This document shows, piece after piece, positions 1 to 64,000 of a stretch of 64,000 bases of DNA. The number at the start of each line of letters is the position of its first letter. Within the stretch, counting starts at the first letter, position 1. Position numbers and translations under genes: made by a program. The notes below the pieces were generated by a model that was not told the origin of the DNA, did not search any database, and saw nothing but the letters and a program-made list of their open reading frames with translations. Source of the stretch: a virus; the IMG/VR virus record IMGVR_UViG_3300033144_003384, positions 19,757-83,756 of that record; one strand, 5' to 3'.

Positions 1-147
1 GGTCGATGTTTAGGGGTAGTGCCATTGGGTTCTCCTTTTGTTGCACTCCTTATGCTTATCAGTGTATAAGGTCGGCGCTCTCTTGTCAAGTCATTTATCT
101 GAAAAGAATCACTTGACATACTGTCCCCAATAGTGTATAATAGAGGT

Positions 148-498
148 ATGAGAACAAGAACAGAAACGCCCCAAATTGGAGCGACCATCAAAGACAAACG
201 GTGGCACTTCATCCCCGAAGGTAAGTGGCTCTGGTCTTACTGCGGCCTGCGCCTAACCGACGAACCGCACCTAAACAAGCTACTCGACCACCTAGCCCCA
301 AGCTGGGACACCACGATGAACGCTTGTGATGAGTGCCTTCAGGCTCACAAAGACTGGCTGGAAAGCCCGACCGAATACGAACAAGAGAGAAAGTGGGCGA
401 ACAACCATATGGCATCCATCATGGGAACCCCAGCGCCAAGCTTCGATGACTTCGGGGATTGGCTTCAGTACGACGACGAGGACGAGGAAGCTGCGTGA
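148..498 (+). CDS. hypothetical phage protein, leaderless
   Basis: TTGACA(113-118)-N17-TATAAT(136-141), ATG 6 nt later; followed by a GC hairpin with T run (512-540). Confidence 0.7.
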   Translation: MRTRTETPQIGATIKDKRWHFIPEGKWLWSYCGLRLTDEPHLNKLLDHLAPSWDTTMNACDECLQAHKDWLESPTEYEQERKWANNHMASIMGTPAPSFDDFGDWLQYDDEDEEAA

Positions 499-574
499 CA
501 AAAGGAGATTTGGCCCCCTGCTCCGGCGGGGGGCTTTTCCTGTGCCGCCGGGACTGTTGGAGTACACTGAAGGC

Positions 575-799
575 ATGAAGTACAAGAAGTGCGACGACTG
601 CACGAGATATGTCCCCGCCTCCCAGGTAGCCCCGATCGGGGCACTCCTTCGGTGCGATGAATGCACTGATTTCGAGACGATGACAAGGCTTCTCCCCCGC
701 CAACCGGAGGAAACGTGGGTCGAGATGTGGGACCACGAAAACCCTTTCAGCCCATACGATGATGGCCGTGGGTATTACGCTCCAGTATATGTGGCGTAG
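575..799 (+). CDS. small CxxC Zn-finger-like hypothetical protein
   Basis: TACACT(563-568), ATG 6 nt later; two CxxC pairs (KCDDC, RCDEC). Confidence 0.55.
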   Translation: MKYKKCDDCTRYVPASQVAPIGALLRCDECTDFETMTRLLPRQPEETWVEMWDHENPFSPYDDGRGYYAPVYVA

Positions 800-895
800 C
801 CGGGGCTAATTGGGCACAAAAGAAAGGCCGCCCGCTAAGGCGACCCTTCTCGTTTTGCTCTGACCCGTTTTGCTCCAGTTGGAGTGGGTACTGGC

Positions 896-975
896 TGGTG
901 GAGCTGGCGGGAATCGAACCCGCTTCCAGACATTTGCACTTCGGCATTTCAGTCTGTCGAAACCATTACAGCCCC
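896..975 (-). ncRNA. ssrA: minimal tmRNA (tRNA-like domain only)
   Basis: GGGGCUG-UAAUGGUUUCGA-CAGAC...GUCUG-GAA-GCGGG-UUCGAUU-CCCGC-CAGCUCC-ACCA: G3.U70 Ala determinant, stemless D-loop, P2a helix, T-arm, encoded CCA; no room for a tag ORF. Confidence 0.9.
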
Positions 976-976
976 T

Positions 977-1056
977 TGGTGCCAACCTGCGGAATTGAAC
1001 CGCAGCCCCTTTCCCGATATCACTCGGGGGTTACCTTGGGTGTTTATCCCGTTGGC
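977..1056 (-). ncRNA. tRNA-like RNA with non-canonical core
   Basis: GCCAAC/GUUGGC-ACCA acceptor and CUGCGG-UUCAAUU-CCGCAG T-arm, but no canonical D or anticodon arm. Confidence 0.65.
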
Positions 1057-1057
1057 A

Positions 1058-1234
1058 TGGTAGTTGCTCGATCCCCCTCCGGAGAGTGGGGGCAGTAGGG
1101 AGGCTATCCGCGTCTTACCTTTTCAGCAGGGCTCGTATTAGGTTTCCCCGCGCAGTCCCCGTTGGGGGCGATGCGGGTTTCGCTGCCGGAGGTTCACTCC
1201 CGTCCCCACACTCAGGGTGGGGATCGAACTGTCA
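1058..1234 (-). ncRNA. candidate ~175-nt structured RNA of unknown class
   Basis: 11-bp closing stem GUUCGAUCCCC/GGGGAUCGAGC plus nested stems; lies between a promoter/boxA-like leader and two tRNA-like genes. Confidence 0.6.
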
Positions 1235-1295
1235 CTATTCAGTTGTCAAGGTGCTTTACTACCTATAGTGTCTCACATAACCACCCTCTTGTCAA
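1235..1295 (-). promoter_or_regulatory. promoter and rrn boxA-like leader of the ncRNA operon
   Basis: TTGACA(1295-1290)-N17-GACACT(1272-1267), then GCACCTTGACAACTGAATAG(1254-1235). Confidence 0.55.
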
Positions 1296-1363
1296 GGGTT
1301 ATCTCGGATTGTTTTATCTAATAAGCACTTGACACACTATGCTCAGTAGTATACAATGGATGT

Positions 1364-1591
1364 ATGCTACTAACTACTATGACACTCCGAGAGACATACG
1401 CCGCGCTCCCGTCTGCACAGACGGAACGGGTAACACGCTTCTGGTTCAAGTCGCCGTGCTACTTCGTAAGAGCAATCGACGTCGCCATTCACATCACGCT
1501 ACCAGAGTTGATCGACGGCTTCATGCCGATATCGGCTGCGTGGCTCCGAAAGGAATCGCCACGCTGGGGTCGAAGCTGGAGAAGTTGGTGA
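1364..1591 (+). CDS. hypothetical protein, paralog of 10345..10572
   Basis: leaderless after TTGACA-N17-TACAAT; shares SPCxFVRxIDxAxHIxLPEL and SPRWGRSWRxW with the paralog. Confidence 0.8.
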   Translation: MLLTTMTLRETYAALPSAQTERVTRFWFKSPCYFVRAIDVAIHITLPELIDGFMPISAAWLRKESPRWGRSWRSW

Positions 1592-1981
1592 AAGTACCCA
1601 AAGTCGAGGGCCCCTCCGGGGGCCCTTTTCTCGTGGCCCGGTAAGCCCCGGCTTCGCCTCATCTTGGCGTGCAAGGGAGGTGCGATCCAGGTGATCCGGC
1701 GGGGCTCGACGAGGAGGGGAGGGCCATCCCTCCCCAGCCACTCGTTCTTCAGCTCCTCGCCAGCTCCCGCATGAAGTTGGCATACTGGTTGAGATAACGG
1801 TCGATCTCGGGGTTGCCCCCGACAAAGATGACCCTTTCCTCGGTGCCTTTCGAGTCCTGACCGCACGGGCAGTCATCCATCGCTGGCGGGCGATATGACG
1901 GTTGCTCCTGCCCGCAGGTAACGCAGAAGTCCTTTGTGATAGTGCTCATACCCTTCCTTTCCTATTCGGGCTTACTCCCCC

Positions 1982-2084
1982 ATCATATCAGGGGGGTGCG
2001 ACAGCTTCTCATCCTGAGCGCCTACTTCACGTTTCAAACAATTCGATATTGCCCCTAGTAATTGTCACACCCCCGTGATACACT
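1982..2084. promoter_or_regulatory. divergent pair of PafBC/RecA-NDp-type promoters
   Basis: TGTCAC-N10-TACACT (2063-2084, +) and TGTCGC-N10-TATGAT (2003-1982, -). Confidence 0.6.
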
Positions 2085-2111
2085 AGTACTAACAAGAGCA
2101 AAGGAGGCAAA

Positions 2112-2336
2112 ATGATCAACATGTATCACGACCCAGAGGTACCGGCAGGGTATCAAGATGCGGACCTCGAAATGAGGGACTTGCGGGAAGCCGCAAACGA
2201 ATCGTACGAACAAGCATTCAGGGGACGGTGCATTGACTGTCACGGCAGGGGCGGATATCAGGATTACAACAATCACGGTAGCCGCAGAAGCTACCAAATC
2301 TGTTCGACCTGCGGTGGTGCTGGCGAACTGTTCTGA
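2112..2336 (+). CDS. small DnaJ-type Zn-finger-like protein
   Basis: AAGGAGG RBS; two CxxCxGxG motifs (CIDCHGRG, CSTCGGAG); downstream terminator. Confidence 0.65.
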   Translation: MINMYHDPEVPAGYQDADLEMRDLREAANESYEQAFRGRCIDCHGRGGYQDYNNHGSRRSYQICSTCGGAGELF

Positions 2337-2581
2337 TCCACCAAACTCGAAGCCCCCGCTCCGGCGGGGGTTTTCTTGTGGGCCCAGCACGCCCCGCCGA
2401 TCCGCAGTTCGTCGAACGACACGAAGGTAATAGACATGGTTGTTTGAGTATGCTTACCTGGCGAAGGCGGGGCTCGCCCGGTGCAAAGGAGCCGAGTGCC
2501 CAGTTCGGATCGTTTTACCCGGTAAGCCCCGTTGACGCAAAGAAAAAGCCCCCCGACGGGGGCTCCTCCTTGTTCTTCAGC

Positions 2582-3233
2582 TCAGTTTGTTGTGTCGTAG
2601 TCCTTCTTGTCGAGTATTGCGTCGCAACTGATGCACTCGATCTCAAGCACTATCCGGTCAAGCGGCACAGCGTTTGCCTCGTCCATGTCGAGCCGTCCGT
2701 CCTTCGTGCTTGCTGGGACGTTATTCACATCCTCCACGAGAACGTAGACAAACTCGTGCTTGCATTCGCTCATGCTGCTACTTTCTGGCCGAGTACCAAT
2801 CCGAGTACGACTGCGTCTAGGTAGTCGATGAAGTCTTGATATGTTCTCCGCCTGTCTCCGAACTTCGACGTTGATACACCTCCGTGGTCGGAGCCTTCCT
2901 CCAACCGCCAACCTCCGTAGGTGGAGTTGTAGTCGATGGTGAGTTCGAGTCCTGTCATGTTGGCGATGTTGCCAACCTTCAGGTTGATCGTCTCACGCTT
3001 GGCTTGCTTGCTCATATGCCTCTCCTGTCCATGCCACCAAGCTTTGGCTCGGTTGGCTTTCCTTGCAGGTGGCGGAGTGCCGTGAAGGTGTCCACGACGA
3101 ACATGCAGTCTCGGGCAGCGTTAGCGTCGCCCTCTTCCTCGAACATGATGGCCATAGCCCGGAAACGCTCGATGCGTTCCAGCGATGGTGTGCGCTTCTC
3201 TATGAAGCGTCCGATCTGGTCGTGGTTTGTCAT
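2582..3233 (-). other. operon of three small hypothetical genes (about 3012-3233, 2770-3013, 2582-2773)
   Basis: TTGACA-N17-TATACT promoter at 3285-3257, RBS, overlapping stop/start codons, terminator near 2545-2565. Confidence 0.6.
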
Positions 3234-3355
3234 GTTGTCTCCTTTCCTTTGTTCTAAGTATACCAGTATTCAGGTTGGATGTCAAGTGAATAAACAAAAG
3301 GACTTGACAAAAGGGGTCCAATGCTGTATACTGTAAGTAGGAAGGAGGCCACACT

Positions 3356-3589
3356 ATGACAAAGTTTGACACACCGCTAGCAGAAAAGCTGTACGGAGAG
3401 ATGCCAGACGACGAAAGCGGGTCCGTACAGGAACTCGGCTGGTACGGACGCTACGACAGCGAGCTGGTCATCCTCAACGAAGACTCCGATGGGTTCGTCA
3501 ACACATTCGAAGCAATCGACAAGGCAGACCTCGACCGATTCTGGAGCCTAGTAACCAAGGAATACGAGCTGTACTACAGCATCTCCTGA
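3356..3589 (+). CDS. hypothetical protein
   Basis: TTGACA(3304)-N17-TATACT, AAGGAGG RBS, terminator 3608-3630. Confidence 0.7.
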   Translation: MTKFDTPLAEKLYGEMPDDESGSVQELGWYGRYDSELVILNEDSDGFVNTFEAIDKADLDRFWSLVTKEYELYYSIS

Positions 3590-4000
3590 CCATCAACCAA
3601 AAGGAGGAGCCTCCCTCACGGGAGGCTTTCCTTGTGTCCTCGGCAAGTCCCGCCCAGGTCAGAACAAGGGCTTCTCGGACCAGGCCACTTCGCCACGCTT
3701 CTTCGTGATGTCGATGCAGTTCCCGTGCGCCCACCCGGTTGGACTCGAAGCCAAAGTGATCGAGTTTCCCCCGCCCTGCCTCCGGTTCTGCACCCACCCG
3801 ACAACACGACGATAGTTCCCATTCGCCTTCGTGTCCACAGGCTCCTTACAGAACTCGCAATTGATGTTCGGTGTCATGTCGGTACCTTACTCTCATCAGA
3901 TTTGTCCTACAACAACGACGCGGTTGCGCCATCGTTCTTGCAGAATCCGATATCGCCGGGGCTCCAAGAGGAGGGGGCCCTTTCGGACCCCCAGCTCTCA

Positions 4001-5002
4001 TCAGACCAGATTCAGAATCGCCTGCTCGGCGACCATCTTCTTCTGCGACACCAGTGACGTTGAGTCCATGGATGCCATTGCACGGGCGATGCCCGAACCG
4101 CTGCGTCCGTGGTCTAGATACTCGGTGACAGCGTTGTACAGCCCCCATCCGTTGAACCCGACCAGACCAGCGTTGCGGTTGTTGTTGAAACGTACCCTGA
4201 CGTCCGTCAAGATTTCGTCACGGTTTCGCTCTTTGCGATCCGTGTCGGCATCTGCGGCTGGCCATAAGGCGTTCAACACGACATCCACATTCTGCGATGC
4301 CTGCGGCACCGGGATGCGTAACAGCTCTTCGGCACGAGCCTTGAAGGCTTCCGCCCACTCGGTCGATATCTGCAACACCGCCTGTGCCTCTTGCAACGTG
4401 TCTTCGTAGTTCGGCGTGTGCCTTGCCTTGAAGGTCGATCGGGCCATCTGGTGGCCAAACCTGCACGTGTTGGCGCATACTGGGCGTATGTCCGTGTTTG
4501 AGTAAACGATCGGCATGGTTCCGTCGTGTGACGTTTGTACCAGCAAGAATCGGTCGATCTTGTCGTTGACACCGACGGGGTCGATGATCAGCGAGCCAAG
4601 GTCGATGGATGCGAAAAACTGGCGTCCGTCTTTCAGGACACCTAACGTTTCGATCACAGCATCTCCGTTGGACGCGCCAACGACCGCTAGCGCCTTTTCA
4701 AGCACCACGGCGTTCTGTACTACCCGATAGCGCTTCTTCATAACCTCGAAAGGCACCAGCGTTCCATCATGGTTGACCCGTGTCGTTGCGAAACGATCCG
4801 TGATCTCGATGAACTCACCAGCGTCATTCTGAACGAAGACAGGACGTAGGTCGACGTGATAGTTGGCGTGTGCGATCTCAAGCATTTGCTCGGCTGATTG
4901 CAACCCAACGACTGGCGTCCCTAGTCCGTGCCATGGTGTACCAGACTCGATGTTGTAGGCGAAGTTTGCCTTACCGTTTACGATCTCTAGTTCGTGTGAC
5001 AT
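4001..5002 (-). CDS. DUF932 (TIGR03299-like) phage/plasmid protein
   Basis: MSHELE...TPWHGLG start, SHDG and RPVCANT motifs, WGLYNAVTEYLDH C-terminus. Confidence 0.85.
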   Translation of the reverse strand: MSHELEIVNGKANFAYNIESGTPWHGLGTPVVGLQSAEQMLEIAHANYHVDLRPVFVQNDAGEFIEITDRFATTRVNHDGTLVPFEVMKKRYRVVQNAVVLEKALAVVGASNGDAVIETLGVLKDGRQFFASIDLGSLIIDPVGVNDKIDRFLLVQTSHDGTMPIVYSNTDIRPVCANTCRFGHQMARSTFKARHTPNYEDTLQEAQAVLQISTEWAEAFKARAEELLRIPVPQASQNVDVVLNALWPAADADTDRKERNRDEILTDVRVRFNNNRNAGLVGFNGWGLYNAVTEYLDHGRSGSGIARAMASMDSTSLVSQKKMVAEQAILNLV

Positions 5003-5082
5003 GTGGTTTCTCCCCTCCTTTCCTTTTGTGTCTTGTTTAGATAATATCACATTGAACAAACGATGTCAAGTACTTGTTGCAC

Positions 5083-5098
5083 TCGAACACCTGTTCGG
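5083..5098. promoter_or_regulatory. LexA (SOS) box within a promoter spacer
   Basis: TCGAAC-ACCT-GTTCGG lies between TTGCAC(5077-5082) and TAGAGT(5100-5105). Confidence 0.7.
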
Positions 5099-5111
5099 TT
5101 AGAGTTTCAGT

Positions 5112-7169
5112 ATGAAACCAGCCCAAGAGTCACAGGTTCTCCTCGCCCAAGACCACCTTGCACTCCTCTTCCCATATGTACCTGACCAGATCAAAGAACT
5201 GAAGGAGATACCCGGAGCCAAGTGGGACAAGCTCTCCCGAACTTGGCGAGTCCCGCTACGCCAGCTCGCTGATGTCAAGCGATTCGCCGAAAAACATGAG
5301 TTTTGGGTTGACCCAGATGTCCTTGCCATCCGAATGCCCGAAGAACCCTTCGGCACAGCTCAGTTCTACCACGAGAACACCTCCTTCTACGTCGAGTTCT
5401 CCTATGACCCGGTCATGGTCCAGTCCATCAAAGAGATCACCGGAGTGAAATGGAACGGAAAAGAGATGCGCTGGTCCGCCCCCGCCTCGGCCCTCATCGA
5501 AGTCGTCAGTTGGGCCGATCGTTTCAAAGTTCCAGTCCCAGAAGACATCCGACAACTCATCGAAGGAGAAGCCGGACTTCGAGAACAGCTCGTCGACCTG
5601 TCCCGATCAACGGGACTCGACGCCCCCATCGAGATCGCCGGGCTCGAAGGAGAGCTGATGGGGTTCCAACATGTCGGAGTGAAGTATGCCCTCGAAACCA
5701 AGAGATGCTTCATTGCGGACGAAATGGGCCTCGGAAAGACGCTGCAAGCCATCGCTGCCCTCCAAGTCGGCAAAGCGTGGCCTGCTGTCGTCGTTTGCCC
5801 ACCCACACTGACCCTGAACTGGGTGTACGAGATACGAAAGTGGCTACCCGAACTCACCATCAGCCACATCCAAGGCATGGCGAAGGCTGCATACTGCTCC
5901 AGTGTCCTGGATGCCTGGGACAGTCCCGTGTCTCCGCCAGGTAAAGAAGGCTGGTTCGAGGTGTCGTCGAAGAAAGACGCCAAGGAAACTGCGGGGCTCC
6001 TCTCCTCCTCGGATGTCGTCGTCCTCGGATACTCAACCCTCGGAAGCTGGCTGCCCGTTCTCGCCCGATTCGCTACGTCAGTTGTGTTCGACGAGTCGCA
6101 ATACATCAAAACGCCCACCGCCAAGCGCACCAAAGCCTCCATCAAGCTCGCCAAGGGGTGCCAGAGCGATTCTTCGATGGTGTTGTGCCTCACAGGTACC
6201 CCAATCACCAATCGGCCCGCTGAGTACGTCCCACAGCTTCAAGCCCTCGGACGCATAGACGACTTCGGTGGCGCATGGCCGTTCTACAAGAAGTTCTGCA
6301 ACGCCTTCAAGGACAGGTGGGGGCAGTGGCATCTCGAAGGAGCGAACAACCTCGAAGAACTCAACTACCGCCTCCGGGCCACATGCTATGTGCGTAGGAA
6401 GAAGAACGAAGTCCTCAACGACCTCGACGAGATCAGGTACTCCGTCATTCACGTCGAAGGAGACCCGGCGGTCATGTCGGAGTACCACAAAGCGGAGCGG
6501 GACATAGCGACCTTCATGGCGAACCGGGCGGCGGAGATTGCGAGGGAACTCGGAACGAACCCTCGGTCTGCGGCTGTCCGTGCGAGAATTCGGGCGGAGT
6601 CTGCCGAACATCTCGTAAGGATTGCTGCCCTCCGTCGGCTAGCGGCAAAGGCGAAGATGAAGCCCATCATGGAGCTGGTCGATTCCCACATTGAGGACGG
6701 ATCGAAGGTTGTGTTGGCAGCTCACCATCGTGATGTCGTGGATGAGTTGGCCAACAAGTACGGCGGGTACAAGATTCAGGGCGGGCAAGCCCCGGAGGAG
6801 GTTGAGCTGTTTAAGGATCGGTTCCAGAAGATGCCCGTGGATGAGGTTCCCGTGATGGTTCTTTCGATTCAGGCTGCTAAAGCGGGCCATACTTTGACGG
6901 CTGCCCAAGACATCGTGTTGGTCGAACTGCCTTGGACACCTGCGGACGTTGACCAAGTGATCGCTCGGCTTCACCGCATTGGACAGGAGGGGTCGGTGAT
7001 GGCGACGTTCATGTTGACTGAAGGGACGATTGACGAGAAGCTGTATGCCCTGTTGCGTGAGAAACGCCGCATCGTGGATGCTGCCACGGAGGGTGGCGAG
7101 CTTGTCACGGGCGACGTCCTCGGTGATTTGGTTATGTCGTTTGCTGAGATGGGCCTAGCTGATCTGTAG
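5112..7169 (+). CDS. SNF2-family helicase with two N-terminal HARP-like domains
   Basis: ADEMGLGKT (motif I), VFDESQ (II), LTGTP (III), QVIARLHRIGQ (VI); repeated 'GxKW...W' N-terminal units. Confidence 0.9.
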   Translation: MKPAQESQVLLAQDHLALLFPYVPDQIKELKEIPGAKWDKLSRTWRVPLRQLADVKRFAEKHEFWVDPDVLAIRMPEEPFGTAQFYHENTSFYVEFSYDPVMVQSIKEITGVKWNGKEMRWSAPASALIEVVSWADRFKVPVPEDIRQLIEGEAGLREQLVDLSRSTGLDAPIEIAGLEGELMGFQHVGVKYALETKRCFIADEMGLGKTLQAIAALQVGKAWPAVVVCPPTLTLNWVYEIRKWLPELTISHIQGMAKAAYCSSVLDAWDSPVSPPGKEGWFEVSSKKDAKETAGLLSSSDVVVLGYSTLGSWLPVLARFATSVVFDESQYIKTPTAKRTKASIKLAKGCQSDSSMVLCLTGTPITNRPAEYVPQLQALGRIDDFGGAWPFYKKFCNAFKDRWGQWHLEGANNLEELNYRLRATCYVRRKKNEVLNDLDEIRYSVIHVEGDPAVMSEYHKAERDIATFMANRAAEIARELGTNPRSAAVRARIRAESAEHLVRIAALRRLAAKAKMKPIMELVDSHIEDGSKVVLAAHHRDVVDELANKYGGYKIQGGQAPEEVELFKDRFQKMPVDEVPVMVLSIQAAKAGHTLTAAQDIVLVELPWTPADVDQVIARLHRIGQEGSVMATFMLTEGTIDEKLYALLREKRRIVDAATEGGELVTGDVLGDLVMSFAEMGLADL

Positions 7170-8091
7170 CTCCTTGGCGTCTAGCCCGTCACCGCAGATG
7201 AGGCAGTACACCGCTTGGTCGATGCCTCCCTCTACGAACGTGCCTTTGTCCCAGTCCACGGTCACGGAGCTTCCGTACCTCTGGGCGTTGTATGCCATGC
7301 GCTCGGACTGCAAGACCTCCACGTACTTGTGCGGGCAGTCGGGGTCAACGGTAGGTGCGTCCTTGAACTGGTCTTCCCCGTAGTTGCCTGTGATGTACCT
7401 GTCCAGTGCGGGTCCGTCGATGGTCATGTTCGTGTCCTTGGGTTGACCATTGGGATCGGCGGGTCGATCTGTTCGTGGTCCATGATTTCGATGGCGTAAC
7501 CCCCGTGCAAGTCCCGTTGGAATTGCTCGATGGCTTCGTCGATGTCGTCTGCTTCGATTGTGATTTCGACGACTAGTGCGTATGTTGCCATTTCAGCCCC
7601 TTATTTCCATCGTTCGATTGTCGGTGAAGTTGTCGAAGGCTCGGAACCCGCAGGGTTCGTATCCTCCCGACCATACGACTAGGTGTATCTGGTGGTGTTT
7701 CGGGTTGTATGTCATCCTGCGTCCTTTCCGCAGATGAGGTTGCCCATGGTTTCGCAGTTCCACCGCGGGTCGTCCTCTTGGATCGTTTGGCAGTTTGTTT
7801 CTTCGTAGCCCGTGATGCAGTTGTCTCCTTGCTCTGAGACGAGCCACAGTGCGGCCAGAAAGACCACAATAGCTAGTGCGGTTAGTGCCTTTGCCTTCAC
7901 GACTTGCTCCTTGCGTCCATAGCGGCTAGGCAGAACCCTGCTACTAGCTTGTCCCACTCATCAGCTATGTGGTTGGTGAATAGGAATTCGTTTGGCCCTT
8001 GTGTCTTTGCTGCTTCTCGGAGCCAGTCGCTTACTGTGTCTACTGGTACGGCTAGGTCGCCGTTGCGGTTGAAGTAGGGTGCTTGTGCCAT
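7155..8091 (-). other. operon of about five small hypothetical genes
   Basis: promoter 8143-8115; abutting ORFs including 7897-8091 and 7155-7427. Confidence 0.55.
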
Positions 8092-8449
8092 GTGTCCTTT
8101 CCTTTACTCTCTATAGGATATCAGGTTTCGCCCCTTTTGTCAAGGATTATTGGTTAGAACAATCACTTGACATCCCTCTCGCCATACTGTATACTATGAA
8201 GTACAGAAAGAAGGGAGACAGAATGACCTACAAGATCGCAAGCATCCTCATCATCGGAATGCGAATCGCATCCGTCACCGCACTCACGGTCGGCATGTAC
8301 TTCGCAGGACAGGCAGGCTGAAACGAAGACTTCTCGTACAAGAGATGGGTTGAACAAACAAAGCTGAAGGGGCCTTCGGGCCCCTCTTCTTTTTGGCCGC
8401 CGGGGCTCCAGGGGTTGACAACCAGCTTGTCCAGTGATATGTTGACGAC

Positions 8450-8734
8450 ATGGAGAACAAACTCGAACGCACCCCCGACGGGTACTTCCTCATCTGGGAC
8501 GGAAGAAAAGACGGCCACGATCGGGCCAACCAAAACGCTGCCCTCGTCCTCAACTGCAATCGGGACAACGGAGTCATCCCCTCGGACTACGAACTCCGCC
8601 AATATGACTCTCGCCTCGAAATCCGCACCCAATCTGAAGCCACAATGGCCGCCATCATCCGGCTACTACTCAAGAAGCCCCGTGATCGGGGTGTTGCGTC
8701 AGCCACTGGCCAAGAACCGCAGCAGACCGCATGA
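8450..8734 (+). CDS. hypothetical protein, leaderless
   Basis: TTGACA-N17-TATGTT, ATG 6 nt later. Confidence 0.6.
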   Translation: MENKLERTPDGYFLIWDGRKDGHDRANQNAALVLNCNRDNGVIPSDYELRQYDSRLEIRTQSEATMAAIIRLLLKKPRDRGVASATGQEPQQTA

Positions 8735-8987
8735 ACACTTCCTCCACCGCAGCAGCCCACGCTGCACGCACTGGCCGATTCATCTCAATGCTCGGCATCT
8801 CTGCGTAAGGGATCGCCACGATGACACGGCTTGGGTCTGCGGTCGTGATGATCTCGAACTCGGCTATGCCCGGAGAGGGAACAAGTATCCCGTAAACGTC
8901 GATTTGGTTTGCGAGTCCGGCGGGAGCTTGCACTACTCCGAGCACATCTTCCCCGTCAATGTGTTCCATTGGTTCTACCATCGGCAT
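8670..8987 (-). CDS. hypothetical protein
   Basis: ORF directly downstream of whiB with protein-like composition. Confidence 0.55.
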   Translation of the reverse strand: MPMVEPMEHIDGEDVLGVVQAPAGLANQIDVYGILVPSPGIAEFEIITTADPSRVIVAIPYAEMPSIEMNRPVRAAWAAAVEEVFMRSAAVLGQWLTQHPDHGAS

Positions 8988-9017
8988 GATCTTAGTACCG
9001 GGGCTCCTGGGGGCGGA

Positions 9018-9287
9018 TCACTCCTCGGCAGCTCGGCGTTCCCGTCGGAGCCGATCCGCTACTACACGCCGATATTTCCTGCGAGGGTCCGGCAACATCC
9101 CGCCCCACACACCTGCTTCTTGGTTGGTGTGCACCGCATACTCCAAGCATTCGTGCCGCACGCTGCACTCGGCGCAGTGCGCCATCAGCCGCTCCTGTCG
9201 TGCGGGTGAGCCAAGGTCGAAGAAGTCCAGTCCTGACTCGGCGCATTCGCCTAAGTCTCTCCACGTGATATCGAGTTGGATAGCCAT
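9018..9287 (-). CDS. whiB: WhiB-family Fe-S transcription factor
   Basis: four conserved Cys (C...CAECSVRHEC) and GVWGG turn. Confidence 0.9.
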   Translation of the reverse strand: MAIQLDITWRDLGECAESGLDFFDLGSPARQERLMAHCAECSVRHECLEYAVHTNQEAGVWGGMLPDPRRKYRRVVADRLRRERRAAEE

Positions 9288-10344
9288 GTCAAGCATTGTC
9301 GCAGCTCAACGAGGGGTTGTCAAGTCCCGTCGGCAAAGAGAAAGCCCCCGCCGGAGCGGGGGCCGTTGCTTACTTTCGGGGCCACTTTCTGCACTCGGTT
9401 GTCGGGTGCGGCTTCCCATTAGCGGGAACGTGGATTCCCATTGATCATTCCTTTCTCTTGGCCAATCCTGCTTCGCAGTGCCTTCCCTGTCCTGTCTCTA
9501 GGCAAGTCCACTCGGCCTGCCTGTCGTCATTGCACCACCACGACACTGTTTCGTGTGTCTGGTTGCTTTCGTGTGATGTGACGGTGAACCTGCGTTCGGA
9601 GAGGCGGTTGGGGTTCGCGTGCTCAAGCTCGACGCCTTCGCCACGGTGTCCGCATCCGCATCCCATGAAGTTTTTGGGTGGTGCGCCCATTGCGCCTCCT
9701 TTCTTTGTATGTTCTCATTGTACACTACGCCCTGTAGTGTGTCAAGCTTTTATTCTGAAAACCCGCCAGCGTTGTGCTCGTCGCAGCCTTCGCCATCGAA
9801 GCAGCGCTCTCCGCAATACTCGCACGGTGCCCTGTCGCACTTGGCGCATATCTCGCCGAACCTGTAGCCCAGTGTCTTGGGCAGCATCGGGAACTCGGTG
9901 CGTGTCGTCGCTCCGCATTCTTTGCATAGCGGTCCGCTCATCAGAAGTCCGCCCGATGTACCACTGGCACGCCATCGACCTCTGCCAGCATGACATGCAC
10001 TAGATGACGCTTGGCCTTACTCGGCCTGAAGTGCTCCATAGCCTTCAGATGTGCGTGATAGGATGTGTCGCTCCATATCTCGACTTGCTTGCCGTCAAAC
10101 ATTGCGATATAGCCGTTCATACGTTGGCTCTTCCGAAGTCCCACGTTCCGGCCTCGATCAGCTTGTCGCACACGCCGTCAAGCCTGCCGACGAAACGGCG
10201 CAGTAGCTCGGTGTGTCCGTTGTGCTTCTCAATGGAAGCGATGAGCTTGCGCGTGCGCTGTTGGTCGCTTGTGATGGCCTGTAGCACGGTCTGTGCCTCG
10301 GCGTCTGTCAGTGTTACTCGTACCATGTGTCTCCTTGTGTCTCC

Positions 10345-10572
10345 TTACCAGTTTCTCCAGCTTCGGCCCCATCGTGGTGATGTTGACCGTAGGTAGCGTG
10401 TGAGCTTCGGTGCTAGTGCCTCTGTTAGTTCGGGCAGTGCGATGTGTACTGCGATGTCGATTGACCTTACGAAGCGGCACGGTGAGCCGAATGCGAATCG
10501 GCTCTTGGGTGCTTGCTCAAAGTAGGGCAGTAGCTCAAGTGTTTCGGTGAGTGTGAATGTGCTTGTAAGCAT
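10345..10572 (-). CDS. hypothetical protein, paralog of 1364..1591; heads an operon running to about 9750
   Basis: leaderless after TTGACA-N18-TATAAT; clear similarity to the paralog. Confidence 0.8.
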   Translation of the reverse strand: MLTSTFTLTETLELLPYFEQAPKSRFAFGSPCRFVRSIDIAVHIALPELTEALAPKLTRYLRSTSPRWGRSWRNW

Positions 10573-10703
10573 GAGTACATTATAACCTGTAAAGGCTAGG
10601 GTTGTCAAGCGATTGTTTGGAATAAATAATCTGAGAAAACACTTGACAAACGCTCCCCCATAGTGCATACTGTCACTATAAGGCATAAGGGAAAGGAACC
10701 CAA

Positions 10704-10919
10704 ATGACCACCACCCTCAACGCAATGACCACCACCGAAAACATCAACGGTGTCGAAGTCAACATCGAAGGTGAATACGGATACGGATACGTCGTAACAC
10801 TCTACAAGAACAACGGCGAACACCCCAACGGCCCATACTTCGAAGAAAAGGAATACGAAGTCGGAACCTTCTCCACAATCGACGAAGCCCGTGACGAAGC
10901 CCGAATGACAATCGGCTGA
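10704..10919 (+). CDS. hypothetical acidic protein
   Basis: promoter 10643-10671, RBS, terminator 10933-10960. Confidence 0.7.
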   Translation: MTTTLNAMTTTENINGVEVNIEGEYGYGYVVTLYKNNGEHPNGPYFEEKEYEVGTFSTIDEARDEARMTIG

Positions 10920-11147
10920 AACACTCAAGCGAAAGCCCCCCGTGAAAGCGGGGGGTTTCTTCGTGCGTCAGCTCACTCCAACAACCAGATGGCGGGACTT
11001 ATCAGGGAACAGTCGCCCGGCGGAGTCGAACAGCTCGAACACTCGGTTACCCCCCTGGAAGAGCCCGGAGAGCCCCGACGAAGCGCAAAAAGTCTCGATC
11101 GTGCGCGCGCGGGGGCCCGTTTAGAAAAAATGGGATTCTCAGTTTTG

Positions 11148-13918
11148 TCAAGTGTTATTTGGCCAGGTGTAGTTGATTGGGGGTGTGGCGTCTGGGTTGA
11201 GTTGTAGGATTGTGTTTCGTGGGATGTGGGGGTTGAGTTCGGTTTCTATGCCCATGATTACGTCTAGGGGTGATGTTCGTGAGGGGTGGCTTGCGGCTTT
11301 GAGGTCTTCCCATGTTTGTGGGTGCATGTGTAGTGGTAGTGGTTTGTTGTTGTGGTCGCGGAGTAGGTTATTCATTGTCGTTTGTTGTGTCGTTTGATAT
11401 GTAGGACAGGATTTCGTCGTAGATTAGGCTTTCGATTCTGTAGGTTGTTTCTGATGTCAGGTCGTTTGATGTGATGATCATTAGTGTGCCGTCGAAGTTG
11501 TTTTGCCACTCAGCCTCGGTCTTTAATCGTTCGCTTCCGTATTCATGGGTGATGTGCTGAACAATTCTCCAATTTTCCAAAGACAGGATAAATCTATCGT
11601 TCTCAAATAGGGCATGAACATTCAGTGCATCTTTTCTTGTCGGTAGGTCACTCATCGTTGTTGTCCTCGGTGAGAGCATCCGGCGGTCTGAACGGCTTGT
11701 CGGCATCCATAACCCACGACGGCTCACGTTCCTCCTCGGTGATGAAGTCGTGCAGACGGTCCAACGCTGCAGTCCCTTCCACAAACTCACGATGCTCTTT
11801 CATGGACATCGGCGTGATCTCCAACCCTTCTGTCCACACAATCCATTTCTCGTCACCTAATTGTCCGAAGCAAAACACACAAATGTCTGAGTTGCGCCAC
11901 GTATGCCCCGCAACAGCATCGAAGATATGGTCTGGCGACCAGAACCCCCAACCACGGCGATTACAGCGGGCGCATACTTGTCGCGTAGGATCAGTCATCG
12001 TCTGTCCCCTCCAACCATGCGCTCACTGCCTTGTCCAAGGCTGTTCTTGTCCAAGGCTGTGTTTCTTGTGTGATGCGGACCAGCTCAGCGTTGGCGGTGT
12101 AACGTCGTTCGTTCTCGTAGATGTCTCCACCAGCGAGACGGTCGAGAACCGATTTGAATCTGTTATTCATTCGTCTGTCCTGGTTGTCTCCCCATCGTTC
12201 TGTTGCTCCGCAGATTTTGCATTCGAATATGGTGGCGATGACTTCGTTGTTGTCGTTTTTTTCGAACCAGACGTCGTGTTTGGTGCTTGGGCAGTTTTTG
12301 CGTGGGCATTCGGTGGTGCCGTTGATGTTTGTGTATCGGATGATTGGGTGGCTCATGGTTGGTATGTGATGATGTGGCAGGGTTGTTTGATCCAGTTGTT
12401 GCCGTTGCACATGATGGTGCCTTGTGCTTGTTGGTGGTGGGTGTGGCACCAGGATATTGTAGGAGGCATATGGGGTTCCGTTTGTTTAATCGCTAGTTGT
12501 TGATGGGCTTACAGGGTATGTCGCCACATCTGCTGCCAAAAGCTCATAATTGTCGTCGGCATCCTCCAGGTCACAGTCCCCACGATGACGATGATCGCCA
12601 CAGAACGCACGCACAGGGATGCCATAGTCGCGCACCATTTTGTGGCCCCGCTCGGAATGGGTTGTCCACTCCTGCTTGATGCGGTAAAGGACGGTGGGTT
12701 CGTTCATGCATCGCGGCTGAAAGCACAGGGTGATATCTCCAAACTTTTCAACTAAACCGAAATATGGGCGATGGTTCTCAGCAATGAATTTGCCCAAAAT
12801 CGAGACAATGTCGAGGTCACGGTATTCTCTGACTGTTCGGTTGTTGGTGTTGTGGTTCAGAAATGTCTTGTTTGGGTTTCTTCGCACAACGGTGAGGATA
12901 CGTGTGTATCGCCATTCGTCGCCAGATAGCTCCGATTCTTTCCAACGTGGAAGCATTTCGTATTCCATGGATAGGATGCCGTCGTCTTCAGGTAGCGGCT
13001 TCAGGTAGTAGTTCATGTGGTTTCCTCCCAATCTACAGTTCCTGGTGCAGACGTGATGGTGGCTATGTAGTGTGTTGAGCAGAAATGTCCTTTGGGGTCT
13101 TTTATGGGTGTGAATGCTCCTTCTTGGTCGCATTTGTCGCATTTGGGGGTTGGTGTTGCGTTGCTGGTGCCTGTTATGCGTTGGTAGGGGAAGGGTATTA
13201 TGTCTGGCATTGGCGTTATTGGCTTCGGGCCTCTTGCGCATCCTCTACGATGTGGTGATAGGCACCGTATTCGTAACCGAAGCAGTGGTTACAGAAATGA
13301 AACCAGGAGTAGTCGTCTTTCTTCTCTTCGGGGGCGTCGTTGATTGTGTCTAGCCATTCTTGGGCGTTTCGTGCGTCGTGGACGCTTTGCCATTCCGGGG
13401 ACGTTCCGTTGCATCGTGTCTTGTATCCGTCTTCTGTTGGCTTAATGCGGTGCAGCGTTTGTAAGCCCAGGAAATATCCGTGATAGGTCATGCCCCATAT
13501 GGGGGTTTCTGTGCCGTGAATGGTTAGTTCCATCATGGGTCAATTTTCCATTCTCTGTCAGGGAGGATCATTCCTGTCTGTCGATACATCTGGAGGTCCA
13601 TTCGTTGGATTGTGTTCCAGGGTGAAGTGGTGGAATACCATGTGGCTTGGACAGTAGCGGTTGAGCCCCGCCATGTTTGAGTGAGCGTTATTCGGGAAGG
13701 GTGACTCGGCACGTGACGGCGTTCCCTTTGATTGTCGTGATTTCGAAACTGAGTCCTTCGAGAATGATGTCAGTCACGTTCGCTAACCCTTCGCGGTCGT
13801 CCTCATAATCCGGGCTTTCTTTATCAATTTCTGCAAGGTCGACAAGGACGTCGGTGATGTAGTCGTGGATTCGGAGACGGATAATGTCATTTGATACTGT
13901 TGCCATAATGCTTGACAT
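11148..13918 (-). other. run of small hypothetical genes
   Basis: abutting ORFs such as 11648-11998, 12486-13016, 13216-13536 and 13688-13906; no family recognised. Confidence 0.55.
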
Positions 13919-16151
13919 TGTAGCAGAAGTCGGGTACGGTGTCTACATATGGATTACGTACAGATAACCGGATGGCAAAACGAAGTTACCGGCAAAATTC
14001 ACGGAACCAAAGGTCCCCCCCATTCTACAATGGGATTATGCGGCAACGGCGGGTGGCTACTCGACGGTTTACGCAACAAAGACGTCGGGGACTTCTACGA
14101 CACACCCCAGACGCAACGGTGCGAAAAGTGCAACGAAGCAGCAAAGAAACTCAACCCGTTCAGGATTACCAGGAAATTGGTCGAAGCGTTCAAAGAAGAT
14201 GTCGCAAAGGAAGGGGCCACGGTGAGGGTGAATGTCGCCTTCAGGGACGTAAAGAATCTCCAAAAGTTTTACAGGACAGAGAAGTCGGTTGTGGTGTATA
14301 GAAAGCTGCCCGACAATCAGACAATGTCGTCCGACCATGGGCACAGCTATCCGGCGACCATCTATCAGTGGGTGAGGGAAGACTGGAAAGGGAAGGTCAA
14401 CACCTTGCATTCGTGGTCTGGGAGTCCCGAGAATGTGTGGGTTGATCGTCGTGGGGATATTGATGATTGACTACGAAGCCATGAAAGAAGTGCTTGCCAT
14501 TCCTGATGAATCTGGAGCATTCTTCAAGTGGCACAGTACCGAACAACTAGAAGATGCGCTGTATGTTGGGCTGCCCGACGGGCCGTTGTACCGACGCAAG
14601 TGTGGGTTCGGACATGACGAGGATTGTCACCCGTTCTATGTGCAGGTGTGGCCGGAGGTAGGCAACGATGATTGACTACGAAGCGGCGGCACTGATGATA
14701 CATCAGCTTCGCAATTTGGGATCACCACCGAAGCGACTACCGGACATTGATGCAGCGAAGCGCATAGTAGGTGCTGCGTTGGGTGACACCGTGCTGTACT
14801 GCTTAGAACAACACAAGACATATTGTGACGATTACGAGGGGGCAACCGAGTTTGGTTGTCGCGGGGGTCATGTTGAGCGCCGTTACGTTCAGGTGTGGCC
14901 GGAAGGGGATGGCGAATGGGTGAACCAAAAGTATGGGTAGGGGGCGCAGTTTGATGAAAACGGAGTACCGCCTTTGTGTCACCAGGGGAACTAGCAAGCG
15001 TCCAATGCGCTACGGGAAACGCGACAGGAACCACGCTGAAACCGATGCAGCGAAATACGCTACACCTTTGGAGCGTGGGCTAGCGGAGCGGGTTTGGATC
15101 GAATCGAGGCAGGTAAGTGAATGGAAAGAAGGGAACAACGATGACGGTTGAAGAACCGTGGGAGTGTGCTTGCGGAGAGACAGACATCACGAAGCACGAT
15201 CTTGGCATGGTGATTTCACACACGTTCGACATGTCGATGCAGGAAGGTCGGGATATGCTGGTTCGTATTCGTAATCGTGCTGGTGTCGAAACTGCCGATG
15301 AGGACAGGATATTTCCGGATGCTCTCACGAAGGAGAACACAGATGGGTGACCTGTATGAATTGCGATGGCATGACGGTCTCCTGCCTCGTCCCATTCAGC
15401 AGCAAATTGATGACGGCATTTGGGTACTTGTTGAGCTATGTGAACACGATCGGTCGAAAGGCCATTGGGTTACAATGATATGTCGTTGTAGTAATTGGCT
15501 CGGTAAAGCGTTTGGGCGGTGGGTTGATTCTGGGGAAGAATATGTGCCTGGCGAATGGGTGGAGTGTGATCATGTTTGGTGTGAGGGTGCAGAGTTGAGG
15601 AACGGGTAGACCCCATAGAATAATGCTTGACATTCGGTAGGTTTCCTGTACGATGTCAATATGACGTTAGATACTAAAATCATCATCTCCGGAGTAGACC
15701 TCGACCCCGAGTCTGTGTTCCTATACGCGGCAAGCCTTCTTGGGGCAGACGACAACTACCAATACGATATTGACCCCGAAACGTGGATGACGAGTGGCTA
15801 CTACGCGTCCGTCATCTCCGCAAAGCCAGGACAGGGACTCCCCGCATGGCTCATCGTATCCGTCGAACCTGCCGGACTCATCCGAATCTCATACGACACC
15901 GCATACGGTTACAAGATGGACAACGGGGCTGGGTGTGGCGACTTGCACGCATGGCTCATCGCCCAACTCGCCCTGAAATACGCACCCAATGCCACCATGC
16001 TGTGGCAAAACGAATTCAACGGCAACTGGCAAGAAATCATTTACGACTATTTACAAAACGAACAAGACTGGGAATGGTTCCTCGACAGTTTTGAAGGCTT
16101 CGGCAATCCTCGCAAAGGGGCCCTGGAATTTGGGAAACGACTGGAAGTAGC

Positions 16152-16745
16152 ATGACTTTTTACGAACTATGCAGAAACGCAACAGACCTAGACCTGGAAC
16201 TGATCAAACAAGTCTGTTCAACTGGCGGACTAACCCCAATTACCTTGGAAGATATTGTTCTTGGCCCAATAGCAGGTTTGGTTGGTAGCGGGCTAACCGC
16301 CGACGACCTCGAAATAACCTACGACGAAGGGTACGACGCCGGAATTCTTGATGCCGCCTACGTAGGAAATGACATAGAAGTCGCCCTAGCTCCTTTGTTT
16401 AAACGGGTAAAGGACGGAAACTACATAGGGATAGGGACCGGACCCGGCTGGTGGCCACTGCTACTCAAGCTCGACTCGCGCCTAGCCATTACAGACCCCG
16501 ACTACACCATCGGGCAAGTCAAAGAGAAGTTCGGCACCCTACGGTTTTACACCGGGCCACTGACCGAAGCAGGTCGGGCCCTAGTTCAGGCAGCCGAAGC
16601 CGCAACAGCGACCACCTGTGAAGAATGCGGCAAACCAGGCACGCTAGACGCTAGCGATTACTGGATGAAAACGCTGTGCGAAGCACATCAGCAATTGCGG
16701 GCGGAGAAGCGGAATGCGCAGCGGGCGGAAGAAGCTAATGACTGA
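16152..16745 (+). CDS. conserved phage hypothetical protein
   Basis: recurrent phage motif QVKEKFGTLRFY...TCEECGKPG. Confidence 0.7.
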   Translation: MTFYELCRNATDLDLELIKQVCSTGGLTPITLEDIVLGPIAGLVGSGLTADDLEITYDEGYDAGILDAAYVGNDIEVALAPLFKRVKDGNYIGIGTGPGWWPLLLKLDSRLAITDPDYTIGQVKEKFGTLRFYTGPLTEAGRALVQAAEAATATTCEECGKPGTLDASDYWMKTLCEAHQQLRAEKRNAQRAEEAND

Positions 16746-16948
16746 CAGGCTCACAAAAAGGCAAGCACAAATCGTTGGTGCCTTCACCGGAATTGTTGCC
16801 GGTCCCTTCCCGGAACTCCACGAATACATTCAAGAGATTCTGGGTCGACCAGTATTTACAATTGAGCTAGGAAACGAAGAGATGGCAGACAGAATCAGTG
16901 CCGCAGCGAAGGAAGATTTCCTCAATCTCGTAAGAACCGTAGACGACG

Positions 16949-17521
16949 ATGGGTAGGGAAATCAGGCGAGTGCCGATCGGGTGGGAACACCCCAAAGAGA
17001 ACAATTACAACCCGTACACCGACACCGTCACGTCTGATTACGTCGCCCTGTACGACGGGTCATTCGAGGCCGAAGCTCAAGAATGGCTTGACGGGTGTGT
17101 TGAGTGGGTGGCCGGGAAGCACAAAGATTTCGCTGAAGATTCTTGGGCTCGCGGATATCATGCGAAGAAGTTCGAAGAGACGGGCGACGAATATCATCTG
17201 CCGGAGAATTTTCTTGCCAAAACATACGTACGGTTTTGTGAGTTTCGTGGCAATTTCCCCAATCCCGACGATTACCGACCGGACTGGCCCGAAAGGGACA
17301 TGGTGGCATACCAAATTTACGAGACGGTGTCTGAGGGGACTCCAGTGTCTCCCGTATTCCTAACGCACGCCGAAATGAAACGGTGGCTGTTCAGTCAGGG
17401 GCATTCGGAAGTTGCTGTATCGAAATTCATCGAATATGGGTCAGCGCCGTCGATGATCATGTTCGGCGGCCCAGGTGGCGTATCGTTGAAGTCAAACATC
17501 GACGCATTGGAAGACTTGTGA
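16949..17521 (+). CDS. conserved phage hypothetical protein
   Basis: MGREIRRVP..WEHP and YETVSEGTPVSPVF motifs. Confidence 0.7.
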   Translation: MGREIRRVPIGWEHPKENNYNPYTDTVTSDYVALYDGSFEAEAQEWLDGCVEWVAGKHKDFAEDSWARGYHAKKFEETGDEYHLPENFLAKTYVRFCEFRGNFPNPDDYRPDWPERDMVAYQIYETVSEGTPVSPVFLTHAEMKRWLFSQGHSEVAVSKFIEYGSAPSMIMFGGPGGVSLKSNIDALEDL

Positions 17522-17934
17522 CGAAGAGATGTCATGTCAAGATTCCTGACGGCGGGCGTGGTAGATACAAGACGTTCATAGGTAAGTCGTGTCGGAACAG
17601 GGCGTGGCGTAACGGTTATTGCAAAACTTGTTACGAACATCACGTATCTCAAGTGCTTGCTGACTATGAAGAGATGTATGACGCATTTAAATATGCTTTG
17701 GAGAACGATATTGAGCCATTTAAATTGAAGTGGGAAACATGAAGAAGCCGAAACCAGAGCACACGATCCAGCACACCATCACCACGCCAAGGGGCGAGTT
17801 CAACATTCCGTTGGAGTTTCAGCTTTGGAAGGACGGCACGGTGACCTGGAAACGCAAGCCGGTCAAATTGACTAGCTGACGTTTCTGTATTCCTAACACT
17901 TGACAAACCTATGTGAATATGGAATACTGAAACC

Positions 17935-18339
17935 ATGCCCGTGAACCGATACAAGAAACTCCAAGTCGTCGTGAGCGCCATCGAATGGCTAGGCGACGAT
18001 AAAGTCAACCACGAAGAGACCATGAAGTTTTGTGAAGGCAACGCACGCCTCAAGGGAGACTTCCTCATCATCGACACACTGGAAGGCGGAATGCAAGCCT
18101 CCTGGGGCGACTTTATCGTCAAAGGAATTGAGGGAGAGTTCTATCCCGTCAAGCCGAGCATCTTCTGGAAAACATACCGAGAGCTTGGCGATGCCTGCGA
18201 AGAGGGCGTCGTCTATCTCGACGCAGAATCCTATGACGCCCTAATGGCTGACCTTGATGTGCCACCCCAAGAGTTACCCGGACTCAAAAGACTGTTCGAA
18301 GCCGACGTGTTCTCGGACGAAACAACACAGGGAAGCTAA
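17935..18339 (+). CDS. conserved phage protein (TLEG...GDFIVKGxxGEFYP family)
   Basis: motif TLEGGMQASWGDFIVKGIEGEFYPVKPSIF; leaderless promoter. Confidence 0.75.
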   Translation: MPVNRYKKLQVVVSAIEWLGDDKVNHEETMKFCEGNARLKGDFLIIDTLEGGMQASWGDFIVKGIEGEFYPVKPSIFWKTYRELGDACEEGVVYLDAESYDALMADLDVPPQELPGLKRLFEADVFSDETTQGS

Positions 18340-20225
18340 TGGGACATGATAGGCCATCTAAGCGGTACAACTATCAAGGCACATTCATCACTGGCGGAAC
18401 ACGGCGTTACAACTATGTGTGCTTCGACTGTCGCTACACGTCACGGGAAGGATCAAATTGCCCAACTTGCGGCAACAGACTTTGGTTTGCCAGAGACAGA
18501 TGGCGAGTACCGCCCAAAAAGGACAATAAGGCTTGGACCGAATACAAAAGACAAACCATCGCCATCAGAGACAACTGGAACGATAGGTACACACCGGAGG
18601 GGCACGCCCTGTGGCGAGGCCGTCGACTATTAGCGAAATGGAAACGGAAATGACTATTACGGAAGCACCAGTTACATGGAAAGAACTTGCTGCACTCGGA
18701 GGCGACTTCACCCAATTCGTCCAGTGGATAGTTCAAACCCACGGGCCGCTCCCTGACGGCAACATCCAGCAAGCCGACTACGAACGATACAAACAACTCT
18801 ACGAGGCAAAAACATGACTTGGCCATCAGAAAAATTTGTTGCCAACTTCGAAATTGGCGACCACGTTGGAGACCTTCCCACCATGAGAGCTGTCGTTGCC
18901 GCAATGGAATCTGCCGAAACTATGCAGAAAAACATGATGGAAGCTGCCGGAGACACTCACGCCGAAAATCTGTGGCTGGGAGCAATCCCCATCCTTTACG
19001 ACGTAGAGGTTATGGGGTACATTGTGTTTGAGGACTTCGGGTCCACGTATTATAAGGCCAAAGAGAAGGAGGGAAAATCGTGAACATAAAGGACACGACA
19101 TGGGGTGGCAACATCATTCAAGACAACTGGATACAAGGAGACCAAGTGGGACTTAACAACCTGTCATTTGCCGTAGGGACGGTCAAAAGGGTCGTCGTAG
19201 AGAACAAAGAGAAACACGCCGCCGAATTCCATGCCGCGTATGTGGGTTGGGTAGAGACGTGTAGACAATCAGCCACGACCATGATGGAACGTTTCGATGC
19301 TAGTGCTGAACCAGACGAGATGTTCCGTTTCCCTACCGCACCCGTTTCCCATGAAGACGACTACAGCCGCGTAGTCGACATGCTCGAATACACGACGGAC
19401 AGCACCGTAGCGTTGACAGAGTCCGAGTTCGAACAATACATGCGCGACCAATGGTCGTGGTCCGCAGGACATCAGGCTTCGTTCATGGCTTACACGCAGT
19501 AATGAAAGAGTTCAACTGGGTAGCAGCTTGCGGGTTTGCTTTCTGGACATTGCTGGTGTTTCTCCTGGGCTACATGGTTGGCATGTCGTGAGCCACAAGC
19601 ACCACTTCAAGTGGAGTGTTAATCTGGACGGCTGGCTTTGTCTGTGCGGCAGTTTGTATCAGCGGAGCGAGCGGTTCAGTGGCGTGTGGATCGAGACGAT
19701 GCAGTTCGACGAGAACTTTGTTGGGTCAGACGATGAGTAGGACTCGACGCAGGAAAATGTGGTACAAGGGGCCGGGCTTTGAGTTTTGGTCCAGGCGTCC
19801 GTACTTCGGGGAAGGCAAAGAGGGGAAGCGGGGGACTCATCGTCAGGAGCGTCACGTTGAGGCAAAGAAGGAAATTAAGGATCAATTGAATGAGTGACTG
19901 CAACATGTTTCCGATACCGCCGCCGCCAACAGATTCGGGGAAATTCTGGTTGGTGATTGGGGTGTCTGTTACGTTGTTCATCATAAGCATATACGCCATT
20001 ATCTCATATTTCGGTGGCTCTACTTCGGTAGTCCTTGACTGCGTCATCGTTGATAGCATCCAATATTGCCGATGAACAACCGAGTATTCTGGCTCATCTG
20101 CTTCGCCGTTGTCTTGGGCCTTGTCCTTCTCTACTTCGTGCAAGTCTTATCACCCTACTGATTTGACACCGCCATCTTCTTGGCGTACACTCCCTACGTC
20201 GGCTAGCGCCACGAAAGGAGCGCCC

Positions 20226-20555
20226 ATGCCAGATGTCTTACATCTCTTCCCCGTCCCCGAAGAAGAAGCCTCCCCGGTGGACACCATCTTCGACCATTGG
20301 GTTGAAATCACGTGGCCCAAACGTGGCCCGCGTCCCCGCCTCACCGACCAACGCCGTCGCGCCATCAAGCGTGCCTTGAAGGACTACAAGCCTCAAGACT
20401 GTCTCGACGCAATCGACGGCATCATGCTGTCCGACTTCCACACGGGCCACAACAGCAGCGGAAAGAGGTACCTTGACATCGGGCTGATTTTGAGAGACGC
20501 AGAACACATCGAACGATTTGCCATGATGAAACACGAAGAAGGGGACCTTTGGTGA
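20226..20555 (+). CDS. putative replication initiator-like protein
   Basis: AAAGGAG RBS; first of three coupled replication genes; helical domain resembling phage initiator C-termini. Confidence 0.5.
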   Translation: MPDVLHLFPVPEEEASPVDTIFDHWVEITWPKRGPRPRLTDQRRRAIKRALKDYKPQDCLDAIDGIMLSDFHTGHNSSGKRYLDIGLILRDAEHIERFAMMKHEEGDLW

Positions 20556-20980
20556 CGAAGGAAGAGCTACAAGCGATCGTCGACCGCGTATCAATCAACT
20601 GGAATGTCTACGAGATGCCAACACGACGCAAAGGTGCTTACAAGGTTTGGTGGCATTTTCTTAGCGACCTCGACTTTGACCTTGTGTCAAAGTATGTTGA
20701 CGAACGCGCCCTGGCGGGCGACTACCCACCACGACCCGGAGACGTACGCGGCGAATTGATTTATCGCAAGACAGGTATCGCGCCGCCAACGAAACAAGCG
20801 TGGGTTGAGTTTCAAAAAGCTCGCAGCGACCTTGAGTCCGGGGTTGATCCCGGCAACCTCGACCCTATCGTAGCCAAAACGATGAAGGAGATGGGGCGGA
20901 ACAATCAGAGGGACGTGTTTTTTCGCCTGTACGACGACAACCGCGGGGAATATTTTGCCAATGAATTGGACAGCCGATGA
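20552..20980 (+). CDS. putative helicase loader/inhibitor-like protein
   Basis: W...LSDLDF...YPPRPGD pattern; coupled to the primase-helicase gene. Confidence 0.45.
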   Translation: MTKEELQAIVDRVSINWNVYEMPTRRKGAYKVWWHFLSDLDFDLVSKYVDERALAGDYPPRPGDVRGELIYRKTGIAPPTKQAWVEFQKARSDLESGVDPGNLDPIVAKTMKEMGRNNQRDVFFRLYDDNRGEYFANELDSR

Positions 20981-22659
20981 AAGGCATTCCTCCGTGGGCT
21001 GACGGAGTTTTCGATCGCTTCAAGGGTGTTAAGACTTCCGGCAACGGCTGGTCGGTCATATGTCCTGCTCACCCAGATTCACACCCGTCTATGTCGATCT
21101 CTATTGGTACCGATGGTGACAAGCTGATTTTCAATTGTCATCGTGGCTGCGCTGTTGACGATATTGTGAAGTCTGCCGGACTTGAAATGAAGGACTTGTG
21201 GAAGCCGGGCTCGTCTCGCGACCGGAAGAAAAAAGAGTGGATAGCCAATTACGACTATACCGACGCTGAGGGCAATTTGATCTTTCAGGTAACCCGCTGG
21301 ATCGAGGGCGACGGTCGTAAAACGTTCACGCAACGCAAGCCGACGAAGGCTGGTGGCTGGGAATATTCGACTACGGGTTTGAAGAAGCCGATTTACAGGT
21401 ATCCGCAGATCAAGTCCGCTATTGAGCAAGGTCTCCCGATCTATGTTGCCGAGGGTGAGAAGGACGTTGCAACGTTGGTGACTGCTGGGGTACAGGCAAC
21501 TTGCAACCCAGGCGGTGCCGGGTCGTGGCAAGCAAATCACACGAAAGCTTTAGCTAAGGCGTCTCAGGTGTTTATTGTGCCTGACCGTGATGCTGTAGGC
21601 ATGTCTCACGCAGCTCACATCAAGGGCGAATTAGAAGACCTAGATGTTGAGGTTCACGTTGTTGGTCCCCCTGAGGGTAACAAGGATGTGACGTGGTTCT
21701 TTGAGAACGCTGGCGGTTCGCTGGCTGGTCTTGTGAGCATTGAGCTGTCGGCAGAGAATCAGGACCCGTTTGTTGACATCTTGACAGAGCTTCGCAGCTT
21801 GTCTAAACAGAACATGGCGTTTGAGAAGAAGCTGCACCGTGCCCGCTCAATGCTTGATATTGCAGAGTTCGACCCTACGGATTATGGGCGGCTGGTGAAG
21901 TGGGAAGATTTCCTAAAAGAGGGAGTCGATGATTACGATTGGGTAATTCCGGGGTTGTTGGAACGGCAGGAACGCGTTATTGTGGTTGCTGCGGAGGGTG
22001 TCGGCAAGACGATGCTTGCGCGGCAAGTTGCACTAATGTCGTCTGCTGGCATTTCCCCGTTTCGTAAGGATTCGATGCCGAAGGTTGCGACGCTGTTTGT
22101 TGATTTGGAAAACCCTGAGCGGATCATTAAGCGTACGTCTGCGAAGATTTTGGAGCGCATTCGTTGGGTCAAGCCTGACGTTGGTCCGCTGGATGCTCAC
22201 CTTCTGGTGAAGCCAGATGGCTTGGATTTGCTAAAGTCTGAGGATCGTGTCCTGTTGGAGCGCATTGTTGCCCAAACTGAGCCCGACATTATCTTCCTCG
22301 GTCCGCTGTATAAGGCAATGGTTGATCCGGGTGGCCGTACTGCTGAGGCTGTGACGACTGAGGTTGCAAAGTTCTTCGACTATATCAGGGATCAGTACAA
22401 CTGTGCTTGGTGGTTAGAGCATCACGCTCCTTTGGGTTCGTCGGATTCTGGTCGTCCGCTTCGTCCGTTTGGTTCGTCGGTGTGGTCTCGTTGGTCGGAG
22501 TTTGGTATCGCGCTGGCTCCCGATCCGATGATTCACCATAGGTTTGAAGTGAAGCACTATCGTGGCCAACGTGATGAGCGAGAGTGGCCTGCTGCGTTGG
22601 TGCGTGGCGATATTTGGCCGTTTGAGGCTGAATGGGTTGACAGTCACGGCACGATTTAG
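20977..22659 (+). CDS. DNA primase-helicase (Zn finger + TOPRIM + RepA-like AAA ATPase)
   Basis: CPAHPD...CHRGC, AEGEKD, PDRD, Walker A AAEGVGKT. Confidence 0.85.
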   Translation: MKGIPPWADGVFDRFKGVKTSGNGWSVICPAHPDSHPSMSISIGTDGDKLIFNCHRGCAVDDIVKSAGLEMKDLWKPGSSRDRKKKEWIANYDYTDAEGNLIFQVTRWIEGDGRKTFTQRKPTKAGGWEYSTTGLKKPIYRYPQIKSAIEQGLPIYVAEGEKDVATLVTAGVQATCNPGGAGSWQANHTKALAKASQVFIVPDRDAVGMSHAAHIKGELEDLDVEVHVVGPPEGNKDVTWFFENAGGSLAGLVSIELSAENQDPFVDILTELRSLSKQNMAFEKKLHRARSMLDIAEFDPTDYGRLVKWEDFLKEGVDDYDWVIPGLLERQERVIVVAAEGVGKTMLARQVALMSSAGISPFRKDSMPKVATLFVDLENPERIIKRTSAKILERIRWVKPDVGPLDAHLLVKPDGLDLLKSEDRVLLERIVAQTEPDIIFLGPLYKAMVDPGGRTAEAVTTEVAKFFDYIRDQYNCAWWLEHHAPLGSSDSGRPLRPFGSSVWSRWSEFGIALAPDPMIHHRFEVKHYRGQRDEREWPAALVRGDIWPFEAEWVDSHGTI

Positions 22660-22671
22660 TATCCTTGCAGC

Positions 22672-22766
22672 AGGAGAGGCTCCTGACAAAGCCCAAGGCC
22701 CCGGATGCGTGTCCCCCCCGCAGGCATTCTGCGGCCGCCCCTTCTATCCTGTCAGGGGTCTCTTCT
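22672..22766 (+). ncRNA. candidate sRNA: rod-like hairpin with a C7 apical loop (6C-like)
   Basis: own promoter TTGACA(22637)-N17-TATCCT; 17-bp basal stem whose G.U pairs work only on the + strand. Confidence 0.65.
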
Positions 22767-22838
22767 TCTGTCTTGACTTGTCTTGCCGAGTTGCTATAAT
22801 GAACTCCTGTAAGGCTCTAGACGATTAGGAGTTAGCCG

Positions 22839-23249
22839 ATGAATTTGAGCCCAATTACGCTCGTAGGTAATGCAACTGCCGACCCCGAGGTCACTACGAC
22901 CCCAGCCGGACACAAGAAGGTCACCTTCTCCGTCGCTGTTGAGCACCGTTACAAGCAAGGGGAAGAGTGGGTATCGAAGCCTTCCTTCTTCAATGTTGTG
23001 ACGTGGCGTCAGACTGCCGACCGTGTCGAAATGCTGCTTGAGAAAGGTATGGGCGTCATCGTGACGGGCCGCCTTGATCAAAGATCGTGGGAGAATGACG
23101 AGGGCCAGAAGAGGTCATTCGTTGAGGTTGTTGCAGACAACGTTGCGATCAACGTGTGGACGGTTGATTCCGTTACGCGTCGTCAGCGTCAGTCTGCTCC
23201 TGCTGGTGCTTCCGCTCCCAGTGGTGCGCCCGCGGATTCGCCCTGGTAA
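22839..23249 (+). CDS. ssb: single-stranded DNA-binding protein
   Basis: ITLVGNATADPE, VTGRLDQRSWE, DSPW tail; terminator 23272-23300. Confidence 0.95.
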   Translation: MNLSPITLVGNATADPEVTTTPAGHKKVTFSVAVEHRYKQGEEWVSKPSFFNVVTWRQTADRVEMLLEKGMGVIVTGRLDQRSWENDEGQKRSFVEVVADNVAINVWTVDSVTRRQRQSAPAGASAPSGAPADSPW

Positions 23250-23381
23250 CGAGTCAGCTCGAATAGGGAATAAGGGGCCCCGTGAGGGCCCCTTCTCTTT
23301 GCCCTCAGGGCACACTTGACTTTTCTGTAAATTTGGGCTACAATACGTAGCAAGGACGCCACAGAAAGTAGGGAGAGACAC

Positions 23382-24101
23382 ATGAGAAGGTATTTGCTAT
23401 TAGGGGCAGCGATCTTGGCGATAGTCGTATCGACTTTGCCCGTGTTGGCTGCGACCACGGAAGAATGCCGGGGATACAGCAACCACAGTGGGGAAATTCC
23501 CGGTCGTTATGACGTTGCTTACTTCTTTGAAAATGGTCACAACAACAATGAGTGGATCGGCCCTATCGTCGTTCCGGATGGTGGGCTGAGCTATCCGCCA
23601 CCTACCGGACGTAGGTCGTGGGACACAGTCAAAAAGTGCTACGTCACGGTGACAACCACGACCACCACCGAACCGCCAACTACGACGACGACGGTGTCGG
23701 ACACGACCACCACCGAACCGCCAACCACTACGACGACAGAACCACCGACAACCACAACAACAGTGCCGAACACAACAACTACAACGGTGCCGGACACAAC
23801 AACAACAACAACAACAGTGCCGAACACAACTACGACGACGGAATCGCCAACGACCACAACAGTTCCCGATACGACCACAACGACAGACCCGCCAGCGACT
23901 ACCACAACGATTCTTCCCGAGAAATGTGATGACGGTCTTGTTGTGAACGCCAACGGGGAGTGCGAACTCCCGGCAACAGGTTCGCCAGACATGAGCCTTT
24001 GGGCAGGGGTCGGCATGGTTGCCCTTTTGGTTGGAATATTGCTTCTAGCCTTGGGACGCAACAGGAGACTCAGCGAACAAGAACGGGTTGACATTACGTA
24101 A
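23382..24101 (+). CDS. secreted Thr/Pro-rich protein with LPXTG-type anchor
   Basis: signal peptide, TTTTEPP/TTTTVPD repeats, LPATG + TM helix + RNRR. Confidence 0.8.
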   Translation: MRRYLLLGAAILAIVVSTLPVLAATTEECRGYSNHSGEIPGRYDVAYFFENGHNNNEWIGPIVVPDGGLSYPPPTGRRSWDTVKKCYVTVTTTTTTEPPTTTTTVSDTTTTEPPTTTTTEPPTTTTTVPNTTTTTVPDTTTTTTTVPNTTTTTESPTTTTVPDTTTTTDPPATTTTILPEKCDDGLVVNANGECELPATGSPDMSLWAGVGMVALLVGILLLALGRNRRLSEQERVDIT

Positions 24102-24122
24102 CTTGCTTGCTATGCTAGAGAC

Positions 24123-24208
24123 AAGCACCTAACGGTGTGGGTGAGTCCCAGTGACTGATCCTCCTTTCTCGGAAGCGGAGGGGCCTTAGCGGGCCCCTTC
24201 TTCCGTTC
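24123..24208 (+). ncRNA. candidate sRNA exposing an anti-SD sequence
   Basis: promoter TTGACA(24088)-N17-TATGCT; two small hairpins, unpaired GAUCCUCCUUUCU, 3' GC-rich hairpin. Confidence 0.55.
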
Positions 24209-24237
24209 CGGGGTATTTACGGCTAGACTGCACGATT

Positions 24238-25197
24238 ATGCAATCCTGGCTAACACACGCAGAATCATGGCCTGCCGTAAACGCTCGCGGCGGTGCTATC
24301 AATGGAACTCCATTTCAAGAAGGCCCTACTCGCGTTGCCGTAGACACTTCGAACGCCGTCTCCGTACGGATAGCCGCACTGTCTTATGGCGAGAGCGGAC
24401 GAGTACCGCACTTCACACTTGACGCAACCACGGAAACCGTGGCACAACATCTCGACATTCAGCTTGCTCCCGTGAGTGTTACTGATTTTCCGGTTGAGCC
24501 CCACAGGTTCGGTCACAACATTTGGGTTACTGTCCTTACTCCCGCAGGGGAAACGCCTACAGCGAAAGAGTCAATGTGGCTGGGTGGCGAAGTCGCGAAA
24601 ATCGCAGCCGCCGCAGGCTCGCTCACCGAGCTGTATAGTGGCGATCCGATGGGTGTCGGCGAATGGTTGCGATTCGAAGGAGTTGCGTTTACTTCCGAAG
24701 TTCCACTCACGCATGCAAGCGATACGCGTGTCGACAAGGACATGTTCCTCCTCGGTCTTTATGGCAGTCCCGTTGCCTCGGGATTTGAGATTTCAGACGA
24801 AGACATTTCGCCTACTGTCGCCCAAACTTTGGAAGAAATCGAAAACGGTGACGTTACTACTGTTACGTCGATCGAAGAGTTCAGGGCTGCGCTCGATGAT
24901 GTTGATACGATCGAGACGGAGACGATCATGGTCACCCCGGTAGTCAACGAACCAACTGCTGTTGCGACAAACGAAGAGACTGTTCTCGGCAAATTCCCTG
25001 GTCGCAAAGTCCAAGTTGGGTCCGGCGGCAAAGCGGTTGCCACCATGAAAGAAGCATTCGGCTTAGGCAAAGGCAAGTTCGATGAAGAGCTTGAAGATCA
25101 CGTAAAGATGATTCAGGAACTGGCTGATCTTCACGTGGACGGCGTGGTAGATTCTGACACCTGGGCAGCAATTGACACACACCTCCTGGAGGAGTAA
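24238..25197 (+). CDS. peptidoglycan-binding protein with degenerate amidase-like N-terminus
   Basis: C-terminal PG_binding_1-like IQ...LHVDGVVDSDTW; N-terminal PHFTLD...VAQH. Confidence 0.55.
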   Translation: MQSWLTHAESWPAVNARGGAINGTPFQEGPTRVAVDTSNAVSVRIAALSYGESGRVPHFTLDATTETVAQHLDIQLAPVSVTDFPVEPHRFGHNIWVTVLTPAGETPTAKESMWLGGEVAKIAAAAGSLTELYSGDPMGVGEWLRFEGVAFTSEVPLTHASDTRVDKDMFLLGLYGSPVASGFEISDEDISPTVAQTLEEIENGDVTTVTSIEEFRAALDDVDTIETETIMVTPVVNEPTAVATNEETVLGKFPGRKVQVGSGGKAVATMKEAFGLGKGKFDEELEDHVKMIQELADLHVDGVVDSDTWAAIDTHLLEE

Positions 25198-25351
25198 TCG
25201 TGGAAAAGGAATACGACTATTTGAACCCTCCCCCCGAGGGCATTCCTGCTGATCCTCTGCCTGCCTGGAAGCAGGAGGGAGAAGCAGATGACACGGAGAA
25301 ATGGGACTGGTCGGACACGCCGCCTAACCCAACAGAAGGGAGGGCCGAGTA

Positions 25352-26356
25352 ATGGGTTACGAACACTCTTCACTTCTTTGGCTTCCCGACGCAATGCGTG
25401 CCGAGGGTCTGAACGTAATTGAACTCGATGGCTGGAAAGAGAACGAGCAGGGCTACTACTGGTCACGCCTTCGCGAGAGTGACGGCAGGCAGGTTCACGA
25501 CGGCTACATCGGCGATCCTCGTGGCTGGGTTTGGCACCACACGGCCACAAACGGATACACCCCATTTGTGAAAAACGGCCTGGGCCAGACGAAGGCAAAT
25601 ATTTTCATGGGCATGTGGCAGGGTGGATCGAACTACAGGCTGTACAACAGTGATGCCGGGCAGCCGACCGCTGTCATTGTCTCGGCTGGCCCCTCTGATT
25701 ACAGCAACGGATCGGGATATAAGCCAGTGCTTATAGATCACGTTGAAGCCGACATAAGGTTCTACGGTCCCCAGAAGAATTCAGACTCGTATCCGAAGTT
25801 CTACGGAAACCGCTTTATGGGTGGCACCGAAATCGTTCACCCCGGTAACGGAAGTCCCGTAAACCAAGGCGTGTTCCGTATGGCCTACATTACGGCGTCG
25901 CTTCTTTCAGAACATTACGAGTGGTCGATTTATCGAAACATCGGCCACCTGGACTGGAGTCGCAGAAAAATTGATCCAAGATTTGAACAGGGTTCGCCCT
26001 ACACGATGGGCCTATTCCAAGACGCGGCAGAAGGCTTCACAGCCGGAACAGTTACACCGCCACCAACAGAACCAATTCCACCCCCGACAGGAGACTACGA
26101 GATGCATACAGTCGTGAGAGGCGACGGGTACAACAGCAAGGGCACGGCAGAGAAGCGCCCTACGGTGAAGGCAGCACAGCTGATGCTTGCCCACTGGGGC
26201 TTCGCTGACAAGAGGTCCGAAGACGGTACTTGCGCAGCAGATGGCATTTTCGGTTCTGGTACGGAGTCCGCAGCCAAGAACTTCCAGGTCGCCAAGGGCC
26301 TCGTTGTTGACGGCAAGGTCGGTCCGGTTACCTGGGCACAACTAGAAAGCTGGTAA
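25352..26356 (+). CDS. endolysin (amidase_2-like + PG-binding domain)
   Basis: WHHTA, GHLDWSRRKIDP, ADGIFGSGT...VDGKVGPVTW. Confidence 0.85.
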   Translation: MGYEHSSLLWLPDAMRAEGLNVIELDGWKENEQGYYWSRLRESDGRQVHDGYIGDPRGWVWHHTATNGYTPFVKNGLGQTKANIFMGMWQGGSNYRLYNSDAGQPTAVIVSAGPSDYSNGSGYKPVLIDHVEADIRFYGPQKNSDSYPKFYGNRFMGGTEIVHPGNGSPVNQGVFRMAYITASLLSEHYEWSIYRNIGHLDWSRRKIDPRFEQGSPYTMGLFQDAAEGFTAGTVTPPPTEPIPPPTGDYEMHTVVRGDGYNSKGTAEKRPTVKAAQLMLAHWGFADKRSEDGTCAADGIFGSGTESAAKNFQVAKGLVVDGKVGPVTWAQLESW

Positions 26357-26363
26357 TCCCGAC

Positions 26364-26696
26364 ATGTGGGGAACTGGGCTCAGGCTGGTAGTTGCCTTTG
26401 CGTGGCTGACGGCTGGCTTTGTTTATTGGCGCGCCTATCGGTTCGAAACCACCACGGTATTCCGTCCCATGCGAATATATGCAGTTGGGGTGTCCTTTGC
26501 GTGGGGAATCTGGGAAGGGTACATCGGGATATATGGCGGGCTCTTGGGGCACGACCTTCCCGAAGCGGTGAAAAATGGGTCGATTACTCTCGGCTTACTG
26601 GTCTCTACGGTGGCATACTTCTTGTTGGCTGGGTACATTACCCACAGGGTCGTACAGGCTTACTTCCCTCCCGACATGGAGGACGATGATAGCTAG
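26364..26696 (+). CDS. membrane protein in lysis cassette
   Basis: three hydrophobic segments; follows the endolysin. Confidence 0.65.
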   Translation: MWGTGLRLVVAFAWLTAGFVYWRAYRFETTTVFRPMRIYAVGVSFAWGIWEGYIGIYGGLLGHDLPEAVKNGSITLGLLVSTVAYFLLAGYITHRVVQAYFPPDMEDDDS

Positions 26697-27136
26697 TGTT
26701 GGAACAATTTGGCGATCAGCTAATAGCCGTAGTTGTCGCACTCGTCGGTCTTGGCGGTGCGGCTTTTGTCGGACGTTCTACCAATCGCAAACTCGATCGT
26801 GAGGGTGCCGACGCAATCTCGCGTGCCGCGGTGCAGCTTGTCGATCCACTAGAGCAACGCCTCGACAGGTCGGACAGCGAGAACGAGGGGCTTCGCATGA
26901 GGATTACCGCCCTTGAGGCAGAGGCCAGAGACCTCGAAACATTCCGATTTGAGAATCAGCACTTGCGTGAACGCGTGAAGTATTTGGAGATGCAAGTTGA
27001 TCTCTTGAGGGAGCGCGCCGACTATCGTGAGGAGTTGGAAAGGGCAATGGCTTCCGCCAAGGAAGAGATTGTTCTGCTCAGGGATCAGATTAGGTCTTTG
27101 GGCCATGACCCGGTAACCGAACAAGGGACTGATTGA
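26696..27136 (+). CDS. membrane-anchored coiled-coil protein in lysis cassette
   Basis: N-terminal TM segment then heptad-rich region. Confidence 0.65.
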   Translation: MLEQFGDQLIAVVVALVGLGGAAFVGRSTNRKLDREGADAISRAAVQLVDPLEQRLDRSDSENEGLRMRITALEAEARDLETFRFENQHLRERVKYLEMQVDLLRERADYREELERAMASAKEEIVLLRDQIRSLGHDPVTEQGTD

Positions 27137-27387
27137 TGTCAGACTTCGTAATTGCTCAGATTCGGACATATGTTCCGATGGGCGTTGGGATGCTTTTGTC
27201 TTGGTTGGTCGCCCAAGGAATGCTCGATGAGGCAACTTCTATGGAAGCTGTCGCAGCGATTTCCGCTGGCTTGACTGCCGTTCTCGGTGGTCTCTACTAC
27301 TTTGTTGTCAGGATGGCAGCGAAGAGGTGGCCAGGCGTGGGTGTCCTTCTTGGATATAACAAAGCTCCTGCATACACAGAAGAGTAA
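27136..27387 (+). CDS. putative holin
   Basis: IRTYVP...YYFVVR..KRWP..GVLLG pattern of actinophage holins; two TM segments. Confidence 0.7.
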   Translation: MSDFVIAQIRTYVPMGVGMLLSWLVAQGMLDEATSMEAVAAISAGLTAVLGGLYYFVVRMAAKRWPGVGVLLGYNKAPAYTEE

Positions 27388-27422
27388 CGCTAGGAGGTGG
27401 CGGATTTGTTGGGGCTTCGGCC

Positions 27423-29055
27423 TCAGCTTTTCCGTCTCCTTTTCCGTTTCGGGATAGCTGGCTTGAGGTCTTCGTGACGGTAGAACCTGCTGCGTCCGTC
27501 GTTGTCTAGTAATTGGTATCCAGTTAGCGCACCGTCTTTTTCGATGAAGCGCATGATGGTCATGATGCGATTGCTTCCGTCTTTTGCTTTGACCTTGTCC
27601 CCCGGTACGAACGTGTTCATGAACACCACCCTACCATAGTGTCAAGGAATTGTCAAGCCGTTCGGTTCTTCGGGAACATCAGCGGGTTCGTAATTGAGGA
27701 CGAATCCGGCACGCTCCATCGTCTCCATAGCTTCGGCCAGTTCTTCCTCTGTTGGGGGGCTCCCGAGTTCCAGAAGCTCGTCCATGGTTTTCAGTACGTC
27801 ATCGACCTTGTCGCTGACTTCTTCAAGTAAGCCTTTCACATCTGCTGGCGTTGTGGTGATCCTCAGCCAGTTCAAGATTGGGCTCCTTGCGAACTTCAGG
27901 ATTATGGCGAGGGCAGCAAGCAGGGCGGCTACGGTGACGAGCCCGCTTGATAGCGAGTTTAGGAGTTCCATTTGCGCAAGCCTTTCCAGTGGGTTATCAA
28001 GCTTCTTGGCCGAATTCGGTGAGGGCTCCGCCGAGCCCATGGGCTGAATCAAGGTGCAGGATGTACAGGTCTGCGACAATCTCCCACATAGCCGCTACGT
28101 CTTCCCTGACTTCGTGTTTCGATACGATTTCTCCGCATCCGATGTATTCCTCGATGGAGCCGTTTGTTCTTTCGATTGCTATGCGTTCGCCTGCTTCGCA
28201 TCGCAAGGTAACCGTGCTGCCTGCCGTGACCGGAAAGGAACTTTCGTACTCCTTGGCCATTGTGTCGCGGATGTAATTGATCTCTTCTCTGGTCAAACTC
28301 ATCGTATTAACAGGCTAGCCGCAGGGATTGCAACCGAGGCTTACTTGCCTGCGAGTTTCCTAACTTGAGTTCCGCCAAGCACAACCATCGCTGATTGAAC
28401 TTTCGGTCGCCCCCCAACCATGCGCGCTTCGATGGTTACACTTTCTTGAGTAATCTCAAGGGCGGATGCGAGACGAGCCCTTACATCGGACGTATAGGAC
28501 ATGAGAGTAGCCTCTTCGTTGATTTCCACGGTGTTGTCCCTGTCATAGGAACATAGGCCACAGCCAATCTTCTTGCCTGGAGCTTTTCTCTTACGCAATT
28601 CCAGATGACCGCACTCCATCCAGTGCTCCCACCAGACATCGGGATAGCCGCCAGTTCTGACGATATCGACGACTCTACGCTTTGGCGCGTGTCTTCGTGT
28701 CAAGATATTCCTCCGCGCTTTCGATGGCGTCGTAGAGGTTTTGTGACCATGGCGACATCAAGGTTTCCGACCAAGGCGTTCCGATCCAATCCGGGTATTC
28801 GACCGGGTTGCCAGAAAGGATTTGCTTTGTCGTAGGGGGAGGCGCTGCGACAACCATCTCTTGGTAGAGGGCGAGAGCTTTTTTCTGAAGTTCGTGCTGT
28901 TCGTCGACCCATTCGAAATCTCGGTCATGCGGTTCGCCTTCGACCTTCAACATGGCACGCAACCCTGGCGAACCTTGTGGGGGAAGCCAACTTGGGTCGT
29001 CTTGATATGCCAGGAGAGCAATCATTAGTTCATCTGGCAGATGTCGGTCGGTCAT
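27423..29055 (-). other. five hypothetical genes
   Basis: ORFs at about 27423-27629, 27642-27970, 27997-28302, 28341-28703 and 28675-29055. Confidence 0.55.
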
Positions 29056-29100
29056 AGTTTCTTTCCGGCTGAGTTCATGCTATTACCATAGCTCGGGTGA

Positions 29101-29205
29101 GGCCGCTTCGGAAGGGTTTCCCTTCCTCTTCCCTGTCCAGCCGGGGTGGCCAGAGCGAAGGGTCTGGGGTGTAGCGTTTCCTCCTTTCCGCTGCATCCCA
29201 GGCTC
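29101..29205 (+). ncRNA. candidate two-hairpin sRNA with CU-rich/anti-SD loops
   Basis: 17-bp stem 29160-29176/29189-29205 with four G.U pairs and loop UUUCCUCCUUUC; first hairpin loop UUUCCCUUCCUCUU. Confidence 0.7.
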
Positions 29206-29727
29206 TTACTTATCGGGAGTCTTGGGGCGCTCAATCTGGATGCGCTCAACCTCCCCCTTCGTTTCCACAGGAACCCATGCTTGACTATATTTGTGTTCTT
29301 TCATCTTTTTGCGCTTCAGCAAGTCGCCTTCAGCTAGCACCTGGAATTCGTCCACAGTCATATTGAGGATCATGCGCAGTTCGTCTGTGCTGTACTTTTT
29401 GCTGCGCACTACACGCTTGATGAGTCGGGATAGGTCTTTCGCCACTATCTGTCCTCGTCCGCGGTTGAGCTGTACGTGCTTCAACATGGCATTGATCTCT
29501 GGGCCACACAGCCACACAACAGGTATAGGAAGGATCGACGGTTCGTCTTGCGCTATAAGCCACCGCGCATATCCGTCAATGATGTAGCCGTCCTCATGGG
29601 CCACGATTGGCGCAAGCCATCCGGCTTTTAGCGAGGCCGTCAATACCTTCAAGTCTGGTCGAAGAATATGGGTAGTTCTCCAGGGGGCTGGTTTTAGGTT
29701 CTCTGGCTGCACATATTCAATGTTCAT
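29206..29727 (-). CDS. ParB/Srx-like protein (IbrB-like)
   Basis: GWLAPIVA..IIDGYARW, HVQLNRGRG. Confidence 0.8.
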   Translation of the reverse strand: MNIEYVQPENLKPAPWRTTHILRPDLKVLTASLKAGWLAPIVAHEDGYIIDGYARWLIAQDEPSILPIPVVWLCGPEINAMLKHVQLNRGRGQIVAKDLSRLIKRVVRSKKYSTDELRMILNMTVDEFQVLAEGDLLKRKKMKEHKYSQAWVPVETKGEVERIQIERPKTPDK

Positions 29728-30048
29728 TCCGATTCCTTCAACCATCCGCAGTTCTTGCAATACTCGCCACCTGAGACGAGTTCGTTCGACATGTCAATCC
29801 ATTCGTGTTCTGAGCAATCATCGAGGACGAGGTGACGTTTAGTGGAGTCGATTGCTGCCCACAGTTCGTATGACTTTTTGCACACAAGGTGAGTACACAG
29901 CTCATACACGTCACAGACCATTCCAACGGAATACTGGCCTAGCTCGATCACGTTCAGTAAGGCTGTGATGGACTCGTTATTGGGGTCGATTCCTTCTTTG
30001 TCCCATAGCGGATCGTCGTAGGTTGCCGAAAAGCGAACGGGTTTCTTT

Positions 30049-30450
30049 TTACTTCTCTTGAAGCCCATAGGTTCCTTCATAATCTACATAAACGAGATGC
30101 GGGATGCGTTTCGTTGCGAGCAGCTTGATCATGCCTTTTGTGCCGTGGCTTTCTCCGTCCCACAGGACGAACGCGAAGTCGGGCGGGACGTTCACCATTT
30201 CGTTGTTGCGAATATGTCCTGCCTTTTTGCCGTACTTATTCCAGTCGGCTGGCATGTACAAAATCTCATGCTTGTGGGAAAGGGCCCAGTGCTCGCCCGA
30301 AGTGTCTACGCCCCCGGCTGTGCCGGAGATGATTACGTGTTGCGTGTAGAGACGCTGTTCGGAGTCTAACGACCCGAGGGCGTGGTCGATTAGGCGCACT
30401 GGTGCGTATCGGTTTCGGCTGCCTGCGATAAGGAATCTTGCCATAGCCAA
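30049..30450 (-). CDS. SLOG/DUF2493 (YspA-like) protein
   Basis: IAGSR, ISGTAGGVD, ADWNKYGKKAGHIRN, WDGESHGT. Confidence 0.85.
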   Translation of the reverse strand: MAMARFLIAGSRNRYAPVRLIDHALGSLDSEQRLYTQHVIISGTAGGVDTSGEHWALSHKHEILYMPADWNKYGKKAGHIRNNEMVNVPPDFAFVLWDGESHGTKGMIKLLATKRIPHLVYVDYEGTYGLQEK

Positions 30451-30495
30451 ACCCTACCCGATCGTCAAGGAAATGTCAACACGTACGGTAGTGTT

Positions 30496-31659
30496 CTATA
30501 CGGTATCGTCGAGGAGGTCCATGTTGTTGGCATCCATGACCTCCTGGTGAGCGACACGCATTGTGTTCGCCCTTGTCTTGGGGCCGACCGGGGTAGGGGA
30601 TGACACGAAAAACTCATTCAGCAACAGTGTTCGAATCAAATGATCCAGTGGGTACGAATACGGGTCTGTGACGTGTTTCTTGCGGTACTTCGACACGAAT
30701 ACCTTCGCCCCTTTCTGTAGGCCAGGGGTCAACATATTCTCTTCAATGCACATCTTCACGCCATCCCATCCGAATGATCCGTACGTTTCGATGAGGGCCT
30801 GGACGTCAAACTCCCCCCACAGTCTGCGCTGTGCGTCGATCTGGGGGAACGCCGTAACGAGCCTGTCGTAGAACTCCGGTTCCGTAACAACAACGTCGTT
30901 GAGCCTGCGCGCAGCGATTGAGTGCAACGGAATTCCGACCCTTGGATTTGCTGTCGTCATATCGGCGTAGTCGTAGAAGGCACAGTAGTCGGCACCGTGT
31001 TCGTCAATGATGAATTTCATGACGTCATCCGACGTCCAGTCGTAGATGATTTTGGCAAACCTGAGCGGTACGGCTTTCGACATCCGATATGGGCGATTGA
31101 TGTAGTTCTCGTGGAGCTTCTGTGTCACGGACCTGTATCGGATCATCGACTCGTTGGCGCGTACCCCCGTGATGAAGGCGGTCATGCCCTCTTTGCCCTG
31201 CATCGTGTAGTAGTCCACGGATTTCGGAACAGGCTTGTTGCGATCAAGCCCAAAGTCGGATGCCATGATGGCCCCCTCTGGGATTGGCCGGACAAGGCGG
31301 CCTTCGGCTTCTCTCTGCGCTGACCACAGCAGAACGTACTCTCGCCTGCCAAGCACCCAAACTTCTTGCCCCATTGGGAGGCAATACCATTCGAGGTCGA
31401 TCCAGCTATAATCACGTACACGTTCAATGAAGTCGATTACGGAAGGCGAAACCATTTCTTCGTCTCGGAAGATGACCTTGACTGGCCCCAGCCCGCGTTC
31501 TTCGTGTATCTCTTTGGCAAGATAGATAACAGCAGTGGAGTCTTTGCCGCCAGAGAATTGGACAGCAACGGTGTCGAATGTGTCGTAGACGTGCCGGATG
31601 CGTTCCCGAGCAGCCTTTAGGACGTTTGTGTGGTCCAGGAATAGCCGTTTCCGAGCCAT
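30496..31659 (-). CDS. PAPS-reductase-like PP-loop protein (IbrA/DUF3440-like)
   Basis: FSGGKDS, FRDEE, GVRANES..R, IYDW. Confidence 0.85.
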   Translation of the reverse strand: MARKRLFLDHTNVLKAARERIRHVYDTFDTVAVQFSGGKDSTAVIYLAKEIHEERGLGPVKVIFRDEEMVSPSVIDFIERVRDYSWIDLEWYCLPMGQEVWVLGRREYVLLWSAQREAEGRLVRPIPEGAIMASDFGLDRNKPVPKSVDYYTMQGKEGMTAFITGVRANESMIRYRSVTQKLHENYINRPYRMSKAVPLRFAKIIYDWTSDDVMKFIIDEHGADYCAFYDYADMTTANPRVGIPLHSIAARRLNDVVVTEPEFYDRLVTAFPQIDAQRRLWGEFDVQALIETYGSFGWDGVKMCIEENMLTPGLQKGAKVFVSKYRKKHVTDPYSYPLDHLIRTLLLNEFFVSSPTPVGPKTRANTMRVAHQEVMDANNMDLLDDTV

Positions 31660-32171
31660 TCTTTACCGTCCTTGACATATACCACGGGTTGTTCGTGGTC
31701 CTTTAGGTCTATGGCAATATCCCTCAAGATGGTTTCCCAGAACTTTTCGTGATCCCCAAAGTCGGGGTCGTCGGGGATATAACTGATCCCGATGCTGCAC
31801 GGTTCTTTAGTCCAACCCAAAATCTTATCATCGTCGTCGACGTAGATTTCGTGAAGGTTGTCGTCGTGCCAGGTGCTGCTTTCGGTTTCCGTGATGTTGC
31901 GAACGATTCCGTAACGCCAACGCATCAGAGTCCTTCCGGTACGTGCATGATGGACGGGGTGCCCTCTCCTGCCCATAAGCATTCGATGTTATGTCCGTAA
32001 TAGTCCAAGGCTTCCTCGTAGGACTGGCCTTCGTTGATCAAGATAGTAATGATCTTCTCGTAAGAGTATACCACACGAGTTGGCTGCGTATGGGTGTGCG
32101 CAATTCCAAGAATAGCGTCGTCGAGCCCGTCGAAAACGATTAGCTCTTCTTCGGATATGTTTGCGTATTCG

Positions 32172-32924
32172 TCAATCTGTTCGCGAATTCCCACCGAATA
32201 TCTCCTTTTCCAGATACGCAACAAGTTGCGCTCCTGTTGTGTTGCCCGGATAGTCGTCGCTTCTTGCCTTTAGCCACCGAATAAAGTCGTACCAGCGTGC
32301 CTGGTGGTTTTGGGATTCAAAGACGAGCGTGTATTGTACGAGGTGTCTCTTCGATCCGGACAGTCCAGCGGCAGTAGAGCCAGACGTGACTAGGTCTTTC
32401 TCCATGTCTTTGTCTCCGGTAAAGTGGAGCTGTTCGTCATCTTCGCTGATGAGTTCGGGCGGTTGCCATCCGACGTTCGCTGGCGAAGGCTCCGGGTTGA
32501 GGACTGGCTCCATGGCCGCCATCTCATATTCGTCCCAAGCTAATGCCTCGAATACGTCTCCGTATTCTTCAAAATGCTGTTCTAGCATCTCGTACACAAT
32601 GTTGGTGTCGATGGTTCCGAGTTCTGATGTACGGTTGTCGGCTAAGGCATATGCGGCGGCTTTGCTGTCGTCGAAAGGAACCCTGGTGGCTGCTATGTGC
32701 GTCCAGCCTAGTTTGATTGCACCCTTCAAAGAGGTATTTCCGGCAATGACGGTGAGGCCCCCGTCGGTGTCCTCGACCACCACGACGGGTTTGGTCTGTC
32801 CGAATCTGTCATAGGATGCGGCAACCGCGTCAACGTCACCATGCCTGGGGTTGATCGGCAACAGCTTGATTGTGTTGATTGGCGTGATTAGCGATAGCAG
32901 GTCTTCGTGGATTTTGTGCTTCAT
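32172..32924 (-). CDS. ParB-like N-terminal domain protein
   Basis: NPRHGD, FGQTKPVVV, VIAGN, LADNRTSELG. Confidence 0.8.
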   Translation of the reverse strand: MKHKIHEDLLSLITPINTIKLLPINPRHGDVDAVAASYDRFGQTKPVVVVEDTDGGLTVIAGNTSLKGAIKLGWTHIAATRVPFDDSKAAAYALADNRTSELGTIDTNIVYEMLEQHFEEYGDVFEALAWDEYEMAAMEPVLNPEPSPANVGWQPPELISEDDEQLHFTGDKDMEKDLVTSGSTAAGLSGSKRHLVQYTLVFESQNHQARWYDFIRWLKARSDDYPGNTTGAQLVAYLEKEIFGGNSRTD

Positions 32925-33615
32925 AGCTTTTTCGTTATGCATGTGCAGCAGCGCCATTCGATAAGCTTTCTACCCGCTGGAGCGTAGTCAAAGACAACTT
33001 CAACCCATTCGCCACAGCTAAAGCACTGAAACTCGCCGTTCTCGTTCATACTGTGCTCGACCAGCCTTCGTCTTCGATGAGGCCCGGACACCAACTACCA
33101 ACATAGTCTTCCTGAAAGTGGCCCAAAGCTTCTGTGTCAGAATGTTCGCAAAGCCAGTACATTTTCTCTGGTTCGCCGAGTGCTATGAGGACAGCTTCTT
33201 TGAAGTCTTCGCCAGCAATTGTCTCACCGTTTTTCCACCGTTCGAAGTCTTTTCCAAACAGATGCCTAGCACCTCTGTTGTAATTGATCACGTTTGTGCC
33301 CTTACGTTTGCCGAAAGCGTCCGGAGGGCATCAATGGAAGTCCGGAGACCGTGCATCTTTTCGCGCTTTGCTCGCATAAGAGCATCGGCGACCTTCATGT
33401 CAAACATCTCGTCGGCGTTCTCATAATCGGCCCACGCCTCTTTCTCCTTGACTGACCCTTCCTTCTTTGCCAAAAACGTCATGGCCCACTGTTTCTTGAA
33501 GCGTGCCTGTTTCTTTGCTTCATCTTCTGCCGCAATAGCAAAGTCGTCGGTTTCTTGTTCAAGTAAGGCTACGAGCCTTACAAGTTCTTCTTCGATCTCA
33601 ATTTGGCTAATCGGC

Positions 33616-34167
33616 CTATGGTTGGTCGTCATCTTGTCCAGTATTGTCGATTTCGATGCCCCAGTCAACTGCCTCCAACGCAGAGAGGTTCACTTTCGGC
33701 CACGTTCTGTCTGATTGCCCATATGCAACCATTCCCATTTCTTGCAAAATCCATGCGTCACACTGATCGTCGGCACCCTTGCCGCTGAACGTCATGCCCG
33801 TACGTGCAGAGATGGCAGACACAACTTCGGACTTGTTGGCATTGCCCTTTCCGGTTGCGAATTTGGCGCGGTTCGTTGGCGGCACGATAATAACTTGCCA
33901 ATCGTTTTCGTACCAAGACAACTTCATCACCCCGCCAAGTTCTCCGATGGAATGTGCTTGGCTGTGCCTGGCTGCGAAAGAATATCCCTCGACAACGATG
34001 ACGGGGTTTTCATATCTTGCGATAAAGTCGTTCACCTCGCGTCGGATAGCGAATAGGCGGACAGCACCTTTCTGCTTGGGTTGTATGACTTCGAGCTTTC
34101 CGTCAGGTAACGCAAGGCCCGTAGAGGTAAGGGATAGGTCTACCCCGATGATTGTTGGGGGGGTCAT
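33616..34167 (-). CDS. RuvC-like Holliday junction resolvase
   Basis: IGVDLSLTSTG, VVEG, KFATGKGNANK, DQCDA. Confidence 0.85.
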   Translation of the reverse strand: MTPPTIIGVDLSLTSTGLALPDGKLEVIQPKQKGAVRLFAIRREVNDFIARYENPVIVVEGYSFAARHSQAHSIGELGGVMKLSWYENDWQVIIVPPTNRAKFATGKGNANKSEVVSAISARTGMTFSGKGADDQCDAWILQEMGMVAYGQSDRTWPKVNLSALEAVDWGIEIDNTGQDDDQP

Positions 34168-34553
34168 GTTTCGCCTTTCAGCCACTCGGGAGTAGCTGGC
34201 TCGCCGCTTGTCCATGACAGACGAACGTGGTATGCCTCATCATACATCCAGTCGTGTGCCCAACCGGGGAGGGCGAGCCCGAGGGATTCCGATAGTGCCG
34301 GGTTGTTGCCGATGTTCGTATGGCACTGTCGGCAGATTGACAAAAGGTTGCGCTCTTCGAGAATGGAGCCACCTTGCGACCGTCGCTTTAGTTCGTGGAT
34401 ATCGGATGATGGCCGCCGGTTGTACACCACGGCACCATCGTAGGCGGCAAACACGGGGCAGGCTTCACATGCCGGTCGCTCTCGTAGGAGTCGCTCAACG
34501 AGGGGTCGCCTTTGCCTGTAGATGGTTTCCTGCTTTTTGGATCGGTACCTCAT
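34164..34553 (-). CDS. HNH-like endonuclease
   Basis: CEAC...DIHE.KRRSQGG...NLLSICRQCH. Confidence 0.75.
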   Translation of the reverse strand: MRYRSKKQETIYRQRRPLVERLLRERPACEACPVFAAYDGAVVYNRRPSSDIHELKRRSQGGSILEERNLLSICRQCHTNIGNNPALSESLGLALPGWAHDWMYDEAYHVRLSWTSGEPATPEWLKGET

Positions 34554-35629
34554 GCGAGCGAAGCTATCAGTCCGTCCCATTTCGCTGCGCCCCATTTGGC
34601 GTCGAGCGGCTCTAGGGCGACACGTTGGCGGTCTGCCTCTTCTTGTCTGACTGCTGGATCACGAAGTTCTTTGAAGTGCTTAACCCACTGGGCGTTGTTT
34701 TTGGCTGTGCGGCCAATCTTGTATTCTTTCTTCAGTCGCTTGTATTCGCCAGAGTCGGAGGCTACGAACGGGATTCCTGCAGCTGCGTACTCGATACCTT
34801 TGATCCAGCTTTTCGATTCATTGAATGGTGATTTGCGAATCGGGACGACCCCGATGTCGAACCGCATGAGGTCGTCGAGTCGTTCGGGTGGTACGGGGAG
34901 GAGGATGGTGACGTCGTCTTTCCCGAGCCCGACGACGTCGTAAAAGTGTGGGTGATATCCGACGTGGCCTGAATGGTGGTATCTCCACCCTTCGGTGCCG
35001 ATCGTTCGGTATAGGCTTTTCAATATGTCGAGGTCTCCGGATGTGCGGTGTGCTGTTGATCCGATCCATCCGACAGTTGGCCGGTCTTCTTCTTCGTGTA
35101 CATGTGGCGTGAATTTGTCGAGTTCTACATGGTTCTCCATGATGTGAATTTTGTCGGATGCAACGAATTGACTTAGTCTTTTCGCTAAGTAGGGGGTGGA
35201 TGTGATGACGGCGTCCGACACGGCGAGCGTCTTGCGATAGTGGTCGGTGTTTTCGTTTGGGTGGGCTCTTGGGTGTGAGGCGTAGTAGGCGAGATTGCCC
35301 GGTCCGAGGCCCCAATACCAGTCGTCGATGTCGTTAACGATTACGACACCTTTCTTCCTAACTGTTTTGATCTGTTCGGGAATCGAGGCATGCATCCATC
35401 GCTGCATTACGATCATGTCAAGCCCGTAAGTGAGGTCTTCCGAATCGAATTTACGGATGGCGAATTCTTGAACAGCCGGGTCCCAGGCGAGTTCGCCGAG
35501 CACGTAGTTGTGGTTCGTGTATCGGAGGTACTGACCGAGACGGATATGTCCGGCTCCGCCAAGGATTTGCGATCCGTCTAGGCGAACTGCTTCTGTTACG
35601 AAGTCGCCGGTCGCAATCCCGACTTTCAT
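34550..35629 (-). CDS. GT-B glycosyltransferase
   Basis: DIDD, VGWIGS..H, DIGVVP...FNESKS.IK.IEYAAAGIP. Confidence 0.85.
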   Translation of the reverse strand: MKVGIATGDFVTEAVRLDGSQILGGAGHIRLGQYLRYTNHNYVLGELAWDPAVQEFAIRKFDSEDLTYGLDMIVMQRWMHASIPEQIKTVRKKGVVIVNDIDDWYWGLGPGNLAYYASHPRAHPNENTDHYRKTLAVSDAVITSTPYLAKRLSQFVASDKIHIMENHVELDKFTPHVHEEEDRPTVGWIGSTAHRTSGDLDILKSLYRTIGTEGWRYHHSGHVGYHPHFYDVVGLGKDDVTILLPVPPERLDDLMRFDIGVVPIRKSPFNESKSWIKGIEYAAAGIPFVASDSGEYKRLKKEYKIGRTAKNNAQWVKHFKELRDPAVRQEEADRQRVALEPLDAKWGAAKWDGLIASLA

Positions 35630-36129
35630 TCCAAGTCGGCTTCTGTGATTTCGTCGAACACCCACGTACCACCAAGTGATGCCCATAGCGCTTCATCTAT
35701 GACGTTGTAGTCAACGTCGTATTGCTCAATGAGTGCCTTGTGCTTTTCGATGGACTTTTGAAGGAACGCAGTCATGGACATGTCCTGTTCGGATGTTTCT
35801 CCGAGGGCAATGAGGCGGTCTGCTTCGGTGAGGCGTTGCTCTACGTAAAAGCGAAACCGTTCAATTTTCTTCTTGCGTTCACTGAAGTTGTGACGCGCTT
35901 CGAAGAGAAGAGTTTTCCCGGCTTCGCCCATAGCGTTGTATCGCTCTCCGGCGACTTTCTCTTCCTTCTCGATTTCATACACTTGCGAGTCGAGGCTGTT
36001 GAGAAGCCGCTTGGCTTCTTTCCTCCAGCGTCCTCGCACGTCGGGAGAACGGAGGTAATCTTTCTGTTCGTCAGTAGCTCTGTTCTTTACGTCTTCAGCT
36101 ACGAGACGAGCAAATGCGTCGTCGTTTAG
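35626..36129 (-). CDS. hypothetical coiled-coil protein
   Basis: ORF within the operon; start uncertain. Confidence 0.6.
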   Translation of the reverse strand, partial: LNDDAFARLVAEDVKNRATDEQKDYLRSPDVRGRWRKEAKRLLNSLDSQVYEIEKEEKVAGERYNAMGEAGKTLLFEARHNFSERKKKIERFRFYVEQRLTEADRLIALGETSEQDMSMTAFLQKSIEKHKALIEQYDVDYNVIDEALWASLGGTWVFDEITEADLE

Positions 36130-36145
36130 CACTGTTAGTTCCTTG

Positions 36146-36925
36146 TTAGTTCCAAGCTGGGCAACGGCTCTTGTAGGCGCACCAGTCACATAGCTTTGAT
36201 GTTATTGCTGGGAAGTCGCCAGTCTGGCATGACTCCGTCAGATTTGCTTGCGTGTCCCGCACGAGTCCGTACATGTATTCGCGCGCATCCTTGGTCGGTT
36301 CATATGTGACGATTTTCTCACCCGAAATGTACCACAGTTCCATCCGGTCCACTTCTTGTCCGGTGTCGGTTTCGGTGAGGTCGGCGTACACCATCAGCGG
36401 GAATTCTTTGTCCCGATCCCATGGTGACCCTCGGTCGTACGCCTTGCCAGTCTTGTAGTCCTGGATGACAAGCTTGCCGTCCTCTTCAACGATACGGTCG
36501 ATGATGCCACGGACTCGGATGCCGGAGATGACCGTTCCGTCTACCCACGTTTCCAGGGCAACTGGTTCGGTCTCGTTCGGGTCTTCCATTTTGAGGTAAC
36601 TCTCTATGAGCCACCATGCTTGCCATCGGAAGTCTCGCTGAGCGTTTTCTCCCTGTACGATGCCGGTGAGTCTGCCCTTCCATTTCTTTTCCCACAAGTC
36701 GCGTGAGATAGTTTTTAGGACGTCTTCGTTCCGGTCGCCTTTATCTATTGTCTTGAACAGAACTTCCAGGATTTCGTGGACGAAGGAGCCTTTCAGGGAT
36801 TCCTGCGTTCCGGGGTCTTTGATCTTGTCGATTTTTGCAAATTTCACTTTCAGCGGGCATTGGTTGTAGGACAAGATCGTGGATGGGGAAAGGATGGGTG
36901 TTGGTACGGGGGTCCAGTCAGTCAT
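36146..36925 (-). CDS. PD-(D/E)XK RecB-family exonuclease with Cys cluster
   Basis: LSPS....CP, GIIDRI, DYKTG, CDWCAYKSRCP. Confidence 0.9.
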   Translation of the reverse strand: MTDWTPVPTPILSPSTILSYNQCPLKVKFAKIDKIKDPGTQESLKGSFVHEILEVLFKTIDKGDRNEDVLKTISRDLWEKKWKGRLTGIVQGENAQRDFRWQAWWLIESYLKMEDPNETEPVALETWVDGTVISGIRVRGIIDRIVEEDGKLVIQDYKTGKAYDRGSPWDRDKEFPLMVYADLTETDTGQEVDRMELWYISGEKIVTYEPTKDAREYMYGLVRDTQANLTESCQTGDFPAITSKLCDWCAYKSRCPAWN

Positions 36926-37583
36926 CTGTTTCTCTTCTCGGTGCCGTAAACGCATCTACTTTGCCAGCAGCTTTCTTGCGATGCTCTTCGTTGTCGCAGT
37001 AGTAGCTGTATGTCGTCTTGTTTGTGGTCCGGTTGAACGGACATGTGCATTTAGGCAAGGTGGTCAATTGGGCAATCCCCTCCGTTGTAGCAAACGTGCC
37101 TGATCTTGTTTCCGTACCCGTCGCCCTCCGTCCATTCCACCGCTGCGCCCGGCTTGTGTTCGCGTGAGGTTCCGCACGACCCTGTATCTGTGGCGCACCA
37201 CGTGTTTCCGAGGTCCGGCATCGGGTCGCCCGTGTTGGGTTGCGCGTATGGCGTATATGGTGGTTGTGGAACTGACGGATAAGGATGAGGAGTCCACGGA
37301 TATGGATTCGGGTCAATAGGTGCGGGCGTGTACGGTGGCGTGTATGGACGCGGGAATGGGCCCGTCGCTTCCTCGACCTCAGCCTCATCTTCGTCACGGC
37401 CTACGGTTCGATTGTGGCCGACCTTGATGTCGAATATCCCCGACATGGTCAGTTCTGACCACGTATTGAAATCAACAGTAGCGAGGTGGTAGTAGACGCC
37501 GCACTCGTCATTCCAGTAGTCGATGTGGTATTCGTCCAGCTCTTCCCCGTTGTGGTCTTGCCTGGCAATTAGAATAGTCGGCA

Positions 37584-38258
37584 CTAGAACGGCTCCCCGT
37601 TGACAACCTCTGCCCCGAGAGCGGTGGCTACAGTCTCGGCGCTCGTGTCGAGTTTGGTTTGGTCACCGTTCTCCGTTAGCGACTTCACGTAAGTTCCGAA
37701 CGCTTTGAACAAATCCAACGTCATGGATGCGTACTCCGGCTTCGGGGCATTCCCGTTCTCAGCCCACCAATCCTGCGCAACCTGAACCTTCTCCGGAGGA
37801 AGTCCCTTCAACACGTCAAGCATCTTCTGCCAGCTATCCCCACCAATGGCCGGGTTCGGATCGACAGGCTCAACCTCTTCGTGAATAGCGAGATGAAGGC
37901 CGACACCAAGACGCTGACACGCTTTCTTCAACGCATCCGAATAGGCGGATTTGTAGTCCTTCCCCAAGTCAAGAATCTCGTTGGAATCTCTGCGAGTCGT
38001 GATTTGCGACCCGCCGACAGCTTCGGCAATGCACACATTTCCATCAATGTTTGCTGTGATCGAAATGTGGGCGACAACGTAACCATTCGATTCGAACACG
38101 TTCGAGATGCGTGACGACCAGTTCCCCGTGCCGAGCACAGAATTCATACGGTTCACGACCTCGCCGACAGGCACATAGTCCATGCCCTGAATTTGTCTGA
38201 TCAGGTCATCCGTATATGCCTCTTCAAGTTGCTGTTGTTGTTTTCTCTCGTCAGTCAT
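37584..38258 (-). CDS. Rad52/Rad22-like single-strand annealing protein
   Basis: DYV...VVNRMNSVLG..NW, K.A.SDALKKACQRLGVGLHL. Confidence 0.85.
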   Translation of the reverse strand: MTDERKQQQQLEEAYTDDLIRQIQGMDYVPVGEVVNRMNSVLGTGNWSSRISNVFESNGYVVAHISITANIDGNVCIAEAVGGSQITTRRDSNEILDLGKDYKSAYSDALKKACQRLGVGLHLAIHEEVEPVDPNPAIGGDSWQKMLDVLKGLPPEKVQVAQDWWAENGNAPKPEYASMTLDLFKAFGTYVKSLTENGDQTKLDTSAETVATALGAEVVNGEPF

Positions 38259-38268
38259 GGGTCCCCTT

Positions 38269-38787
38269 TCAGACCTTGGGTTTCCTGATTGAAACCGATA
38301 CGGTGCCTTCACCTAATTCGCAGTAGTTGTTTGCATCAACCCCAAGCTTTTTCAACTGTGTCACACGCCAATAAGACGGTGCAGCGTACTGAAGCATCGA
38401 AGTCATCATTTCCTCGGCAGACATCAAAATCTCGCCAGTGTCCATGTCTATGGACCTGTCGTGGATTCTGTGCGCCACCTCTCTACCCAATTTCTTGTGG
38501 TTCCACTTTTTCCTCGGCCTGCCCTCTTTGCGTTCCACGATGAAGCCGCCAGGCATCTCGACGAACGGTTTGCGTTCCATGTCGTGAGCGACCACTGTCT
38601 CGTACTGTTTGTAGGCGGTGGTGAAGGTTGCCTTTGCAAGATTGAGGTCGATTAGGCGATTGATAGATCGTTCCGGATCGGATTCGTCTTCGGCAGAAAG
38701 CAACGTCAGTCGCTCTAGGTGGTTGACTAGCCGACCTATTTCGGAAACGGTTTCGTCAAGAGTTAGGTTTAGTGGATCAGTAGGCAT
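38269..38787 (-). CDS. hypothetical protein heading the recombination operon
   Basis: leaderless start 7 nt after a PafBC-type promoter. Confidence 0.7.
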   Translation of the reverse strand: MPTDPLNLTLDETVSEIGRLVNHLERLTLLSAEDESDPERSINRLIDLNLAKATFTTAYKQYETVVAHDMERKPFVEMPGGFIVERKEGRPRKKWNHKKLGREVAHRIHDRSIDMDTGEILMSAEEMMTSMLQYAAPSYWRVTQLKKLGVDANNYCELGEGTVSVSIRKPKV

Positions 38788-38794
38788 AGCCTAC

Positions 38795-38816
38795 ATGATA
38801 GTCGAACCCTGTGACA
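38795..38816 (-). promoter_or_regulatory. PafBC/RecA-NDp-type promoter
   Basis: TGTCAC-N10-TATCAT. Confidence 0.6.
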
Positions 38817-38890
38817 GAATCAAGGGTTGTATCTCTTTCATCGAGTTGCCCGCTTCGTACATCTTGTCGACCATCTGAACTTCTTGCGTT

Positions 38891-39955
38891 CTATCCGTCC
38901 AGCCATTCTAAGTTGTTCATCGTCCACTCGACTATTTGTTTCAAAGATTCGTGGATGTCCATAGGCGGAGCCCAGCCTGCGTTCCTCAAACGAGAACCAT
39001 CGAGGCTATATCGAAGGTCATGTCCAGGACGCGACGAGTGGAAGTCAACCATCTCATACTTGAGAGGCTTCCCAATGTAGCCAGCGATTTCCTGAGCGAT
39101 TTCAAGATTGCTCAGCTCCTCGTCACCAGCGATGTTCCACCAGTTGGGATGGTCGGAGTAGTCGCCGTCCATATACATGGAAGGCTCATCGTTTTGGAGA
39201 ATCCACATCAGAGCATCAGCGTGATTCCGAGCATGTAGCCAAACCCGAGAGCCAATCTCCCAATGCGTGATGTCTGTGTACCCCTCATCTTCCAGGCTCT
39301 TCATCTCTGCTGGATGGGGCTTACCGTGAACCTCAACCGTTTCTCCGTTGAGGACCTTCTTCATGACCATGGGCACATATTTCTCCGTGTCCTGCCTCTC
39401 GCCCACGTTATTCATCGTCCGTGTCAAAATCACGGGAACATCGTAGGTTCTCCAGTATGCGAAGGCAATTTGTTCTTGCGCTGCCTTCGATGCGGAGTAT
39501 GGGTTAGAAGGACGAAGGGGGTCGTCTTCTTTGTGCGACACTCCGGCTGGTGCTGGTCCAAATATCTCATCGGTCCCGATCTGAATGAACTTTTCGGGTT
39601 CGGCGAACCTTGCGTAATCGAGCATGGTCGTCGCCAAGTTGACGTTGTTGCGGATGAATGGCCCAGGGTTCACGATTGACCTATCGACGTGAGAGTCTGC
39701 GGCCATGTTCACGATGTAGTCAAAGTCGCCCATGCGGCTTAAGGTCAGGGGAGTGAATTGCACGTTCAGGTCGTGCCAATGAACAGTCACCCTATCGGGG
39801 TCGTATTCTTCGATGTCTGTGAGGCGTTCGATTCTTCCGGCGTGCCGCAAGGAATCTATTACCACGATTTCCCAGTCAGTGTTTTTGAGCCAATGCTCAA
39901 CCGCGTGACTCGCTATGAACCCGAGCCCGCCCGTAAGCAGTACGCGTGTACTCAA
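38891..39955 (-). CDS. rmlB: dTDP-glucose 4,6-dehydratase-like enzyme
   Basis: TGGLGFIA, AADSHVDRSI, TDE, YSASK, RPGHDLRYS. Confidence 0.9.
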   Translation of the reverse strand: MSTRVLLTGGLGFIASHAVEHWLKNTDWEIVVIDSLRHAGRIERLTDIEEYDPDRVTVHWHDLNVQFTPLTLSRMGDFDYIVNMAADSHVDRSIVNPGPFIRNNVNLATTMLDYARFAEPEKFIQIGTDEIFGPAPAGVSHKEDDPLRPSNPYSASKAAQEQIAFAYWRTYDVPVILTRTMNNVGERQDTEKYVPMVMKKVLNGETVEVHGKPHPAEMKSLEDEGYTDITHWEIGSRVWLHARNHADALMWILQNDEPSMYMDGDYSDHPNWWNIAGDEELSNLEIAQEIAGYIGKPLKYEMVDFHSSRPGHDLRYSLDGSRLRNAGWAPPMDIHESLKQIVEWTMNNLEWLDG

Positions 39956-40325
39956 TCTGTAATCCTCTCAACGGTTGTTCCCTCAGGTGCATTGATAGCC
40001 AACATCGTGGAGTAGTCCTTGGAGTAGTGCGGGCGTTTAATTCTAATGTCCCACTCAGGGATAGGGAACCCGTCCTCCAGTGGCTCAACTCTTACTCCCC
40101 ACAGGCCATCCTTGCTGTACGCGACCTCGACACGCAAACCATCAACCGCCCCAGCAGGGTCTTGGTACTTGACGTCGAACAGTTCCGGCTCGTCGTAGTT
40201 GGTGTTGATCTCGTCCAAGTTGTCGACGCCACCGACTTCAACGAGGTCGTCACTGGTTCCATAGAATGTTATTTCAGTAGTCATGGCCACATTCTATGTG
40301 ATTTGCATTGTCTCGTCAAGTCGTG

Positions 40326-40582
40326 TATGGTCGCGCGATGTTTGCAAAGATTTCATAACGCTGACGAGCTTCAGTTAGATGTTGCGGCGGTGGGTTCACT
40401 CGCTAAATCTGGCAGTAGAAGAAGCTCCGGTACGGCTAGAAGGCAGTCTTAATGACCGACCTCCCGAGACCACATGGAGCGCCAGCGCAGTTCCCAGCGA
40501 TATGGGGGAGAGTGACAGGACCGAACTCATACAGTCCTGTTGGGCCAAGATACATTTAACATCCGGATCAACCACATAGCTA
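40326..40582 (-). ncRNA. candidate ~255-nt structured RNA
   Basis: gap without a convincing ORF; several nested stems with G.U pairs on the minus strand; upstream TAAAAT. Confidence 0.5.
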
Positions 40583-40972
40583 CCGGAAGCATTTTACCCC
40601 ATTGCCAGCAAATGGGTGGGTAGTGTATGGCTTACGCTACGAAGTGGAAGGTTCCTTGGAGTAGGTATGGCGACAGAAGAAATCCTTGAAGAAGTTCCCT
40701 GCGACGAGTGCGGCAAGAGCCTCCGCATCATGTTCGCTGGAAATGGGCTCGGCCCGCCAGATACGGCCTACAAGCAAGTCGACGGCGGCCTGTGCCTTAA
40801 CATGGTCGGGCATTACGGCGGCTACACAGACGCACGGTTTTATGTAGACGATCCGTGGATGGTTCTATGTGACGACTGCTGTGACTGTCTGGTTGAGATG
40901 TTCCCGAAGGCGATGGGGCCGTTTGTGTGTTTCACCCGGTTCGGTGTTGACATCGTTTGACTTTTGGGGTAC

Positions 40973-41686
40973 CTACTCCGTAAGCCGCCGATCGTAGAGA
41001 GCCCGTTCTTCCCACAGGATGAGCGGACGGCCAAAATCGGACTTGGAATGAACCGCCTGCCCCCGGCGGTTCTTCCATTTGGTGGCATAAGGCTCAGGCC
41101 ATTCGGCATAGTAGTCGCAAGTCTTCTCCCACTCTTCAACAGAGATCGCCTTGCCGTAGTGCTTCACATATCCGTCACGCAAGACGTTCTGGCTGCCGCG
41201 CACCGTCATCTCTCGTTGGTCGTAGTGCTGATACCGCATCTGCGGTTGTAGACGGTACATCATTAGGATTTCCCGATACTCCGGCCCTATCCACTTGCGC
41301 TCATGCCACGGCTTGTCGACGTCCTCTTCCGTGATGTAGAAATCGAAGAACCTCATCTTGACGCCGTCGTATTTCCACCAGTTGTCCGGTAGTCCGTCGA
41401 TGCGTTCATCGGCATCGAAGCAGATCACCCAAGTGGGGTTGTCAACACGGGCAGCAGTCAGGGCGACCTGCCTGTTGCGTGCCTCCGCACGTGGACGGTT
41501 CGGGTCTAGGTTTGTGCCACGAATAACCGTCTTCACGGCAGGATGTGCTTCACAGATATCTGGCGTGTCGTCTGTTGAGAAATCGTCGTACACGTAGATG
41601 CCGTCACACCACTGTGCATAATGGTTCAGTGTGTCTTTGATAATGTGCGATTCGTTCCGGACTTTGGTGATGCCTGCAACAAACAT
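40973..41686 (-). CDS. GT-A (family 2-like) glycosyltransferase
   Basis: VRNE, YDDFSTDDT, DADE. Confidence 0.85.
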   Translation of the reverse strand: MFVAGITKVRNESHIIKDTLNHYAQWCDGIYVYDDFSTDDTPDICEAHPAVKTVIRGTNLDPNRPRAEARNRQVALTAARVDNPTWVICFDADERIDGLPDNWWKYDGVKMRFFDFYITEEDVDKPWHERKWIGPEYREILMMYRLQPQMRYQHYDQREMTVRGSQNVLRDGYVKHYGKAISVEEWEKTCDYYAEWPEPYATKWKNRRGQAVHSKSDFGRPLILWEERALYDRRLTE

Positions 41687-41701
41687 ATGTATGCTTTCGT
41701 G

Positions 41702-42394
41702 ATGGCCTATTCGAACAAAGATTATCAGTCAGATTTATCCAACCCGGACATGTTACACCTCAAAACCAGAAAGAGATTTCAGGCATTCTACGATCAATGT
41801 GCCTTAGGGTTAGCGAAGCACATTAAGTATGAGGCTGAACGCATGAACTGGATATCGTTTCGGCCCAATTCTAGGCTCATCGAGCTGGGGTGCTGCTCTG
41901 GTCAAAATGTCGTTGAATGGTTATCCCGTTACCCGACGCTGAGATACACGGCAGTTGACGTTTCTCAAGGTTTTGTTGACGAAACGAAACGCAGAGTTGA
42001 AGAGGCGGGTTTCGGAGATCGGGTCGTATATCACGTGGGTTTCATAGAAGACCTTCCTGGCGGTAACGTTTCTGGGACCTATACGGATGTTGTTCTTACG
42101 GAAACACTTGAACACGTTCAAAACCCACTGCCTGTTCTAAAGGTAGCTTGGTCTCTCGTATCGGATGGTGGAAATCTTTGGATTACGGTGCCGTCACGCA
42201 GGGTTGGGACTTATTCTCATGTGCGCGGAATAGCCCCTAAGGAGCTAAGGGTGCTGTTAACGAAGGCAGGTATAGGTGAAGTTCTATTGTTGGATAAAGT
42301 TTCCGACAGAAGCACCGGATTGGCAACCAGGTGTCACGTCACAAAGACAGGCACTGCCCTACGCCCTTCCCAACGAGTCAGGTCTTCGGGGTAG
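41702..42394 (+). CDS. class I SAM-dependent methyltransferase (paralog 1)
   Basis: IELGCCSG, AVDVS, ETLEHV. Confidence 0.85.
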   Translation: MAYSNKDYQSDLSNPDMLHLKTRKRFQAFYDQCALGLAKHIKYEAERMNWISFRPNSRLIELGCCSGQNVVEWLSRYPTLRYTAVDVSQGFVDETKRRVEEAGFGDRVVYHVGFIEDLPGGNVSGTYTDVVLTETLEHVQNPLPVLKVAWSLVSDGGNLWITVPSRRVGTYSHVRGIAPKELRVLLTKAGIGEVLLLDKVSDRSTGLATRCHVTKTGTALRPSQRVRSSG

Positions 42395-43050
42395 TCGAAG
42401 TCGTCCGTCCAGTCATCTATGTTGACAAACCTGCGAACCTCATCGAAGCATTCGAGCGTGTGGGGTTCCTTTGGCTCACCGTGGTTTACGCATTCCCCGA
42501 GGGCGTGTTGTTTGAGGGGGATACCGTTCATCTGCCGGTAGTGTTCCCATCCGCCGCAGCGCGACAGCTTCTTTTCGCTGCGGTACTTTGCTATTTGGAG
42601 CAGAGCGGTTAGGTGTTCTTGGATGTGTTCAGACCAGAAAGATTGGGCGAAACATTCGCTGCCGCCGCCCGTGACTGCTGAGAGGCCGAATCTGGCGAAC
42701 AACACCCAGTCTTTCGATTCGTAGTTGGCGATAGTGTTGATGGCGTCGTCGGAGAACCACACGTCTCCGTAGGCCACGACGGTTCTGCCATCTCGGCTCC
42801 AAAGAGTTTGTGTGTCTAGAAACTTAGAGGCTTCCCTCCATGCCGAATTTCGCCGTGGGCGAAGGAATCGAGCGCCGTCGACTTTGTATCGTTCGTCGTG
42901 TCCAGCAACGATGACCTCGCCGTGTTTGAGGAATTGTCGGACGGTACGGTCAAGGAGTCGTTCGCCTTCTACTTCGACTAGGTGCTTGGGGGTGTTTCGG
43001 AAGTTTTCCCAGCGGGTGCCACCCCCAGCGGCGATGATAATTGTTCTCAT
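42334..43050 (-). CDS. sugar/phosphocholine nucleotidyltransferase-like protein
   Basis: IIAAGGGTRW..TPK, YGDV, DDFDYPED. Confidence 0.8.
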   Translation of the reverse strand: MRTIIIAAGGGTRWENFRNTPKHLVEVEGERLLDRTVRQFLKHGEVIVAGHDERYKVDGARFLRPRRNSAWREASKFLDTQTLWSRDGRTVVAYGDVWFSDDAINTIANYESKDWVLFARFGLSAVTGGGSECFAQSFWSEHIQEHLTALLQIAKYRSEKKLSRCGGWEHYRQMNGIPLKQHALGECVNHGEPKEPHTLECFDEVRRFVNIDDWTDDFDYPEDLTRWEGRRAVPVFVT

Positions 43051-43868
43051 AGTGCGAGGTACCTTTGGGCGACGTCAACGACGTTGTTGTTCTCAATAAT
43101 GTACTCACGAAGCTTCGGACCCAGTGTTGGATCGTACTCCATGATCGCCCGTTGCAAATCTTGCTCACTCCAGTTAAGGCCATATCGCCGACCGGAGCAG
43201 TTGTTCTTTCGAAACTCCAACATTGACTCCGGTGTAATGATTCCGTCTGCCCCGTTGTAATCCATTACGATAACGTTTCGCTCCATCGACATGGCCTCAT
43301 AGCATCCACGCCCCAACGAAATCACGTGACTAGCTCCGTCCAGCTCTTGAATCAAATGAGGTTGTGAGGTTTGTGAGGCACCGCCGTAGCGTTGATAAGG
43401 AAGTTTCAGTCCCTTGATAGCGCGGGCGATTCTGTGCGTTACCCTTGGCGGATTGTTTGAGAGAACCAACACCTTGGCGGGAGCTGTGGGTATGGGTCGG
43501 GTTCTAACGAACAGATTTGTGTCAATTGGGTTTCGTATCACAACAGACCCATAACCCTTCGCTGCGAGACTTGCCTGCACTTCTTCAGAAACAGACACGT
43601 AAACGATTCCGTGAGACGTGCAGATAAGCCGACCTATGTTTGCCTTACGAAATTTGATGAGGTTCACTGCGTGATTAATGATTCCAAGGTCGTAGTGCTC
43701 TCCGTCATAGTGCGGCATTTCGGGCCACACCTTATTTGGTTTGATCGAAAAGACGTGGACTTCATGAGTTTTCGACAGCTCATCAAACATTGTTTTCGTC
43801 CAAGTTTCTGATCCGCCCAACCTTTCGAGCGCAATATTTGCTAGTAGGATTCGCACAGGCACCACCAT
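43047..43868 (-). CDS. GT-B glycosyltransferase-like protein (start uncertain)
   Basis: LGGSETW, IRNPID, SLGRGCYEAM. Confidence 0.75.
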   Translation of the reverse strand: MVVPVRILLANIALERLGGSETWTKTMFDELSKTHEVHVFSIKPNKVWPEMPHYDGEHYDLGIINHAVNLIKFRKANIGRLICTSHGIVYVSVSEEVQASLAAKGYGSVVIRNPIDTNLFVRTRPIPTAPAKVLVLSNNPPRVTHRIARAIKGLKLPYQRYGGASQTSQPHLIQELDGASHVISLGRGCYEAMSMERNVIVMDYNGADGIITPESMLEFRKNNCSGRRYGLNWSEQDLQRAIMEYDPTLGPKLREYIIENNNVVDVAQRYLAL

Positions 43869-44544
43869 GAGCTACGTTTACACAGATGAAGAATACCAGA
43901 ACGATCTTCAAAATCCAGAAATGCCACACCTGGATAGCGCCGATCGGTTCAAAGCGTTCTACGAGAAGTTAGCCGAAGGCTCGGCGAAAGACATCCAATA
44001 TCCGGCAAGTCGCATGAATTGGGTCAAGATCGAACCGGAAGCTTCCATCATCGAACTCGGATGTCAGTCCGGCTATAACGTCGTTCGCTGGCTACAACAA
44101 CATCCTTCTTGCACAGTTGTGGCAGTTGACGTATCGGGCAGAATGTTGACGAACACGATGGCGCGAGTTAAGGCTGAACTACCGAGCTACATACAAGACA
44201 ACGTGTCCTACGTTGAGTCGTTTATCGAAGAACTGCCGAAACTTTTGTGGCTACAGCCCAGGTTTTCAGATGTGGTCTTGACCGAAACGCTGGAACACGT
44301 ACAAGACCCGCAGAAATGTTTGGAAGTGGCATGGTGGCTCGTCAGGCCGGGGGGAACGCTGTGGATCACAACACCTACGCGCAGGTGGGGAAACTACTCA
44401 CACGTGCGAGGCATCCGTGCCGCCACTTTAGCGTCAATGGTTCAAGACGTAGGGGTGGATGTGGCGTGGATTGAAGAGATCGACGAAGTACCACACCAAG
44501 GAGAACCTATCACCAGGGCCCGGATTGTCAAACCACAATACTGA
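43867..44544 (+). CDS. class I SAM-dependent methyltransferase (paralog 2)
   Basis: IELGCQSG, AVDVS, ETLEHV, LVRPGG. Confidence 0.85.
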   Translation: MSYVYTDEEYQNDLQNPEMPHLDSADRFKAFYEKLAEGSAKDIQYPASRMNWVKIEPEASIIELGCQSGYNVVRWLQQHPSCTVVAVDVSGRMLTNTMARVKAELPSYIQDNVSYVESFIEELPKLLWLQPRFSDVVLTETLEHVQDPQKCLEVAWWLVRPGGTLWITTPTRRWGNYSHVRGIRAATLASMVQDVGVDVAWIEEIDEVPHQGEPITRARIVKPQY

Positions 44545-46834
44545 CTTTGCGACGTTGCATTCCGCTGATACCAGTGATAAATGAATACGCCGAAGAAGAT
44601 GCGTCCACCTGGTCGTCGTGACCAGTCGCCGACCCTTTCTCGCTGTGAAACGCAACAAGCTCATCGAGGTACCGTGTGATCCATGGGCCCTGTACTAGTT
44701 TCACGTTGCCGTTCGAAACTGCGGATGCAAACGGTCTTGCTCTTGTGATCTTGTCTCCCGTTGACGGGATAGCCGCGAAATCGAATCCTGCGATAATGTT
44801 GCGAGAGTACATGTTGGCAAGCGACTTCCCGGATGAGCCCGGCTCGCGCTCCATCCGAACGGGAACACCTACTCCGTCCTCTGCCGCCGTCTCGGCGATG
44901 AGTGCCTCAACTTTAGGCGACTCTTCCCGACAGCTTTTCACATCCAAAACGTAAACGAAGCCGCGGTCGAAAGCAAGCAGTGCGCCAACCGTCCAGTCGG
45001 GGTCCTTGTTTTGGCTGGAAACTTTCGTTCCGGCAAGGTCCCACCAACGGACCACCTTTGGAGCCAACATCGTTGGCATTTCTCCTGGCTCAATGATTTC
45101 GAAGTTTTCTTTCTTGAACAGATCGCCTTCGGAGGCAACAAACCATTCGCCGTCTGCAAGCTGTGCCCGTTCGACTGGGGTCAGCTCTTGAAGCATCGAA
45201 CGATATGAGGCGTGGTCGACGCCGGGGTTGTCTTCAAGGAATGACTGTACGAAGACTCGCCCCTCTTGGTCTTCTATGATGAACCGCTGGCGTACCCAGT
45301 TTGGCGCAGGGTTCGAAGCGGCACGCATCCGCAGGGGGACTCGGGACAGGGGGCCGGACTTCGGGCGACGCAAACGCGAAAACAGGTAGCGATAGTCTTC
45401 TTCACGAATTTCGGTTACCTCGTCCATCCCGATGAATTGGAATTCAGCGCTATTGCCAGTGAAGGAAATTCTTCCGTTGTGTCGAATCATGTACGTGTGG
45501 TGCGGTGGCACGTTTAGTCCGTGAACTTTTCCGGAGTAGTCACGTCGCTCAACCCACGTAGCAGTATCGGATGGTTTGTGCAATATGGAGACATGATGTG
45601 ATTCTCCCTCAGAAACGAAATGATGCTTTTCGTTATATGGCTGAATGTTATGGGTAGCCCGATAGCCACACATTGTTGCCAAGCGCATCATGTCGTCGGC
45701 AAGTTGCGGTGATGTGGTAACGAAGTGGCCACCCTTTTGGTCAACATCGCGCCACGTGCCGTCTCCTTCCATTAGCGAATCAAGCAAGGCGAACGCGTGT
45801 TCTGAATCCCATTTAAACACCCCGAAAGGCACGTGCTTTGTCTTTGCTGACGACCCGAGCTTGTCAAGGTATTGGCATAGCGCCTTATTGTTGAGGGATA
45901 AGCTTTGGTTGTCGACATGAACATTTGCCCCAGACCGCTCTAAGAGTTTCTGGATGCGCAGCCGATGTTGTGGATACTTTTTTGTCTGACTGATTCTGAC
46001 TTGCCAACGTCCACCATAGGAGCCGCTGTCTCCTTCAGATAGATACCAGCCAAGGAATTCGGCCCAATCTATTGGCGAGAACTTGAGGTTGTTGCCGTGC
46101 GTTCCGGCGAGGAACCGCACTTCGGTAGGGGCAATGCCGGACCACTTTGCGACTTGTGGAAGGTGTGGTCGTTGTGGCAAGTCTTTCGCAAATGACGGAG
46201 TTAGTCGATTCGATTTTTGTGTTGAACGCCACACCGTGTGGTTCGGGGTCACGGCGAACGATACGTCGCTACCAGGTCGTGTTACTACGATCTCGCCGTC
46301 ATAATCGTATTCGTAAGTTTCTGCAACGGCCTCAAACGACCCGACACGAGTCCCTGGGTCCATAGAGAAAACCCTCTCTCCAGCCACGATATTCGATATG
46401 GGCTTCCATCCGTCCTCAGTCAACACTTCCGTATCGGGAGTTGAACATTTGTATCGCAAGTAGTCGTTTTTGTTGTTGAGGTATCCAAATGTGATGCGGG
46501 CACCAGACGGGAACGACGCGGTGTTTGTGTTAGCATTCCAGTGAATCTCGTCGATGCCAGCAGTCCACGACTTGAATCTGTCCATGAGGGCACCAGGGAG
46601 TGCAAGGTCGGCGAAAGTCTTACGAAAGAGGATTGCTGTATAGTTAGGGATATCCACATATTGCAAAGCAGCCATAAGTAGTGCCGACGATTTTCCACCA
46701 CCCGCAGCTCCGCCGAAAAGTGCCTCTGTTTGGTCAGACATCAGAAACACTTTTTGCGTTAGTGATGGTTCTTCGGGGCAATACTGCGGTTCAATTGGTT
46801 GGAGATATTCGTGGAGTGCTTCCCAATCAGCCAT
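44528..46834 (-). CDS. terL: terminase large subunit containing an intein
   Basis: Walker A GGAAGGGKS, Walker B FIGMDE, ASNP, WDLA, HDDQVDA nuclease motifs. Confidence 0.92.
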   Translation of the reverse strand: MADWEALHEYLQPIEPQYCPEEPSLTQKVFLMSDQTEALFGGAAGGGKSSALLMAALQYVDIPNYTAILFRKTFADLALPGALMDRFKSWTAGIDEIHWNANTNTASFPSGARITFGYLNNKNDYLRYKCSTPDTEVLTEDGWKPISNIVAGERVFSMDPGTRVGSFEAVAETYEYDYDGEIVVTRPGSDVSFAVTPNHTVWRSTQKSNRLTPSFAKDLPQRPHLPQVAKWSGIAPTEVRFLAGTHGNNLKFSPIDWAEFLGWYLSEGDSGSYGGRWQVRISQTKKYPQHRLRIQKLLERSGANVHVDNQSLSLNNKALCQYLDKLGSSAKTKHVPFGVFKWDSEHAFALLDSLMEGDGTWRDVDQKGGHFVTTSPQLADDMMRLATMCGYRATHNIQPYNEKHHFVSEGESHHVSILHKPSDTATWVERRDYSGKVHGLNVPPHHTYMIRHNGRISFTGNSAEFQFIGMDEVTEIREEDYRYLFSRLRRPKSGPLSRVPLRMRAASNPAPNWVRQRFIIEDQEGRVFVQSFLEDNPGVDHASYRSMLQELTPVERAQLADGEWFVASEGDLFKKENFEIIEPGEMPTMLAPKVVRWWDLAGTKVSSQNKDPDWTVGALLAFDRGFVYVLDVKSCREESPKVEALIAETAAEDGVGVPVRMEREPGSSGKSLANMYSRNIIAGFDFAAIPSTGDKITRARPFASAVSNGNVKLVQGPWITRYLDELVAFHSEKGSATGHDDQVDASSSAYSFITGISGMQRRKVSIVV
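45452..46447 (-). mobile_element. intein (332 aa) with LAGLIDADG endonuclease
   Basis: starts CSTPDTEVLT..GWKPI, VTPNH block B, FLGWYLSEG and LMEGDG, ends TGN followed by Ser. Confidence 0.92.
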
Positions 46835-46884
46835 TTGTGTATTTATCCTTTGCGGATCACTAATCGAATAGTAAGGTTACCCCC

Positions 46885-47082
46885 GTGACCCTTCCTCAAG
46901 AAGAAACGAAGACCGGGCTATTGACTCGCGTATTCTCCATGCAGAACTTGGCCTATGTAGGGGCAGTTGCGTCTATCCTACTCGTGGGTATCGGTGCTGC
47001 GATGATGTTTGGGTCCGGAGCCGGGCTGCTTGTTGCTGGCGTTGCTCTTGGGTTTTTCTCATATCTGCTTGGGGTTGAGTAA
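46885..47082 (+). CDS. small membrane protein preceding portal
   Basis: two TM segments; TAATG coupling to portal. Confidence 0.7.
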   Translation: MTLPQEETKTGLLTRVFSMQNLAYVGAVASILLVGIGAAMMFGSGAGLLVAGVALGFFSYLLGVE

Positions 47083-49322
47083 TGGCGTGGAACAAGACGA
47101 GCAACAAATCGCTCCAGGGAGTACAGAAGAAAGTTCTGTCTCCGGGTGCGCCCGTTGCCTACATGCCTGGCAAGGTAGGGCGTCCATATCACGACGGCTG
47201 GAACATTGAGCGTGCATATCAAGAAGGCGTGGCGCGCGTTACTTGGGTATACCGTGCAATTGACGCCATTGCTTCCAACCAAGCAAAACTCCCAATTCAG
47301 TTTCGCAAAGACGATGCACGTACCGGGGAAATTGTCGATAACGCGGGAAAGAAGTACAAGGCGCTTTACGACGTACTGAACTCGCAAGCCAACATTGGCG
47401 AATCCTCTTTCGCGTTCCGTTACAGAATCTCCACACAGCTCCTCATCTCTACGCGTGGCGTGTTCATCGAAATCATTCGAAGCAACAACGGAGAAGTTGA
47501 AAGCCTTCACCTGCTTCCTCCACAGTCGACCGCCCCGATACCGCACTCCACGAAGTTCGTGTCCGGCTACGAAGTGAAAATGCCGGATGGAAACAAGAAG
47601 ACCATTAAGCCCGAGAACGTCGTTTGGCTGCGAAGGCCGCACCCGCTCGACCCATATCTTTCCCTCACCCCCATGGAGTCTGCTGGCGTTGCGATTGAGG
47701 TCGAGCAACTGGCAAAGCTTTACAACCGTAACTTTCTCCTGAATGACGGTCGTCCCGGTGGGCTCCTTGTTCTCCGTGGAGAGATTGATCCCGTTGATCG
47801 GGATGAGCTTCAAACGCGATTCCGTGGCAATCTCCGGAAGACGGGTGCCGTGTCAGTTATCTCGTCAGACGATGGAGCAGACTTCGTTGACCTTGGGTCG
47901 TCCCCACGCGACATGGCGTATCAGCAGATGCGTGCCATCACAAAGGAAGAAATCCTTGCAGCGTTCGGCGTACCAGAAACAGTTATCGGAAACGCATCCG
48001 GTCGAACGTTCTCGAACGCAATCGAAGAAGTCCGCGTGTTCTGGCAAGAAACAATGGAGCCACACCTCCTCCTGATGGCGCGCGGCTTCGATCAGCTTTC
48101 GAAAGAGTTGTATGTCGACTATGACACTTCGACCATCCCGGTCCTTGTCCTTTCGAAACAGGAGCGTGAGAAGTATCTTCTTGATGAGTTTCAGTCTGGA
48201 GCGATCTCGGCGAACGAATATCGTGACGGAACTGGTCGAGCGAAAGTAGTGTCCGAACTTTCCGATGCTCTTCTTGCGAATCCGAACCTCACACCGATCG
48301 GAAACACCGAGAAGGAAACGCTTCCACCTGATCCGGCAAACGCAGGTCAGCCAGGACTCCCGCTTGACGTTGCTTCTGGCGATATTCCTGTCGTGGATTC
48401 AAGCAAGGACCCGAATCTATTTGGTGGTGGCGAGCCAGCCTTGGCACCCGGCGTAGCCGAAGACGATGATGATATTGTCGGCAACCTCGACTCGGCGTCG
48501 TTACCAGGCGGCAAGAAAGGGCTTGAAGTCACAGAGACGAAGAATGGGTACGTTCCTGGATTGTCAACCAAGGCAGATTCTGACATTGAGCGATGGGAAG
48601 GCGTGTTTGGTCGCACGATGGAACGTTTCTTCGACCGCCAACAGCGCGTAGTTGCCGAGAAGGCCGAGAGTAAGCGTGTTCGTCGTGCCTTAGATTCTGG
48701 TGTAGCGATAGCTGCGGTCGTTGACCTCATTTTTGATGAAGCTGTTTGGAACCGTAGTTTGGGCGAAGACCTCAAACCAGTGATAGTCGGCGCAATGGCA
48801 GATGCGTCTCGCACCAAAGCGGGAAGTGCTGATGAGGCTGAAGCGAAGCAGATTGACAAACTCGCCGACGAACAGGTGGAGCGTGCCGAGAAACTGAACG
48901 GCACTACGAAGGAGCAGATAGCTGTTGCTGTTGCTGTTGCTGCATCCTTAAAGGCTGAAGACGAGTCTGCGCTGAGCGTTAAGGACAAGATGTCGTATTT
49001 GCGTGTCGTGATCGGTGCCATTTATGTGGACGCAGATTCTGAGCGCAAAGCCATGATTGCAGAGAACGAAGCGTACTCCGCCTACAACGGTGGCCGTTAT
49101 GTTGATGCTTCGACGTCTGGCGTCATCACAAAAACATGGTTGACTCGCAAGGACGACAAGGTGAGGGATTTGCATAAGCTGCTGCATGGCAAGTCTGTTG
49201 CTGTTGGCGAGGCGTTTAACGCTGGTGGTGTGAAGCTCCGGTTCCCCGGCGATCCTGCTGCTCCTGCGAACGCAACAATTGGCTGTCGATGCATCCTTGG
49301 CTTCGGATTCGAAGAAGTTTAA
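47082..49322 (+). CDS. HK97-type portal fused to a MuF-like head morphogenesis domain
   Basis: VYRAIDAIA, FLLNDGRPGG, ILAAFGVP; C-terminal KTW...DDKVR..H...FPGDP...CRC. Confidence 0.88.
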   Translation: MAWNKTSNKSLQGVQKKVLSPGAPVAYMPGKVGRPYHDGWNIERAYQEGVARVTWVYRAIDAIASNQAKLPIQFRKDDARTGEIVDNAGKKYKALYDVLNSQANIGESSFAFRYRISTQLLISTRGVFIEIIRSNNGEVESLHLLPPQSTAPIPHSTKFVSGYEVKMPDGNKKTIKPENVVWLRRPHPLDPYLSLTPMESAGVAIEVEQLAKLYNRNFLLNDGRPGGLLVLRGEIDPVDRDELQTRFRGNLRKTGAVSVISSDDGADFVDLGSSPRDMAYQQMRAITKEEILAAFGVPETVIGNASGRTFSNAIEEVRVFWQETMEPHLLLMARGFDQLSKELYVDYDTSTIPVLVLSKQEREKYLLDEFQSGAISANEYRDGTGRAKVVSELSDALLANPNLTPIGNTEKETLPPDPANAGQPGLPLDVASGDIPVVDSSKDPNLFGGGEPALAPGVAEDDDDIVGNLDSASLPGGKKGLEVTETKNGYVPGLSTKADSDIERWEGVFGRTMERFFDRQQRVVAEKAESKRVRRALDSGVAIAAVVDLIFDEAVWNRSLGEDLKPVIVGAMADASRTKAGSADEAEAKQIDKLADEQVERAEKLNGTTKEQIAVAVAVAASLKAEDESALSVKDKMSYLRVVIGAIYVDADSERKAMIAENEAYSAYNGGRYVDASTSGVITKTWLTRKDDKVRDLHKLLHGKSVAVGEAFNAGGVKLRFPGDPAAPANATIGCRCILGFGFEEV

Positions 49323-49410
49323 GTAAACCCGTTTACTAAATTTGTTTCATCGAGTCGACACTCCTTGCGTCTAATCTCAGCTTGTTCGCTCTGAGCTAAC
49401 TGGAGATTTC

Positions 49411-50982
49411 ATGACGACCATGGCAATCAACCCCGATTTTGGTAACGACGATGCCATTCTGTTCAAGGCAGTCGGCAACACAACCATCGACATTGATGAA
49501 GCAAAAGGAATCGTAGAAGCCTTTGCCGCAGCAATCGGCAATAAAGACAGCGTCAACGACATCGTCGCCCCAGGCGCATTCGATGCAAGCCTTTCCCGAC
49601 GTAAGCCTCGCGTCGTATGGGGCCACAACTGGAATGAGCCCATTGGCAAGGTACTCGAAATTCGTGAAGTCGGATCAGGCGATCCTCGCCTCCCCTCGAA
49701 GATGCGCCAAGCTAGTGTCGGTGGCCTTTATGTCAAAGTTCAATTTAACCTCAAGTCTGAACGAGGACGCGAAGCGTTCGCATCTGTCGGATTCTTCGGC
49801 GAAGACCAAGAATGGTCCATCGGGTACAAAACTCTACGCGCCGACTACGACCCAAGTCGTGGCGCAAACATCCTGAAAGAAGTTGAGCTGTACGAAGTGT
49901 CCCCAGTCCTCCACGGCGCAAACCAACTTACCGGAACAATCTCTGTCAAAGACGCACAGGGCGAAACCGTTTCCATGGTGTGGGACGAGTCCGACGACAG
50001 ATGGGAAAAGGCCCATCACGACGAGGACGAAAAGAAGGGCCTGGCCGGACTAATTCATCGTGCCGTTGCTGGCGTCTTCGGTCCATCCGCACGAATTCGC
50101 ATGGTTGAAGGCAACAGAGTTGTGTTCACCCGCGGCGAAGGAGAGATGTACCAGACGACGTTCTCCATTGAAAAACCACGCGTTACGTTTACCCCACCCG
50201 TCCGAGCACGCATGCGCACAATCGTAGAACCGATTGGGCCCCAGGTGGTTCCAGAAATGGAACACAAGCCCATGCTAAAGGAAGACGAGCCTGAGGCAAT
50301 CGTCTTGCCCGAGACAATCGTACAACCAGAAGCCAGAGAAGGCACAATCGAAATACTGGATAACGGCACTACGTCGACCACTTTCTCAATTTCAAATAGC
50401 AACGTAAAGTGGGACTTTAGTGATGGTGGAATCACCTGGTCTGATAGTAGCGGAACTGCCGGAACGGTCTATGACATAGAAACCGAAGGGAAAGCTGGGC
50501 GTGTCCTTCGACGCGGGAATATGGATAGCCTCCGGCAGGCCATGGAACTTATCGAACAAGTCATGGCGTCAGGACTGCGTGAAGAAGTTGAATCTAAGAG
50601 CCTTGCCGATATGTACCGCGAAGAAGCAGTCACCGAAGGCTTGATGGTTGCAGGGCAACCCGAAGCCGTCCTTGGTATGTCTCTCGATATTCCCGTGGAA
50701 GACTCGGAACGAACCGAAGCAATCCTCGACGCACTGGAAACACATATCGACGAGCTAAACCTTGCCGTTGTGGCCCCAGGCGAAAAAGCCTTCACAGAAG
50801 GACCAAGCAATGTGTCGGTTTACCTATCCTCCGCGGATAATGTAAACGAACAAATCGAAACCCTTGCTGGGGCATTGTCAAATATTGACGGTGACTTCAG
50901 CGTTTCTGTAGACAAAAAGGACTTCTTCGGTGAATTGAAGTCGTTCGAAGAAGTATTTCCCGAGACAAAAGTTCTCAAGTAG
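49411..50982 (+). CDS. prohead protease (HK97 family) with long C-terminal extension
   Basis: DIVAPGAF, WGH...PIG, WSIGY, LYEVSPV.HGAN. Confidence 0.9.
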   Translation: MTTMAINPDFGNDDAILFKAVGNTTIDIDEAKGIVEAFAAAIGNKDSVNDIVAPGAFDASLSRRKPRVVWGHNWNEPIGKVLEIREVGSGDPRLPSKMRQASVGGLYVKVQFNLKSERGREAFASVGFFGEDQEWSIGYKTLRADYDPSRGANILKEVELYEVSPVLHGANQLTGTISVKDAQGETVSMVWDESDDRWEKAHHDEDEKKGLAGLIHRAVAGVFGPSARIRMVEGNRVVFTRGEGEMYQTTFSIEKPRVTFTPPVRARMRTIVEPIGPQVVPEMEHKPMLKEDEPEAIVLPETIVQPEAREGTIEILDNGTTSTTFSISNSNVKWDFSDGGITWSDSSGTAGTVYDIETEGKAGRVLRRGNMDSLRQAMELIEQVMASGLREEVESKSLADMYREEAVTEGLMVAGQPEAVLGMSLDIPVEDSERTEAILDALETHIDELNLAVVAPGEKAFTEGPSNVSVYLSSADNVNEQIETLAGALSNIDGDFSVSVDKKDFFGELKSFEEVFPETKVLK

Positions 50983-51019
50983 GATTCAAGAATCTCTGGA
51001 TCACTAGGAGTGCCCACTG

Positions 51020-52681
51020 ATGGCTAACGAAAAGCAAGAGCAGGTTGAGACGACCTTAGAAACGACCGAAGAGGTTGAGGCTAAGACCGTCGAAGAAACG
51101 GTCGAGATTGATCTTGACGCGCTCGTTGCGCAGATGGAATCTGGGGTACTTGAGGTCAAGTTTTCCGACGAGGAAGATGCCGTTAACGACGTGAAGTCGG
51201 AAGACGAAGAAGAAACCGACGAGAAGGCCGAAGAGACCGAAGTCGAGGTCAAGGACGATGCACAAACGGACAGCCTGGAAGAAACACTCGACGAAACCGA
51301 AACCAAGGACGACGACGAACTGGAAGTCGAAGTCGAGGAGAACGACGAAGAAATAGAAGTCAAGACCGAGGATGAAGAAGTCGAAGAAAAGACCGGCGAA
51401 TCCGAGGAAGTAGACGAAGTTGTCGAAGTCGAGGAGAAGGCTGAAGGCGACGAAGAGGTCGAAGAGAAGGCCGAGACCGAAGAGACCGAAGTCAAGGACG
51501 ATGAGGAAGAAGTCGAGGAGAAAGCTTCTCCCGAAGGTCTAGAAACCACAGATGTCACAGAAGACTCTGAGGTTCCCGAAACTCAGAACGACGAACGCAA
51601 AGATGCACTTGTCGCCGAGATGTCCGAACTCGCCGAACTCGTTGAAGAGGTCGAAGAAAAGAACGACGACGTTGAAGACATCGAAGTCAAAGATGAGAAC
51701 GAAGAAGTCGAGACGAAGGTAATCGAACTCAACGAATTCGAGATCAAGCGACTCACCTCTATGGGCATGGACGAAACGGAAATCAAAGAACTCCCCAGCG
51801 ATTCTTTTGTTTGTTCCGTAGAGCGCAAGGCGCTCCAAGCTCCGTGCGACTTCTGCCGAGGCGGCTGCGCTTCCGAAGACGGACTCCCGTCGCTCCTTGA
51901 GGTCGAGGGCCGTGCAGAAAAGGATGCAGGCGGTATCGTCGTCGGCTCCGGATACGAACCCACGCATGACGTGTTTATCGTGGACGTGAAGCGCGAGTCC
52001 GAAGAAGACCTGGTTGAGCTTGTCTATACGGGCGCAGGAGAGTTGTGGCAGTGGAAGAAGCTTGAAGTCGAAGGCGAGATTGACGAGAAAGCACTCCAGT
52101 CAACCGCAATCGTCTCCATGGCCGACGCGCAAGACATTGCACTCAAGTCTTTCAACGGAATATCAGTTGGGGTTTACCCCGACAGGTTCCAAGGCGAACT
52201 CGACGTTTACGTTGTCGAAATTGAAGGCAAGGACGGCAAGGACGTTGACGTGTACGTCGACCTCTCGGGAGAAGTCGTTGCTTACGACGAATACGCTGAC
52301 GATCGCGTTGAAGACGACCCAGAAATCAAGGCACTCGAAGATGAAATCGCTGGAGCCAGGGCCGCCCTTGAACTCAAGCGCATGTTCACAGCCGAGCGTC
52401 GTGCTGAACTCGCCGAAGAGGGCGACGCCCTCCCAGACGGTTCGTTCCCGATTGTAAACGAAGGCGATCTTCGTAATGCCGTACAGGCAGCCGGTCGGGC
52501 GAAGGATCAAGAAAAGGTGAAGAGGCATATCAAGAAGCGTGCCCGTGAACTCGATCGCACAGACCTCCTTCCGGACGCATGGAAGAGTGAGCACAGTGTT
52601 GTCGTGGACAATGAGGACGACCCAAGCTTGGCGGAACAGATCGCCGAGTTCGAAGCCCTCGCGGCAGAGCTAGGAGAATAA
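51020..52681 (+). CDS. highly acidic scaffold-like/internal head protein
   Basis: E/D-rich repeats, PepSY-like segments, ALPDGSFPI motif; located in head module. Confidence 0.6.
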   Translation: MANEKQEQVETTLETTEEVEAKTVEETVEIDLDALVAQMESGVLEVKFSDEEDAVNDVKSEDEEETDEKAEETEVEVKDDAQTDSLEETLDETETKDDDELEVEVEENDEEIEVKTEDEEVEEKTGESEEVDEVVEVEEKAEGDEEVEEKAETEETEVKDDEEEVEEKASPEGLETTDVTEDSEVPETQNDERKDALVAEMSELAELVEEVEEKNDDVEDIEVKDENEEVETKVIELNEFEIKRLTSMGMDETEIKELPSDSFVCSVERKALQAPCDFCRGGCASEDGLPSLLEVEGRAEKDAGGIVVGSGYEPTHDVFIVDVKRESEEDLVELVYTGAGELWQWKKLEVEGEIDEKALQSTAIVSMADAQDIALKSFNGISVGVYPDRFQGELDVYVVEIEGKDGKDVDVYVDLSGEVVAYDEYADDRVEDDPEIKALEDEIAGARAALELKRMFTAERRAELAEEGDALPDGSFPIVNEGDLRNAVQAAGRAKDQEKVKRHIKKRARELDRTDLLPDAWKSEHSVVVDNEDDPSLAEQIAEFEALAAELGE

Positions 52682-52683
52682 TT

Positions 52684-52911
52684 GTGAAGAAGGTAGCCCA
52701 GTTCAGTGACAAGCACGGCCAAGTAGCTGCTGCTGGTGATGTCGTCAAGAAGCGCGTAGCTCCGGGCGTCACCATGAAGGCGGCACCAAAGCCATTCACC
52801 ATGAAGGCGGCACCAAAGCCAAAGGCCGAGAAGCCAAAGGCCAAGAAGCCAAAGGCCGAGAAGCCAAAGGCCGAGAAAAAGGCAGTCGATAAGGCAAATT
52901 CCGACGAGTGA
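52684..52911 (+). CDS. Lys/Ala/Pro-rich histone-H1-like small protein
   Basis: TMKAAPKP x2 and KPKA(E/K) x4 encoded by tandem DNA repeats (about 52788-52876). Confidence 0.65.
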   Translation: MKKVAQFSDKHGQVAAAGDVVKKRVAPGVTMKAAPKPFTMKAAPKPKAEKPKAKKPKAEKPKAEKKAVDKANSDE

Positions 52912-52931
52912 ACGGACCCTACGGGGACTAA

Positions 52932-55900
52932 ATGGATGATCTAAAGGTAAAAGCACCTTCGGTCGACCCTCGTGCTGGAATTCCTCAGGAACGAATCACT
53001 GGCGATATTCTTCGCGGTCACGGCCCGCGTCGTGGCAACCTGGAAGACCTCTTGAAGTACTGGCGACCCATCATGCGAAAGCCCGGTGGGTTTCGTCGGT
53101 GCCTGGTGATTCTCGCTGACCACCCTGAGCTTTATCCGCTCCCGCCCCTATGTGCGTGGCTTCACCACGAGACAACGGGCAAGTGGCCAAACGAAGGAAA
53201 CCATCACGGCGGTGTCAGAAAGCGTCGCAGCGGTCGACGCTCTGTGCGGCGTGTTATTCGGCGTGCCCGAAAAAGCGAAGAAATCGGTGGCATTCCAATT
53301 GACGAGCGTGCCTTCATGGCCGACACGTCGTCCATCATGTCGAAACCTGTCGGGTTCGGCAATCAAACACTTGTTGAATACAAGGCAAGCCGTTTCCTTC
53401 GCGGAGCTGCTTCCGCATTTCTTCCAGGTGAACGTCACATGTTTCGCATTTCGCCAACTCGACGTATTGCATTCAGTTTGATCGCACCCGGCGGTAGAAA
53501 CAACCCCCTCATCGGTGTCGGTCTACCTGGCCGTATTGGCGGTTCTGGACGTGGATTTCGATGCCCTCCTGGATTTGAACACGGCGGCAAGTTCACCGAC
53601 GCACGGTTCTCTACTTGCGGTTCCCAACTGTTCGCGACTCCTGGGGCGAAGAAGCCGATCAAAGAAACCCTCCGGACTGTGCAAGGCGCGGTTCGTACAG
53701 AGACAATCGGTAGCAGTTCGGGTCGAGCGAAACGTCGCGACCGTGCTGGCAGCAACCTTGTCAAGCCAGTCAAAGACACTGTAAAGCTTCCAGAGAATGC
53801 AGCTATCGTCCCAGGGCGCAGCCGAACAAACATCGCGAAGCAGGATTCCACAACCAACAAGCTTGCAGCTGCCTTAGCTAAAGCGCCAGCCAGCCAGAGG
53901 GGCGCACGTCGTGTTATCAGAAGCGACGGCGCTGTTCTCGTTCCGGCAGCAAGTGTCGCGAAGCTTGCGTCACAAAGAGACAACGATGACCTCAAGGACG
54001 CAACCTACCTTTCAAGGATCGACCGTCCAATCGAGTTTGGTGGACCCGAACTTGACCTTCTGCGTGCAGATGTACGAAAGATTTCGTTTGTTCTTCCTGG
54101 AGGCACAGTTGTTGAGGTTGTGCGAAACGGGAAAATCAACAGAGCCGAGTATGAAAAGATCAAAAAGGCGGCGTTTGCGCGAGCCGTCAACAAGCCCGAC
54201 ATTCCTGACATCAACCCCGCCCGTCGGTTGACACAAGCAGCTGCGGCTACAACGAAACTCAAGTTCCAAGTTAAGCCAGCAAAAAGCATTCCGGCACCGC
54301 GGCGTCTGATCACAGTACAAAGAGGAACCGCCAGTAGGACAGTCCCGCGATGGGTGTTTGAAACGTTCCTTGCACAAAGCGCGCCCGGTCGACCGAAGAA
54401 CGTCAAGCCGTACAAGTTTGTGGGCGTCGTCGGAAAATCTTTCCCCAACGACTTCGATCCGTTCGAATGGACGTCGAAGAGATTCAAGGATTTAGATGTT
54501 GGTATCGGGAAACCGTGGCACTTTGACGATCCGTCGGCGTGGGGCCCGCTAAATTACACAGCCTCCCCGATTCCCCACGATGACAGTTACCACGCATCAA
54601 TGGCGTTCAAGGCGGCAGCATTTACGCGAGGCCAAACTGACCCGTTTGAGGGTCTTGAAGTTAAGAAGGTTGTGTTTGACCGTGCTATTGGAAGGTTTCG
54701 CTGTCCTCCGGGTTCTGTGAATGGCGGACAGTTGACTAACCGTCAGGGCCTTGGTTGTGGTGGTGGGGCGGCGGGGGCGATTCGTCGTGCGATTGGGCAG
54801 GTGGCTTCGGGGGCAGCGAACGTCATTGATGTCACGAATCGCAATGAACGTGGGGGTGGGCCTGTGCAGCGTGTCCGTCCGGACACTCCTTCTGCTCCGA
54901 AGCCTCGCCGTCGTGGCAAGCTTCGTGACCGGGCTGCGGATGCAATTGATCTAACTAACAAGCCTCGCCGTCGCCGCGGTCGTGTCCGTGACCGTCTTGC
55001 GGATCAGCTTGATGTAACTGGTCAACCCGAGAGGCGTCGCGGTAAGCTTCGTGACCGTTTTGCTGATGTGCTTGATCTTACGAATGTGCCGAGGAAGGAC
55101 CGCAAGAAGGAACGCGGCAAGCTTCGTGAGCGGCTAGCAAACCTTATCGACCCAGAGGCTGTGCGTAGAGATAGGGCAAAGAAGAACCGACCCGGTTGGA
55201 TTGGATTTGACGGAGCTGTGGGACACGACCGCGTAAACGATCACCTTCCTGTTGCTTTGCGTAACGAGAGAGACAATCTTGTTCGTAAGTGGGAAGACCG
55301 TGTTGATGGTGCCTACGAGCACGAAAAGGCACGTCGTTGGCTGCAGGCGAACAAGGACGAGATGTCTGAGAGTACTTATGAGCGCGAGATTGACGAAATT
55401 ATCGACATTGGTTTCCTCGACAACGCGATAGAGAAGAACACCCATTCCGATCAGGTAGATATTGTTGACCAGCTTGAGGGGCCTGTCTTCGAACGCATTC
55501 TTGCCGATATGCGTAGGGAAGATGCTGACCGTTTGAGGTTGTCGAATGAGCGGAGAGCCCGGTTGGGTCGGGAAGAGGCTGCGGCAAATCTTCGTGGGGA
55601 ACCAGTTGGGGACGTTGATGCAGATGTGTTTGCTATCCCAATTGCGGATGCAGACCTCATATCTCAGCCTGGTCGCAGAGAAGAAAAAAGACGTATCGAC
55701 AAGCATGTTGGATACGGGGAGAGGGTTCAGAACAAGATCAACGAGGCCGAAGGCGCTGACGATATTGCCAACATCCTTGATGATGTTGCGAAGGCGCGCG
55801 ACAGTTATCAGAAGAAAGCTGACCTGAACAAGAAGCAACGTCAGGACGCTATCGACCGCGGAGACGAGGCTGCCGCTAAGCGATACTTGAGGTTGTGGGC

Positions 55901-57362
55901 CGGGAATCAATCCATCGCCAAGGTTTACGACGACATCAATACACAAAACCGTCACCGTATTGTTGGCCTACGGCGCGTTGAAGAAGCCAACAATGCTGGC
56001 AATAAGCGCGCATTCAAAGATTTGAATGACATGCGTAGCGTGACGCTCGATGAACAGCAGTCGAAGCGAGTTGATCAGGTGTTTAAAGAGCTTGTCGATA
56101 TCGACGACATTGCTGAACTTGATAGCCGCATCAAGAATCTTCAAGCCGCACAAGACGCTGCGGAAGAGAGGGTTCACCTGCGCGACCAAGACCTTGCCGG
56201 AGATAGCCTATCTGCCGAGCAGGTTGCTGACATTATTGAGCAGCGTGCCGTGGCAGGACAAGATTACGAAGCGGCACGTCGAGCAATTGTCGGAGCGAAT
56301 GAACGGCTTCGGGAAATTAAGTTTGGCTCTGGCGGAGAACAGGGCCCGCTTCCCGATTTTGGCAAACCGGATCGTAAGGATAATGCTTTCGGGGAGTTCG
56401 ACGAACTCGACAGGCCGCTAATCACCCACGTTGAAGTCGGCAACGTTGGTATTAATAATTCGGATGAGGCAAAGCTCTATCTTGAACGCGGCGGTGCCAT
56501 TAGGGACGTTCCGGATGTTTTCCTTGCTGATGCAATAAAGGCAAATCCGGCGAGGTTCACGGAGCAGCATGGCGGAAAGGGTGCAAATGAAGAACACTTC
56601 ATATATGTTGATCGGGAAACTAAAGATTACATTTCTGTTAAAACCGGAATGGGTGGTCCGCACGAAGCTGCGGCAGAGATCGCCGCAAACAGTATTGGCG
56701 CACAACTTGGGATGCCAATGCAGCCAATGCGATTTGTGACAAGCCCCAACAGGGGGAGGGGTACGGTCATTTATCAGTGGGCTGGAAGCCACTGGAATGC
56801 AGGCAATCAGAAGCACCGCGGTGGTGCTGGCATTATTCCGAACTGGGATGCAGGGGATGATCCAGTGACCAAGACGCGCCTAATCGTGATGGATTACCTG
56901 ATGGGCCATACAGACAGACATTATGCGAACGTTCTGTTTGGGACAGGTGGTGACGGCAAGACGCAAGTTATTCCCCTCGATAACGGACTCGGGTTCAACA
57001 TGTCTCCGGGCCGAGAAAGTAGGGCATTCAAGCCAGGATCAACACTTCCGAAACTCTTTGCAAAGAATGCGGGCGGGAACGACTTGTTCTTAGCCCAGCT
57101 TGCCTCGCTCAAGAAGGGCGTAAACGACGGAACGCTTGATCGGAATGAAGTTGTTGACCAATTCTTAGACGCACAGCGCAGAATTTCAGCTGCTGGCGAC
57201 TACCTTGACCTTGGTGGTGCTGGCCTGATAGATTCGTTGCCATCTGGCTATGCGAGGGAGCAGGGGGGCATGAATGTTTCTCAAATTAACGACTTCTACA
57301 AGCAGCACAGCGAACTGTTCCTACAATTGACACGTCAAGACTTTATTGATATGCTGAGCTAG
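52932..57362 (+). CDS. 1476-aa head-module protein with C-terminal HipA/PI3-4-kinase-like domain
   Basis: SVK, AAEI, DYLMGHTDRHYANVL, IPLDNG; two FRCPPG..GG..T....C motifs. Confidence 0.75.
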   Translation: MDDLKVKAPSVDPRAGIPQERITGDILRGHGPRRGNLEDLLKYWRPIMRKPGGFRRCLVILADHPELYPLPPLCAWLHHETTGKWPNEGNHHGGVRKRRSGRRSVRRVIRRARKSEEIGGIPIDERAFMADTSSIMSKPVGFGNQTLVEYKASRFLRGAASAFLPGERHMFRISPTRRIAFSLIAPGGRNNPLIGVGLPGRIGGSGRGFRCPPGFEHGGKFTDARFSTCGSQLFATPGAKKPIKETLRTVQGAVRTETIGSSSGRAKRRDRAGSNLVKPVKDTVKLPENAAIVPGRSRTNIAKQDSTTNKLAAALAKAPASQRGARRVIRSDGAVLVPAASVAKLASQRDNDDLKDATYLSRIDRPIEFGGPELDLLRADVRKISFVLPGGTVVEVVRNGKINRAEYEKIKKAAFARAVNKPDIPDINPARRLTQAAAATTKLKFQVKPAKSIPAPRRLITVQRGTASRTVPRWVFETFLAQSAPGRPKNVKPYKFVGVVGKSFPNDFDPFEWTSKRFKDLDVGIGKPWHFDDPSAWGPLNYTASPIPHDDSYHASMAFKAAAFTRGQTDPFEGLEVKKVVFDRAIGRFRCPPGSVNGGQLTNRQGLGCGGGAAGAIRRAIGQVASGAANVIDVTNRNERGGGPVQRVRPDTPSAPKPRRRGKLRDRAADAIDLTNKPRRRRGRVRDRLADQLDVTGQPERRRGKLRDRFADVLDLTNVPRKDRKKERGKLRERLANLIDPEAVRRDRAKKNRPGWIGFDGAVGHDRVNDHLPVALRNERDNLVRKWEDRVDGAYEHEKARRWLQANKDEMSESTYEREIDEIIDIGFLDNAIEKNTHSDQVDIVDQLEGPVFERILADMRREDADRLRLSNERRARLGREEAAANLRGEPVGDVDADVFAIPIADADLISQPGRREEKRRIDKHVGYGERVQNKINEAEGADDIANILDDVAKARDSYQKKADLNKKQRQDAIDRGDEAAAKRYLRLWAGNQSIAKVYDDINTQNRHRIVGLRRVEEANNAGNKRAFKDLNDMRSVTLDEQQSKRVDQVFKELVDIDDIAELDSRIKNLQAAQDAAEERVHLRDQDLAGDSLSAEQVADIIEQRAVAGQDYEAARRAIVGANERLREIKFGSGGEQGPLPDFGKPDRKDNAFGEFDELDRPLITHVEVGNVGINNSDEAKLYLERGGAIRDVPDVFLADAIKANPARFTEQHGGKGANEEHFIYVDRETKDYISVKTGMGGPHEAAAEIAANSIGAQLGMPMQPMRFVTSPNRGRGTVIYQWAGSHWNAGNQKHRGGAGIIPNWDAGDDPVTKTRLIVMDYLMGHTDRHYANVLFGTGGDGKTQVIPLDNGLGFNMSPGRESRAFKPGSTLPKLFAKNAGGNDLFLAQLASLKKGVNDGTLDRNEVVDQFLDAQRRISAAGDYLDLGGAGLIDSLPSGYAREQGGMNVSQINDFYKQHSELFLQLTRQDFIDMLS

Positions 57363-57369
57363 AGGACTT

Positions 57370-57675
57370 ATGAGAAAAATTGAATCAAACCTATACGCAA
57401 TTTGGAGAGAGCGTCCGAACGCCGCTGACTATATGGAAGCCGATGCAAGCAAAGCCAAGATAATCAGCATTTTCGTGCAGCCCGGTGGGCCAGAGACCTT
57501 CCGCATTTACGATGGTGACGGGAAAGATGCCGGAGGGGGCTTCCCCGATTCGGACAACAAATTCGGCATCTATGAGAATTTTCATGCCCAGGGAGAAGAC
57601 CCATACTGGGTAGTCGGGAAACTAGATGCCGCAGGGAAAAAGAAACTGAAAGACGAGTTCGGAATCAATGCCTAA
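57370..57675 (+). CDS. hypothetical protein (possible kinase partner)
   Basis: GAGGA RBS directly after the kinase gene. Confidence 0.6.
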   Translation: MRKIESNLYAIWRERPNAADYMEADASKAKIISIFVQPGGPETFRIYDGDGKDAGGGFPDSDNKFGIYENFHAQGEDPYWVVGKLDAAGKKKLKDEFGINA

Positions 57676-58165
57676 AGACCCCATCGACGGAGAAACGGTA
57701 GCGACCAGAGGCGCGGCACTAAAGATCGCCAAAACCCTGGGATGCGACGGTGCCCACAACACAGACGCAGGCTGGGTGCCATGCGAAAGCCGAGAAGCTT
57801 TACTCATCCTCATCCGCGAAGGCAAAGCCGGATACGAGGCATACCAAAAACGGCAGAAACGCAAAACACTTCAACAGAAATCCAAAGCCCGACGCACCGT
57901 AATCACCCCCCTTACTGAAGGCGAAGACGGGCGCAAAAAGTACCGACGTAAATACCGCCAAGGCGAACGCGGTCTCCCCTCGCCGCGAATCCTCAAGAAG
58001 AAACACGACCTCGTGTTCTACACAAACTCCACGATGCCGCAGGTCATCGAAAAAGACGCGCACGCGTCACCGACCACCGATAGTGGCGCAATCCTTGAAC
58101 GCCGACCTGCTCTCGACTATGAAGAAAAGATGATTGCCAAGGGGCTGTGGCAGGTTTCTGCCTAA
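57668..58165 (+). CDS. basic hypothetical protein
   Basis: A..LGC.G.H.....WVPC motif; overlaps upstream stop. Confidence 0.65.
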   Translation: MPKDPIDGETVATRGAALKIAKTLGCDGAHNTDAGWVPCESREALLILIREGKAGYEAYQKRQKRKTLQQKSKARRTVITPLTEGEDGRKKYRRKYRQGERGLPSPRILKKKHDLVFYTNSTMPQVIEKDAHASPTTDSGAILERRPALDYEEKMIAKGLWQVSA

Positions 58166-58324
58166 ATCTGTTAGTGATAGCAGATTTGCTTTTCATGAAT
58201 AGTTGCATTTAAAGAACCCCGTAGGGTGCTACTTTTATTTGGACCGCTACGGCTGGGTGCTTACCTAAGTCTCGTGAGTCGGCAAGAAACGTATAGCACA
58301 TATCGAAACAGGAGTTTCAAACCC

Positions 58325-59620
58325 ATGAGCTTTGACGAAAGTCGTTACAAGGAGCTTCAAGGCGTTCTCAACGAGAAGATGGCATCCAACAAGGAAATCG
58401 CCGACTCGTTCAAGATTGAAGATGACACCGTCATCGTCGATCGTGACCAGAAGGACGCCTTTGATCAGAACATGGTCGATATCAAGGACGTGAAGTCTTT
58501 GATTGACGGCATGGATGAGATGAAGCGGTTAGAAGACTGGGGCACAGAGGCAGCCGACGAATCAGTCGCAGCTGAAACCGCCGCAGCACAGTTCACTTCC
58601 ATCCCGCAAGCCAAGACCATTGGCCAGGCGTTCGTTGACTCGGAAGAGTTCAAGGCGCTTGCTGGTGGCAAGAATGGCGCAAACATGGCAGCCCCTTGGT
58701 CCTTCAAGACCGAGGATAACGTCATGGAGTACAAGGACGTTTACTCGACGTTGCCATCCGGCACGCCAGCAGCTTTCGGTCAGGTCCAGCGTGACCCGAT
58801 CGTTCTTCCTGCTGAGCGCAAGCATCGTGTTCGTGACCTTTTCCCGGTCCGTCGCACCAATGCTGCGATCGTTGAGTACTTCCGTCAGACTGGCTTCACG
58901 AACAACGCAGCCGCAGTTGGCGAATATGCCTCGGCTTCGTTCACAGCCAAGCCACAGTCGACCCTCGCATTTGAGGGCTTCCAGGCACCAGTTCGCACCC
59001 TTGCGCACTGGGAAGCAGCCCACCGTAACGTTCTAGCCGATGAACCGCAGCTTCGCTCGATCATCGACAACGAACTTCTCTACGGCCTGCGCCTAGAAGA
59101 GGACGACCAGATTCTCAACGGTGCTGGCACTGGCGAGAACCTTGAGGGAATCCTCGAAACCACGGGTATCCAGACCTATGCATGGTCTGCTGGTGCTTCC
59201 GCTCCGGTTTCGGACACGAAGGCAGATGCGATTCGTCGTGCAGCGACGCTTTCCTTCCTCGCCTACTACGAGCCGACCGGCGTCATTCTTCACCCGAATG
59301 ACTGGGAAGATATCGAGCTGACGAAGAACAGCAACGGGACCTACCTGATGGCTGTTTCGATTCAGCAAGGCGGAGAGGCACGTCTCTGGCGTATGCCTGT
59401 CGTTGACACTCCGGCGATCGCTGAGGGCACTGCTCTCATTGGTTCGTTCGGCGTTGGCGCACAGCTCTACGACCGTGAGTCCCCGAATATCCGTATCTCT
59501 GAGCAGCACGAAGACTTCTTCGTCAGGAACGCGATTGTCGTTCTTGCCGAGCAGCGTCTCGCCCTTGCGGTGAAGCGCCCTGAGTCCTTCGTTGAAGTCG
59601 ACTTCGACGCAGCTCCGTAA
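58325..59620 (+). CDS. major capsid protein (HK97 fold)
   Basis: VRDLFP, EEDDQILNGAGTGENLEGI, DFFVRNAIVVLAEQR..LAVKRPESF; AGGAG RBS. Confidence 0.93.
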   Translation: MSFDESRYKELQGVLNEKMASNKEIADSFKIEDDTVIVDRDQKDAFDQNMVDIKDVKSLIDGMDEMKRLEDWGTEAADESVAAETAAAQFTSIPQAKTIGQAFVDSEEFKALAGGKNGANMAAPWSFKTEDNVMEYKDVYSTLPSGTPAAFGQVQRDPIVLPAERKHRVRDLFPVRRTNAAIVEYFRQTGFTNNAAAVGEYASASFTAKPQSTLAFEGFQAPVRTLAHWEAAHRNVLADEPQLRSIIDNELLYGLRLEEDDQILNGAGTGENLEGILETTGIQTYAWSAGASAPVSDTKADAIRRAATLSFLAYYEPTGVILHPNDWEDIELTKNSNGTYLMAVSIQQGGEARLWRMPVVDTPAIAEGTALIGSFGVGAQLYDRESPNIRISEQHEDFFVRNAIVVLAEQRLALAVKRPESFVEVDFDAAP

Positions 59621-59638
59621 TCCGGACACAACCTAGAC

Positions 59639-59673
59639 AAGGGAAAGGGCCCCTTCGGGGGCCCTTTCCCTTT
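59639..59673. terminator. bidirectional intrinsic terminator
   Basis: AAGGGAAAGGGCCCC-TTCG-GGGGCCCTTTCCCTT between convergent genes. Confidence 0.85.
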
Positions 59674-59675
59674 GC

Positions 59676-60131
59676 TTACGACTTGAACGAGTCTGTGAAC
59701 ATGTCCGGCGGTGCCTTGTAGGCTTTGTTTCCGCAAAGGATGTTCCACAGAATCGAACCGACACGACCGTTCCCGTCGAGGAATGGGTGGATGAGTTCGA
59801 ATTCGTGATACCACTCGTCTGGAGTTAGCGCGTCCCTCGCATCTATAAGATTGCCAAGCAGCCTTTCGATCTGTGCGGCATCTGCTCCGAAGTTGAGGTG
59901 GCCACCGACGACGACCGGCACAATCCGGAAGCCGTACTTGTTCTTTGTGGACTCCACGACTCTTCCCATTTCTTTGACCATCTGGATGGAAATGTGGCTC
60001 TTGTCTGCCCAGTCAAACATCAGGGATGCATCTACTAGACGAGCAACGGATTCTTCTCCGCTGTGTTGACGTGCGCATTCGGCGGCTGCCCAGTCAACCC
60101 TCATCATCATGTCTTGTGTGTATCTCATCAT
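59676..60131 (-). CDS. Fic-domain protein
   Basis: HPFLDGNGRVG. Confidence 0.85.
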   Translation of the reverse strand: MMRYTQDMMMRVDWAAAECARQHSGEESVARLVDASLMFDWADKSHISIQMVKEMGRVVESTKNKYGFRIVPVVVGGHLNFGADAAQIERLLGNLIDARDALTPDEWYHEFELIHPFLDGNGRVGSILWNILCGNKAYKAPPDMFTDSFKS

Positions 60132-60192
60132 GTGGACATGATATCAGAAAGCCACCATGACGTCAAGGGATGTTAGAATTAAAAGAGCCGCC

Positions 60193-60774
60193 CTACTTGG
60201 CGGCTACTTCTTGGTACTGCTCGATCATTTCTGGTGAGTGTTGTTGTGCCCAGGTATAGAAATCCTGCCACAAACGAACCCCCTCCGGTTTGGGGAAGGG
60301 GTTTTGCGGGTCCTGCACCGTGAGGTTGTTCCACGTATTGTCGGTGGCGTCACCATTGATGTGGCGAATGTGGTGCCCATTGAGAAGGTCGCCCAGATGT
60401 TCATAGGCGACCGCACGGTGTTCTGATATCCGATTGGATATAGAGTCTGGATGACTTGGCCACTGGTATGTCACGTAGCCCTTTGATTCAAACCATCCTT
60501 CGGGAGTTCCGTATTTAGTAGTTGCTTCAGTAATTTCGGTGGGGGCTTTGGGGTGTAAGCCTGATGTCAGGGGGATTTGTCTGGGGCGTCCGCCGCCCTG
60601 TGTACCCGCTTGGGATGGGAGGTTGGAGGTTTGGAAACATGGCCTAGAACAGAATGATTGTTTCTTGGTTTCGCTCAGTCGCCGTTCAAACGATTTGCCG
60701 CATATGGGGTTTTCACAGGTGAGTTCTACCCATTGTGATCTTCTCTGGCCTGCGTCCTTTCGTGTGGTTCTCAA
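60193..60774 (-). CDS. Zn-finger + HNH endonuclease
   Basis: CENPICGKSF...FCSRPC; EHR...HINGDATDNTWNNL. Confidence 0.8.
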   Translation of the reverse strand: MRTTRKDAGQRRSQWVELTCENPICGKSFERRLSETKKQSFCSRPCFQTSNLPSQAGTQGGGRPRQIPLTSGLHPKAPTEITEATTKYGTPEGWFESKGYVTYQWPSHPDSISNRISEHRAVAYEHLGDLLNGHHIRHINGDATDNTWNNLTVQDPQNPFPKPEGVRLWQDFYTWAQQHSPEMIEQYQEVAAK

Positions 60775-60880
60775 AAGATTTCCAAAATAAGTGATTGTTC
60801 CGCTTGACTTTATGACCGTTCGTATAGTATACTACCATCTGGGTAGCTGGTCAACGATCAGTTCCTTACGAACATTATAC

Positions 60881-60962
60881 GCCTTGGTGGCGAAATTGGC
60901 AGACGCATTCGGCTCAAAACCGAACGGTTCACACCATGAGGGTTCGACTCCCTCCCGAGGCA
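60881..60962 (+). tRNA. tRNA-Leu(CAA)
   Basis: cloverleaf, loop CTCAAAA, long variable arm. Confidence 0.9.
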
Positions 60963-61041
60963 CAAGGCACCGAAAGGTGTTAGTCGACTGGAGAGAATAC
61001 TCCGACCGACGGTTTATTGATAATTGCATAGCGATCCAAAT

Positions 61042-61114
61042 GTGCTGGTAGCTCAGTGGCTAGAGCGCCGCGGTGACATCGCGGAAGTCGCTGGTTCAAA
61101 TCCAGCTCAGCACA
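61042..61114 (+). tRNA. tRNA-Val(GAC)
   Basis: cloverleaf, loop GTGACAT. Confidence 0.9.
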
Positions 61115-61176
61115 CTGGGAACAGGAAGCAGATCACGCAGTAGTGGGGTCGGCTCATAACACACCTGTTCCCTCTT

Positions 61177-61259
61177 ACAGATGTGGCGGAACAGTAGACG
61201 CGTCAGGTTGAGAGCCTGGTAGGGGCAACTCTGTGCAGGTGCGAATCCTGTCATCTGTA
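61177..61259 (+). tRNA. tRNA-Leu(GAG)
   Basis: cloverleaf, loop TTGAGAG, T-loop TGCGAAT. Confidence 0.85.
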
Positions 61260-61298
61260 CTAGGTTGCCAATCGTGGGGAGTGTGCTACGCTATCCTC

Positions 61299-61838
61299 AT
61301 GGATGGTAACAAAGTTTGTACCCGATGCGATGAAGATAAACCGTTCAGCGCTTTTAACAAAAACAACAACCGTAAAGACGGTCGTCGTTCCGAGTGCAAA
61401 TCGTGTCGGAAGAGCAGGGAATCGTCTCCCTGCCCAACTTGCGGAACTTTGAAGGCTAGGCAAAGTTTGCTTTGCTTCGGCTGTTCGAGAGACGAGATGA
61501 AGCTTGATTCTCCTGAAACGCTAAAATATATGGACCCTTGTGACGTAGCGTGGCTTGCTGGAATCCTAGAAGGCGAGGGATCGTGGGTCAGAAAAGGCAA
61601 GGATCGAGTCTCGGTTCAGGTGGCGATGACGGATAGAGACATTGTCTACCGCTTAAGGAAGATAACTGGAGTTGGCAATATCTTCGGACCCTACAAGAGG
61701 GAAGCTCATCACAAAGAACTCTGGGTCTGGTCGGTTGGGGCCATTAACCATGCTAGGGATGTCACGGACAAGGTCCTTCCTTACCTTGGACAGCGAAGAA
61801 AGGCAAAGGCTGTCAAGCTTTTTGGAACGTGGGAATAG
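61299..61838 (+). CDS. Zn-finger + single-motif LAGLIDADG homing endonuclease
   Basis: four CxxC pairs, AWLAGILEGEG; leaderless after TGC-TACGCT. Confidence 0.85.
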   Translation: MDGNKVCTRCDEDKPFSAFNKNNNRKDGRRSECKSCRKSRESSPCPTCGTLKARQSLLCFGCSRDEMKLDSPETLKYMDPCDVAWLAGILEGEGSWVRKGKDRVSVQVAMTDRDIVYRLRKITGVGNIFGPYKREAHHKELWVWSVGAINHARDVTDKVLPYLGQRRKAKAVKLFGTWE

Positions 61839-61901
61839 CTCAGTAGGCAGAGCGCAACCTTGCCAAGGTTGAGGTCGCCGGTTCGACTCCGGTTTCCCGC
61901 T
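61829..61901 (+). tRNA. tRNA-Gly(GCC)
   Basis: cloverleaf, loop TTGCCAA. Confidence 0.92.
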
Positions 61902-61922
61902 CCGCTCCTAACGGAGCAATAA

Positions 61923-61995
61923 TGGGAGGTGGGTTGATGGTATCCCACCTTGTCTCTGAAACAAGGCCACGAAGGTTCGAGTCCTTCTCTCCCAG
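61923..61995 (+). tRNA. tRNA-Gln(CTG)
   Basis: cloverleaf, loop CTCTGAA. Confidence 0.85.
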
Positions 61996-62028
61996 CGGTT
62001 CCTGAGCATGACACCAAACTGCTCACAT

Positions 62029-62102
62029 AGGAGATAGGCGACGGGTGCCGATCAGATTCCAAACCTGATGTCGAGCGGGTTCGACTCCTGCATCTCCTGC
62101 CA
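62029..62102 (+). tRNA. tRNA-Trp(CCA)
   Basis: loop TTCCAAA, G73, encoded CCA; atypical D-arm. Confidence 0.8.
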
Positions 62103-62244
62103 CGGTGAGTTTCCGGATCACTCCGGCACGCCCAAACGGGCGTGGCTCATCAATGCGGTGATTCCCTCATTACACCGCGCTACCCGCTTGTCGGGAAAAG
62201 GGTCATGACGATGATCAAATGGTGTGACAATTAATGAGGTTTGA

Positions 62245-62319
62245 TGACAGTGCGCTCCGGTCGGGCGAGCTTGCCTGATAAGCAAGCTGTGCAGAGTTCA
62301 ACCCTCTGACTGTCAACCA
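62245..62319 (+). tRNA. tRNA-Ile(GAT), atypical
   Basis: loop CTGATAA, encoded CCA; 5-bp D-stem. Confidence 0.75.
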
Positions 62320-62320
62320 A

Positions 62321-62392
62321 TCCAAGGTGGCCGACTGGCAAGGCGGCTGGCTGTTAACCAGTGCAATGTGGGTTCGAATCCCGCCCTTGGAG
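62321..62392 (+). tRNA. tRNA-Asn(GTT)
   Basis: cloverleaf, loop CTGTTAA. Confidence 0.9.
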
Positions 62393-62393
62393 C

Positions 62394-62460
62394 TGTGACG
62401 TAACTCAGGGAGTATTCTGCTCTGTGACAGCGGAAGAGGGGTTCGAGTCCCCGCGTCACC
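62394..62460 (+). tRNA. tRNA-His(GTG), atypical
   Basis: loop CTGTGAC; 3-nt D-loop, extended anticodon stem, 4-bp T-stem. Confidence 0.65.
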
Positions 62461-62462
62461 CC

Positions 62463-62536
62463 GGCGACTTAGACTAACCGGATAAGTTCCCTGCCTTTCA
62501 AGCAGGTTGATATGGGTTCGAGCCCCATAGTCGTCA
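62463..62536 (+). tRNA. tRNA-Glu(TTC)
   Basis: cloverleaf, loop CTTTCAA. Confidence 0.88.
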
Positions 62537-62640
62537 CAAACGGCCCGTTGGAAGTCGTGACCGTCAGCGTATCAGGGCGCATTGGCGAATAAGAAGAAGC
62601 GAAGATACTCTGATTGTCAGCTTCAACTTGATCCAACAAA

Positions 62641-62713
62641 CAGGATGTAGCTCAGATGGAAGAGCCCCCGCCTCCTAAGCGGAAACGCCCAGGTTCAAAT
62701 CCTGGCATCCTGG
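62641..62713 (+). tRNA. tRNA-Arg(CCT)
   Basis: cloverleaf, loop CTCCTAA. Confidence 0.88.
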
Positions 62714-62857
62714 CGAGAGCAAGGTCCCTACGAAACCACGCGACGCTTCGGCCTCTCCGTGCTGGCATACCTTGCTCCCAATCGAGAGATGTAAGACGGT
62801 TTCCACAGGGCAGCACATAACCGTGGCCACGGCCTGCCTGGAACGCATTCTCTTCAC

Positions 62858-62938
62858 GCCGATATGACGGAACGGTAGACGTAGGGAGCTTAAACCTCCT
62901 GGGCGAAAGCCATGCAGGTTCAACTCCTGTTATCGGCA
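62858..62938 (+). tRNA. tRNA-Leu(TAA)
   Basis: cloverleaf, loop CTTAAAC, long variable arm. Confidence 0.9.
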
Positions 62939-62939
62939 C

Positions 62940-63508
62940 GAGACTGATGGACAAGTTATCGCTCTACCCCGTAGCTTCGGCAGGCGGGATGAGAGGAACC
63001 TCAGGACATCTCTGCATAAGGAAGGAGACGAAAGTCGCTTTTACTTCCGAGGATGCGACCGCAAACAGACGTAGCAGGAGTGCAGTGCTTAGCGTCGGGT
63101 AGCGGGCCAATAGATAGATGATAACTATGCTATCATGTCTCCATGAACGAAGTTGACGCAGCATGGGTAGCAGGCTTACTGGAAGGCGAAGCGTGTTTCG
63201 ACACAAACGCCGGAGGTAAGCGAAATCGTGTTGGGGCAGCCTATCCGAGAATCCGGATTGAGATGAAGGACAGAGATGTTCTCGTCAAGTTGAAGGATAT
63301 CTTGGGTGGTGTTGGTGGAGAGGTAAGGGAAGTCATTAGACAAAACCCGAATCATTCCAACACTTATTGCTATCAAGTTGGGGCTAAGGGTGACGTAAAG
63401 GTCATCCTTGAAGCAACGCTTTCCCACTACGGAGAGCGTCGCAGAGAAGCCGTACTTGGTCTCATGGAGATTTGCTAGTTACAGGATTCTGGGTACAGAT
63501 TCAGTTTC
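62940..63508 (+). ncRNA. rnpB: compact RNase P RNA interrupted by a homing endonuclease ORF
   Basis: P1 62940-47/63501-08; P2 62954-60/63120-26; CR-I GAGGAA + P4 CC(U)CAGGA pairing UUCUGGG in CR-V ACAGGAUUCUGGGUAC; CR-IV UAGAUAGAU; GGU loop. Confidence 0.85.
63143..63478 (+). CDS. single-motif LAGLIDADG homing endonuclease inside the RNase P RNA gene
   Basis: AWVAGLLEGEA, IEMKDRDVL; TGC-TATCAT ends 6 nt upstream of the ATG. Confidence 0.85.
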   Translation: MNEVDAAWVAGLLEGEACFDTNAGGKRNRVGAAYPRIRIEMKDRDVLVKLKDILGGVGGEVREVIRQNPNHSNTYCYQVGAKGDVKVILEATLSHYGERRREAVLGLMEIC

Positions 63509-63623
63509 ACACGCGCAGGCCCACGGTAAAGGTGGGTGAGCTTGGGAACCGACCGTATAGTAGCGCTACAATACGCGGAAAGGCCTTTGTAACAAGGGGG
63601 TGAAGGCCCCTCCCTTCGCTTCC

Positions 63624-63694
63624 GATTCCCGAGCCAGACGGCCCGGCGGCGGATTGCAAACCCGCATAACTCGGTTCGACTCCGAGGGGAATCT
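63624..63694 (+). tRNA. tRNA-Cys(GCA)
   Basis: cloverleaf, loop TTGCAAA, U73. Confidence 0.85.
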
Positions 63695-63698
63695 CTAA

Positions 63699-63769
63699 GC
63701 ACCTGTAACTTAACGGAAAAGTAGTTGGCTCTTAACCAATTAATCGGGGTTCGATTCCCTGTAGGTGTA
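63699..63769 (+). tRNA. tRNA-Lys(CTT)
   Basis: cloverleaf, loop CTCTTAA. Confidence 0.88.
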
Positions 63770-63774
63770 CGAAT

Positions 63775-63848
63775 GGACCTTTAGCTCAATCAGGTAGAGC
63801 AGCGGACTTTTAATCCGAAGGTTCAGAGTTCGATTCTCTGAGGGTCCA
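63775..63848 (+). tRNA. tRNA-Lys(TTT)
   Basis: cloverleaf, loop CTTTTAA. Confidence 0.92.
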
Positions 63849-63889
63849 CGACAGCCGAAGGGTTGTAAACAGTCGAAAGGCTGTATTGA

Positions 63890-63964
63890 GCTTCCTTAAC
63901 TCAACAAGCAGAGTCCGGCCTTTTAAGCCACGAGACGAGGGTGCAAGTCCTTCAGGAAGTACCA
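63890..63964 (+). tRNA. second, degenerate tRNA-Lys(TTT)
   Basis: loop CTTTTAA, 3-bp anticodon stem, D-loop without GG, T-loop TGCAAGT, encoded CCA. Confidence 0.7.
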
Positions 63965-64000
63965 AATGCCTACGATATCAGGCCAATCAACTGATTCATC

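What the first reader, a model, noticed from the sequence alone, without database searches (positions are those of the whole stretch)
896..975. 80-nt mini-tmRNA: tRNA-like domain with no mRNA domain
Seen: both ends of an ssrA gene (5' GGGGCUGUAAUGGUUUCGAC; 3' GCGGGUUCGAUUCCCGCCAGCUCCACCA). The P2a helix CAGAC/GUCUG is capped by a tiny hairpin in place of the pseudoknots and tag ORF. Established: G3.U70/A73 specify alanylation, and the stemless D-loop with short linker binds SmpB. I recall a TLD-only ssrA relative in mycobacteriophage DS6A, so this is rare rather than unique. Inference: an SmpB sponge or tag-less entrant to stalled ribosomes that alters host trans-translation.
Basis: partly seen in the sequence, partly recalled or inferred. 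Interest (0 to 1): 0.85.

Follow-up and report, generated by a model that had tools for sequence, protein, structure and literature searches.

The report
Phage mini-tmRNA without coding part
This uncultured phage carries a real 80-base gene for only the alanine-accepting, tRNA-like end of the bacterial ribosome-rescue RNA (tmRNA), a type published once (mycobacteriophage DS6A) that turns out to be common in phages and probably interferes with the host's rescue-and-tagging system.

Summary
Window 975..896 (minus strand) matches Rfam tmRNA end to end at 71.9 bits (cut-off 47, E 5e-26), with 312 model positions replaced by 18 nt. It has the G3.U70 acceptor stem, A73, encoded CCA, the stemless D-loop, P2a and the T-arm. 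It has no tag frame and no pseudoknots.

It belongs to the kind published for mycobacteriophage DS6A. My model of the family also finds the DS6A gene.

The kind is not rare. In IMG/VR, 92 of 101 pattern matches are complete minis with strong covariation. In prokaryote genomes only 7 of 104 matches are. G3.U70 is kept in every member while neighbouring pairs covary, so charging probably matters.

Best reading: an alanine-charged, SmpB-binding competitor of host tmRNA. Tag-less rescue is the main rival.

The local oddity is that it is the last of three abutting ACCA-ended RNAs before a terminator hairpin. The other two match no family.

No tag-coding partner piece, SmpB or integrase lies on the 83.8-kb contig, which is about 56% complete. 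This scan has reported such minis before on other DNA. Function is untested.

The parts
896..975 (-). mini-tmRNA gene (80 nt, tRNA-like domain only). RNA position i is window coordinate 976 minus i.
   Evidence: Rfam RF00023 at 71.9 bits, E 5.3e-26, model 1-374. MFE fold. Family model R1 (the window was in the seed, so its own R1 score follows by construction).
969..975 (-). 5' strand of the acceptor stem (RNA 1-7), with G3 of the G3.U70 pair
   Evidence: Sequence; paired.
957..968 (-). stemless D-loop analogue (RNA 8-19) with the GG and UUCGA motifs
   Evidence: Aligned to the tmRNA consensus. Invariant columns (the TTCGAC part was fixed by the search pattern).
927..956 (-). P2a helix (RNA 20-24 with 45-49) and its 20-nt cap: A-rich bulge, 3-bp stub hairpin with a 6-nt loop, A-rich 3' side
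   Evidence: Fold. The same layout is seen in most of 74 distinct family members.
907..923 (-). T-arm (RNA 53-69), 5 bp with a 7-nt loop
896..906 (-). 3' strand of the acceptor stem (RNA 70-76), then A73 and encoded CCA (RNA 77-80)
977..1056 (-). RNA2: an 80-nt tRNA-like RNA ending in ACCA, one base upstream of the mini-tmRNA. It has an acceptor stem and a canonical T-arm but no D-stem and no 7-nt anticodon loop. Its function is unknown.
   Evidence: Fold -31.9 kcal/mol, z -2.90. No Rfam family, including tRNA, at E up to 10. No ARAGORN call. No homologue found.
1058..1230 (-). RNA1: a 173-nt structured RNA closed by an 11-bp terminal helix and ending in ACCA, one base upstream of RNA2. Its function is unknown.
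   Evidence: Fold of 976-1270, z -3.96, 0 of 200 shuffles as good. Fold alone -77.4 kcal/mol. No Rfam match.
1267..1295 (-). candidate promoter of the RNA operon: TTGACA, 17 nt, then a weak -10 (GACACT) preceded by TG
   Evidence: Read from the sequence. Not listed by the scanner, which found only a + strand promoter. Weak evidence.
820..851 (-). 14-bp hairpin followed by a U-rich stretch, 45 nt after the CCA end: likely terminator, possibly two-way with the convergent + strand ORF that ends at 799
   Evidence: Fold. Weak Rfam hit to a hairpin-plus-U-tail model at E 0.027. Not listed by the scanner.
1329..1357 (+). divergent sigma-70-type promoter (TTGACA, 17 nt, TACAAT) for the + strand genes to the right
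   Evidence: 11 of 12 matches.

Best explanation
The 80-nt RNA is a phage-made, tag-less copy of the tRNA-like domain of tmRNA.

Proposed steps:
1. It is transcribed as the last unit of a three-RNA operon (inferred).
2. It is cut out like a tRNA, by RNase P at G1 and by trimming to the encoded CCA (inferred from the tRNA-like ends and the 1-nt spacers).
3. It is charged with alanine by host AlaRS through G3.U70 and A73 (inferred from identity elements that are conserved in the family).
4. It is bound by host SmpB through the D-loop/P2a core (inferred).
5. It then competes with host tmRNA for SmpB, EF-Tu and the empty A site of non-stop ribosomes. Because it has no resume codon, tag frame or stop codon, it cannot add the ssrA degradation tag.

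The net effect proposed is suppression of host trans-translation and tagging during infection.
For: - Anatomy: a full TLD with nothing in place of the coding part.
- Same kind as DS6A: my model R1, which did not include DS6A, finds the unannotated DS6A gene at record 28478-28560 with 57.4 bits, E 1.4e-11.
[quoted passage not shown] PMC11915505 says the DS6A form inhibits endogenous tmRNA when expressed in E. coli.
- The family is under selection. Across 74 distinct sequences, 96.0% of cells pair, against 67.4% in shuffles (0 of 500 reach it). 12 of 18 pairs have changes on both sides. Slid controls give 50-60%.
- G3.U70 is found in 73 of 73 distinct rows that have letters there. It is also found in all 10 further complete minis (8 distinct) found with positions 69-70 left free, where pair 4:69 is A-U, C-G or U-A.
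- It is a virus trait: 92 of 101 pattern matches in IMG/VR are complete minis, against 7 of 104 in one genome for each of 185,579 species. One of those 7 lies on a contig that IMG/VR also lists as viral.
Against: - Nothing about expression, processing, charging or SmpB binding of this RNA is shown.
- The published inhibition did not need chargeability. Strict conservation of G3.U70 therefore suggests something more than titration, which fits productive ribosome entry (the rival reading) at least as well.
- Blocking rescue would also trap ribosomes the phage needs.
- No close relative of this phage was found, so selection on this particular copy cannot be measured.
- The 3' junction reads GGAA, not the usual GGAC (4 of 74 members).
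- The search patterns fixed the 3' CCACCA and the T-loop motif, so invariance there is imposed.
Confidence: 0.5

Rival explanations
1. Productive tag-less rescue. Ala-mini-tmRNA with SmpB and EF-Tu enters the stalled ribosome and accepts the nascent chain. The ribosome is then freed by drop-off with peptidyl-tRNA hydrolase or by a release-factor-like protein. Ribosomes are recycled for the phage without tagging proteins for proteolysis.
For: - G3.U70 is kept in all members while neighbouring pairs covary, so charging appears to be selected.
- PMC11915505 (passage) argues that CDS-less mitochondrial tmRNAs, kept together with SmpB, still help with incomplete mRNAs.
- One cultured phage (Tunturi_4) has a tmRNA-like 3' element abutting a gene annotated as RF-1-domain release factor. 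That element is only a weak R1 match at 26.5 bits.
Against: - There is no stop codon or any template to end translation.
- No RF-1-domain protein or SmpB is on the 83.8-kb contig.
- None of the 25 (of 31) Pfam families shown for 115 nearest-neighbour ORFs of 70 minis is a rescue factor.
- The only reported experiment describes inhibition.
Confidence: 0.27
2. Decoy or bait for something other than the rescue pathway. Examples: a sink for a host tRNA- or tmRNA-directed defence nuclease, or a ligand for a defence protein with an SmpB-like domain. It may act together with the neighbouring tRNA-like RNA2.
For: - It sits in one operon with a second anticodon-less tRNA-like RNA.
- PMC11090510 (passages) describes SmpB-like domains in CoCoNuT defence systems that may bind tmRNA.
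Against: - No such defence-decoy relation has been shown for any tmRNA-like RNA in what I read.
- The conserved features are exactly those used by AlaRS and SmpB.
- RNA2 is an orphan with no homologue.
Confidence: 0.08
3. Non-functional remnant: a deletion derivative of a full phage tmRNA, or an attP-type fragment of the host ssrA gene.
For: - Many phages carry 3' ssrA fragments (739 records matched parts of the query).
- No close relative is available to show conservation of this copy.
Against: - Both acceptor strands are present and pair, whereas att fragments hold only the 3' part.
- The cap has the same layout as in other members.
- Exact 1-nt spacing in an operon with a terminator hairpin.
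- No tyrosine or serine recombinase on the contig.
- Family-wide compensatory changes.
Confidence: 0.06
4. One piece of a split tmRNA whose coding piece lies elsewhere.
For: - The contig is only about 56% complete.
- Phage two-piece tmRNAs exist: most of the 15 loci show the permuted order.
Against: - Gene order is standard, not permuted, and both acceptor strands are in cis, so the canonical way of joining two pieces is unavailable.
- The permuted-tmRNA model scores 23.0 and 15.2 bits against a cut-off of 47.
- There is one tmRNA match in 83,756 bases.
- 7-mer complementarity to RNA1 is at chance level: 2 overlapping hits against about 0.75 expected (my arithmetic).
Confidence: 0.03
5. An unusual decoding tRNA, for example an alanine tRNA without a D-stem.
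For: - ARAGORN at 80% threshold draws a cloverleaf.
- An earlier scan note (e1-6042632) reached that verdict for a different 70-nt element.
Against: - That cloverleaf needs a 3-bp 'anticodon stem' with mismatches and a 4-base anticodon.
- In the family the cap varies from 3 to 31 nt, and six short forms cap P2a with 3-4 nt, so there is no conserved 7-nt anticodon loop.
- The Rfam clan competition kept tmRNA, not tRNA.
Confidence: 0.03

Closest known systems
'TLD only' (CDS-less) tmRNA of Mycobacterium phage DS6A (tmRNA Website tmID 11587; Hudson, Lau and Williams 2014, PMC4131195; Mao et al. 2009, not held and not read)
   Same: - Same design and size: 83 against 80 nt, with a G3.U70 acceptor, stemless D-loop, P2a with a short capped stub, and a T-arm.
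- Both lie in actinophage-type genomes.
- Both are found by one covariance model and align.
   Different: - DS6A ends in ACTA in the record rather than ACCA, and its D-loop reads GTCGAC.
- DS6A's gene stands alone between two protein genes. Here it is the third unit of an RNA operon.
- The phages are not close relatives (no megablast match).
Canonical one-piece tmRNA (Rfam RF00023)
   Same: Both ends match the model end to end above the gathering score, including the alanine identity elements and the SmpB-binding core.
   Different: It lacks the resume codon, tag reading frame, stop codon and all pseudoknots: 312 model positions are replaced by 18 nt. Compare the 267-nt tmRNA with an annotated tag in Streptomyces phage Anedea.
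CDS-less organellar tmRNAs (mitochondria of jakobids and oomycetes; two plastid genes of about 65 bp), as described in PMC11915505
   Same: They are tRNA-like domains without a tag frame. Per the passage read, they are kept together with SmpB.
   Different: Those are the cell's or organelle's only tmRNA. This one is made by a virus on top of the host's own complete tmRNA, so competition is the natural outcome. I did not compare sequences.
Two-piece (permuted) tmRNA, including phage examples
   Same: A short acceptor-bearing RNA ending in CCA.
   Different: In permuted genes the 3' acceptor piece comes first and the 5' strand starts the coding piece (seen). Here the order is standard and complete in 80 nt. 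The permuted model scores below its cut-off.

Membership tests
tmRNA (RF00023), tRNA-like domain | 7-bp acceptor stem with G1-C72, G2-C71, G3.U70, discriminator A73 and 3' CCA | tested here: met
   Sequence and pairing.
tmRNA (RF00023), tRNA-like domain | D-loop analogue without a stem, carrying GG and UUCGAC, then P2a, closed on the 3' side by a GGAC-type junction | tested here: met
   alignment. The junction reads GGAA, as in 4 of 74 family members.
tmRNA (RF00023), tRNA-like domain | T-arm of 5 bp with a GGUUCGAnUCC-type loop | tested here: met
tmRNA (RF00023) | Score above the curated gathering threshold | tested here: met
   71.9 bits against 47.
tmRNA (RF00023), full function | mRNA-like domain with a resume codon, tag reading frame and stop codon | tested here: not met
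   Only 20 nt lie between the P2a strands. 312 model positions are replaced by 18 nt.
tmRNA (RF00023), full function | Pseudoknots PK1-PK4 (or their replacements) | tested here: not met
   There is no room for them in 80 nt.
tmRNA (RF00023) | Alanylation by AlaRS and binding of SmpB and EF-Tu | not testable with these tools
   Only the identity elements can be read. Their conservation in the family is shown.
TLD-only (CDS-less) phage tmRNA, DS6A type | Complete TLD of about 65-90 nt in standard gene order, with P2a capped by a short loop or stub hairpin | tested here: met
   80 nt; family lengths are 66-90 nt; cap layout is shared; DS6A is found by the same model.
TLD-only (CDS-less) phage tmRNA, DS6A type | Encoded by a virus | tested here: met
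   IMG/VR virus record with terminase, portal, protease, major head protein and endolysin.
TLD-only (CDS-less) phage tmRNA, DS6A type | Inhibits host trans-translation | not testable with these tools
   Reported for the DS6A-type molecule only (passages).
Two-piece (permuted) tmRNA | Permuted gene order and a separate coding piece | tested here: not met
   Standard order. RF04321 scores 23.0 and 15.2 bits against 47. One tmRNA match on the contig.
tRNA (RF00005) | Anticodon arm with a 7-nt loop, and a D-arm | tested here: not met
   No ARAGORN call at default threshold. tmRNA wins the clan competition. The cap length is not conserved in the family.

The most novel reading that the evidence does not exclude
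The three abutting ACCA-ended RNAs form one phage RNA module for taking over translation quality control. In this reading the alanine-charged mini-tmRNA enters stalled ribosomes with host SmpB and ends rescue without a tag. RNA2 is a second anticodon-less tRNA-like RNA with a non-alanine acceptor stem, acting on another tRNA-binding host factor. RNA1 is a stable regulatory RNA released by the same tRNA-type processing. More broadly, mini-tmRNAs would be a virus-specific family of charged RNAs that disarm proteolytic tagging.
Probability: 0.13. Interest if true: 0.8.

Novelty: new member of a known kind. Interest (0 to 1): 0.5.

Why it matters
Trans-translation is the main ribosome-rescue and protein-tagging system of bacteria and a drug target. 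A natural, virus-made RNA that competes with tmRNA would be a simple inhibitor design, and a sign that phages gain from switching tagging off.

In the papers I could search, print knows one phage case (DS6A), mentioned in passing. My searches may have missed others. Here the kind appears as a virus-enriched family with an invariant alanine identity pair. That makes the question 'sponge or ribosome entrant?' testable with simple mutants. Standard tools miss these genes: ARAGORN overlapped 2 of 92, both as spurious tRNA calls, and the DS6A gene is unannotated in its record.

Tried and rejected
- **Close relatives of this phage.** Megablast of window 1-6000 against phages found no match. An exact 24-mer in IMG/VR found none. 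Two metagenome scans with window-like patterns found none. 80 loci around helicase relatives (33-54% identity) hold only ordinary tRNAs by model R1 (4 hits of 28.7-33.3 bits). The tools warn that the window's own record and near ones may be left out.
- **Operon arrangement elsewhere.** A pattern for 'tRNA-CCA then tmRNA 5' end' gave 15 loci. Most are permuted two-piece tmRNAs and two are a tRNA followed by a mini. None resembles this operon.
- **RNA1 and RNA2.** No Rfam family at E up to 10. The weak RF04354 hits lie on the opposite strand of RNA2 and the mini, and that model also hits the strand opposite a real tRNA at 43.3 bits. I therefore read them as tRNA-likeness only. There was no blastn hit in phages apart from one 25-nt chance match. 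A single-sequence model R2 found nothing in 1.1 Mb of relatives. RNA2 is no closer to the phage's own tRNAs than the T-arm explains. No tag-like frame is seen in RNA1.
- **Expression.** No RNA holder was listed among public runs. I did not lay reads, because only contigs of DNA runs were on offer.
- **Cultured phages with 3' tmRNA matches.** Eight were fetched. By R1 they score only 26-39 bits: full tmRNAs (PegLeg, Marzo as annotated), fragments or divergent forms, not canonical minis.
- **Neighbourhood of 70 minis.** No SmpB, RF-1 or peptidyl-tRNA hydrolase family appears among the 25 of 31 families shown for 115 nearest ORFs. Six families were not displayed.
- **Short ORFs overlapping the gene.** The four of them (59-66 aa) match nothing in PHROGs or Pfam.
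- **Phage RNase P RNA.** Rfam gave no RNase P match at E up to 0.01 in 60000-64000. I did not pursue it.
- **Papers.** Mao et al. 2009 is not held, so its experiment is known to me only through two citing passages.
- **Claim of 'one phage case in print'.** This rests on searches and the passages only.

Full report
**What is there.** The window is bases 19757-83756 of an 83,756-base IMG/VR virus record that CheckV rates at 56% complete. It encodes a large terminase, portal, head protease, major head protein, endolysin, primase/helicase and an SNF2-type helicase, plus 14 tRNAs near its right end. The portal is 32-41% identical to those of Brevibacterium and Gordonia phages. I therefore treat it as an actinophage-like virus of unknown host; G+C is 51-56%.

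On the minus strand, window 975..896 matches Rfam tmRNA (RF00023) from model position 1 to 374. The score is 71.9 bits against a gathering score of 47, with E 5.3e-26. 312 central model positions are replaced by 18 nt. The match is global, not a fragment.

**Anatomy.**
- RNA 1-7 pairs with 70-76 and includes G3.U70.
- A73 and CCA are encoded.
- RNA 8-19 is a stemless D-loop analogue with the GG and UUCGA motifs.
- RNA 20-24 pairs with 45-49 (P2a).
- The 20 nt between them form an A-rich bulge, a 3-bp stub hairpin and an A-rich 3' side.
- After a GAA junction comes a 5-bp T stem with a 7-nt loop.
- There is no room for a resume codon, tag frame, stop codon or pseudoknot.

The fold energy alone is unremarkable (z -1.52). 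ARAGORN does not report the gene at default settings. When relaxed to 80% it draws a poor cloverleaf with a 4-base anticodon, and it never calls a tmRNA. The four short ORFs that overlap the gene match no protein family.

**It belongs to a family, and the family is viral.** A strict pattern was used: UUCGAC, 20-50 nt, the T-loop motif, six free bases, then CUCCACCA. It matches 101 IMG/VR contigs. In 92 of them a 5' strand that starts with GG and pairs 7 of 7 with the 3' strand lies just upstream. That gives 70 distinct RNAs of 66-90 nt.

A covariance model built from 15 of them, window included, recovers 95 matches in the window plus 99 loci. On that alignment of 74 distinct rows:
- 96.0% of cells are standard pairs, against 67.4% in shuffles (0 of 500 shuffles reach it).
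- 12 of 18 pairs show changes on both sides.
- Sliding the partners by 1-3 columns drops pairing to 50-60%.

Caveats: the alignment was fitted to the model, and the pattern fixed the 3' CUCCACCA and the T-loop motif, so invariance there is imposed.

As a control, I ran the same pattern on one genome for each of 185,579 prokaryote species. It gives 106 stretches, in which I parsed 104 matches. Only 7 have the adjacent 5' strand. The rest are 3' ends of ordinary tmRNAs or tRNA-like ends. Of the 7, six score 62-80 bits with the model and one scores only 27.5. One of the six lies on a contig that IMG/VR also lists as viral (L046 and L246).

**Relation to the published case.** PMC4131195 lists 'Mycobacterium phage DS6A (TLD only)'. 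It says that a similar molecule, chargeable or not, strongly inhibits tmRNA, perhaps by titrating SmpB, citing Mao et al. 2009 (passages). PMC11915505 (2025) names the DS6A form as the phage example of CDS-less tmRNAs, beside mitochondrial and two plastid cases. It states that the DS6A form inhibits endogenous tmRNA when expressed in E. coli (passage). Mao et al. is not held.

In the DS6A record the gene lies unannotated between gp33 and gp34. My model, which did not include it, finds it at record 28478-28560 with 57.4 bits. It aligns with the window's RNA along its whole length. I found no paper describing a phage family of such RNAs. This scan, however, has reported the same kind repeatedly on other DNA.

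**What the family says about mechanism.** The cap is not random. In most of the 74 distinct members P2a (mostly 5-7 bp) is followed by an A-rich bulge, a 3-4-bp stub hairpin and an A-rich return strand. Six short forms cap P2a directly with 3-4 nt. The window's copy follows the common layout but has a 4-bp P2a by the strict count and a GGAA junction, which is seen in 4 of 74. Cap length is not conserved, so there is no anticodon loop.

More telling, position 3 is G opposite U70 in 73 of 73 rows with letters, while pairs 5:68 and 6:67 take four or five pair types. Among 37 new loci, 10 have a complete 7-of-7 acceptor (8 distinct sequences). All 10 keep G3.U70, while pair 4:69 is A-U, C-G or U-A. 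No member has G3-C70 or A3-U70.

A wobble pair kept through this much divergence points to selection for alanine identity. G3.U70 with A73 is the established AlaRS determinant (from my own knowledge). A pure SmpB sponge would not need that, and the published inhibition reportedly did not need charging. I therefore favour a charged competitor that meets SmpB, EF-Tu and probably the ribosome. Productive tag-less rescue remains a serious rival.

Gene neighbourhood gives no help. The contig has no SmpB, RF-1-domain protein, tyrosine integrase or resolvase. The 115 nearest ORFs of 70 minis show no rescue factor among the families displayed. Twelve of 70 minis have a tRNA within 100 nt, and all 16 within 1 kb are on the same strand.

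**Local context.** The mini is the last of three abutting RNAs on the minus strand.
- RNA1 (window 1230..1058, 173 nt) is closed by an 11-bp terminal helix. The region folds far better than shuffles (z -3.96).
- RNA2 (1056..977, 80 nt) has an acceptor stem, a canonical T-arm, no D-stem and a central hairpin with a 6-nt loop (z -2.90).

Each of the three ends in ACCA and is separated from the next by one base. This is what tRNA-type processing would need, but I have not shown such processing. Upstream there is a TTGACA with a weak -10 (sequence only; the scanner did not list it). Forty-five bases downstream there is a 14-bp hairpin followed by a U-rich stretch.

RNA1 and RNA2 match no Rfam family, no phage record and nothing in 1.1 Mb of helicase-relative loci. 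Complementarity between the mini and RNA1 is at chance level. I can confirm the layout but not a function.

**Rivals set aside.**
- A half of a two-piece tmRNA is unlikely. The gene order is standard, both acceptor strands are in cis, the permuted model scores 23.0 and 15.2 bits against 47, and the contig has a single tmRNA match. The contig is incomplete, however.
- An att-type remnant is unlikely, because such fragments hold only the 3' part and no recombinase is present.
- A decoding tRNA is unlikely, for the reasons given above.

**Verdict.** This is a real gene and a new member of a known but barely studied kind. It sits in an unusual RNA-only operon, and its function is inferred, not shown.

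Noticed in passing
window 977-1056 (minus strand): RNA2: an 80-nt tRNA-like RNA with a non-alanine acceptor stem, a canonical T-arm, encoded ACCA, no D-stem and a 6-nt central loop. It matches no Rfam family and has no homologue in the loci searched.
   Followed up: partly
window 1058-1230 (minus strand): RNA1: a 173-nt strongly structured RNA closed by an 11-bp terminal helix and ending in ACCA (z -3.96 for the region). It has no Rfam match, including 6S-type families, and no tag-like reading frame.
   Followed up: partly
window 60881-63961: In the tRNA array, most of the phage's ordinary tRNA genes as printed do not encode CCA (the Trp and Ile genes do), whereas all three RNAs of the operon at 896-1230 do.
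   Followed up: no
L311 (Tunturiibacter phage Tunturi_4, PP885687.1 43379-44410, reverse complement): A tmRNA-like 3' element (weak R1 match, 26.5 bits, locus 433-532) overlaps the end of a gene annotated as 'RF-1 domain peptide chain release factor'. This may link a phage tmRNA-like RNA to a release-factor-like protein.
   Followed up: no
L309 (Xanthomonas phage Rb1, PQ569993.1) locus 421-532 and L313 (Xanthomonas phage BUDD) locus 444-533: Divergent, unannotated tmRNA-end-like elements of 90-112 nt in cultured phages. The Rb1 element has A3-U70 instead of G3.U70 and lacks the UUCGAC motif.
   Followed up: no
L221, L254 (Nostoc) and L224 (cyanobacterium FACHB-471): 84-nt complete minis (62-63 bits with R1) on large cyanobacterial contigs. 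I did not check whether they lie in prophages or are chromosomal.
   Followed up: no
L103-L117 (IMG/VR): Most of these 15 viral loci carry permuted two-piece tmRNA genes: an acceptor piece ending in CCA, followed 1-2 nt later by the 5' strand of the coding piece.
   Followed up: partly

What the first reader, a model, noticed from the sequence alone, without database searches (positions are those of the whole stretch)
22637..29205. Candidate system: anti-Shine-Dalgarno sRNAs in a phage rich in leaderless mRNAs
Seen: three intergenic RNAs (22672, 24123, 29101) expose CCCCCCC, GAUCCUCCUUUCU and UUUCCUCCUUUC in unpaired regions, and a fourth (40326-40582) bulges UCUCCCCC. Many promoter-proximal phage genes appear leaderless. 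Inference: the sRNAs could mask SD sequences to suppress leadered host translation or time phage genes, sparing leaderless mRNAs. Caveat: several phage genes, including the capsid gene, do have SDs, so targeting may be selective.
Basis: inference. Interest (0 to 1): 0.8.

Follow-up and report, generated by a model that had tools for sequence, protein, structure and literature searches.

The report
Phage RNAs displaying ribosome-tail-like loops
An uncultured phage carries two or three short non-coding RNA units that hold out sequences copying the ribosome's mRNA-docking tail, so they probably mask ribosome-binding sites of some genes, but nothing yet shows that they are made or that they favour the phage's leaderless genes.

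Summary
Observation partly confirmed. R1 (22672-22770) and R2 (24123-24208) each follow a consensus promoter, end in a GC hairpin, lack a credible ORF, and expose C7 and CCTCCTTTCT; the latter equals 10 nt of a 16S 3' tail read. R3 (29160-29205) is a 17-bp hairpin with 4 G.U pairs that works only on the + strand, with loop TTTCCTCCTTTC, but it has no good promoter. The fourth RNA is rejected: its motif lies on the other strand and the fold is no better than shuffles.

Leaderless genes are real: 10 of 35 strong promoters have ATG 6-8 nt after the -10 box, against 0.15 in shuffles.

New evidence: relatives carry a covarying hairpin family with the same anti-SD loop (8 of 24 pairs compensatory). 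R3 is the window's only match to its model, weakly (E 0.24).

Against the system idea: about 86 of 146 phage genes are SD-led, and predicted pairing is barely better at start regions than inside genes. No RNA data and no close relatives were available.

Best reading: base-pairing sRNAs of the 6C/cuckoo kind with selected targets (0.4); plain terminators are the main rival.

This scan has flagged similar anti-SD-loop phage RNAs on other DNA.

The parts
22637..22665 (+). Promoter of R1 (TTGACA-17-TATCCT), overlapping the last codons of the primase-helicase gene
   Evidence: 10 of 12; 35 such sites against 2.9 in shuffles. The closest relative, L081 (62% primase), has TTGACA-17-TACAAT at the same place.
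22672..22770 (+). R1: ~100-nt hairpin RNA with apical C7 loop (22713-22719) and a U/C-rich tail
   Evidence: z -4.59 on + against 0.16 on -; C7 unpaired 0.98. The only + ORF inside the unit is 23 aa without an SD.
22773..22800 (+). Separate promoter of the ssb gene (TTGACT-16-TATAAT, with TG). It shows that R1 is not needed as the ssb leader.
   Evidence: 11 of 12. ssb identified by Pfam PF00436, E 9e-28.
24088..24116 (+). Promoter of R2 (TTGACA-17-TATGCT with TG), overlapping the stop codon of the LPXTG-type gene
   Evidence: 10 of 12.
24123..24208 (+). R2: ~86-nt RNA made of two small hairpins, a single-stranded CCTCCTTTCT (24160-24169), then a GC hairpin (about 24170-24205)
   Evidence: No + ORF of 20 aa or more. 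The 10-nt tract is identical to the 16S 3' end read in L174.
24238..25197 (+). First gene of the lysis block (PG_binding_1 domain). It is probably leaderless, with TAGACT 8 nt before the ATG.
   Evidence: The endolysin follows at 25352-26356 (phrog_880).
29101..29152 (+). 5' hairpin of the R3 region
   Evidence: -25.3 kcal/mol on +, -21.7 on -.
29160..29205 (+). R3: 17-bp hairpin with 12-nt loop TTTCCTCCTTTC (29177-29188), antisense to the flanking minus-strand genes
   Evidence: It is the only window hit of the model built from the relatives' hairpin family (15.8 bits, E 0.24).
29083..29196 (-). Rival reading of R3: a 37-aa ORF, or an orphan RBS-like GAAAGGAGG, on the coding strand of the neighbouring genes
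   Evidence: The codon score is low (3.5), and no start codon lies 3-13 nt after the SD-like 9-mer.
40326..40582 (.). Fourth 'RNA': rejected as a structured RNA

Best explanation
R1 and R2 are small non-coding transcription units. Host RNA polymerase would start at a consensus sigma-70-type promoter placed in the 3' end of the preceding gene. It would transcribe about 85-100 nt of folded RNA and stop at a GC-rich hairpin with a U/C tail. R3 is a hairpin of a type conserved in related phages.

Each holds a C/U-rich tract single-stranded: C7, CCUCCUUUCU and UUUCCUCCUUUC. Two of these copy the 3' tail of 16S rRNA.

Inferred mechanism: these tracts act as seeds that pair with purine-rich ribosome-binding sites and block 30S binding on a limited set of mRNAs. 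Candidates include:
- the phage's four genes with the perfect GAAAGGAGG site;
- the endolysin start region;
- host mRNAs.

This is how 6C RNA of actinobacteria and the cuckoo/CcsR/NfeR1 RNAs are thought to work. I read it as selective regulation, not a global switch in favour of leaderless mRNAs.

Shown: the motifs, their predicted accessibility, the promoters, the strand-specific folding and a conserved relative of R3. Inferred: that the RNAs are made, that they pair in trans, and what their targets are.
For: - Promoters of gene-promoter quality precede R1 and R2. The false-positive rate is about 8%: 35 observed against 2.9 in shuffles.
- Folds are strand-specific and the motifs are accessible.
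- No credible ORF lies in R1 or R2.
- R2 and R3 are the only intergenic orphans of the 9-mer: 2 of 6 copies here against 0 of 28 in relatives.
- Identity to a 16S tail was read directly: 10 nt for R2, 9 nt for R3.
- Relatives carry a hairpin family with 24 pairs, 8 of them with compensatory changes, 95.8% of cells paired, 0 of 500 shuffles reaching this, G.U pairs on the anti-SD strand, and a constant loop UUCCUCCUUC (one variant in L101).
- R3 is the window's sole hit to that model.
- The nearest relative, L081, has a promoter at the same primase-end position followed by a hairpin whose loop begins CCUCCU.
- L041 and L164 carry promoter-to-terminator units with C7 or pyrimidine loops.
- The mechanism has precedent: the 6C abstract and cuckoo passages.
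Against: - No expression data: no RNA run holds the stretch.
- No relative closer than 62% primase identity was reachable, so R1 and R2 have no covariation test.
- R3 has no recognisable + strand promoter, and its model hit is not significant (E 0.24).
- Seed-to-start-region pairing is hardly better than controls: 1, 1 and 2 of 146 start regions pass the 1% control quantile for R1, R2 and R3, and one of R3's two is merely its own antisense.
- CCTCC is not enriched downstream of orphan promoters in relatives: 9 of 116, against 17 of 167 for SD-led promoters and 5 of 100 for leaderless ones.
- All three hairpins sit where terminators are expected.
- In relatives the conserved hairpin follows a gene end without a good promoter.
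- In unrelated phages the same 18-mers are ordinary RBSs on the other strand.
Confidence: 0.4

Rival explanations
1. Ordinary transcription punctuation. The three hairpins are terminators or insulators at gene ends. The pyrimidine tracts belong to loops and U/C tails, and the promoter-like sites upstream of R1 and R2 produce only by-product transcripts.
For: - Each hairpin sits directly after a gene end: primase stop 22659, LPXTG gene stop 24101, ParB-like gene end 29206.
- The clear terminator after ssb has the same GC hairpin plus U/C tail, as do those in the left arm.
- In relatives the conserved hairpin lies between a gene end and the promoter of a leaderless gene, with a U-run in some copies and no good promoter of its own.
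- There is no start-region enrichment.
Against: - Terminator loops are not normally held constant while stems covary.
- Two consensus promoters firing straight into hairpins are the only such gene-less units in the genome.
- R3's hairpin works on the strand opposite to all neighbouring genes.
- None of the three hairpins is among the 25 sites found by the T-run terminator scan.
Confidence: 0.3
2. R2 is a cis-acting leader. A strong promoter is held in check by a promoter-proximal terminator just before the lysis block, as with lambda pR'-tR'/6S RNA. Read-through, and so lysis timing, would be controlled by an antitermination factor.
For: R2 lies immediately upstream of the lysis block: PG-binding protein at 24238, endolysin at 25352, then membrane proteins. 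The own promoter of the next gene is weak (TTCCGT-17-TAGACT, read).
Against: - No Q-type antiterminator family matches the record at E up to 1. The record is estimated only 56% complete.
- A read-through mRNA would place the ATG at 24238 without any SD.
- This reading does not explain R1 or R3.
Confidence: 0.1
3. Decoys of the 16S 3' end. The tail-like tracts bind a protein or enzyme that recognises the ribosome's tail (an rRNA-cutting toxin, S1/S21, IF3) rather than mRNAs.
For: - R2 copies 10 nt and R3 9 nt of the 16S tail.
- Relatives carry 'type B' elements whose anti-SD strand reads like the last ~20 nt of 16S.
- The phage also carries a tmRNA-like gene and 14 tRNA genes.
Against: No partner protein was found: a PemK/MazF-family search of the record found nothing. 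In type B the better-folding strand is the SD-like one, not the 16S-like one. The idea is pure inference.
Confidence: 0.07
4. R3 belongs to the minus strand: an orphan or decayed ribosome-binding site, or the 37-aa ORF 29083-29196, inside the leftward operon.
For: - The minus strand is the coding strand there.
- GAAAGGAGG is this phage's best RBS, used 4 times.
- The same 18-mer is a real RBS in another phage lineage: 7 loci, one shared context.
- ORFs exist there, one ending in an ATGA overlap with the next gene.
Against: - No start codon lies 3-13 nt after the site.
- The hairpin has 4 A.C mismatches on the minus strand: -15.7 against -29.1 kcal/mol.
- The ORF's codon score is only 3.5.
- Intergenic orphans of the 9-mer were 0 of 28 in relatives.
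Confidence: 0.1

Closest known systems
6C sRNA (B11) of Mycobacterium and other high-GC Gram-positive bacteria (PMC6486639; abstract read)
   Same: A short folded RNA whose C-rich loops pair directly with mRNAs through G-C pairs without a chaperone. R1 has a C7 apical loop. No Hfq was found in the record. The primase's nearest named phage relatives infect actinobacteria.
   Different: No Rfam match at gathering score or at E up to 10. R1 has one C-run loop, not several. It is phage-borne and shows no sequence similarity.
Cuckoo / CcsR1-4 / NfeR1 RNAs of alphaproteobacteria (PMC4615179, passages read; PMC8034643 and the NfeR1 papers seen in a listing only)
   Same: Hairpins whose loops carry an anti-SD-like motif while the stems vary freely. 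That is the pattern seen in the relatives' hairpin family and in R3.
   Different: The motif here is UUCCUCCUU(U)C, not CCUCCUCCC. There is one hairpin per element, not 2-4. The CcsR1 model scores 12.9 bits against a cut-off of 65.3. The host group is different.
c4 antisense RNA of phages P1/P7 (passage in review PMC12197685)
   Same: A phage-encoded RNA whose loop sequences pair around a ribosome-binding site and block translation of a phage gene.
   Different: c4 targets one specific mRNA (ant) through specific complementarity. It does not carry a generic 16S-tail copy.
T4 RegB endoribonuclease (recalled, no paper read)
   Same: A phage device aimed at the Shine-Dalgarno sequences of its own early mRNAs to shut them off.
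   Different: It is a protein nuclease that cuts GGAG, not an RNA that masks it.
Lambda 6S RNA / pR'-tR' leader (recalled)
   Same: A strong promoter followed about 85-200 nt later by a terminator just before the lysis and late genes, as for R2.
   Different: It needs a Q antiterminator, which was not found here. It also has no 16S-like tract.

Membership tests
6C sRNA (Rfam family; accession recalled as RF01066) | Match to the Rfam covariance model | tested here: not met
   13 gathering-score matches in the window, 1 tmRNA and 12 tRNA, none 6C; 8 matches at E up to 10 in 22600-24300, none 6C.
6C sRNA | Two or more hairpin loops each with a run of about six C | tested here: not met
   R1 has a single C7 loop. 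C7 occurs only twice on the + strand of the genome.
6C sRNA | C-rich loops pair with mRNA targets | not testable with these tools
   Duplex predictions show no start-region preference for the R1 loop: -14.35 against -14.91 kcal/mol for controls.
Cuckoo / CcsR / NfeR1 | 2-4 adjacent hairpins each with loop CCUCCUCCC (PMC4615179) | tested here: not met
   None of R1-R3 contains that 9-mer. R3 has one anti-SD loop.
Cuckoo / CcsR / NfeR1 | Match to the Rfam model (CcsR1, RF02791) | tested here: not met
   12.9 bits against a gathering score of 65.3, E 1.3.
Cuckoo-like design (works-like test) | Loop motif constant while stems covary | tested here: met
   For the relatives' family: 8 of 24 pairs have compensatory changes, and the loop is constant in 4 of 5 distinct copies. 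This is not testable for R1 or R2.
   It is the only hit in 64 kb on both strands, but scores 15.8 bits at E 0.24. True members score 73-88 bits.
Relatives' anti-SD-loop hairpin family | Position 13-22 nt upstream of a leaderless PAPS-reductase-like gene, on the sense strand | tested here: not met
   R3 lies after the ParB-like gene and is antisense to it. The window's PAPS-reductase-like gene has no such hairpin upstream.
Intrinsic terminator | GC-rich hairpin at a gene end | tested here: met
Intrinsic terminator | Run of T (at least 5 in 8) right after the stem | tested here: not met
   None of the three hairpins is among the 25 sites of the scan of 21500-41400. Their tails are U/C mixtures.
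Lambda-type promoter-proximal terminated leader | A Q-type antiterminator gene in the genome | tested here: not met
   PF06530 and PF03589 give no match at E up to 1. The record is estimated 56% complete.
Leaderless mRNA genes | Start codon 6-8 nt after a -10 box, with no room for an SD | tested here: met
   10 of 35 strong promoters, against 0.15 expected. In relatives, 100 of 383 unique strong promoters.

The most novel reading that the evidence does not exclude
This phage lineage may run an RNA-based takeover of translation initiation. The phage would make copies of the 16S 3' tail (R2, R3 and the relatives' conserved anti-SD-loop hairpin). Some relatives would also make 13-nt perfect complements of that tail without a start codon. 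Together these would titrate Shine-Dalgarno sites and/or the ribosome's anti-SD, shifting initiation toward the leaderless first genes of phage operons.
Probability: 0.07. Interest if true: 0.9.

Novelty: new variant of a known kind. Interest (0 to 1): 0.55.

Why it matters
Small RNAs that mask ribosome-binding sites with C-rich or anti-SD loops are known from bacterial chromosomes.

My four full-text searches and one review of phage sRNAs (passages read) turned up no phage-encoded class of this kind and no link to leaderless genes.

If R1-R3 are made and active, they would give a simple, testable route by which a phage of a Gram-positive host retunes which mRNAs are translated. The conserved hairpin family in relatives offers a ready set of natural variants for testing this.

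If they are only terminators, the constant 16S-like loop still needs an explanation.

Tried and rejected
Expression
- The look-up of sequencing runs listed 2 DNA holders with small shares and no RNA holder.
- Laying both runs gave only short fragments identical to the window, with no variants. This gave no conservation or expression information.

Closer relatives
- megablast against GenBank phages found nothing.
- Single-protein scans of IMG/VR with the primase, the 24238 gene and the 28675 gene found nothing.
- blastn-short and nhmmer of the four regions against the 173 loci then held gave only chance-level hits.
- Exact 16-19-nt words of R1 and R2 have no match in IMG/VR.
- The R3 word has 7 matches, all one lineage's RBS.

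Known families
- Rfam gave nothing at gathering score or at E up to 10.

Host
- The 111-nt stretch around the tmRNA-like gene matched 152 of 401 sampled genomes of the phylum of a Frankia record, but only over 25-49 nt (best 86% over 47 nt), so no host was named.
- That sample included genomes marked unpublished (G122, G320, G228, G050, G241, G003, G020, G345).

Other checks
Hfq: not found.
- C6+ runs in hairpin loops across relatives: no family emerged.
- General link between anti-SD motifs and leaderless genes inside this genome: rejected. Only R2 has CCTCC within 100 nt upstream of a leaderless start (positions).
- The ssb 5' inverted repeat that would hide its SD probably starts before the transcript does, so it was dropped.
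- Supplementary files of papers were not consulted; they may hold sRNA lists relevant to the novelty claim.

Full report
What the DNA is
- The window is the right 64 kb of an 83,756-bp single-contig virus record, estimated 56% complete.
- Its primase-helicase is about 30% identical to those of Arthrobacter, Microbacterium and Gordonia phages: 165 GenBank phage records match, all below 60%.
- It has many uncultured relatives: 1365 proteins at E up to 1e-20, the best at 63%.
- The flagged stretch holds these features, in order:
  - primase-helicase (20977-22659);
  - ssb (22839-23249);
  - a gene with a Thr/Pro-rich stalk and an LPATG motif (23382-24101);
  - a lysis block starting at 24238;
  - a convergent hairpin at 27408;
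  - a long leftward operon that includes a ParB-like gene (29206-29760) and a PAPS-reductase-like gene (30496-31659).

The motifs
- All three main motifs are present, within a base or two of the stated places.
- R1 folds into a ~100-nt hairpin with C7 as its apical loop (unpaired 0.98). Fold z is -4.59 on + against 0.16 on -.
- R2 leaves UCCUUUCU fully open and the preceding AUCC paired. Fold z is -2.55.
- R3 is a 17-bp stem with a 12-nt loop that is entirely the motif. Four G.U pairs make it -29.1 kcal/mol on +, against -15.7 on -.
- The fourth RNA fails. The quoted motif lies on the other strand, and neither strand folds better than shuffles: z -0.46 and -1.66.

Are they transcription units?
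- Promoter-like sites scoring at least 10 of 12 number 35 in the genome, against 2.9 +/- 1.5 in 40 dinucleotide shuffles.
- By my rough classing, 21 lead to an SD plus start codon, 10 to a start codon 6-8 nt after the -10 box, and 4 to neither. One of the 21 is R1's own promoter, which the lenient rule put in the SD class although no gene follows it.
- The sites before R1 and R2 are of this quality.
- R2 is the only gene-less promoter-to-hairpin unit that my scan of the genome picked out; R1 is of the same build by eye.
- ssb has its own stronger promoter right after R1.
- The gene after R2 has TAGACT 8 nt before its ATG.
- R1 and R2 hold no credible ORF.
- R3 has no + strand promoter of 9/12 or better.
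- None of the three hairpins passes the T-run terminator scan. Their U/C tails do resemble the tail after the obvious ssb terminator.

Is the anti-SD likeness more than chance?
- A 16S 3' end read from a Frankia genome ends GGATCACCTCCTTTCT. R2 shares 10 contiguous bases with it and R3 shares 9.
- The 9-mer CCTCCTTTC occurs six times on the + strand, and its complement never does.
- Four copies are reverse complements of textbook promoter-SD-ATG modules of minus-strand genes. The two without a start codon are R2 and R3.
- In about 2 Mb of related phage DNA the 9-mer is an RBS 17 times, lies inside long open frames 11 times, and is never an intergenic orphan.
- Intergenic orphans are therefore unusual: 2 of 6 here against 0 of 28 in relatives.

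Leaderless genes
- These are confirmed. 10 of 35 strong promoters have ATG 6-8 nt after the -10 box, against 0.15 in shuffles.
- In relatives the figure is 100 of 383 unique strong promoters.

Comparative evidence
- No relative close enough to align R1 or R2 was reachable. The best is L081 (62% primase), a 3.6-kb contig that ends 76 nt after the primase gene.
- L081 has TTGACA-17-TACAAT at the same spot as R1's promoter, then an 8-bp hairpin whose loop starts CCUCCU.
- Screening intergenic orphans of AAGGAGG in relatives revealed a hairpin family I call type A:
  - 24 pairs and loop UUCCUCCUUC;
  - 5 distinct copies among the primase-anchored loci, plus one more in IMG/VR;
  - 8 of 24 pairs with compensatory changes, 95.8% of cells paired, and 0 of 500 shuffles reaching the observed covariation;
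  - G.U pairs on the anti-SD strand.
- Type A always lies 13-22 nt before a leaderless PAPS-reductase-like gene. Five other distinct relatives have a different upstream sequence there.
- Type A follows a gene end and has no good promoter of its own.
- A model built from four copies finds R3 as its only hit in the window, but weakly: 15.8 bits, E 0.24.
- R3 also shares the words GGTGTAGCG and CCCTG..CCGGGG with elements next to the ParB-like gene of relatives. This is suggestive only.

Evidence against the system idea
- My crude gene calls give about 86 of 146 genes with an SD and about 13 leaderless ones. The leaderless genes are the first genes of operons whose later genes use SDs.
- Seed-to-start-region duplex energies barely differ from coding-interior controls.
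- CCTCC is not enriched after orphan promoters in relatives: 9 of 116.
- R1 and R2 use the same promoter type as the strong-SD genes they might shut off, which weakens a simple timing switch.
- In unrelated phages the same 18-mers are plain RBSs on the other strand.

Comparison with known systems
- 6C RNA pairs with mRNAs through C-rich loops without a chaperone (abstract).
- Cuckoo RNAs keep an anti-SD-like loop on variable stems (passages).
- Phage c4 RNA blocks an RBS with loop sequences (passage).
- R1-R3 work like these on paper but belong to none of them: the Rfam tests fail.
- My searches found no paper on phage-encoded 16S-tail-like RNAs or on a link to leaderless genes. Supplementary files were not seen.
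- Earlier notes of this scan list similar anti-SD-loop candidates: 49 findings in at least 47 genomes hold the search words, and 8 were shown. They also contain first-reader notes on R1, R2 and R3 from the overlapping window. These are leads, not support.

Verdict
- R1 and R2 are probably real short non-coding units. R3 is a real + strand hairpin of a conserved kind. R4 is not a feature.
- The most likely function is selective masking of ribosome-binding sites (0.4). Plain transcription punctuation comes close behind (0.3).
- The leaderless-sparing takeover remains a bold, low-probability reading (0.07).

Noticed in passing
L005:10833-10922, L090:12864-12955, L130:4173-4268 and 17 more (alignment A2): Relatives with 45-51% primase identity carry a conserved ~85-100-nt RNA directly after the primase gene. 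It has a consensus promoter, an outer stem that changes in a paired way by eye, an inner hairpin with an invariant A[AG]CAC, then a terminator. 20 unique copies were found. Six of those loci gave no Rfam match, and the family is absent from this phage.
   Followed up: partly
L093:14708-14772(-), L103:12358-12421(-), L110:16172-16235(-), L049:17171-17233(-), L101:18414-18477(-), L200: The type A hairpin family with anti-SD loop UUCCUCCUUC. It has 24 pairs, 8 of them compensatory, and always lies 13-22 nt before a leaderless PAPS-reductase-like gene.
   Followed up: yes
L093, L101, L138, L147, L049, downstream of the ParB-like gene homologue: An orphan SD-like tract, up to 13 nt perfectly complementary to the 16S 3' tail, with no start codon. 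It sits between a small hairpin and a terminator in the 3' region of the convergent gene. The SD-bearing strand folds better by 6-15 kcal/mol. It is complementary to the type A loop of the same phages.
   Followed up: partly
L041:5223 and L164:2004: Promoter-to-terminator units in distant relatives. One has a C7 apical loop plus a terminator loop UUUCCUUCUUUCU. The other has loops UUUCCGCCUUUCU and GAUCCGCCUCCC.
   Followed up: no
window 896-975 (-) and 60881-63961 (+): An 80-nt tmRNA-like gene (Rfam, 71.9 bits) and 14 tRNA genes by ARAGORN. Earlier notes of this scan also report a reduced RNase P RNA at 62940-63508, which I did not test.
   Followed up: no
window 23382-24101 (+): A gene with its own promoter encoding a protein with a long Thr/Pro-rich stalk, an LPATG motif, a hydrophobic helix and a basic tail. 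This is a sortase-substrate layout. It has no Pfam or PHROG match.
   Followed up: no
window 22801-22838 (+): An inverted repeat GAACTCCT...AGGAGTT that could hide the ssb SD. However, the predicted transcript start (about 22807) lies inside its 5' arm.
   Followed up: partly
genome 13987, 14764, 24770, 29451 (window -5769, -4992, 5014, 9695), minus strand: Four small genes of unknown function, each with a consensus promoter and the perfect 9-nt SD GAAAGGAGG. They are the best-matched possible targets of R2 and R3.
   Followed up: partly
window 29052-29249 (-): A 65-codon open frame across the R3 gap ends in an ATGA overlap with the next gene's start. This is probably chance.
   Followed up: no

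Follow-up and report, generated by a model that had tools for sequence, protein, structure and literature searches.

A Reduced RNase P-like RNA Gene in a Phage tRNA Array, with a Homing-Endonuclease Gene at Its P19 Position

Introduction

RNase P RNA counts as a ribozyme of cells and organelles, and the locus treated here raises the question of whether a phage encodes one of its own. It lies in a 64,000-nt stretch of viral DNA, hereafter the window (IMG/VR record IMGVR_UViG_3300033144_003384, positions 19,757 to 83,756). Phage tRNA precursors are textbook substrates of host RNase P, as the relevant part of PMC11143913 has it, and all Rfam models run over megaphage genomes returned tRNAs and a tmRNA only, as far as the account in PMC8172020 goes. 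In the literature searched, which takes in few subscription journals, no account was found of an RNase P RNA encoded by a phage or another virus, or of an endonuclease gene inside such an RNA; supplementary lists in large surveys of RNA motifs or huge phages may affect this novelty.

Position and Anatomy of the RNA Gene

The gene measures 569 nt with its insert and exactly 215 nt without 63127-63480, close to the length given in a preliminary description made from the letters alone. It begins inside a block of phage tRNA genes, 1 or 2 nt 3′ of a tRNA-Leu(UAA), according to whether the end of this tRNA is set at 62939 (ARAGORN) or 62938 (Rfam); the start just after the tRNA had also been seen correctly. 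The array further contains a tRNA-Ile/Asn/His/Glu cluster at 62245-62537. The features are as follows:

62858..62939, + strand, tRNA-Leu(UAA), no encoded CCA (50.8 bits, Rfam)
62940..63508, + strand, whole RNase P-like RNA gene, from the 5′ to the 3′ strand of P1
62940..62947, + strand, P1 5′ strand, 8 bp with 63501-63508
62954..62960, + strand, P2 5′ strand, 7 bp with 63120-63126
62962..62993, + strand, P3 hairpin: CUC/GAG base, then CCC/GGG, and a UUCG-capped tip
62994..63006, + strand, J3/4 (AGGA) and P4 5′ strand, a catalytic-core element equivalent to CR-I
63007..63055, + strand, P5 (63007-10/63052-55), P6 5′ strand and stub
63059..63105, + strand, P15-P16-P17 arm, enclosing the P6 3′ strand and the GGU of L15
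63106..63119, + strand, A-rich joiner from P15 to P2, containing AGAUAGAU, equivalent to J18/2 (CR-IV)
63120..63126, + strand, P2 3′ strand, pairing checked by coordinates
63481..63508, + strand, ACAGGA, P4 3′ strand, UAC, 4-nt linker and P1 3′ strand

Within 62940-63508 the helix order of a type A RNase P RNA is complete, the P6 pseudoknot included, with the pairings checked by coordinates; the preliminary description had already placed P1, P2, P3, P4, the GGU loop, the joiner and ACAGGA...UAC properly and in this order. P1 is also present in the minimum free energy fold of the whole element, and P3 has conserved U.U and A.A mismatches between its CUC/GAG base and the CCC/GGG pairs. The 5′ strand of P4 is made of 62998-63000 and 63002-06 and forms 8 bp, one of them a G.U, with 63487-94, while U63001 bulges out, so that the claim of a paired P4 with its bulged U retained is borne out. 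P6 pairs 63012-16 with 63081-85, its 3′ strand lying in loop L17; P15 is formed by 63059-62/63102-05, P16 by 63068-71/63093-96 and P17 by 63074-76/63086-88, and the GGU of L15 is at 63098-63100. A P15-P16-P17 arm with an L15 GGU and a P6 pseudoknot is the hallmark of type A as opposed to type B. Finally, ACAGGA occupies 63481-86, as the CR-V equivalent, with UAC at 63494-96 and the P1 3′ strand at 63501-08.

The catalytic domain is whole: P1-P5, the P4 pseudoknot, P15-P17 with the GGU, P6, and the A-rich J18/2-like and ACAG joiners are all present, and the core blocks kept are AGGAA, the bulged U, ACAG and UA(C). P18 is absent, the joiner running directly from P15 to P2. As for the specificity domain, the part that reads the tRNA elbow, its place is taken by a 35-nt stub (63017-51) that forms one hairpin with a GAAA loop; the strands of P5 are 41 nt apart, versus 93 and 85 nt in the two homologs presented below (L147 and L163, respectively), and the RNA was rightly called minimal, with a reduced specificity domain.

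Homologs and Database Searches

Regarding Rfam, the window RNA has no match at the gathering threshold. At E ≤ 10, a scan that took in all 4227 families found no RNase P and no intron family in 62600-64000, and the 5′ 195 nt alone (62936-63130) gave no RNase P match; likewise, RF00010 found no RNase P match in the whole 84-kb record. Two natural homologs lack the insert: L147 lies in a metagenomic tRNA array, directly after a tRNA, and L163 in a 207-kb phage, with a tRNA ~200 nt away. The stretch 714-1002 of L147 aligns to RF00010 end to end (model positions 1-367) with 22.9 bits and E 2.2e-5, a score far under the 100-bit gathering score and with a bias term of 17.3; P1, P2, P3, GAGGAA, P5, P15/GGU, the joiner, ACAGAA, P4′ and P1′ are in register. 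This is the only Rfam match in the sub-family made of the window RNA, L147 and L163, since L163 has no RNase P match in Rfam at E ≤ 10; the proposal that an RNase P model should recognise the insert-free form thus held for one of its natural representatives and not for the other. Standard annotation misses this sub-family because its scores are under the Rfam thresholds.

A model, R1, was built from 62954-63126 of the window and searched against ~1.4-1.45 Mb; it found L163 (58.5 bits, E 8e-14) and L147 (43.2 bits, E 2e-9), and nothing further. Among 50,697 phage records, blastn found no match to 62800-63700. The homologs came from motif scans. One scan of viral contigs with window blocks gave 59 loci, all chance by blastn, two more gave none, and a later one gave 13, of which L163 alone was real; the first metagenome scan gave 0 loci and the second 19, namely the L147 homolog, a locus on the same contig as L163 (L145) and 17 chance matches. 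Another motif scan returned L163 only, a further one 12 loci with L163 again the single real one, and the sole locus of a genome scan (L174, an Aquificota MAG) was a chance match. A set of near-identical contigs (L175, L177, L178, L181, L185) has two motifs in common with the window RNA and lacks the remainder of it; R1 did not match L175 or L177.

Among phages with a related major capsid protein, the 80 loci inspected had no blastn similarity to the window, and tRNAs were within reach in 7 of them. R1 found the RNA in 0 of these 80 loci and in 0 of 50 whole records drawn from them, and RF00010 gave no real match in 50 records (two 70-nt matches only, of 10 and 7 bits). The RNA is sporadic among phages with a related capsid protein, because none of the 50 records holds it.

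Three other phage RNase P RNAs were recognised by RF00010: L268 (341 nt, 259 bits), L269 (332 nt, 139 bits; in a complete 181-kb phage genome with terminal repeats) and L272 (354 nt, 56.9 bits; in a complete 170-kb phage genome). All three are in large phage records, inside or abutting tRNA arrays, and have a canonical P4; they are unannotated and, as far as found, undescribed. R1 matched neither L268 nor L269.

Conservation of Pairing

P1, P2, P4, P5, P6, P16 and P17 stay paired through changes on both strands. The counts come from an alignment of the three sequences fitted to the model (A4) and not from MAFFT alignments, which misaligned the variable middle. In A4, 95.6% of the cells pair, and both sides have changed in 18 of the 43 pairs, versus 1-3 in slid controls; none of 500 shuffles reached 18. 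RNAalifold recovered P2, P3, P15, P16 and P17 unaided. As for single helices, P1 covaries (7 bp in L147, 8 bp in L163), both sides have changed in 5 of the 7 pairs of P2, and P5 is CAUC/GAUG in the window, CAGC/GCUG in L147 and CAUA/UAUG in L163. In P15, L163 is missing one C and one G that are mutual pairing partners. All 5 pairs of P6 differ among the three sequences with pairing retained; in a shuffle control, a match as good was reached in 182/5000 cases for the window and 50/5000 for L163, and that of L147 was no better than 1482/5000 shuffles, which counts against the RNase P reading.

One DNA run (X1, sediment) holds part of the stretch; no RNA run is listed as a holder. A 336-nt contig from X1 is 94% identical to the window over 62858-63123 and differs in the RNA by 13 changes, 6 of which form three double compensations: 63012/63085 and 63016/63081 in P6, and 63076/63086 in P17. 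Positions 62954-56, in the P2 5′ strand, are all changed, and the alignment ends just before their partners, 63124-26; the change 63061 G>A breaks one pair of P15. Since the differences are mostly compensatory, they indicate recent structural selection in this lineage. These double compensations, together with L147 and L163, also correct one early assignment: UCUGC, which had been paired with GCAGG (63074-78) as a P5/P7-like helix, instead forms the P6 pseudoknot, and comparison supports P5 at 63007-10/63052-55, P6 at 63012-16/63081-85 and 63074-76 as the P17 5′ strand.

RNase P RNAs hardly vary in the two P4 pairs that adjoin the bulged U. In the RF00010 consensus the P4 region reads ...GAGGAAAGUCC... 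on one side and ...CCGGCUUA on the other, and the window RNA keeps in part both GAGGAAAGUCC (5′) and ACAGAA...GGCUUA (3′). The two pairs beside the bulge, A-U and G-C in the consensus, are C-G and C-G in the window RNA, L147 and L163, the AG before the bulge having become CC with a compensating GG on the opposite strand, and the bulge is U in all three; the inner pairs covary as well (CAGGA/UUCUG, CGGGA/UCCCG and CUAGA/UCUAG). The compensatory rewriting of P4, proposed from the window alone, is borne out and extends to all three members of the sub-family. ACAGGA is instead peculiar to the window: L147, L163, L268, L269, L272 and the RF00010 consensus all have ACAGAA.

The covariation base consists of three sequences and one partial contig. 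By the E-values of the R1 matches and the counts in A4, the resemblance exceeds chance. Because of the match of L147 to RF00010, the homology of the window RNA with L147 and L163, the type A helix order and the covariation, the RNA is very probably derived from RNase P and kept by selection, and the original reading as a phage-encoded minimal RNase P RNA is supported as far as sequence comparison goes.

The Insert and Its Endonuclease Gene

The features of the insert are:

63127..63480, + strand, 354-nt insert at the J2/4 (P19) position, defined by its stem fold and the insert-free homologs
63143..63478, + strand, ORF of 111 aa, single-motif LAGLIDADG homing endonuclease (PF00961, phrog_5046)

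L147 and L163, which are distant homologs, have only 5 nt at this position, and in L269 this very place is taken by a perfect hairpin of 45 nt. The start codon and the stop codon of the ORF both lie in the 16-bp interrupted stem (63129-46/63462-79, z -5.7) that closes the insert; the ORF takes 336 of the 354 nt, leaving 18 nt outside. The ORF scores 24.3 bits with PF00961 (cut-off 23.1, E 6e-5) and E 6e-16 with phrog_5046, and the family profile finds the structures of I-HjeMI (E 9e-10) and I-AniI (E 6e-9). Five protein relatives were found, and the motif region W..AG(L/I)LEGE does not vary among 6 relatives. The insert is thus a free-standing LAGLIDADG homing-endonuclease gene, with no intron.

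R1 found the RNA in 0 of the 80 viral loci of endonuclease relatives examined (the best 80 of 143) and in 0 of 50 whole records of such relatives, its positive control finding G000 and G101. Of the 80 loci, a crude search for GAGGAA upstream together with ACAGRA downstream picked out 1 (L261), a coding sequence that has no tRNA. By these tests 0 of the 80 viral relatives sit in an RNase P-like RNA, so that they give no sign of the arrangement persisting in the endonuclease lineage.

Function of the RNA

Upstream of the array there is one further feature:

60804..60833, + strand, promoter-like site (consensus match), 48 nt upstream of the first tRNA of the array

This site, TTGACT-18-TATACT, agrees with the consensus at 10 of 12 positions and is a consensus match only, 4 such sites having been found versus 2.8 ± 1.5 in shuffles. 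No terminator-like site occurs on the + strand between it and 63508, and it is possible that a single transcript spanning the tRNAs and the RNase P-like RNA starts there. A gene for the RNase P protein (PF00825) was not found in the 84-kb record, which is itself 56% complete.

Taken as a whole, 62940-63508 is likely a reduced type A RNase P RNA that matures the phage tRNAs and hosts an endonuclease gene at P19. The RNA would be co-transcribed with the tRNA array and released by trimming of the flanking tRNAs, the 3′ trimming of tRNA-Leu creating its 5′ end; it would then probably bind the host RNase P protein and cleave off the 5′ leaders of the closely packed tRNA precursors that the phage itself encodes, most of them CCA-less. 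The endonuclease gene, lodged between P2 and the ACAG joiner, would form a long closed hairpin, looped out so that the pairings of the core are undisturbed. Against this reading count the near loss of the specificity domain and the absence of P18, the missing Rfam match of the window RNA and of L163 and the low score of L147, the changed P4 pairs, ACAGGA, the small covariation base with its fitted alignment, the P15 pair broken in the X1 contig, the PF00825 result and the sporadic occurrence; furthermore, the 354-nt insert could impair folding. In its favour, a catalytic domain alone cleaves pre-tRNA, at lower efficiency, according to the part of PMC5839562 concerned with it, and natural RNase P RNAs without a specificity domain are described for Thermoproteaceae in PMC3579882, as far as its relevant section goes. 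On balance, the insert-bearing copy itself is somewhat more likely than not to be active as a tRNA 5′ maturase, a point held with clearly less assurance than its RNase P ancestry.

It is improbable, and yet compatible with several traits, that this copy, a member of a genuine family of phage RNase P RNAs, has been inactivated by the insertion and by ACAGGA, the phage relying on host RNase P. The insert adjoins the most conserved joiner, the window RNA alone has a G at the fifth position of ACAGAA, its specificity stub is the smallest of the three, and its arrangement with the endonuclease recurs in none of the 80 relatives named above; however, every helix and each of the remaining conserved single-stranded blocks is preserved, the 16-bp stem closes the insert neatly at a place that bears a natural hairpin in another phage RNase P RNA, and the differences from the 94%-identical contig are mostly compensatory.

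A different job for an RNase P-derived RNA, such as soaking up the host RNase P protein or cutting tmRNA-like or tRNA-like elements, also appears unlikely. It would suit an RNA that has lost P18 and its specificity domain and in which P4 pairs are rewritten, and a second enzyme is not obviously needed, because host RNase P processes the tRNA precursors of phage T4, as the part of PMC11143913 on this phage describes. What has been kept is nevertheless the set of elements that catalysis and the grip on the tRNA 3′ end require (the bulged U of P4, the ACAG joiner, the A-rich joiner and the GGU of L15), and 5 of the 6 phage examples are in tRNA arrays, the sixth, L163, being ~200 nt from a tRNA. 

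That the element splices itself and carries its homing endonuclease, as an intron of group I or II or in some other form, and resembles RNase P only superficially is hardly tenable: its ends do pair, and LAGLIDADG genes usually reside in group I introns, but it is contradicted by the Rfam scan at E ≤ 10 (no intron family, RF00028 included), by an insert with no room for an intron core beside its ORF, by L147 and L163, which are the same RNA with no ORF, by the end-to-end alignment of L147 with RF00010, and by flanks that belong to the RNase P-like RNA and show no interrupted host gene, the upstream tRNA-Leu being complete.

Returning to the maturase reading, a wider scenario can be offered, tentatively and as one joint proposal. 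Large phages may carry their own RNase P ribozymes, whittled stepwise from 341 nt and 259 bits to 215 nt and no Rfam score, the endpoint of the series being a catalytic-domain-only enzyme specialised for packed, CCA-less phage tRNA precursors. For the endonuclease gene the P19 hairpin, being dispensable, would be a safe harbour, the stem locking in the start and stop codons, and one transcript would be both ribozyme and messenger; a double-strand RNase may cut the long stem, giving a two-piece ribozyme, held by P1 and P4, and a free mRNA. If this stepwise reduction is true, phage tRNA maturation would be partly independent of the host RNase P RNA. More generally, an RNase P RNA encoded by a virus would add a new class to the auxiliary genes of viruses and be a natural experiment on the limits of reduction in a bacterial-type RNase P, with no specificity domain, no P18 and a rewritten P4; a protein gene in a ribozyme helix without an intron is unusual and probes the tolerance of P19.

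Comparison with Known Systems

The closest known system is the bacterial type A RNase P RNA (RF00010; rnpB or M1 RNA), with which the window RNA shares helix order and topology, the P4 pseudoknot with its bulged U, P15-P16-P17 with P6, the GGU of L15 and the joiners before P2′ and P4′. It differs from type A in its length (215 nt versus about 350-400 nt), in a P7-P14 specificity domain reduced to one hairpin, in the absence of P18 and in the C-G/C-G pairs, instead of A-U/G-C, beside the bulge of P4; furthermore, it is phage-encoded, lies in a tRNA array, has a protein-coding insert and is far under the gathering score.

In size (~200 nt), and in keeping the catalytic domain with the specificity domain nearly lost, the window RNA is like the type T RNase P RNA of Thermoproteaceae such as Pyrobaculum (RF02357), as described in the portion of PMC3579882 on this type, and by analogy it probably works in the same way. 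Type T is instead archaeal, chromosomal and associated with archaeal proteins, and the window RNA, L147 and L163 gave no match to RF02357 at E ≤ 10; the two reductions are independent.

As for the other phage RNAs, L268, L269 and L272 are also phage-borne, set in tRNA arrays and of type A architecture; unlike the window RNA, they keep most or part of the specificity domain, together with P18, and score 57-259 bits with RF00010.

Finally, phage T4 SegB is a free-standing GIY-YIG homing endonuclease in a phage tRNA cluster. Like it, the endonuclease gene of the window is intron-less, lies among phage tRNA-type genes and presumably spreads by cutting endonuclease-free alleles; unlike it, the window gene sits inside a structured RNA gene, of which it extends one helix, and belongs to the LAGLIDADG and not to the GIY-YIG family.

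Architecture of the RNase P-like RNA

The RNA occupies positions 62940-63508 on the plus strand, and the helices and core elements listed in the preliminary description all exist, as confirmed by reading the window coordinates with a script:

62940-47 / 63501-08, +, P1
62954-60 / 63120-26, +, P2
62962-64 / 62991-93, +, base of P3
AGGA, +, J3/4
62998-63000 and 63002-06 with 63487-94, +, P4, U63001 being bulged
63098-63100, +, GGU
63106-19, +, A-rich joiner
63481-86, +, ACAGGA; UAC is present 3' of P4

Removal of the insert (63127-63480) leaves 215 nt, the length previously estimated; P18 is absent, and 41 nt separate the P5 strands, against 93 and 85 in the natural insert-free homologs L147 and L163, respectively. 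In the minimum free energy fold of the whole 571 nt, P1 and P2 are recovered and the insert folds on its own into a closed domain. As for P4, it was right that its sequence is altered and still pairs: all three members of the family (window, L147 and L163) have C-G/C-G at the two pairs next to the bulged U, unlike the consensus of RF00010, the Rfam model of bacterial type A RNase P RNA; ACAGGA in place of ACAGAA is found in the window only. The P5/P7 element, pairing 63012-16 with 63074-78, needs correction, because the same strand forms the P6 pseudoknot with 63081-85, as indicated by double compensations in X1, a sediment run with a close partial contig. This pseudoknot, a hallmark of type A RNase P RNAs, crosses P15 and links the stretch 3' of P5 to the P17 loop.

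P3 contains U.U and A.A mismatches (62965-66 and 62989-90, and the equivalent sites of L147 and L163), flanked by invariant CUC/GAG in the three members; these may constitute a conserved non-canonical motif, for example for protein or tertiary contact.

Homologs and covariation

Rfam returned no RNase P match of any kind for the element in the window, nor for the 5' 195 nt of the element alone, which is expected given the 354-nt insert and the absent specificity domain, and still counts against the RNase P reading. Close relatives were absent from 50,697 phage records (blastn), and four motif scans of viral contigs and metagenomes gave no real match; one public sediment run, X1, yielded a 336-nt contig covering 62858-63123 with 94% identity. 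L147 was then found with a motif taken from the blocks unchanged in X1, and L163 with a motif common to the window and L147. The former is a 2-kb metagenomic tRNA array with the homologous RNA between tRNA-Thr and tRNA-Ser, the latter a 207-kb low-GC phage contig with the RNA ∼200 nt from a tRNA; both lack the insert. R1, a model of window 62954-63126, matched L163 (58.5 bits) and L147 (43.2 bits), with no further match in 1.45 Mb; the three members are clearly homologous.

The preliminary description proposed a search of the insert-free sequence with RNase P models; applied to the natural insert-free homologs, this gave a match for L147 and none for L163. L147:714-1002 aligned with the entire RF00010 model (E 2.2e-5, only 22.9 bits, below the gathering score of 100 bits), with P1, P2, P3, GAGGAA, P5, P15 with GGU, the joiner, P2', ACAGAA, P4' and P1' in register, skipping most of the specificity domain; hence, Rfam detects one member out of three, and none reaches the gathering score.

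Five near-identical viral contigs (L175, L177, L178, L181 and L185) have the P3-start and GAGAGGAAC motifs correctly spaced, but without the downstream core; L175 and L177 had no R1 match, and these matches are probably coding sequence.

All helices pair in the three members, and in P1, P2, P5, P16 and P17 the sequence differs while pairing is kept; inner P4 reads CAGGA/UUCUG, CGGGA/UCCCG and CUAGA/UCUAG, and P15 of L163 lacks one C together with its opposing G. In A4, an alignment of these three sequences fitted to the structure model, 95.6% of the cells are paired and both sides changed in 18 of 43 pairs, a value of 1-3 in slid controls and reached by none of 500 shuffles. Unaided, RNAalifold found P2, P3, P15, P16 and P17. 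Its closeness to the window makes the X1 contig the most telling control. Of its 13 changes within the RNA, six make up three double compensations, two of them in P6 (63012/63085 and 63016/63081) and one in another helix (63076/63086); five fall in P2 and P4 strands with partners outside the aligned part, which ends at the very point at which three compensating changes in P2' would start; one is in a loop, and one (63061) disrupts a P15 pair. For P6, 182, 50 and 1482 of 5000 shuffles did as well as the window, L163 and L147, respectively, so that P6 of L147 alone is no evidence. With P5/P7 corrected, the original observation is confirmed and its interpretation supported: the element is very probably an RNA derived from RNase P and kept under selection.

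The endonuclease insert

The insert comprises two features:

63143-63478, +, ORF for a 111-aa single-motif LAGLIDADG protein
63129-46 / 63462-79, +, closing stem, 16 bp, interrupted, holding the AUG and UAG of the ORF (63120-63500, z -5.7)

The ORF scores barely above the cut-off for Pfam PF00961 and matches phrog_5046; its family profile also matches the structures of I-HjeMI and I-AniI. The ORF takes up all but 18 nt of the insert, leaving no room for an intron core, and Rfam found no intron family in the element region. Among the best 80 of 143 viral loci with endonuclease relatives, none lies inside such an RNA. The endonuclease would presumably spread through cleavage of insert-free alleles.

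Genomic context and proposed working

The window is the final 64 kb of an 83.7-kb linear IMG/VR virus record with an estimated completeness of 56%. From 60881 to its end, the plus strand carries 14 tRNAs according to ARAGORN, and one more according to Rfam, several of them spaced by 0-4 nt and most without encoded CCA. The start directly after a tRNA holds, with a gap of 1-2 nt:

3' end at 62938 (Rfam) or 62939 (ARAGORN), +, tRNA-Leu(UAA)

The RNA is probably co-transcribed with the array, because one promoter-like site precedes the first tRNA by 48 nt and terminator-like sites are lacking from there to the end of the RNA, which would be freed through trimming of the adjacent tRNAs. The 83.7-kb record, 56% complete, has no RNase P protein gene, so the host protein would be used. 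The elements kept would be those forming the active site and holding the acceptor end; the catalytic domain alone is known to cleave, at lower efficiency (PMC5839562). The insert-bearing copy is predicted, with moderate confidence, to be an active tRNA 5' maturase.

Other parts of the window deserve mention. A 568-nt gap (61261-61828, +) separates tRNA-Leu(gag) from tRNA-Gly within the array, and 190 nt (63509-63698, +) separate the RNase P-like RNA from tRNA-Lys. Of the latter, 63509-63617 has many hairpins and no family match, and 63618-63693 combines an acceptor stem and a good T-arm with a ..UGCA.. anticodon loop, resembling the tRNA-Cys of L147 (28 nt at 82%). An ARAGORN call there, with an 8-nt loop, required thresholds lowered to 70%, and Rfam found no tRNA; this stretch is possibly a tRNA-Cys, degenerate or unusual. 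Finally, 896-975 (-) matches the Rfam tmRNA model (RF00023, 71.9 bits), its 80 aligned nt covering model positions 1-374, with no ARAGORN call; this may represent either just a tRNA-like domain or a tmRNA that is permuted or much reduced.

Comparison with other RNase P RNAs

In a full-text literature search, no description of an RNase P RNA encoded by a phage or other virus came up. A review of 2024, in the part consulted, treats phage tRNA precursors solely as host-enzyme substrates (PMC11143913), and a run of all Rfam models over megaphages gave, in the portion consulted, tRNAs and one tmRNA only (PMC8172020).

RF00010, run on the whole records of endonuclease relatives, detected RNase P RNAs with scores exceeding the gathering threshold in two of 51: L268 (341 nt, 259 bits), within a dense tRNA array on a 102-kb fragment, and L269 (332 nt, 139 bits), directly 3' of a tRNA (record G056, a complete genome of 181 kb with terminal repeats). 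A further set of 49 gave one, L272 (354 nt, 56.9 bits), from a complete genome of 170 kb, where it adjoins a tRNA. Among capsid relatives of this phage, neither RF00010 nor R1 detected any in 50 records (of 80 loci).

L268 (record G098) also carries, at 2121-2294 (-), part of a relative of the window's endonuclease (residues 1-63 at 46% identity), ∼280 nt downstream of its full-size RNase P RNA (1501-1841, +), on the opposite strand and immediately before tRNA-Asp. RF00010 also matched the Microcystis phage MaAM05 (L271, MW495066.1:115284-115683; 400 nt, 251.8 bits), where feature annotation is absent and whose paper has no occurrence of RNase P; many housekeeping genes of bacterial type are listed in this record, published as a 274-kb 'jumbo phage', and the nature of the DNA needs checking.

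P4 is canonical in L268, L269 and L272. In L269, the specificity domain is partly deleted, with large parts of P12-P14 gone, and a perfect ∼45-nt hairpin (1757-1815) occupies the P19 position (P2' to ACAGAA), the exact site of the window's insert, which indicates that this site tolerates a helix. The phage RNase P RNAs can be arranged in a series that runs from full size down to the minimal form of the window, and type T RNase P RNAs indicate that such a reduced form can suffice naturally (PMC3579882).

Follow-up and report, generated by a model that had tools for sequence, protein, structure and literature searches.

An intron-less homing endonuclease cassette proposed in the J2/4 linker of a reduced phage RNase P RNA gene

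The viral DNA analyzed here (the window, the whole stretch of 64,000 nucleotides) carries a reduced RNase P RNA gene whose two segments are separated by a gene for a LAGLIDADG homing endonuclease. We consider it probable that an intron-less homing endonuclease cassette entered the J2/4 linker of this phage RNA gene. With more reserve, we also lean toward a broader reading, in which two unrelated homing families (LAGLIDADG and GIY-YIG) colonize phage RNase P RNA genes without introns and bring their own insulating helix, the transcript is an active ribozyme, either whole or as two base-paired pieces, and an internal leaderless promoter uncouples expression of the endonuclease. The elements of the locus are as follows.

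60804-60833, + strand: sigma-70-like promoter candidate (TTGACT-18-TATACT, 10/12), upstream of the tRNA/RNase P array
61299-61838, + strand: second LAGLIDADG gene, free-standing, located between tRNA-Leu and tRNA-Gly; zinc-finger region at its N-terminus
62940-63509, + strand: reduced RNase P RNA gene, within the phage tRNA array
62940-63126, + strand: 5′ RNA segment (profile match 62951-63125, 36/38 standard pairs)
62940-47, + strand: P1 5′ strand
62954-60, + strand: P2 5′ strand
about 62968-88, + strand: P3 hairpin
62993-63006, + strand: CR-I with the P4 5′ strand (GAGGA, 3 nt, bulged U, 5 nt)
in the 5′ segment before the P2 3′ strand, + strand: J18/2-like AUAGAUAGAUGA
63120-26, + strand: P2 3′ strand, the end of the 5′ segment
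63127-63480, + strand: homing endonuclease cassette in the J2/4 linker, 354 nt, missing from a related DNA contig
63128-63136, + strand: TGn-extended -10 element, TGC TATCAT, six bases before the ATG, as read from the sequence
63129-63146, + strand: 5′ arm of the closing helix, containing the -10 element and the start codon
63143-63478, + strand: single-motif LAGLIDADG homing endonuclease gene encoding 111 aa
63462-63479, + strand: 3′ arm of the closing helix, with the last codons, the stop codon and one further base
63481-63509, + strand: 3′ RNA segment, placed by profile search, alignment, fold and P4 descriptor
63481-95, + strand: CR-V with the P4 3′ strand
63502-09, + strand: P1 3′ strand

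The interrupted RNA gene and its insert-free alleles

The RNase P RNA 5′ segment begins one base after the 3′ end of a tRNA-Leu (62939) and, together with CR-I and the 5′ strand of P4, holds P5 and three further helices. A sequence scan of 60700-64000 found no terminator-like site, and a second RNase P RNA is absent from the phage's own contig, which is estimated to be 56% complete.

The limits of the cassette are defined by DNA that lacks it. A marine-metagenome DNA contig (X6, ~92% identical) joins position 63126 to 63481 through the four nucleotides CTCG and so skips exactly the 354 nt, 63127-63480, that the original prediction had delimited, and in two further DNA contigs (X1 and X9) the sequence passes from 63122/63123, in the P2 3′ strand, directly into CR-V. 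These contigs were compared at 80% likeness with a short side of 25 nt and represent relatives, not the same phage; stretches that they leave uncovered carry no weight as evidence. Every sequencing run compared was of DNA, and a search for RNA runs containing the stretch listed none. Insert-free rnpB alleles, which the original prediction had proposed to look for in related phages, are thus found, both in these contigs and among the loci matching the 5′ pattern (24 from metagenomes and 5 from IMG/VR), 27 of which have a 4-6-nt linker. In a search with an nhmmer profile built from 21 insert-free relatives, the match spans 62951-63125 (E 1.2e-29), breaks off at the insertion, where profile positions 190-194 are replaced, and picks up again at 63481, in agreement with alignment A2.

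Some RNase P RNAs carry a helix, P19, between the P2 3′ strand and CR-V, and the linker is close to the active site of bacterial RNase P. In an alignment with 19 insert-free homologues and in the profile search, the open reading frame falls between the P2 3′ strand and CR-V, which supports the J2/4 ('P19') position proposed for the intact LAGLIDADG gene. The accompanying idea that the gene is lodged in a pre-existing helix has to be given up: the relatives have a single-stranded linker of 4-6 nt (CUCG in the close ones and AUAAA-like in others), which the cassette replaces, and it is the cassette's own ends that make the helix. L098 alone has a 6-bp hairpin at the insertion site, in a stretch that is unpaired and variable in RF00010.

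RNase P identity of the host RNA

Rfam searches of the window gave no RNase P match, either at the gathering cut-off or at E<=10. RF00010 has a gathering cut-off of 100 bits, and the window and its family score below it. The two other inserted alleles, L315 and L338, likewise give no RNase P match in Rfam, so the miss on the window is no argument against an RNase P identity; the insert-free loci L081, L330 and L336 also gave none at E<=1. Five relatives do score as RNase P in Rfam, with E from 6e-29 to 6e-5: L098 (RF00010, 92 bits, E 6e-29, with an alignment to the full model), L142 (46.8 bits, E 1.8e-11), L314 (42.9 bits, E 3.5e-10), L313 (RF00373, 46.2 bits, E 4.6e-10) and L111 (29.9 bits, E 6e-5). 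Insert-free and larger members of the structured family thus score as RNase P RNA, the family is placed consistently in or beside tRNA genes, and a canonical RNase P RNA, scoring 259 bits, occurs in another viral contig (L391).

The family has a well-supported common structure. Over 22 sequences, pairing in this structure amounts to 95.2%, compared with 79.1% in shuffles (0/500 as high) and 28-40% in slid controls, 21 of the 38 pairs have changed on both sides, and P2 covaries in 5 of its 6 pairs. P4 of the window forms 8/8 pairs (62998-63006 with 63487-94), the third of which is followed by a bulged U; a P4 descriptor has a single match in 1.41 Mb, that of the window (0-2 in shuffles), and RNAalifold predicts P4 independently from the family. 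P1 and P2 appear in the minimum-free-energy fold, so that the framing helices P1-P3 are present together with J18/2, whose AUAGAUAGAUGA aligns, via L098, to CuAGAugAAUG of the RF00010 model. Taken with the profile match, the Rfam scores of the relatives and the retention of P4, CR-I, CR-V and J18/2, these results bear out the assignment of the host RNA as RNase P RNA. It is a small one, with a core of ~217 nt without the insert. P4 and J18/2 are separated by about 110 nt, in which a specificity domain with P7-P12 and the conserved J11/12 is not found; minimal family members have a single hairpin in this region, and the alignment of L098 deletes large parts of it, L098 also being without P15-17 of the model.

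Alignment A1 leaves out L145, L320, L323 and L326, which are truncated by the end of a contig, and L322, L325 and L335, which duplicate other sequences exactly; alignment A2 additionally leaves out L329 and L334. The 7/8-pair matches L190/L139, L216, L240 and L390 look like chance and were dropped, and the matches listed in the early pattern scans were mostly chance. The window RNA, L098 and L314 have no match in a collection of GenBank phages, the 5′ pattern had 0 matches in 185,579 species genomes, and none of 80 loci related by the major head protein contains the RNA, tRNAs occurring in only 7 of them.

Closing helix, endonuclease and internal start

The helix that closes the cassette is supplied by the insert itself. 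The arms GUCUCCAUGA (63137-46) and UCAUGGAGAU (63462-71), together with GCUA (63129-32) and UAGU (63476-79), are as originally written, a repeat search detects the inverted repeat 63130-46/63462-78, and the whole helix has 16 pairs over 18 positions with two mismatches. The minimum-free-energy fold of 62940-63510 contains it together with P1 and P2 (z -5.4, 0/100 shuffles as stable). The duplex of the cassette's two 25-nt ends has an energy of -21.6 kcal/mol, matched by 1/1000 shuffles and by 0/279 windows internal to the cassette. L315 and L338 carry a gene of another type (GIY-YIG with NUMOD3) at the same site of the RNase P RNA, and it too is closed by a helix. For L338 the end duplex is -13.2 kcal/mol (0/1000 shuffles as good) and about 22 bp close the insert in the minimum-free-energy fold; for L315 it is -11.7 kcal/mol, marginally better than chance (26/1000 shuffles as good). 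An A-U pair of the closing helix becomes U-A between L338 and L315. In the window, L338 and L315 alike, the ends of the insert pair as a stem at a peripheral site, as in an intervening sequence (IVS).

The ribozyme likely tolerates the cassette, judging from its retained helices and from the divergence of the two other inserted alleles. The 5′ RNA flanks of L315 and L338 differ at 13/231 positions, of which by our reading 8 make up four compensatory pairs, 3 retain pairing as wobbles and 2 lie outside any pair; toleration is likely because these differences are mainly pair-preserving. Their open reading frames differ by 47 synonymous and 49 non-synonymous codons (75% amino-acid identity). L315 has a C-C mismatch in P4. 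The window keeps 36/38 tested pairs, the two non-standard ones both in one helix. Those differences from the X1 and X6 alleles that could be placed are compensatory, affecting three pairs in P2, one in P3 and two in P4 (the P4 changes at 63003/63004), and the remaining differences are in loops.

The 111-aa product scores 24.3 bits with Pfam PF00961 (LAGLIDADG_1), whose cut-off is 23.1, at E 6.1e-5, and matches phrog_5046 with E 6.4e-16. Five homologues, 106-152 aa long, were found for it, and an alignment of 7 sequences shows no variation in AGLLEGE, the motif with its acidic residue. An AlphaFold2 model (pLDDT 88.1, pTM 0.79) has the order alpha-beta-beta-alpha-beta-beta-alpha, and Foldseek relates it with a probability of 1.00 to I-CvuI, I-MsoI, I-CreI and I-Vdi141I (TMq 0.63-0.76). 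These results support an intact putative LAGLIDADG endonuclease with a predicted I-CreI-like fold. Searching IMG/VR for relatives with the single protein found none, and an alignment-based search succeeded. tRNA or tmRNA genes flank 11/80 of the loci encoding such relatives, and one such relative, in L391, directly adjoins the canonical RNase P RNA at its 3′ end. Inspection by eye of the insert-free junction for a pseudo-palindromic target site gave nothing convincing.

The TGC-TATCAT extended -10 pointed out in the original prediction is present at 63128-36, and from the sequence we infer its use as a promoter, which would start a leaderless mRNA at A63143. TANNNT followed by six bases and ATG or GTG occurs 31 times in the window, and 16/31 of these sites open reading frames of at least 80 aa, compared with 18.9% for all ATG/GTG; the free-standing gene at 61299-61838 is preceded by the same TGn-TANNNT-N6-ATG geometry. 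A two-hexamer promoter scan did not find the internal element.

Mechanism, alternatives and known systems

We propose that the enzyme, probably as an I-CreI-like homodimer, would cut the conserved P2/J2-4/CR-V DNA of insert-free genomes during co-infection, and that repair of the cut would copy the cassette in, which amounts to intron-less homing. Within the long transcript of the array, the helix at the insert ends would reunite the P2 3′ strand and CR-V, allowing P1, P2 and P4 to form; covalent continuity would not be needed, and the ribozyme could stay active with the ORF loop whole or nicked by host RNases. The same helix would hide the AUG in the array transcript, and the endonuclease would instead be made from the leaderless mRNA beginning at A63143, driven by TGn-TATCAT in the 5′ arm. 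One DNA stretch would then encode an RNA helix, a putative promoter and a start codon, with the protein's C-terminus encoded in the helix too. To our knowledge, homing endonuclease genes are thought to survive in essential genes only within self-splicing introns or inteins; if the proposal is true, insulation instead of splicing would be a third way into an essential gene. The cassette would also map, in nature, a site next to the catalytic P4 helix that tolerates insertion, and would supply a candidate natural two-piece or giant-loop ribozyme, with matched insert-free alleles on hand for activity and homing assays, and it would explain why covariance-model annotation misses such RNase P RNA genes.

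The insertion could instead have inactivated the phage RNase P RNA, leaving the host enzyme in use and the flanks as a young pseudogene. Such a dead gene would fit the failure of Rfam to recognize the interrupted gene, the replacement of the linker adjoining CR-V, the P4 mismatch in L315 and the existence of close insert-free relatives, which means that the insertion may be recent. We regard it as unlikely, given that all helices and conserved motifs are kept, that those differences which could be placed against insert-free relatives are compensatory or fall in loops, and that the RNA flanks of L315 and L338 have changed almost only in pair-preserving ways even though their proteins stand at 75% identity; closing helices, moreover, would make little sense if the RNA had become dispensable. 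It is a good deal less credible that the whole host RNA family is not a working ribozyme and serves as a decoy or regulator binding RnpA or pre-tRNAs, in which case the effect of the insert on catalysis would be moot. The minimal members without most of the specificity domain, the absence of the P15-17 region from L098 and the scores under the Rfam gathering cut-off could be read in this way, but full-model alignments reach E 6e-29, P4 with its bulged U, CR-I, CR-V and J18/2 are conserved, the family is consistently in or beside tRNA genes, and a canonical 259-bit RNase P RNA exists in another viral contig.

The two remaining alternatives concern the fate of the insert in the transcript. Excision without ligation might be obligatory, with RNase III or another RNase cutting the helix so that the ribozyme always consists of two pieces of ~190 and 30 nt, joined by P1, P2, P4 and the stub of the helix. 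With its two mismatches, the closing helix of the window is at the short end of the range of RNase III substrates, and this account overlaps with the reading we prefer, which needs no cutting; we find it conceivable but doubtful. The helix is nonetheless long, in the window and above all in L338, the layout resembles that of the Coxiella IVS, which is excised by RNase III (PMC4990558), and a long unstructured ORF loop would probably be attacked by RNases. The insert would be a true intron, unrecognized or degenerate, if it were spliced and the exons ligated to an RNA of ~217 nt. LAGLIDADG genes usually reside in introns, and a group I intron would have the U that it requires at the end of the upstream exon (63126) and the required G, at 63478, near the 3′ end. 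Even so, the open reading frame takes 336/354 nt of the cassette, and a catalytic core has no space in the non-coding remainder, 16 nt ahead of the gene and 2 nt behind it. Rfam gives no group I or group II match at E<=10 in the window, or at E<=1 in L315 and L338, in line with the original statement that no such core fits in the flanks. Because the contigs that show the insert-free form are DNA, this form is an allele and not a splice product. An intron is thus highly improbable, and we retain the non-spliced, helix-closed cassette as the preferred reading.

A literature search found no paper on a non-spliced, stem-closed endonuclease insert in RNase P RNA and no description of phage-encoded RNase P RNAs. 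The original prediction knew of no described example, but analogues exist in rRNA genes, in which stem-closed non-spliced insertions are known (PMC4990558, PMC11270868), some of them with homing endonuclease genes. The 428-nt IVS of the Coxiella burnetii 23S rRNA (PMC4990558) is, like the present cassette, a selfish ORF-bearing insert in the periphery of an essential structured RNA, with ends that form a stem and no splicing, and its host RNA is functional. The two differ in the host (cellular rRNA there, phage RNase P RNA here), in the encoded protein (S23p-type there, an intact homing endonuclease here) and in the site, the IVS replacing the tip of a hairpin and the cassette entering a single-stranded linker; RNase III excision is hypothetical here. 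The inserts of PMC11270868 (2024) likewise place single-domain LAGLIDADG and GIY-YIG genes within structured-RNA genes, and, according to that paper, all those rRNA-gene inserts with GIY-YIG genes resembled neither intron class. They lie, however, in cellular 16S and 23S rRNA genes and over half are group-I-like introns, whereas the window has a phage RNase P RNA and no space for an intron.

As an RNA, the host resembles class A RNase P RNA (RF00010) in its P1-P4 core, in GAGGA..U.. (CR-I) with ACAGRA.. (CR-V) and in an AGAUGA-like J18/2 motif, but it is phage-encoded, has a core of ~217 nt with most of the specificity domain missing and, in the window copy, is invisible to Rfam. Several pairs of P4 in the window family have changed on both sides relative to the RF00010 consensus. 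A minimal RNase P RNA without the S domain is described as type T of Thermoproteaceae (PMC8172020). The predicted endonuclease shares with I-CreI, I-MsoI and I-CvuI the modeled fold and the LAGLIDADG motif with acidic residues; it differs from them in its length (111 aa versus about 150-160) and in having no surrounding intron, and its cleavage activity is a prediction.

Free-standing intron-less endonuclease genes with their own expression signals also occur in phage tRNA clusters, T4 SegB (cited in PMC6582537) being one of them. The gene at 61299-61838 between tRNA genes, and the relatives that abut tRNA, tmRNA and RNase P RNA genes, resemble this placement. SegB-type genes sit between genes, whereas the window cassette sits inside an RNA gene and needs to be accommodated by the RNA fold. 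The split of phage nrdA (PMC3045599) is similar in that an endonuclease gene is reported to have inserted, with neither intron nor intein, into an essential gene whose product still works; there protein fragments reassemble, and here segments of RNA would be held together by base pairing.

A reduced RNase P RNA within the tRNA array

The window forms the final 64 kb of an 83,756-bp IMG/VR virus record (estimated completeness 56%) and codes for a portal, protease, terminase and major head protein. At least 14 tRNA genes form an array on the plus strand that extends from 60881 to the window end, and no terminator-like site was found in it. The RNase P RNA and its insert occupy a 759-nt gap between tRNA-Leu (end 62939) and tRNA-Lys (start 63699).

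896-975 (-), 80-nt tmRNA-like gene reduced to the tRNA-like domain (71.9 bits to Rfam tmRNA; 18 nt stand in for 312 model positions)
60193-60774 (-), HNH gene shortly before the array
60804-60833, sigma-70-like promoter candidate
61299-61838 (+), zinc-finger and LAGLIDADG gene between tRNA-Leu and tRNA-Gly
62940-63509 (+), RNase P RNA with the insert at 63127-63480
63510-63623 (+), 114-nt spacer that matches nothing and contains three strong hairpins
63624-63693 (+), tRNA-shaped element (7-bp acceptor stem, T arm with UUCGACU, GCA triplet, odd anticodon arm), not called by ARAGORN or Rfam and covered at high depth by related contigs

Rfam gave no match for the window RNA, even at E≤10 over 601 bases, and we therefore searched for relatives. 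The RNA was absent from 80 loci of head-protein-related phages. A 17-nt CR-I word led to locus L081, with an insert-free RNA of ~190 nt sharing the same CR-I, AGAUGAAUG stretch, P2 and CR-V; motif scans and a P4 descriptor added L098, L111, L127, L145, L142, L313 and L314, and a pattern from the 5' part of the RNA alone found 24 metagenome loci and five IMG/VR loci. L098 (4115-4423) matches RF00010 at 92 bits (E 6e-29) across the whole model, with 24 positions in the P15-P17 region lacking a counterpart. Rfam also matched L142 (46.8 bits, E 1.8e-11) and L314 (42.9 bits, E 3.5e-10), its archaeal model matched L313 (E 4.6e-10) and L111 (E 6e-5), and no match was returned at E≤1 for L081, L330 or L336.

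For 21 insert-free members, RNAalifold predicted P4 with a bulged U, P5 and further helices, with both-side changes in 15 of 32 pairs. In a 38-pair structure that treats P2 and P4 as a pseudoknot, across 22 sequences including the window, 95.2% of positions are paired (79.1% in shuffles, 0/500 reaching it; 28-40% when slid) and 21 of the 38 pairs are compensatory; the window RNA forms standard pairs at 36/38. A profile HMM built from the 21 insert-free members, window excluded, aligned 62951-63125 to profile positions 37-189 (E 1.2e-29) and picked up again at 63481-63499 (profile 195-213). By homology and predicted structure, 62940-63509 belongs to a reduced RNase P RNA family borne by phages, with a core of ~217 nt without the insert.

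This phage-encoded family (the window RNA, L081, L098, L111, L142, L313-L338) is apparently undescribed so far. Searches of 185,579 species genomes and of GenBank phages gave no match, and every member found lies in a viral or metagenome contig. The minimal forms measure ~190 nt and the longest 309 nt, and their P4 departs from the Rfam consensus through changes on both strands.

An intron-less insertion closed by its own ends

The 3' strand of P2 is joined to CR-V by 4-6 nt in 22/24 of the metagenome loci (including L328, whose CR-V variant fell outside the regular expression and was counted on inspection) and in 5/5 of the IMG/VR loci. Insert-free alleles, which the original prediction had proposed to seek in related phages, are present as DNA in public contigs matched at 80% likeness, which represent relatives of the window phage and not the same phage. 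A 528-nt contig from marine metagenome run X6 matches 62785-63126 (27 differences) and then 63481-63505; it is without exactly 354 nt, and CTCG stands between the equivalents of 63126 and 63481. Contigs from two other studies depart from the window at 63123 (X1) and 63122 (X9), straight into ...CUCG-ACAGGA... and ...CCUG-ACAGAA..., respectively; a contig from run X2 stops short of the junction. Differences between contigs and window preserve pairing in P2 (62954-56 with 63124-26, three pairs), P3 (62970 with 62986) and P4 (63003/63004 with their CR-V partners, two pairs), and others lie in loops. In the X6 relative a tRNA directly follows the RNase P RNA, unlike the window with its 114-nt spacer. 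Judged against these alleles, 63127-63480 is an insertion.

Because the insert-free form is present as DNA, it represents an allele rather than the outcome of splicing. The ORF takes up 336 of the 354 nt, leaving 16 nt before and 2 nt after it, and Rfam detected no group I or group II core around it, in agreement with the predicted absence of an intron. Pairing of the insert ends also held on inspection, the arms 63137-46/63462-71 and 63129-32/63476-79 being complementary. The duplex of the first and last 25 nt of the insert (-21.6 kcal/mol) was reached by 1/1000 shuffles and 0/279 internal windows, and an unconstrained fold of 62940-63510 contained this closing helix, an 8-bp end-to-end helix (P1) and P2 (z -5.4; 0/100 shuffles equally stable). 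The site falls in an unpaired stretch of RF00010, where the canonical class A RNA of contig L391 has 12 fewer positions and L098 a 3-nt insertion. The site probably tolerates a helix: L098 forms a 6-bp hairpin there.

The extended -10 noted originally, TGC-TATCAT, is present at 63128-36 and would set the 5' end of a transcript at A63143, the first base of the start codon. In RNA read across the array, the AUG would pair with 63463-65; a transcript from 63143 would be without the 5' arm of the closing helix. TANNNT-N6-ATG/GTG occurs 31 times in the window and opens ORFs of at least 80 aa in 16/31 cases (18.9% for all ATG/GTG), an enrichment that suggests frequent leaderless transcripts in this phage. 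The other LAGLIDADG gene and ORF 60131(-) are headed by the same arrangement.

The endonuclease and recurrence of the insertion

The ORF (63143-63478, 111 aa) was correctly recognized as a LAGLIDADG gene: it exceeds the Pfam LAGLIDADG_1 cut-off (24.3 bits versus 23.1) and matches phrog_5046 (E 6.4e-16). AlphaFold2 (7 aligned sequences, in which the AGLLEGE motif is invariant) gave a model with pLDDT 88 and alpha-beta-beta-alpha-beta-beta-alpha order, and the best Foldseek matches were I-CvuI, I-MsoI, I-CreI, I-Vdi141I and I-TnaI (probability 1.00, TMq 0.63-0.76). Homologs measure 106-152 aa with 36-42% identity. In IMG/VR, 151/271 matched stretches code for a relative; tRNA or tmRNA genes flank 11 of the best 80 of these loci. 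Individual neighborhoods were:

L391 (102-kb viral contig), 2954-3294 (-), canonical class A RNase P RNA, 259 bits, within a tRNA array
L391, 2501-2950 (+), LAGLIDADG gene (45% identity over 64 aa to the window enzyme), ending 3 nt from the RNase P RNA 3' end
L391, 3318-3447, Y RNA-like (YrlA) match
L393, tmRNA gene 2092-2489, endonuclease relative 2501-2719
L400/L403, tRNA-His gene 2421-2494, endonuclease relative 2501-2782

In the last three loci the relatives begin 7-12 nt 3' of the RNA gene, which suggests that the clade homes beside structured RNA genes. Since relatives adjoin RNA genes and the window carries a second, free-standing copy between two tRNA genes (61299-61838), this is a clade of free-standing endonuclease genes beside conserved phage RNA genes; the window endonuclease is a member that lies inside such a gene rather than beside one.

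Two further family members, L315 and L338, carry a ~650-nt insert at exactly the same site, coding for a GIY-YIG and NUMOD3 protein (195/196 aa). No intron match was found in either, and the L338 insert has only ~65 non-coding nt. Their insert ends form duplexes of -13.2 kcal/mol in L338 (0/1000 shuffles) and -11.7 in L315 (26/1000); ~22 bp close the insert in the MFE fold of L338. Between the two closing helices one A-U pair has turned into U-A, a swap that costs a Tyr/Asn replacement in the final codon. The ORFs are 75% identical (47 synonymous versus 49 non-synonymous codon differences). The RNA flanks differ at 13 positions over 231 nt, of which, read by eye, eight make up four compensatory pairs, three pair via wobble and two are unpaired. 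These flanks are the best available evidence that an interrupted RNase P RNA remains under structural selection; against this, P4 of L315 contains a single C-C mismatch.

Proposed mechanism and known systems

The most likely account of how the inserted RNase P RNA would work combines homing with accommodation by the end helix. An endonuclease cassette of free-standing type would have homed into the conserved P2/J2-4/CR-V DNA, and the helix from its own ends would bring P2 and CR-V back into proximity, allowing P1, P2 and P4 to form; whether the ORF loop is whole or nicked should make no difference to a putatively active ribozyme. Of this account, the RNA's identity, the insertion, the lack of an intron, the helix, the intact fold of the enzyme and the recurrence are shown; ribozyme activity, homing, use of the promoter and what becomes of the loop are inferred.

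Literature searches, with most subscription journals outside their reach, found nothing relevant on phage-encoded RNase P RNA or on an intervening sequence in rnpB, and the available portions of PMC8172020 and PMC6582537 describe no endonuclease gene inside RNase P RNA. Going by the accessible text of the two papers concerned, the closest described systems are the intervening sequences of 23S rRNA, which are stem-closed and excised by RNase III (PMC4990558), and the insertions with endonuclease genes in CPR rRNA genes, of which those bearing GIY-YIG resembled no intron (PMC11270868).
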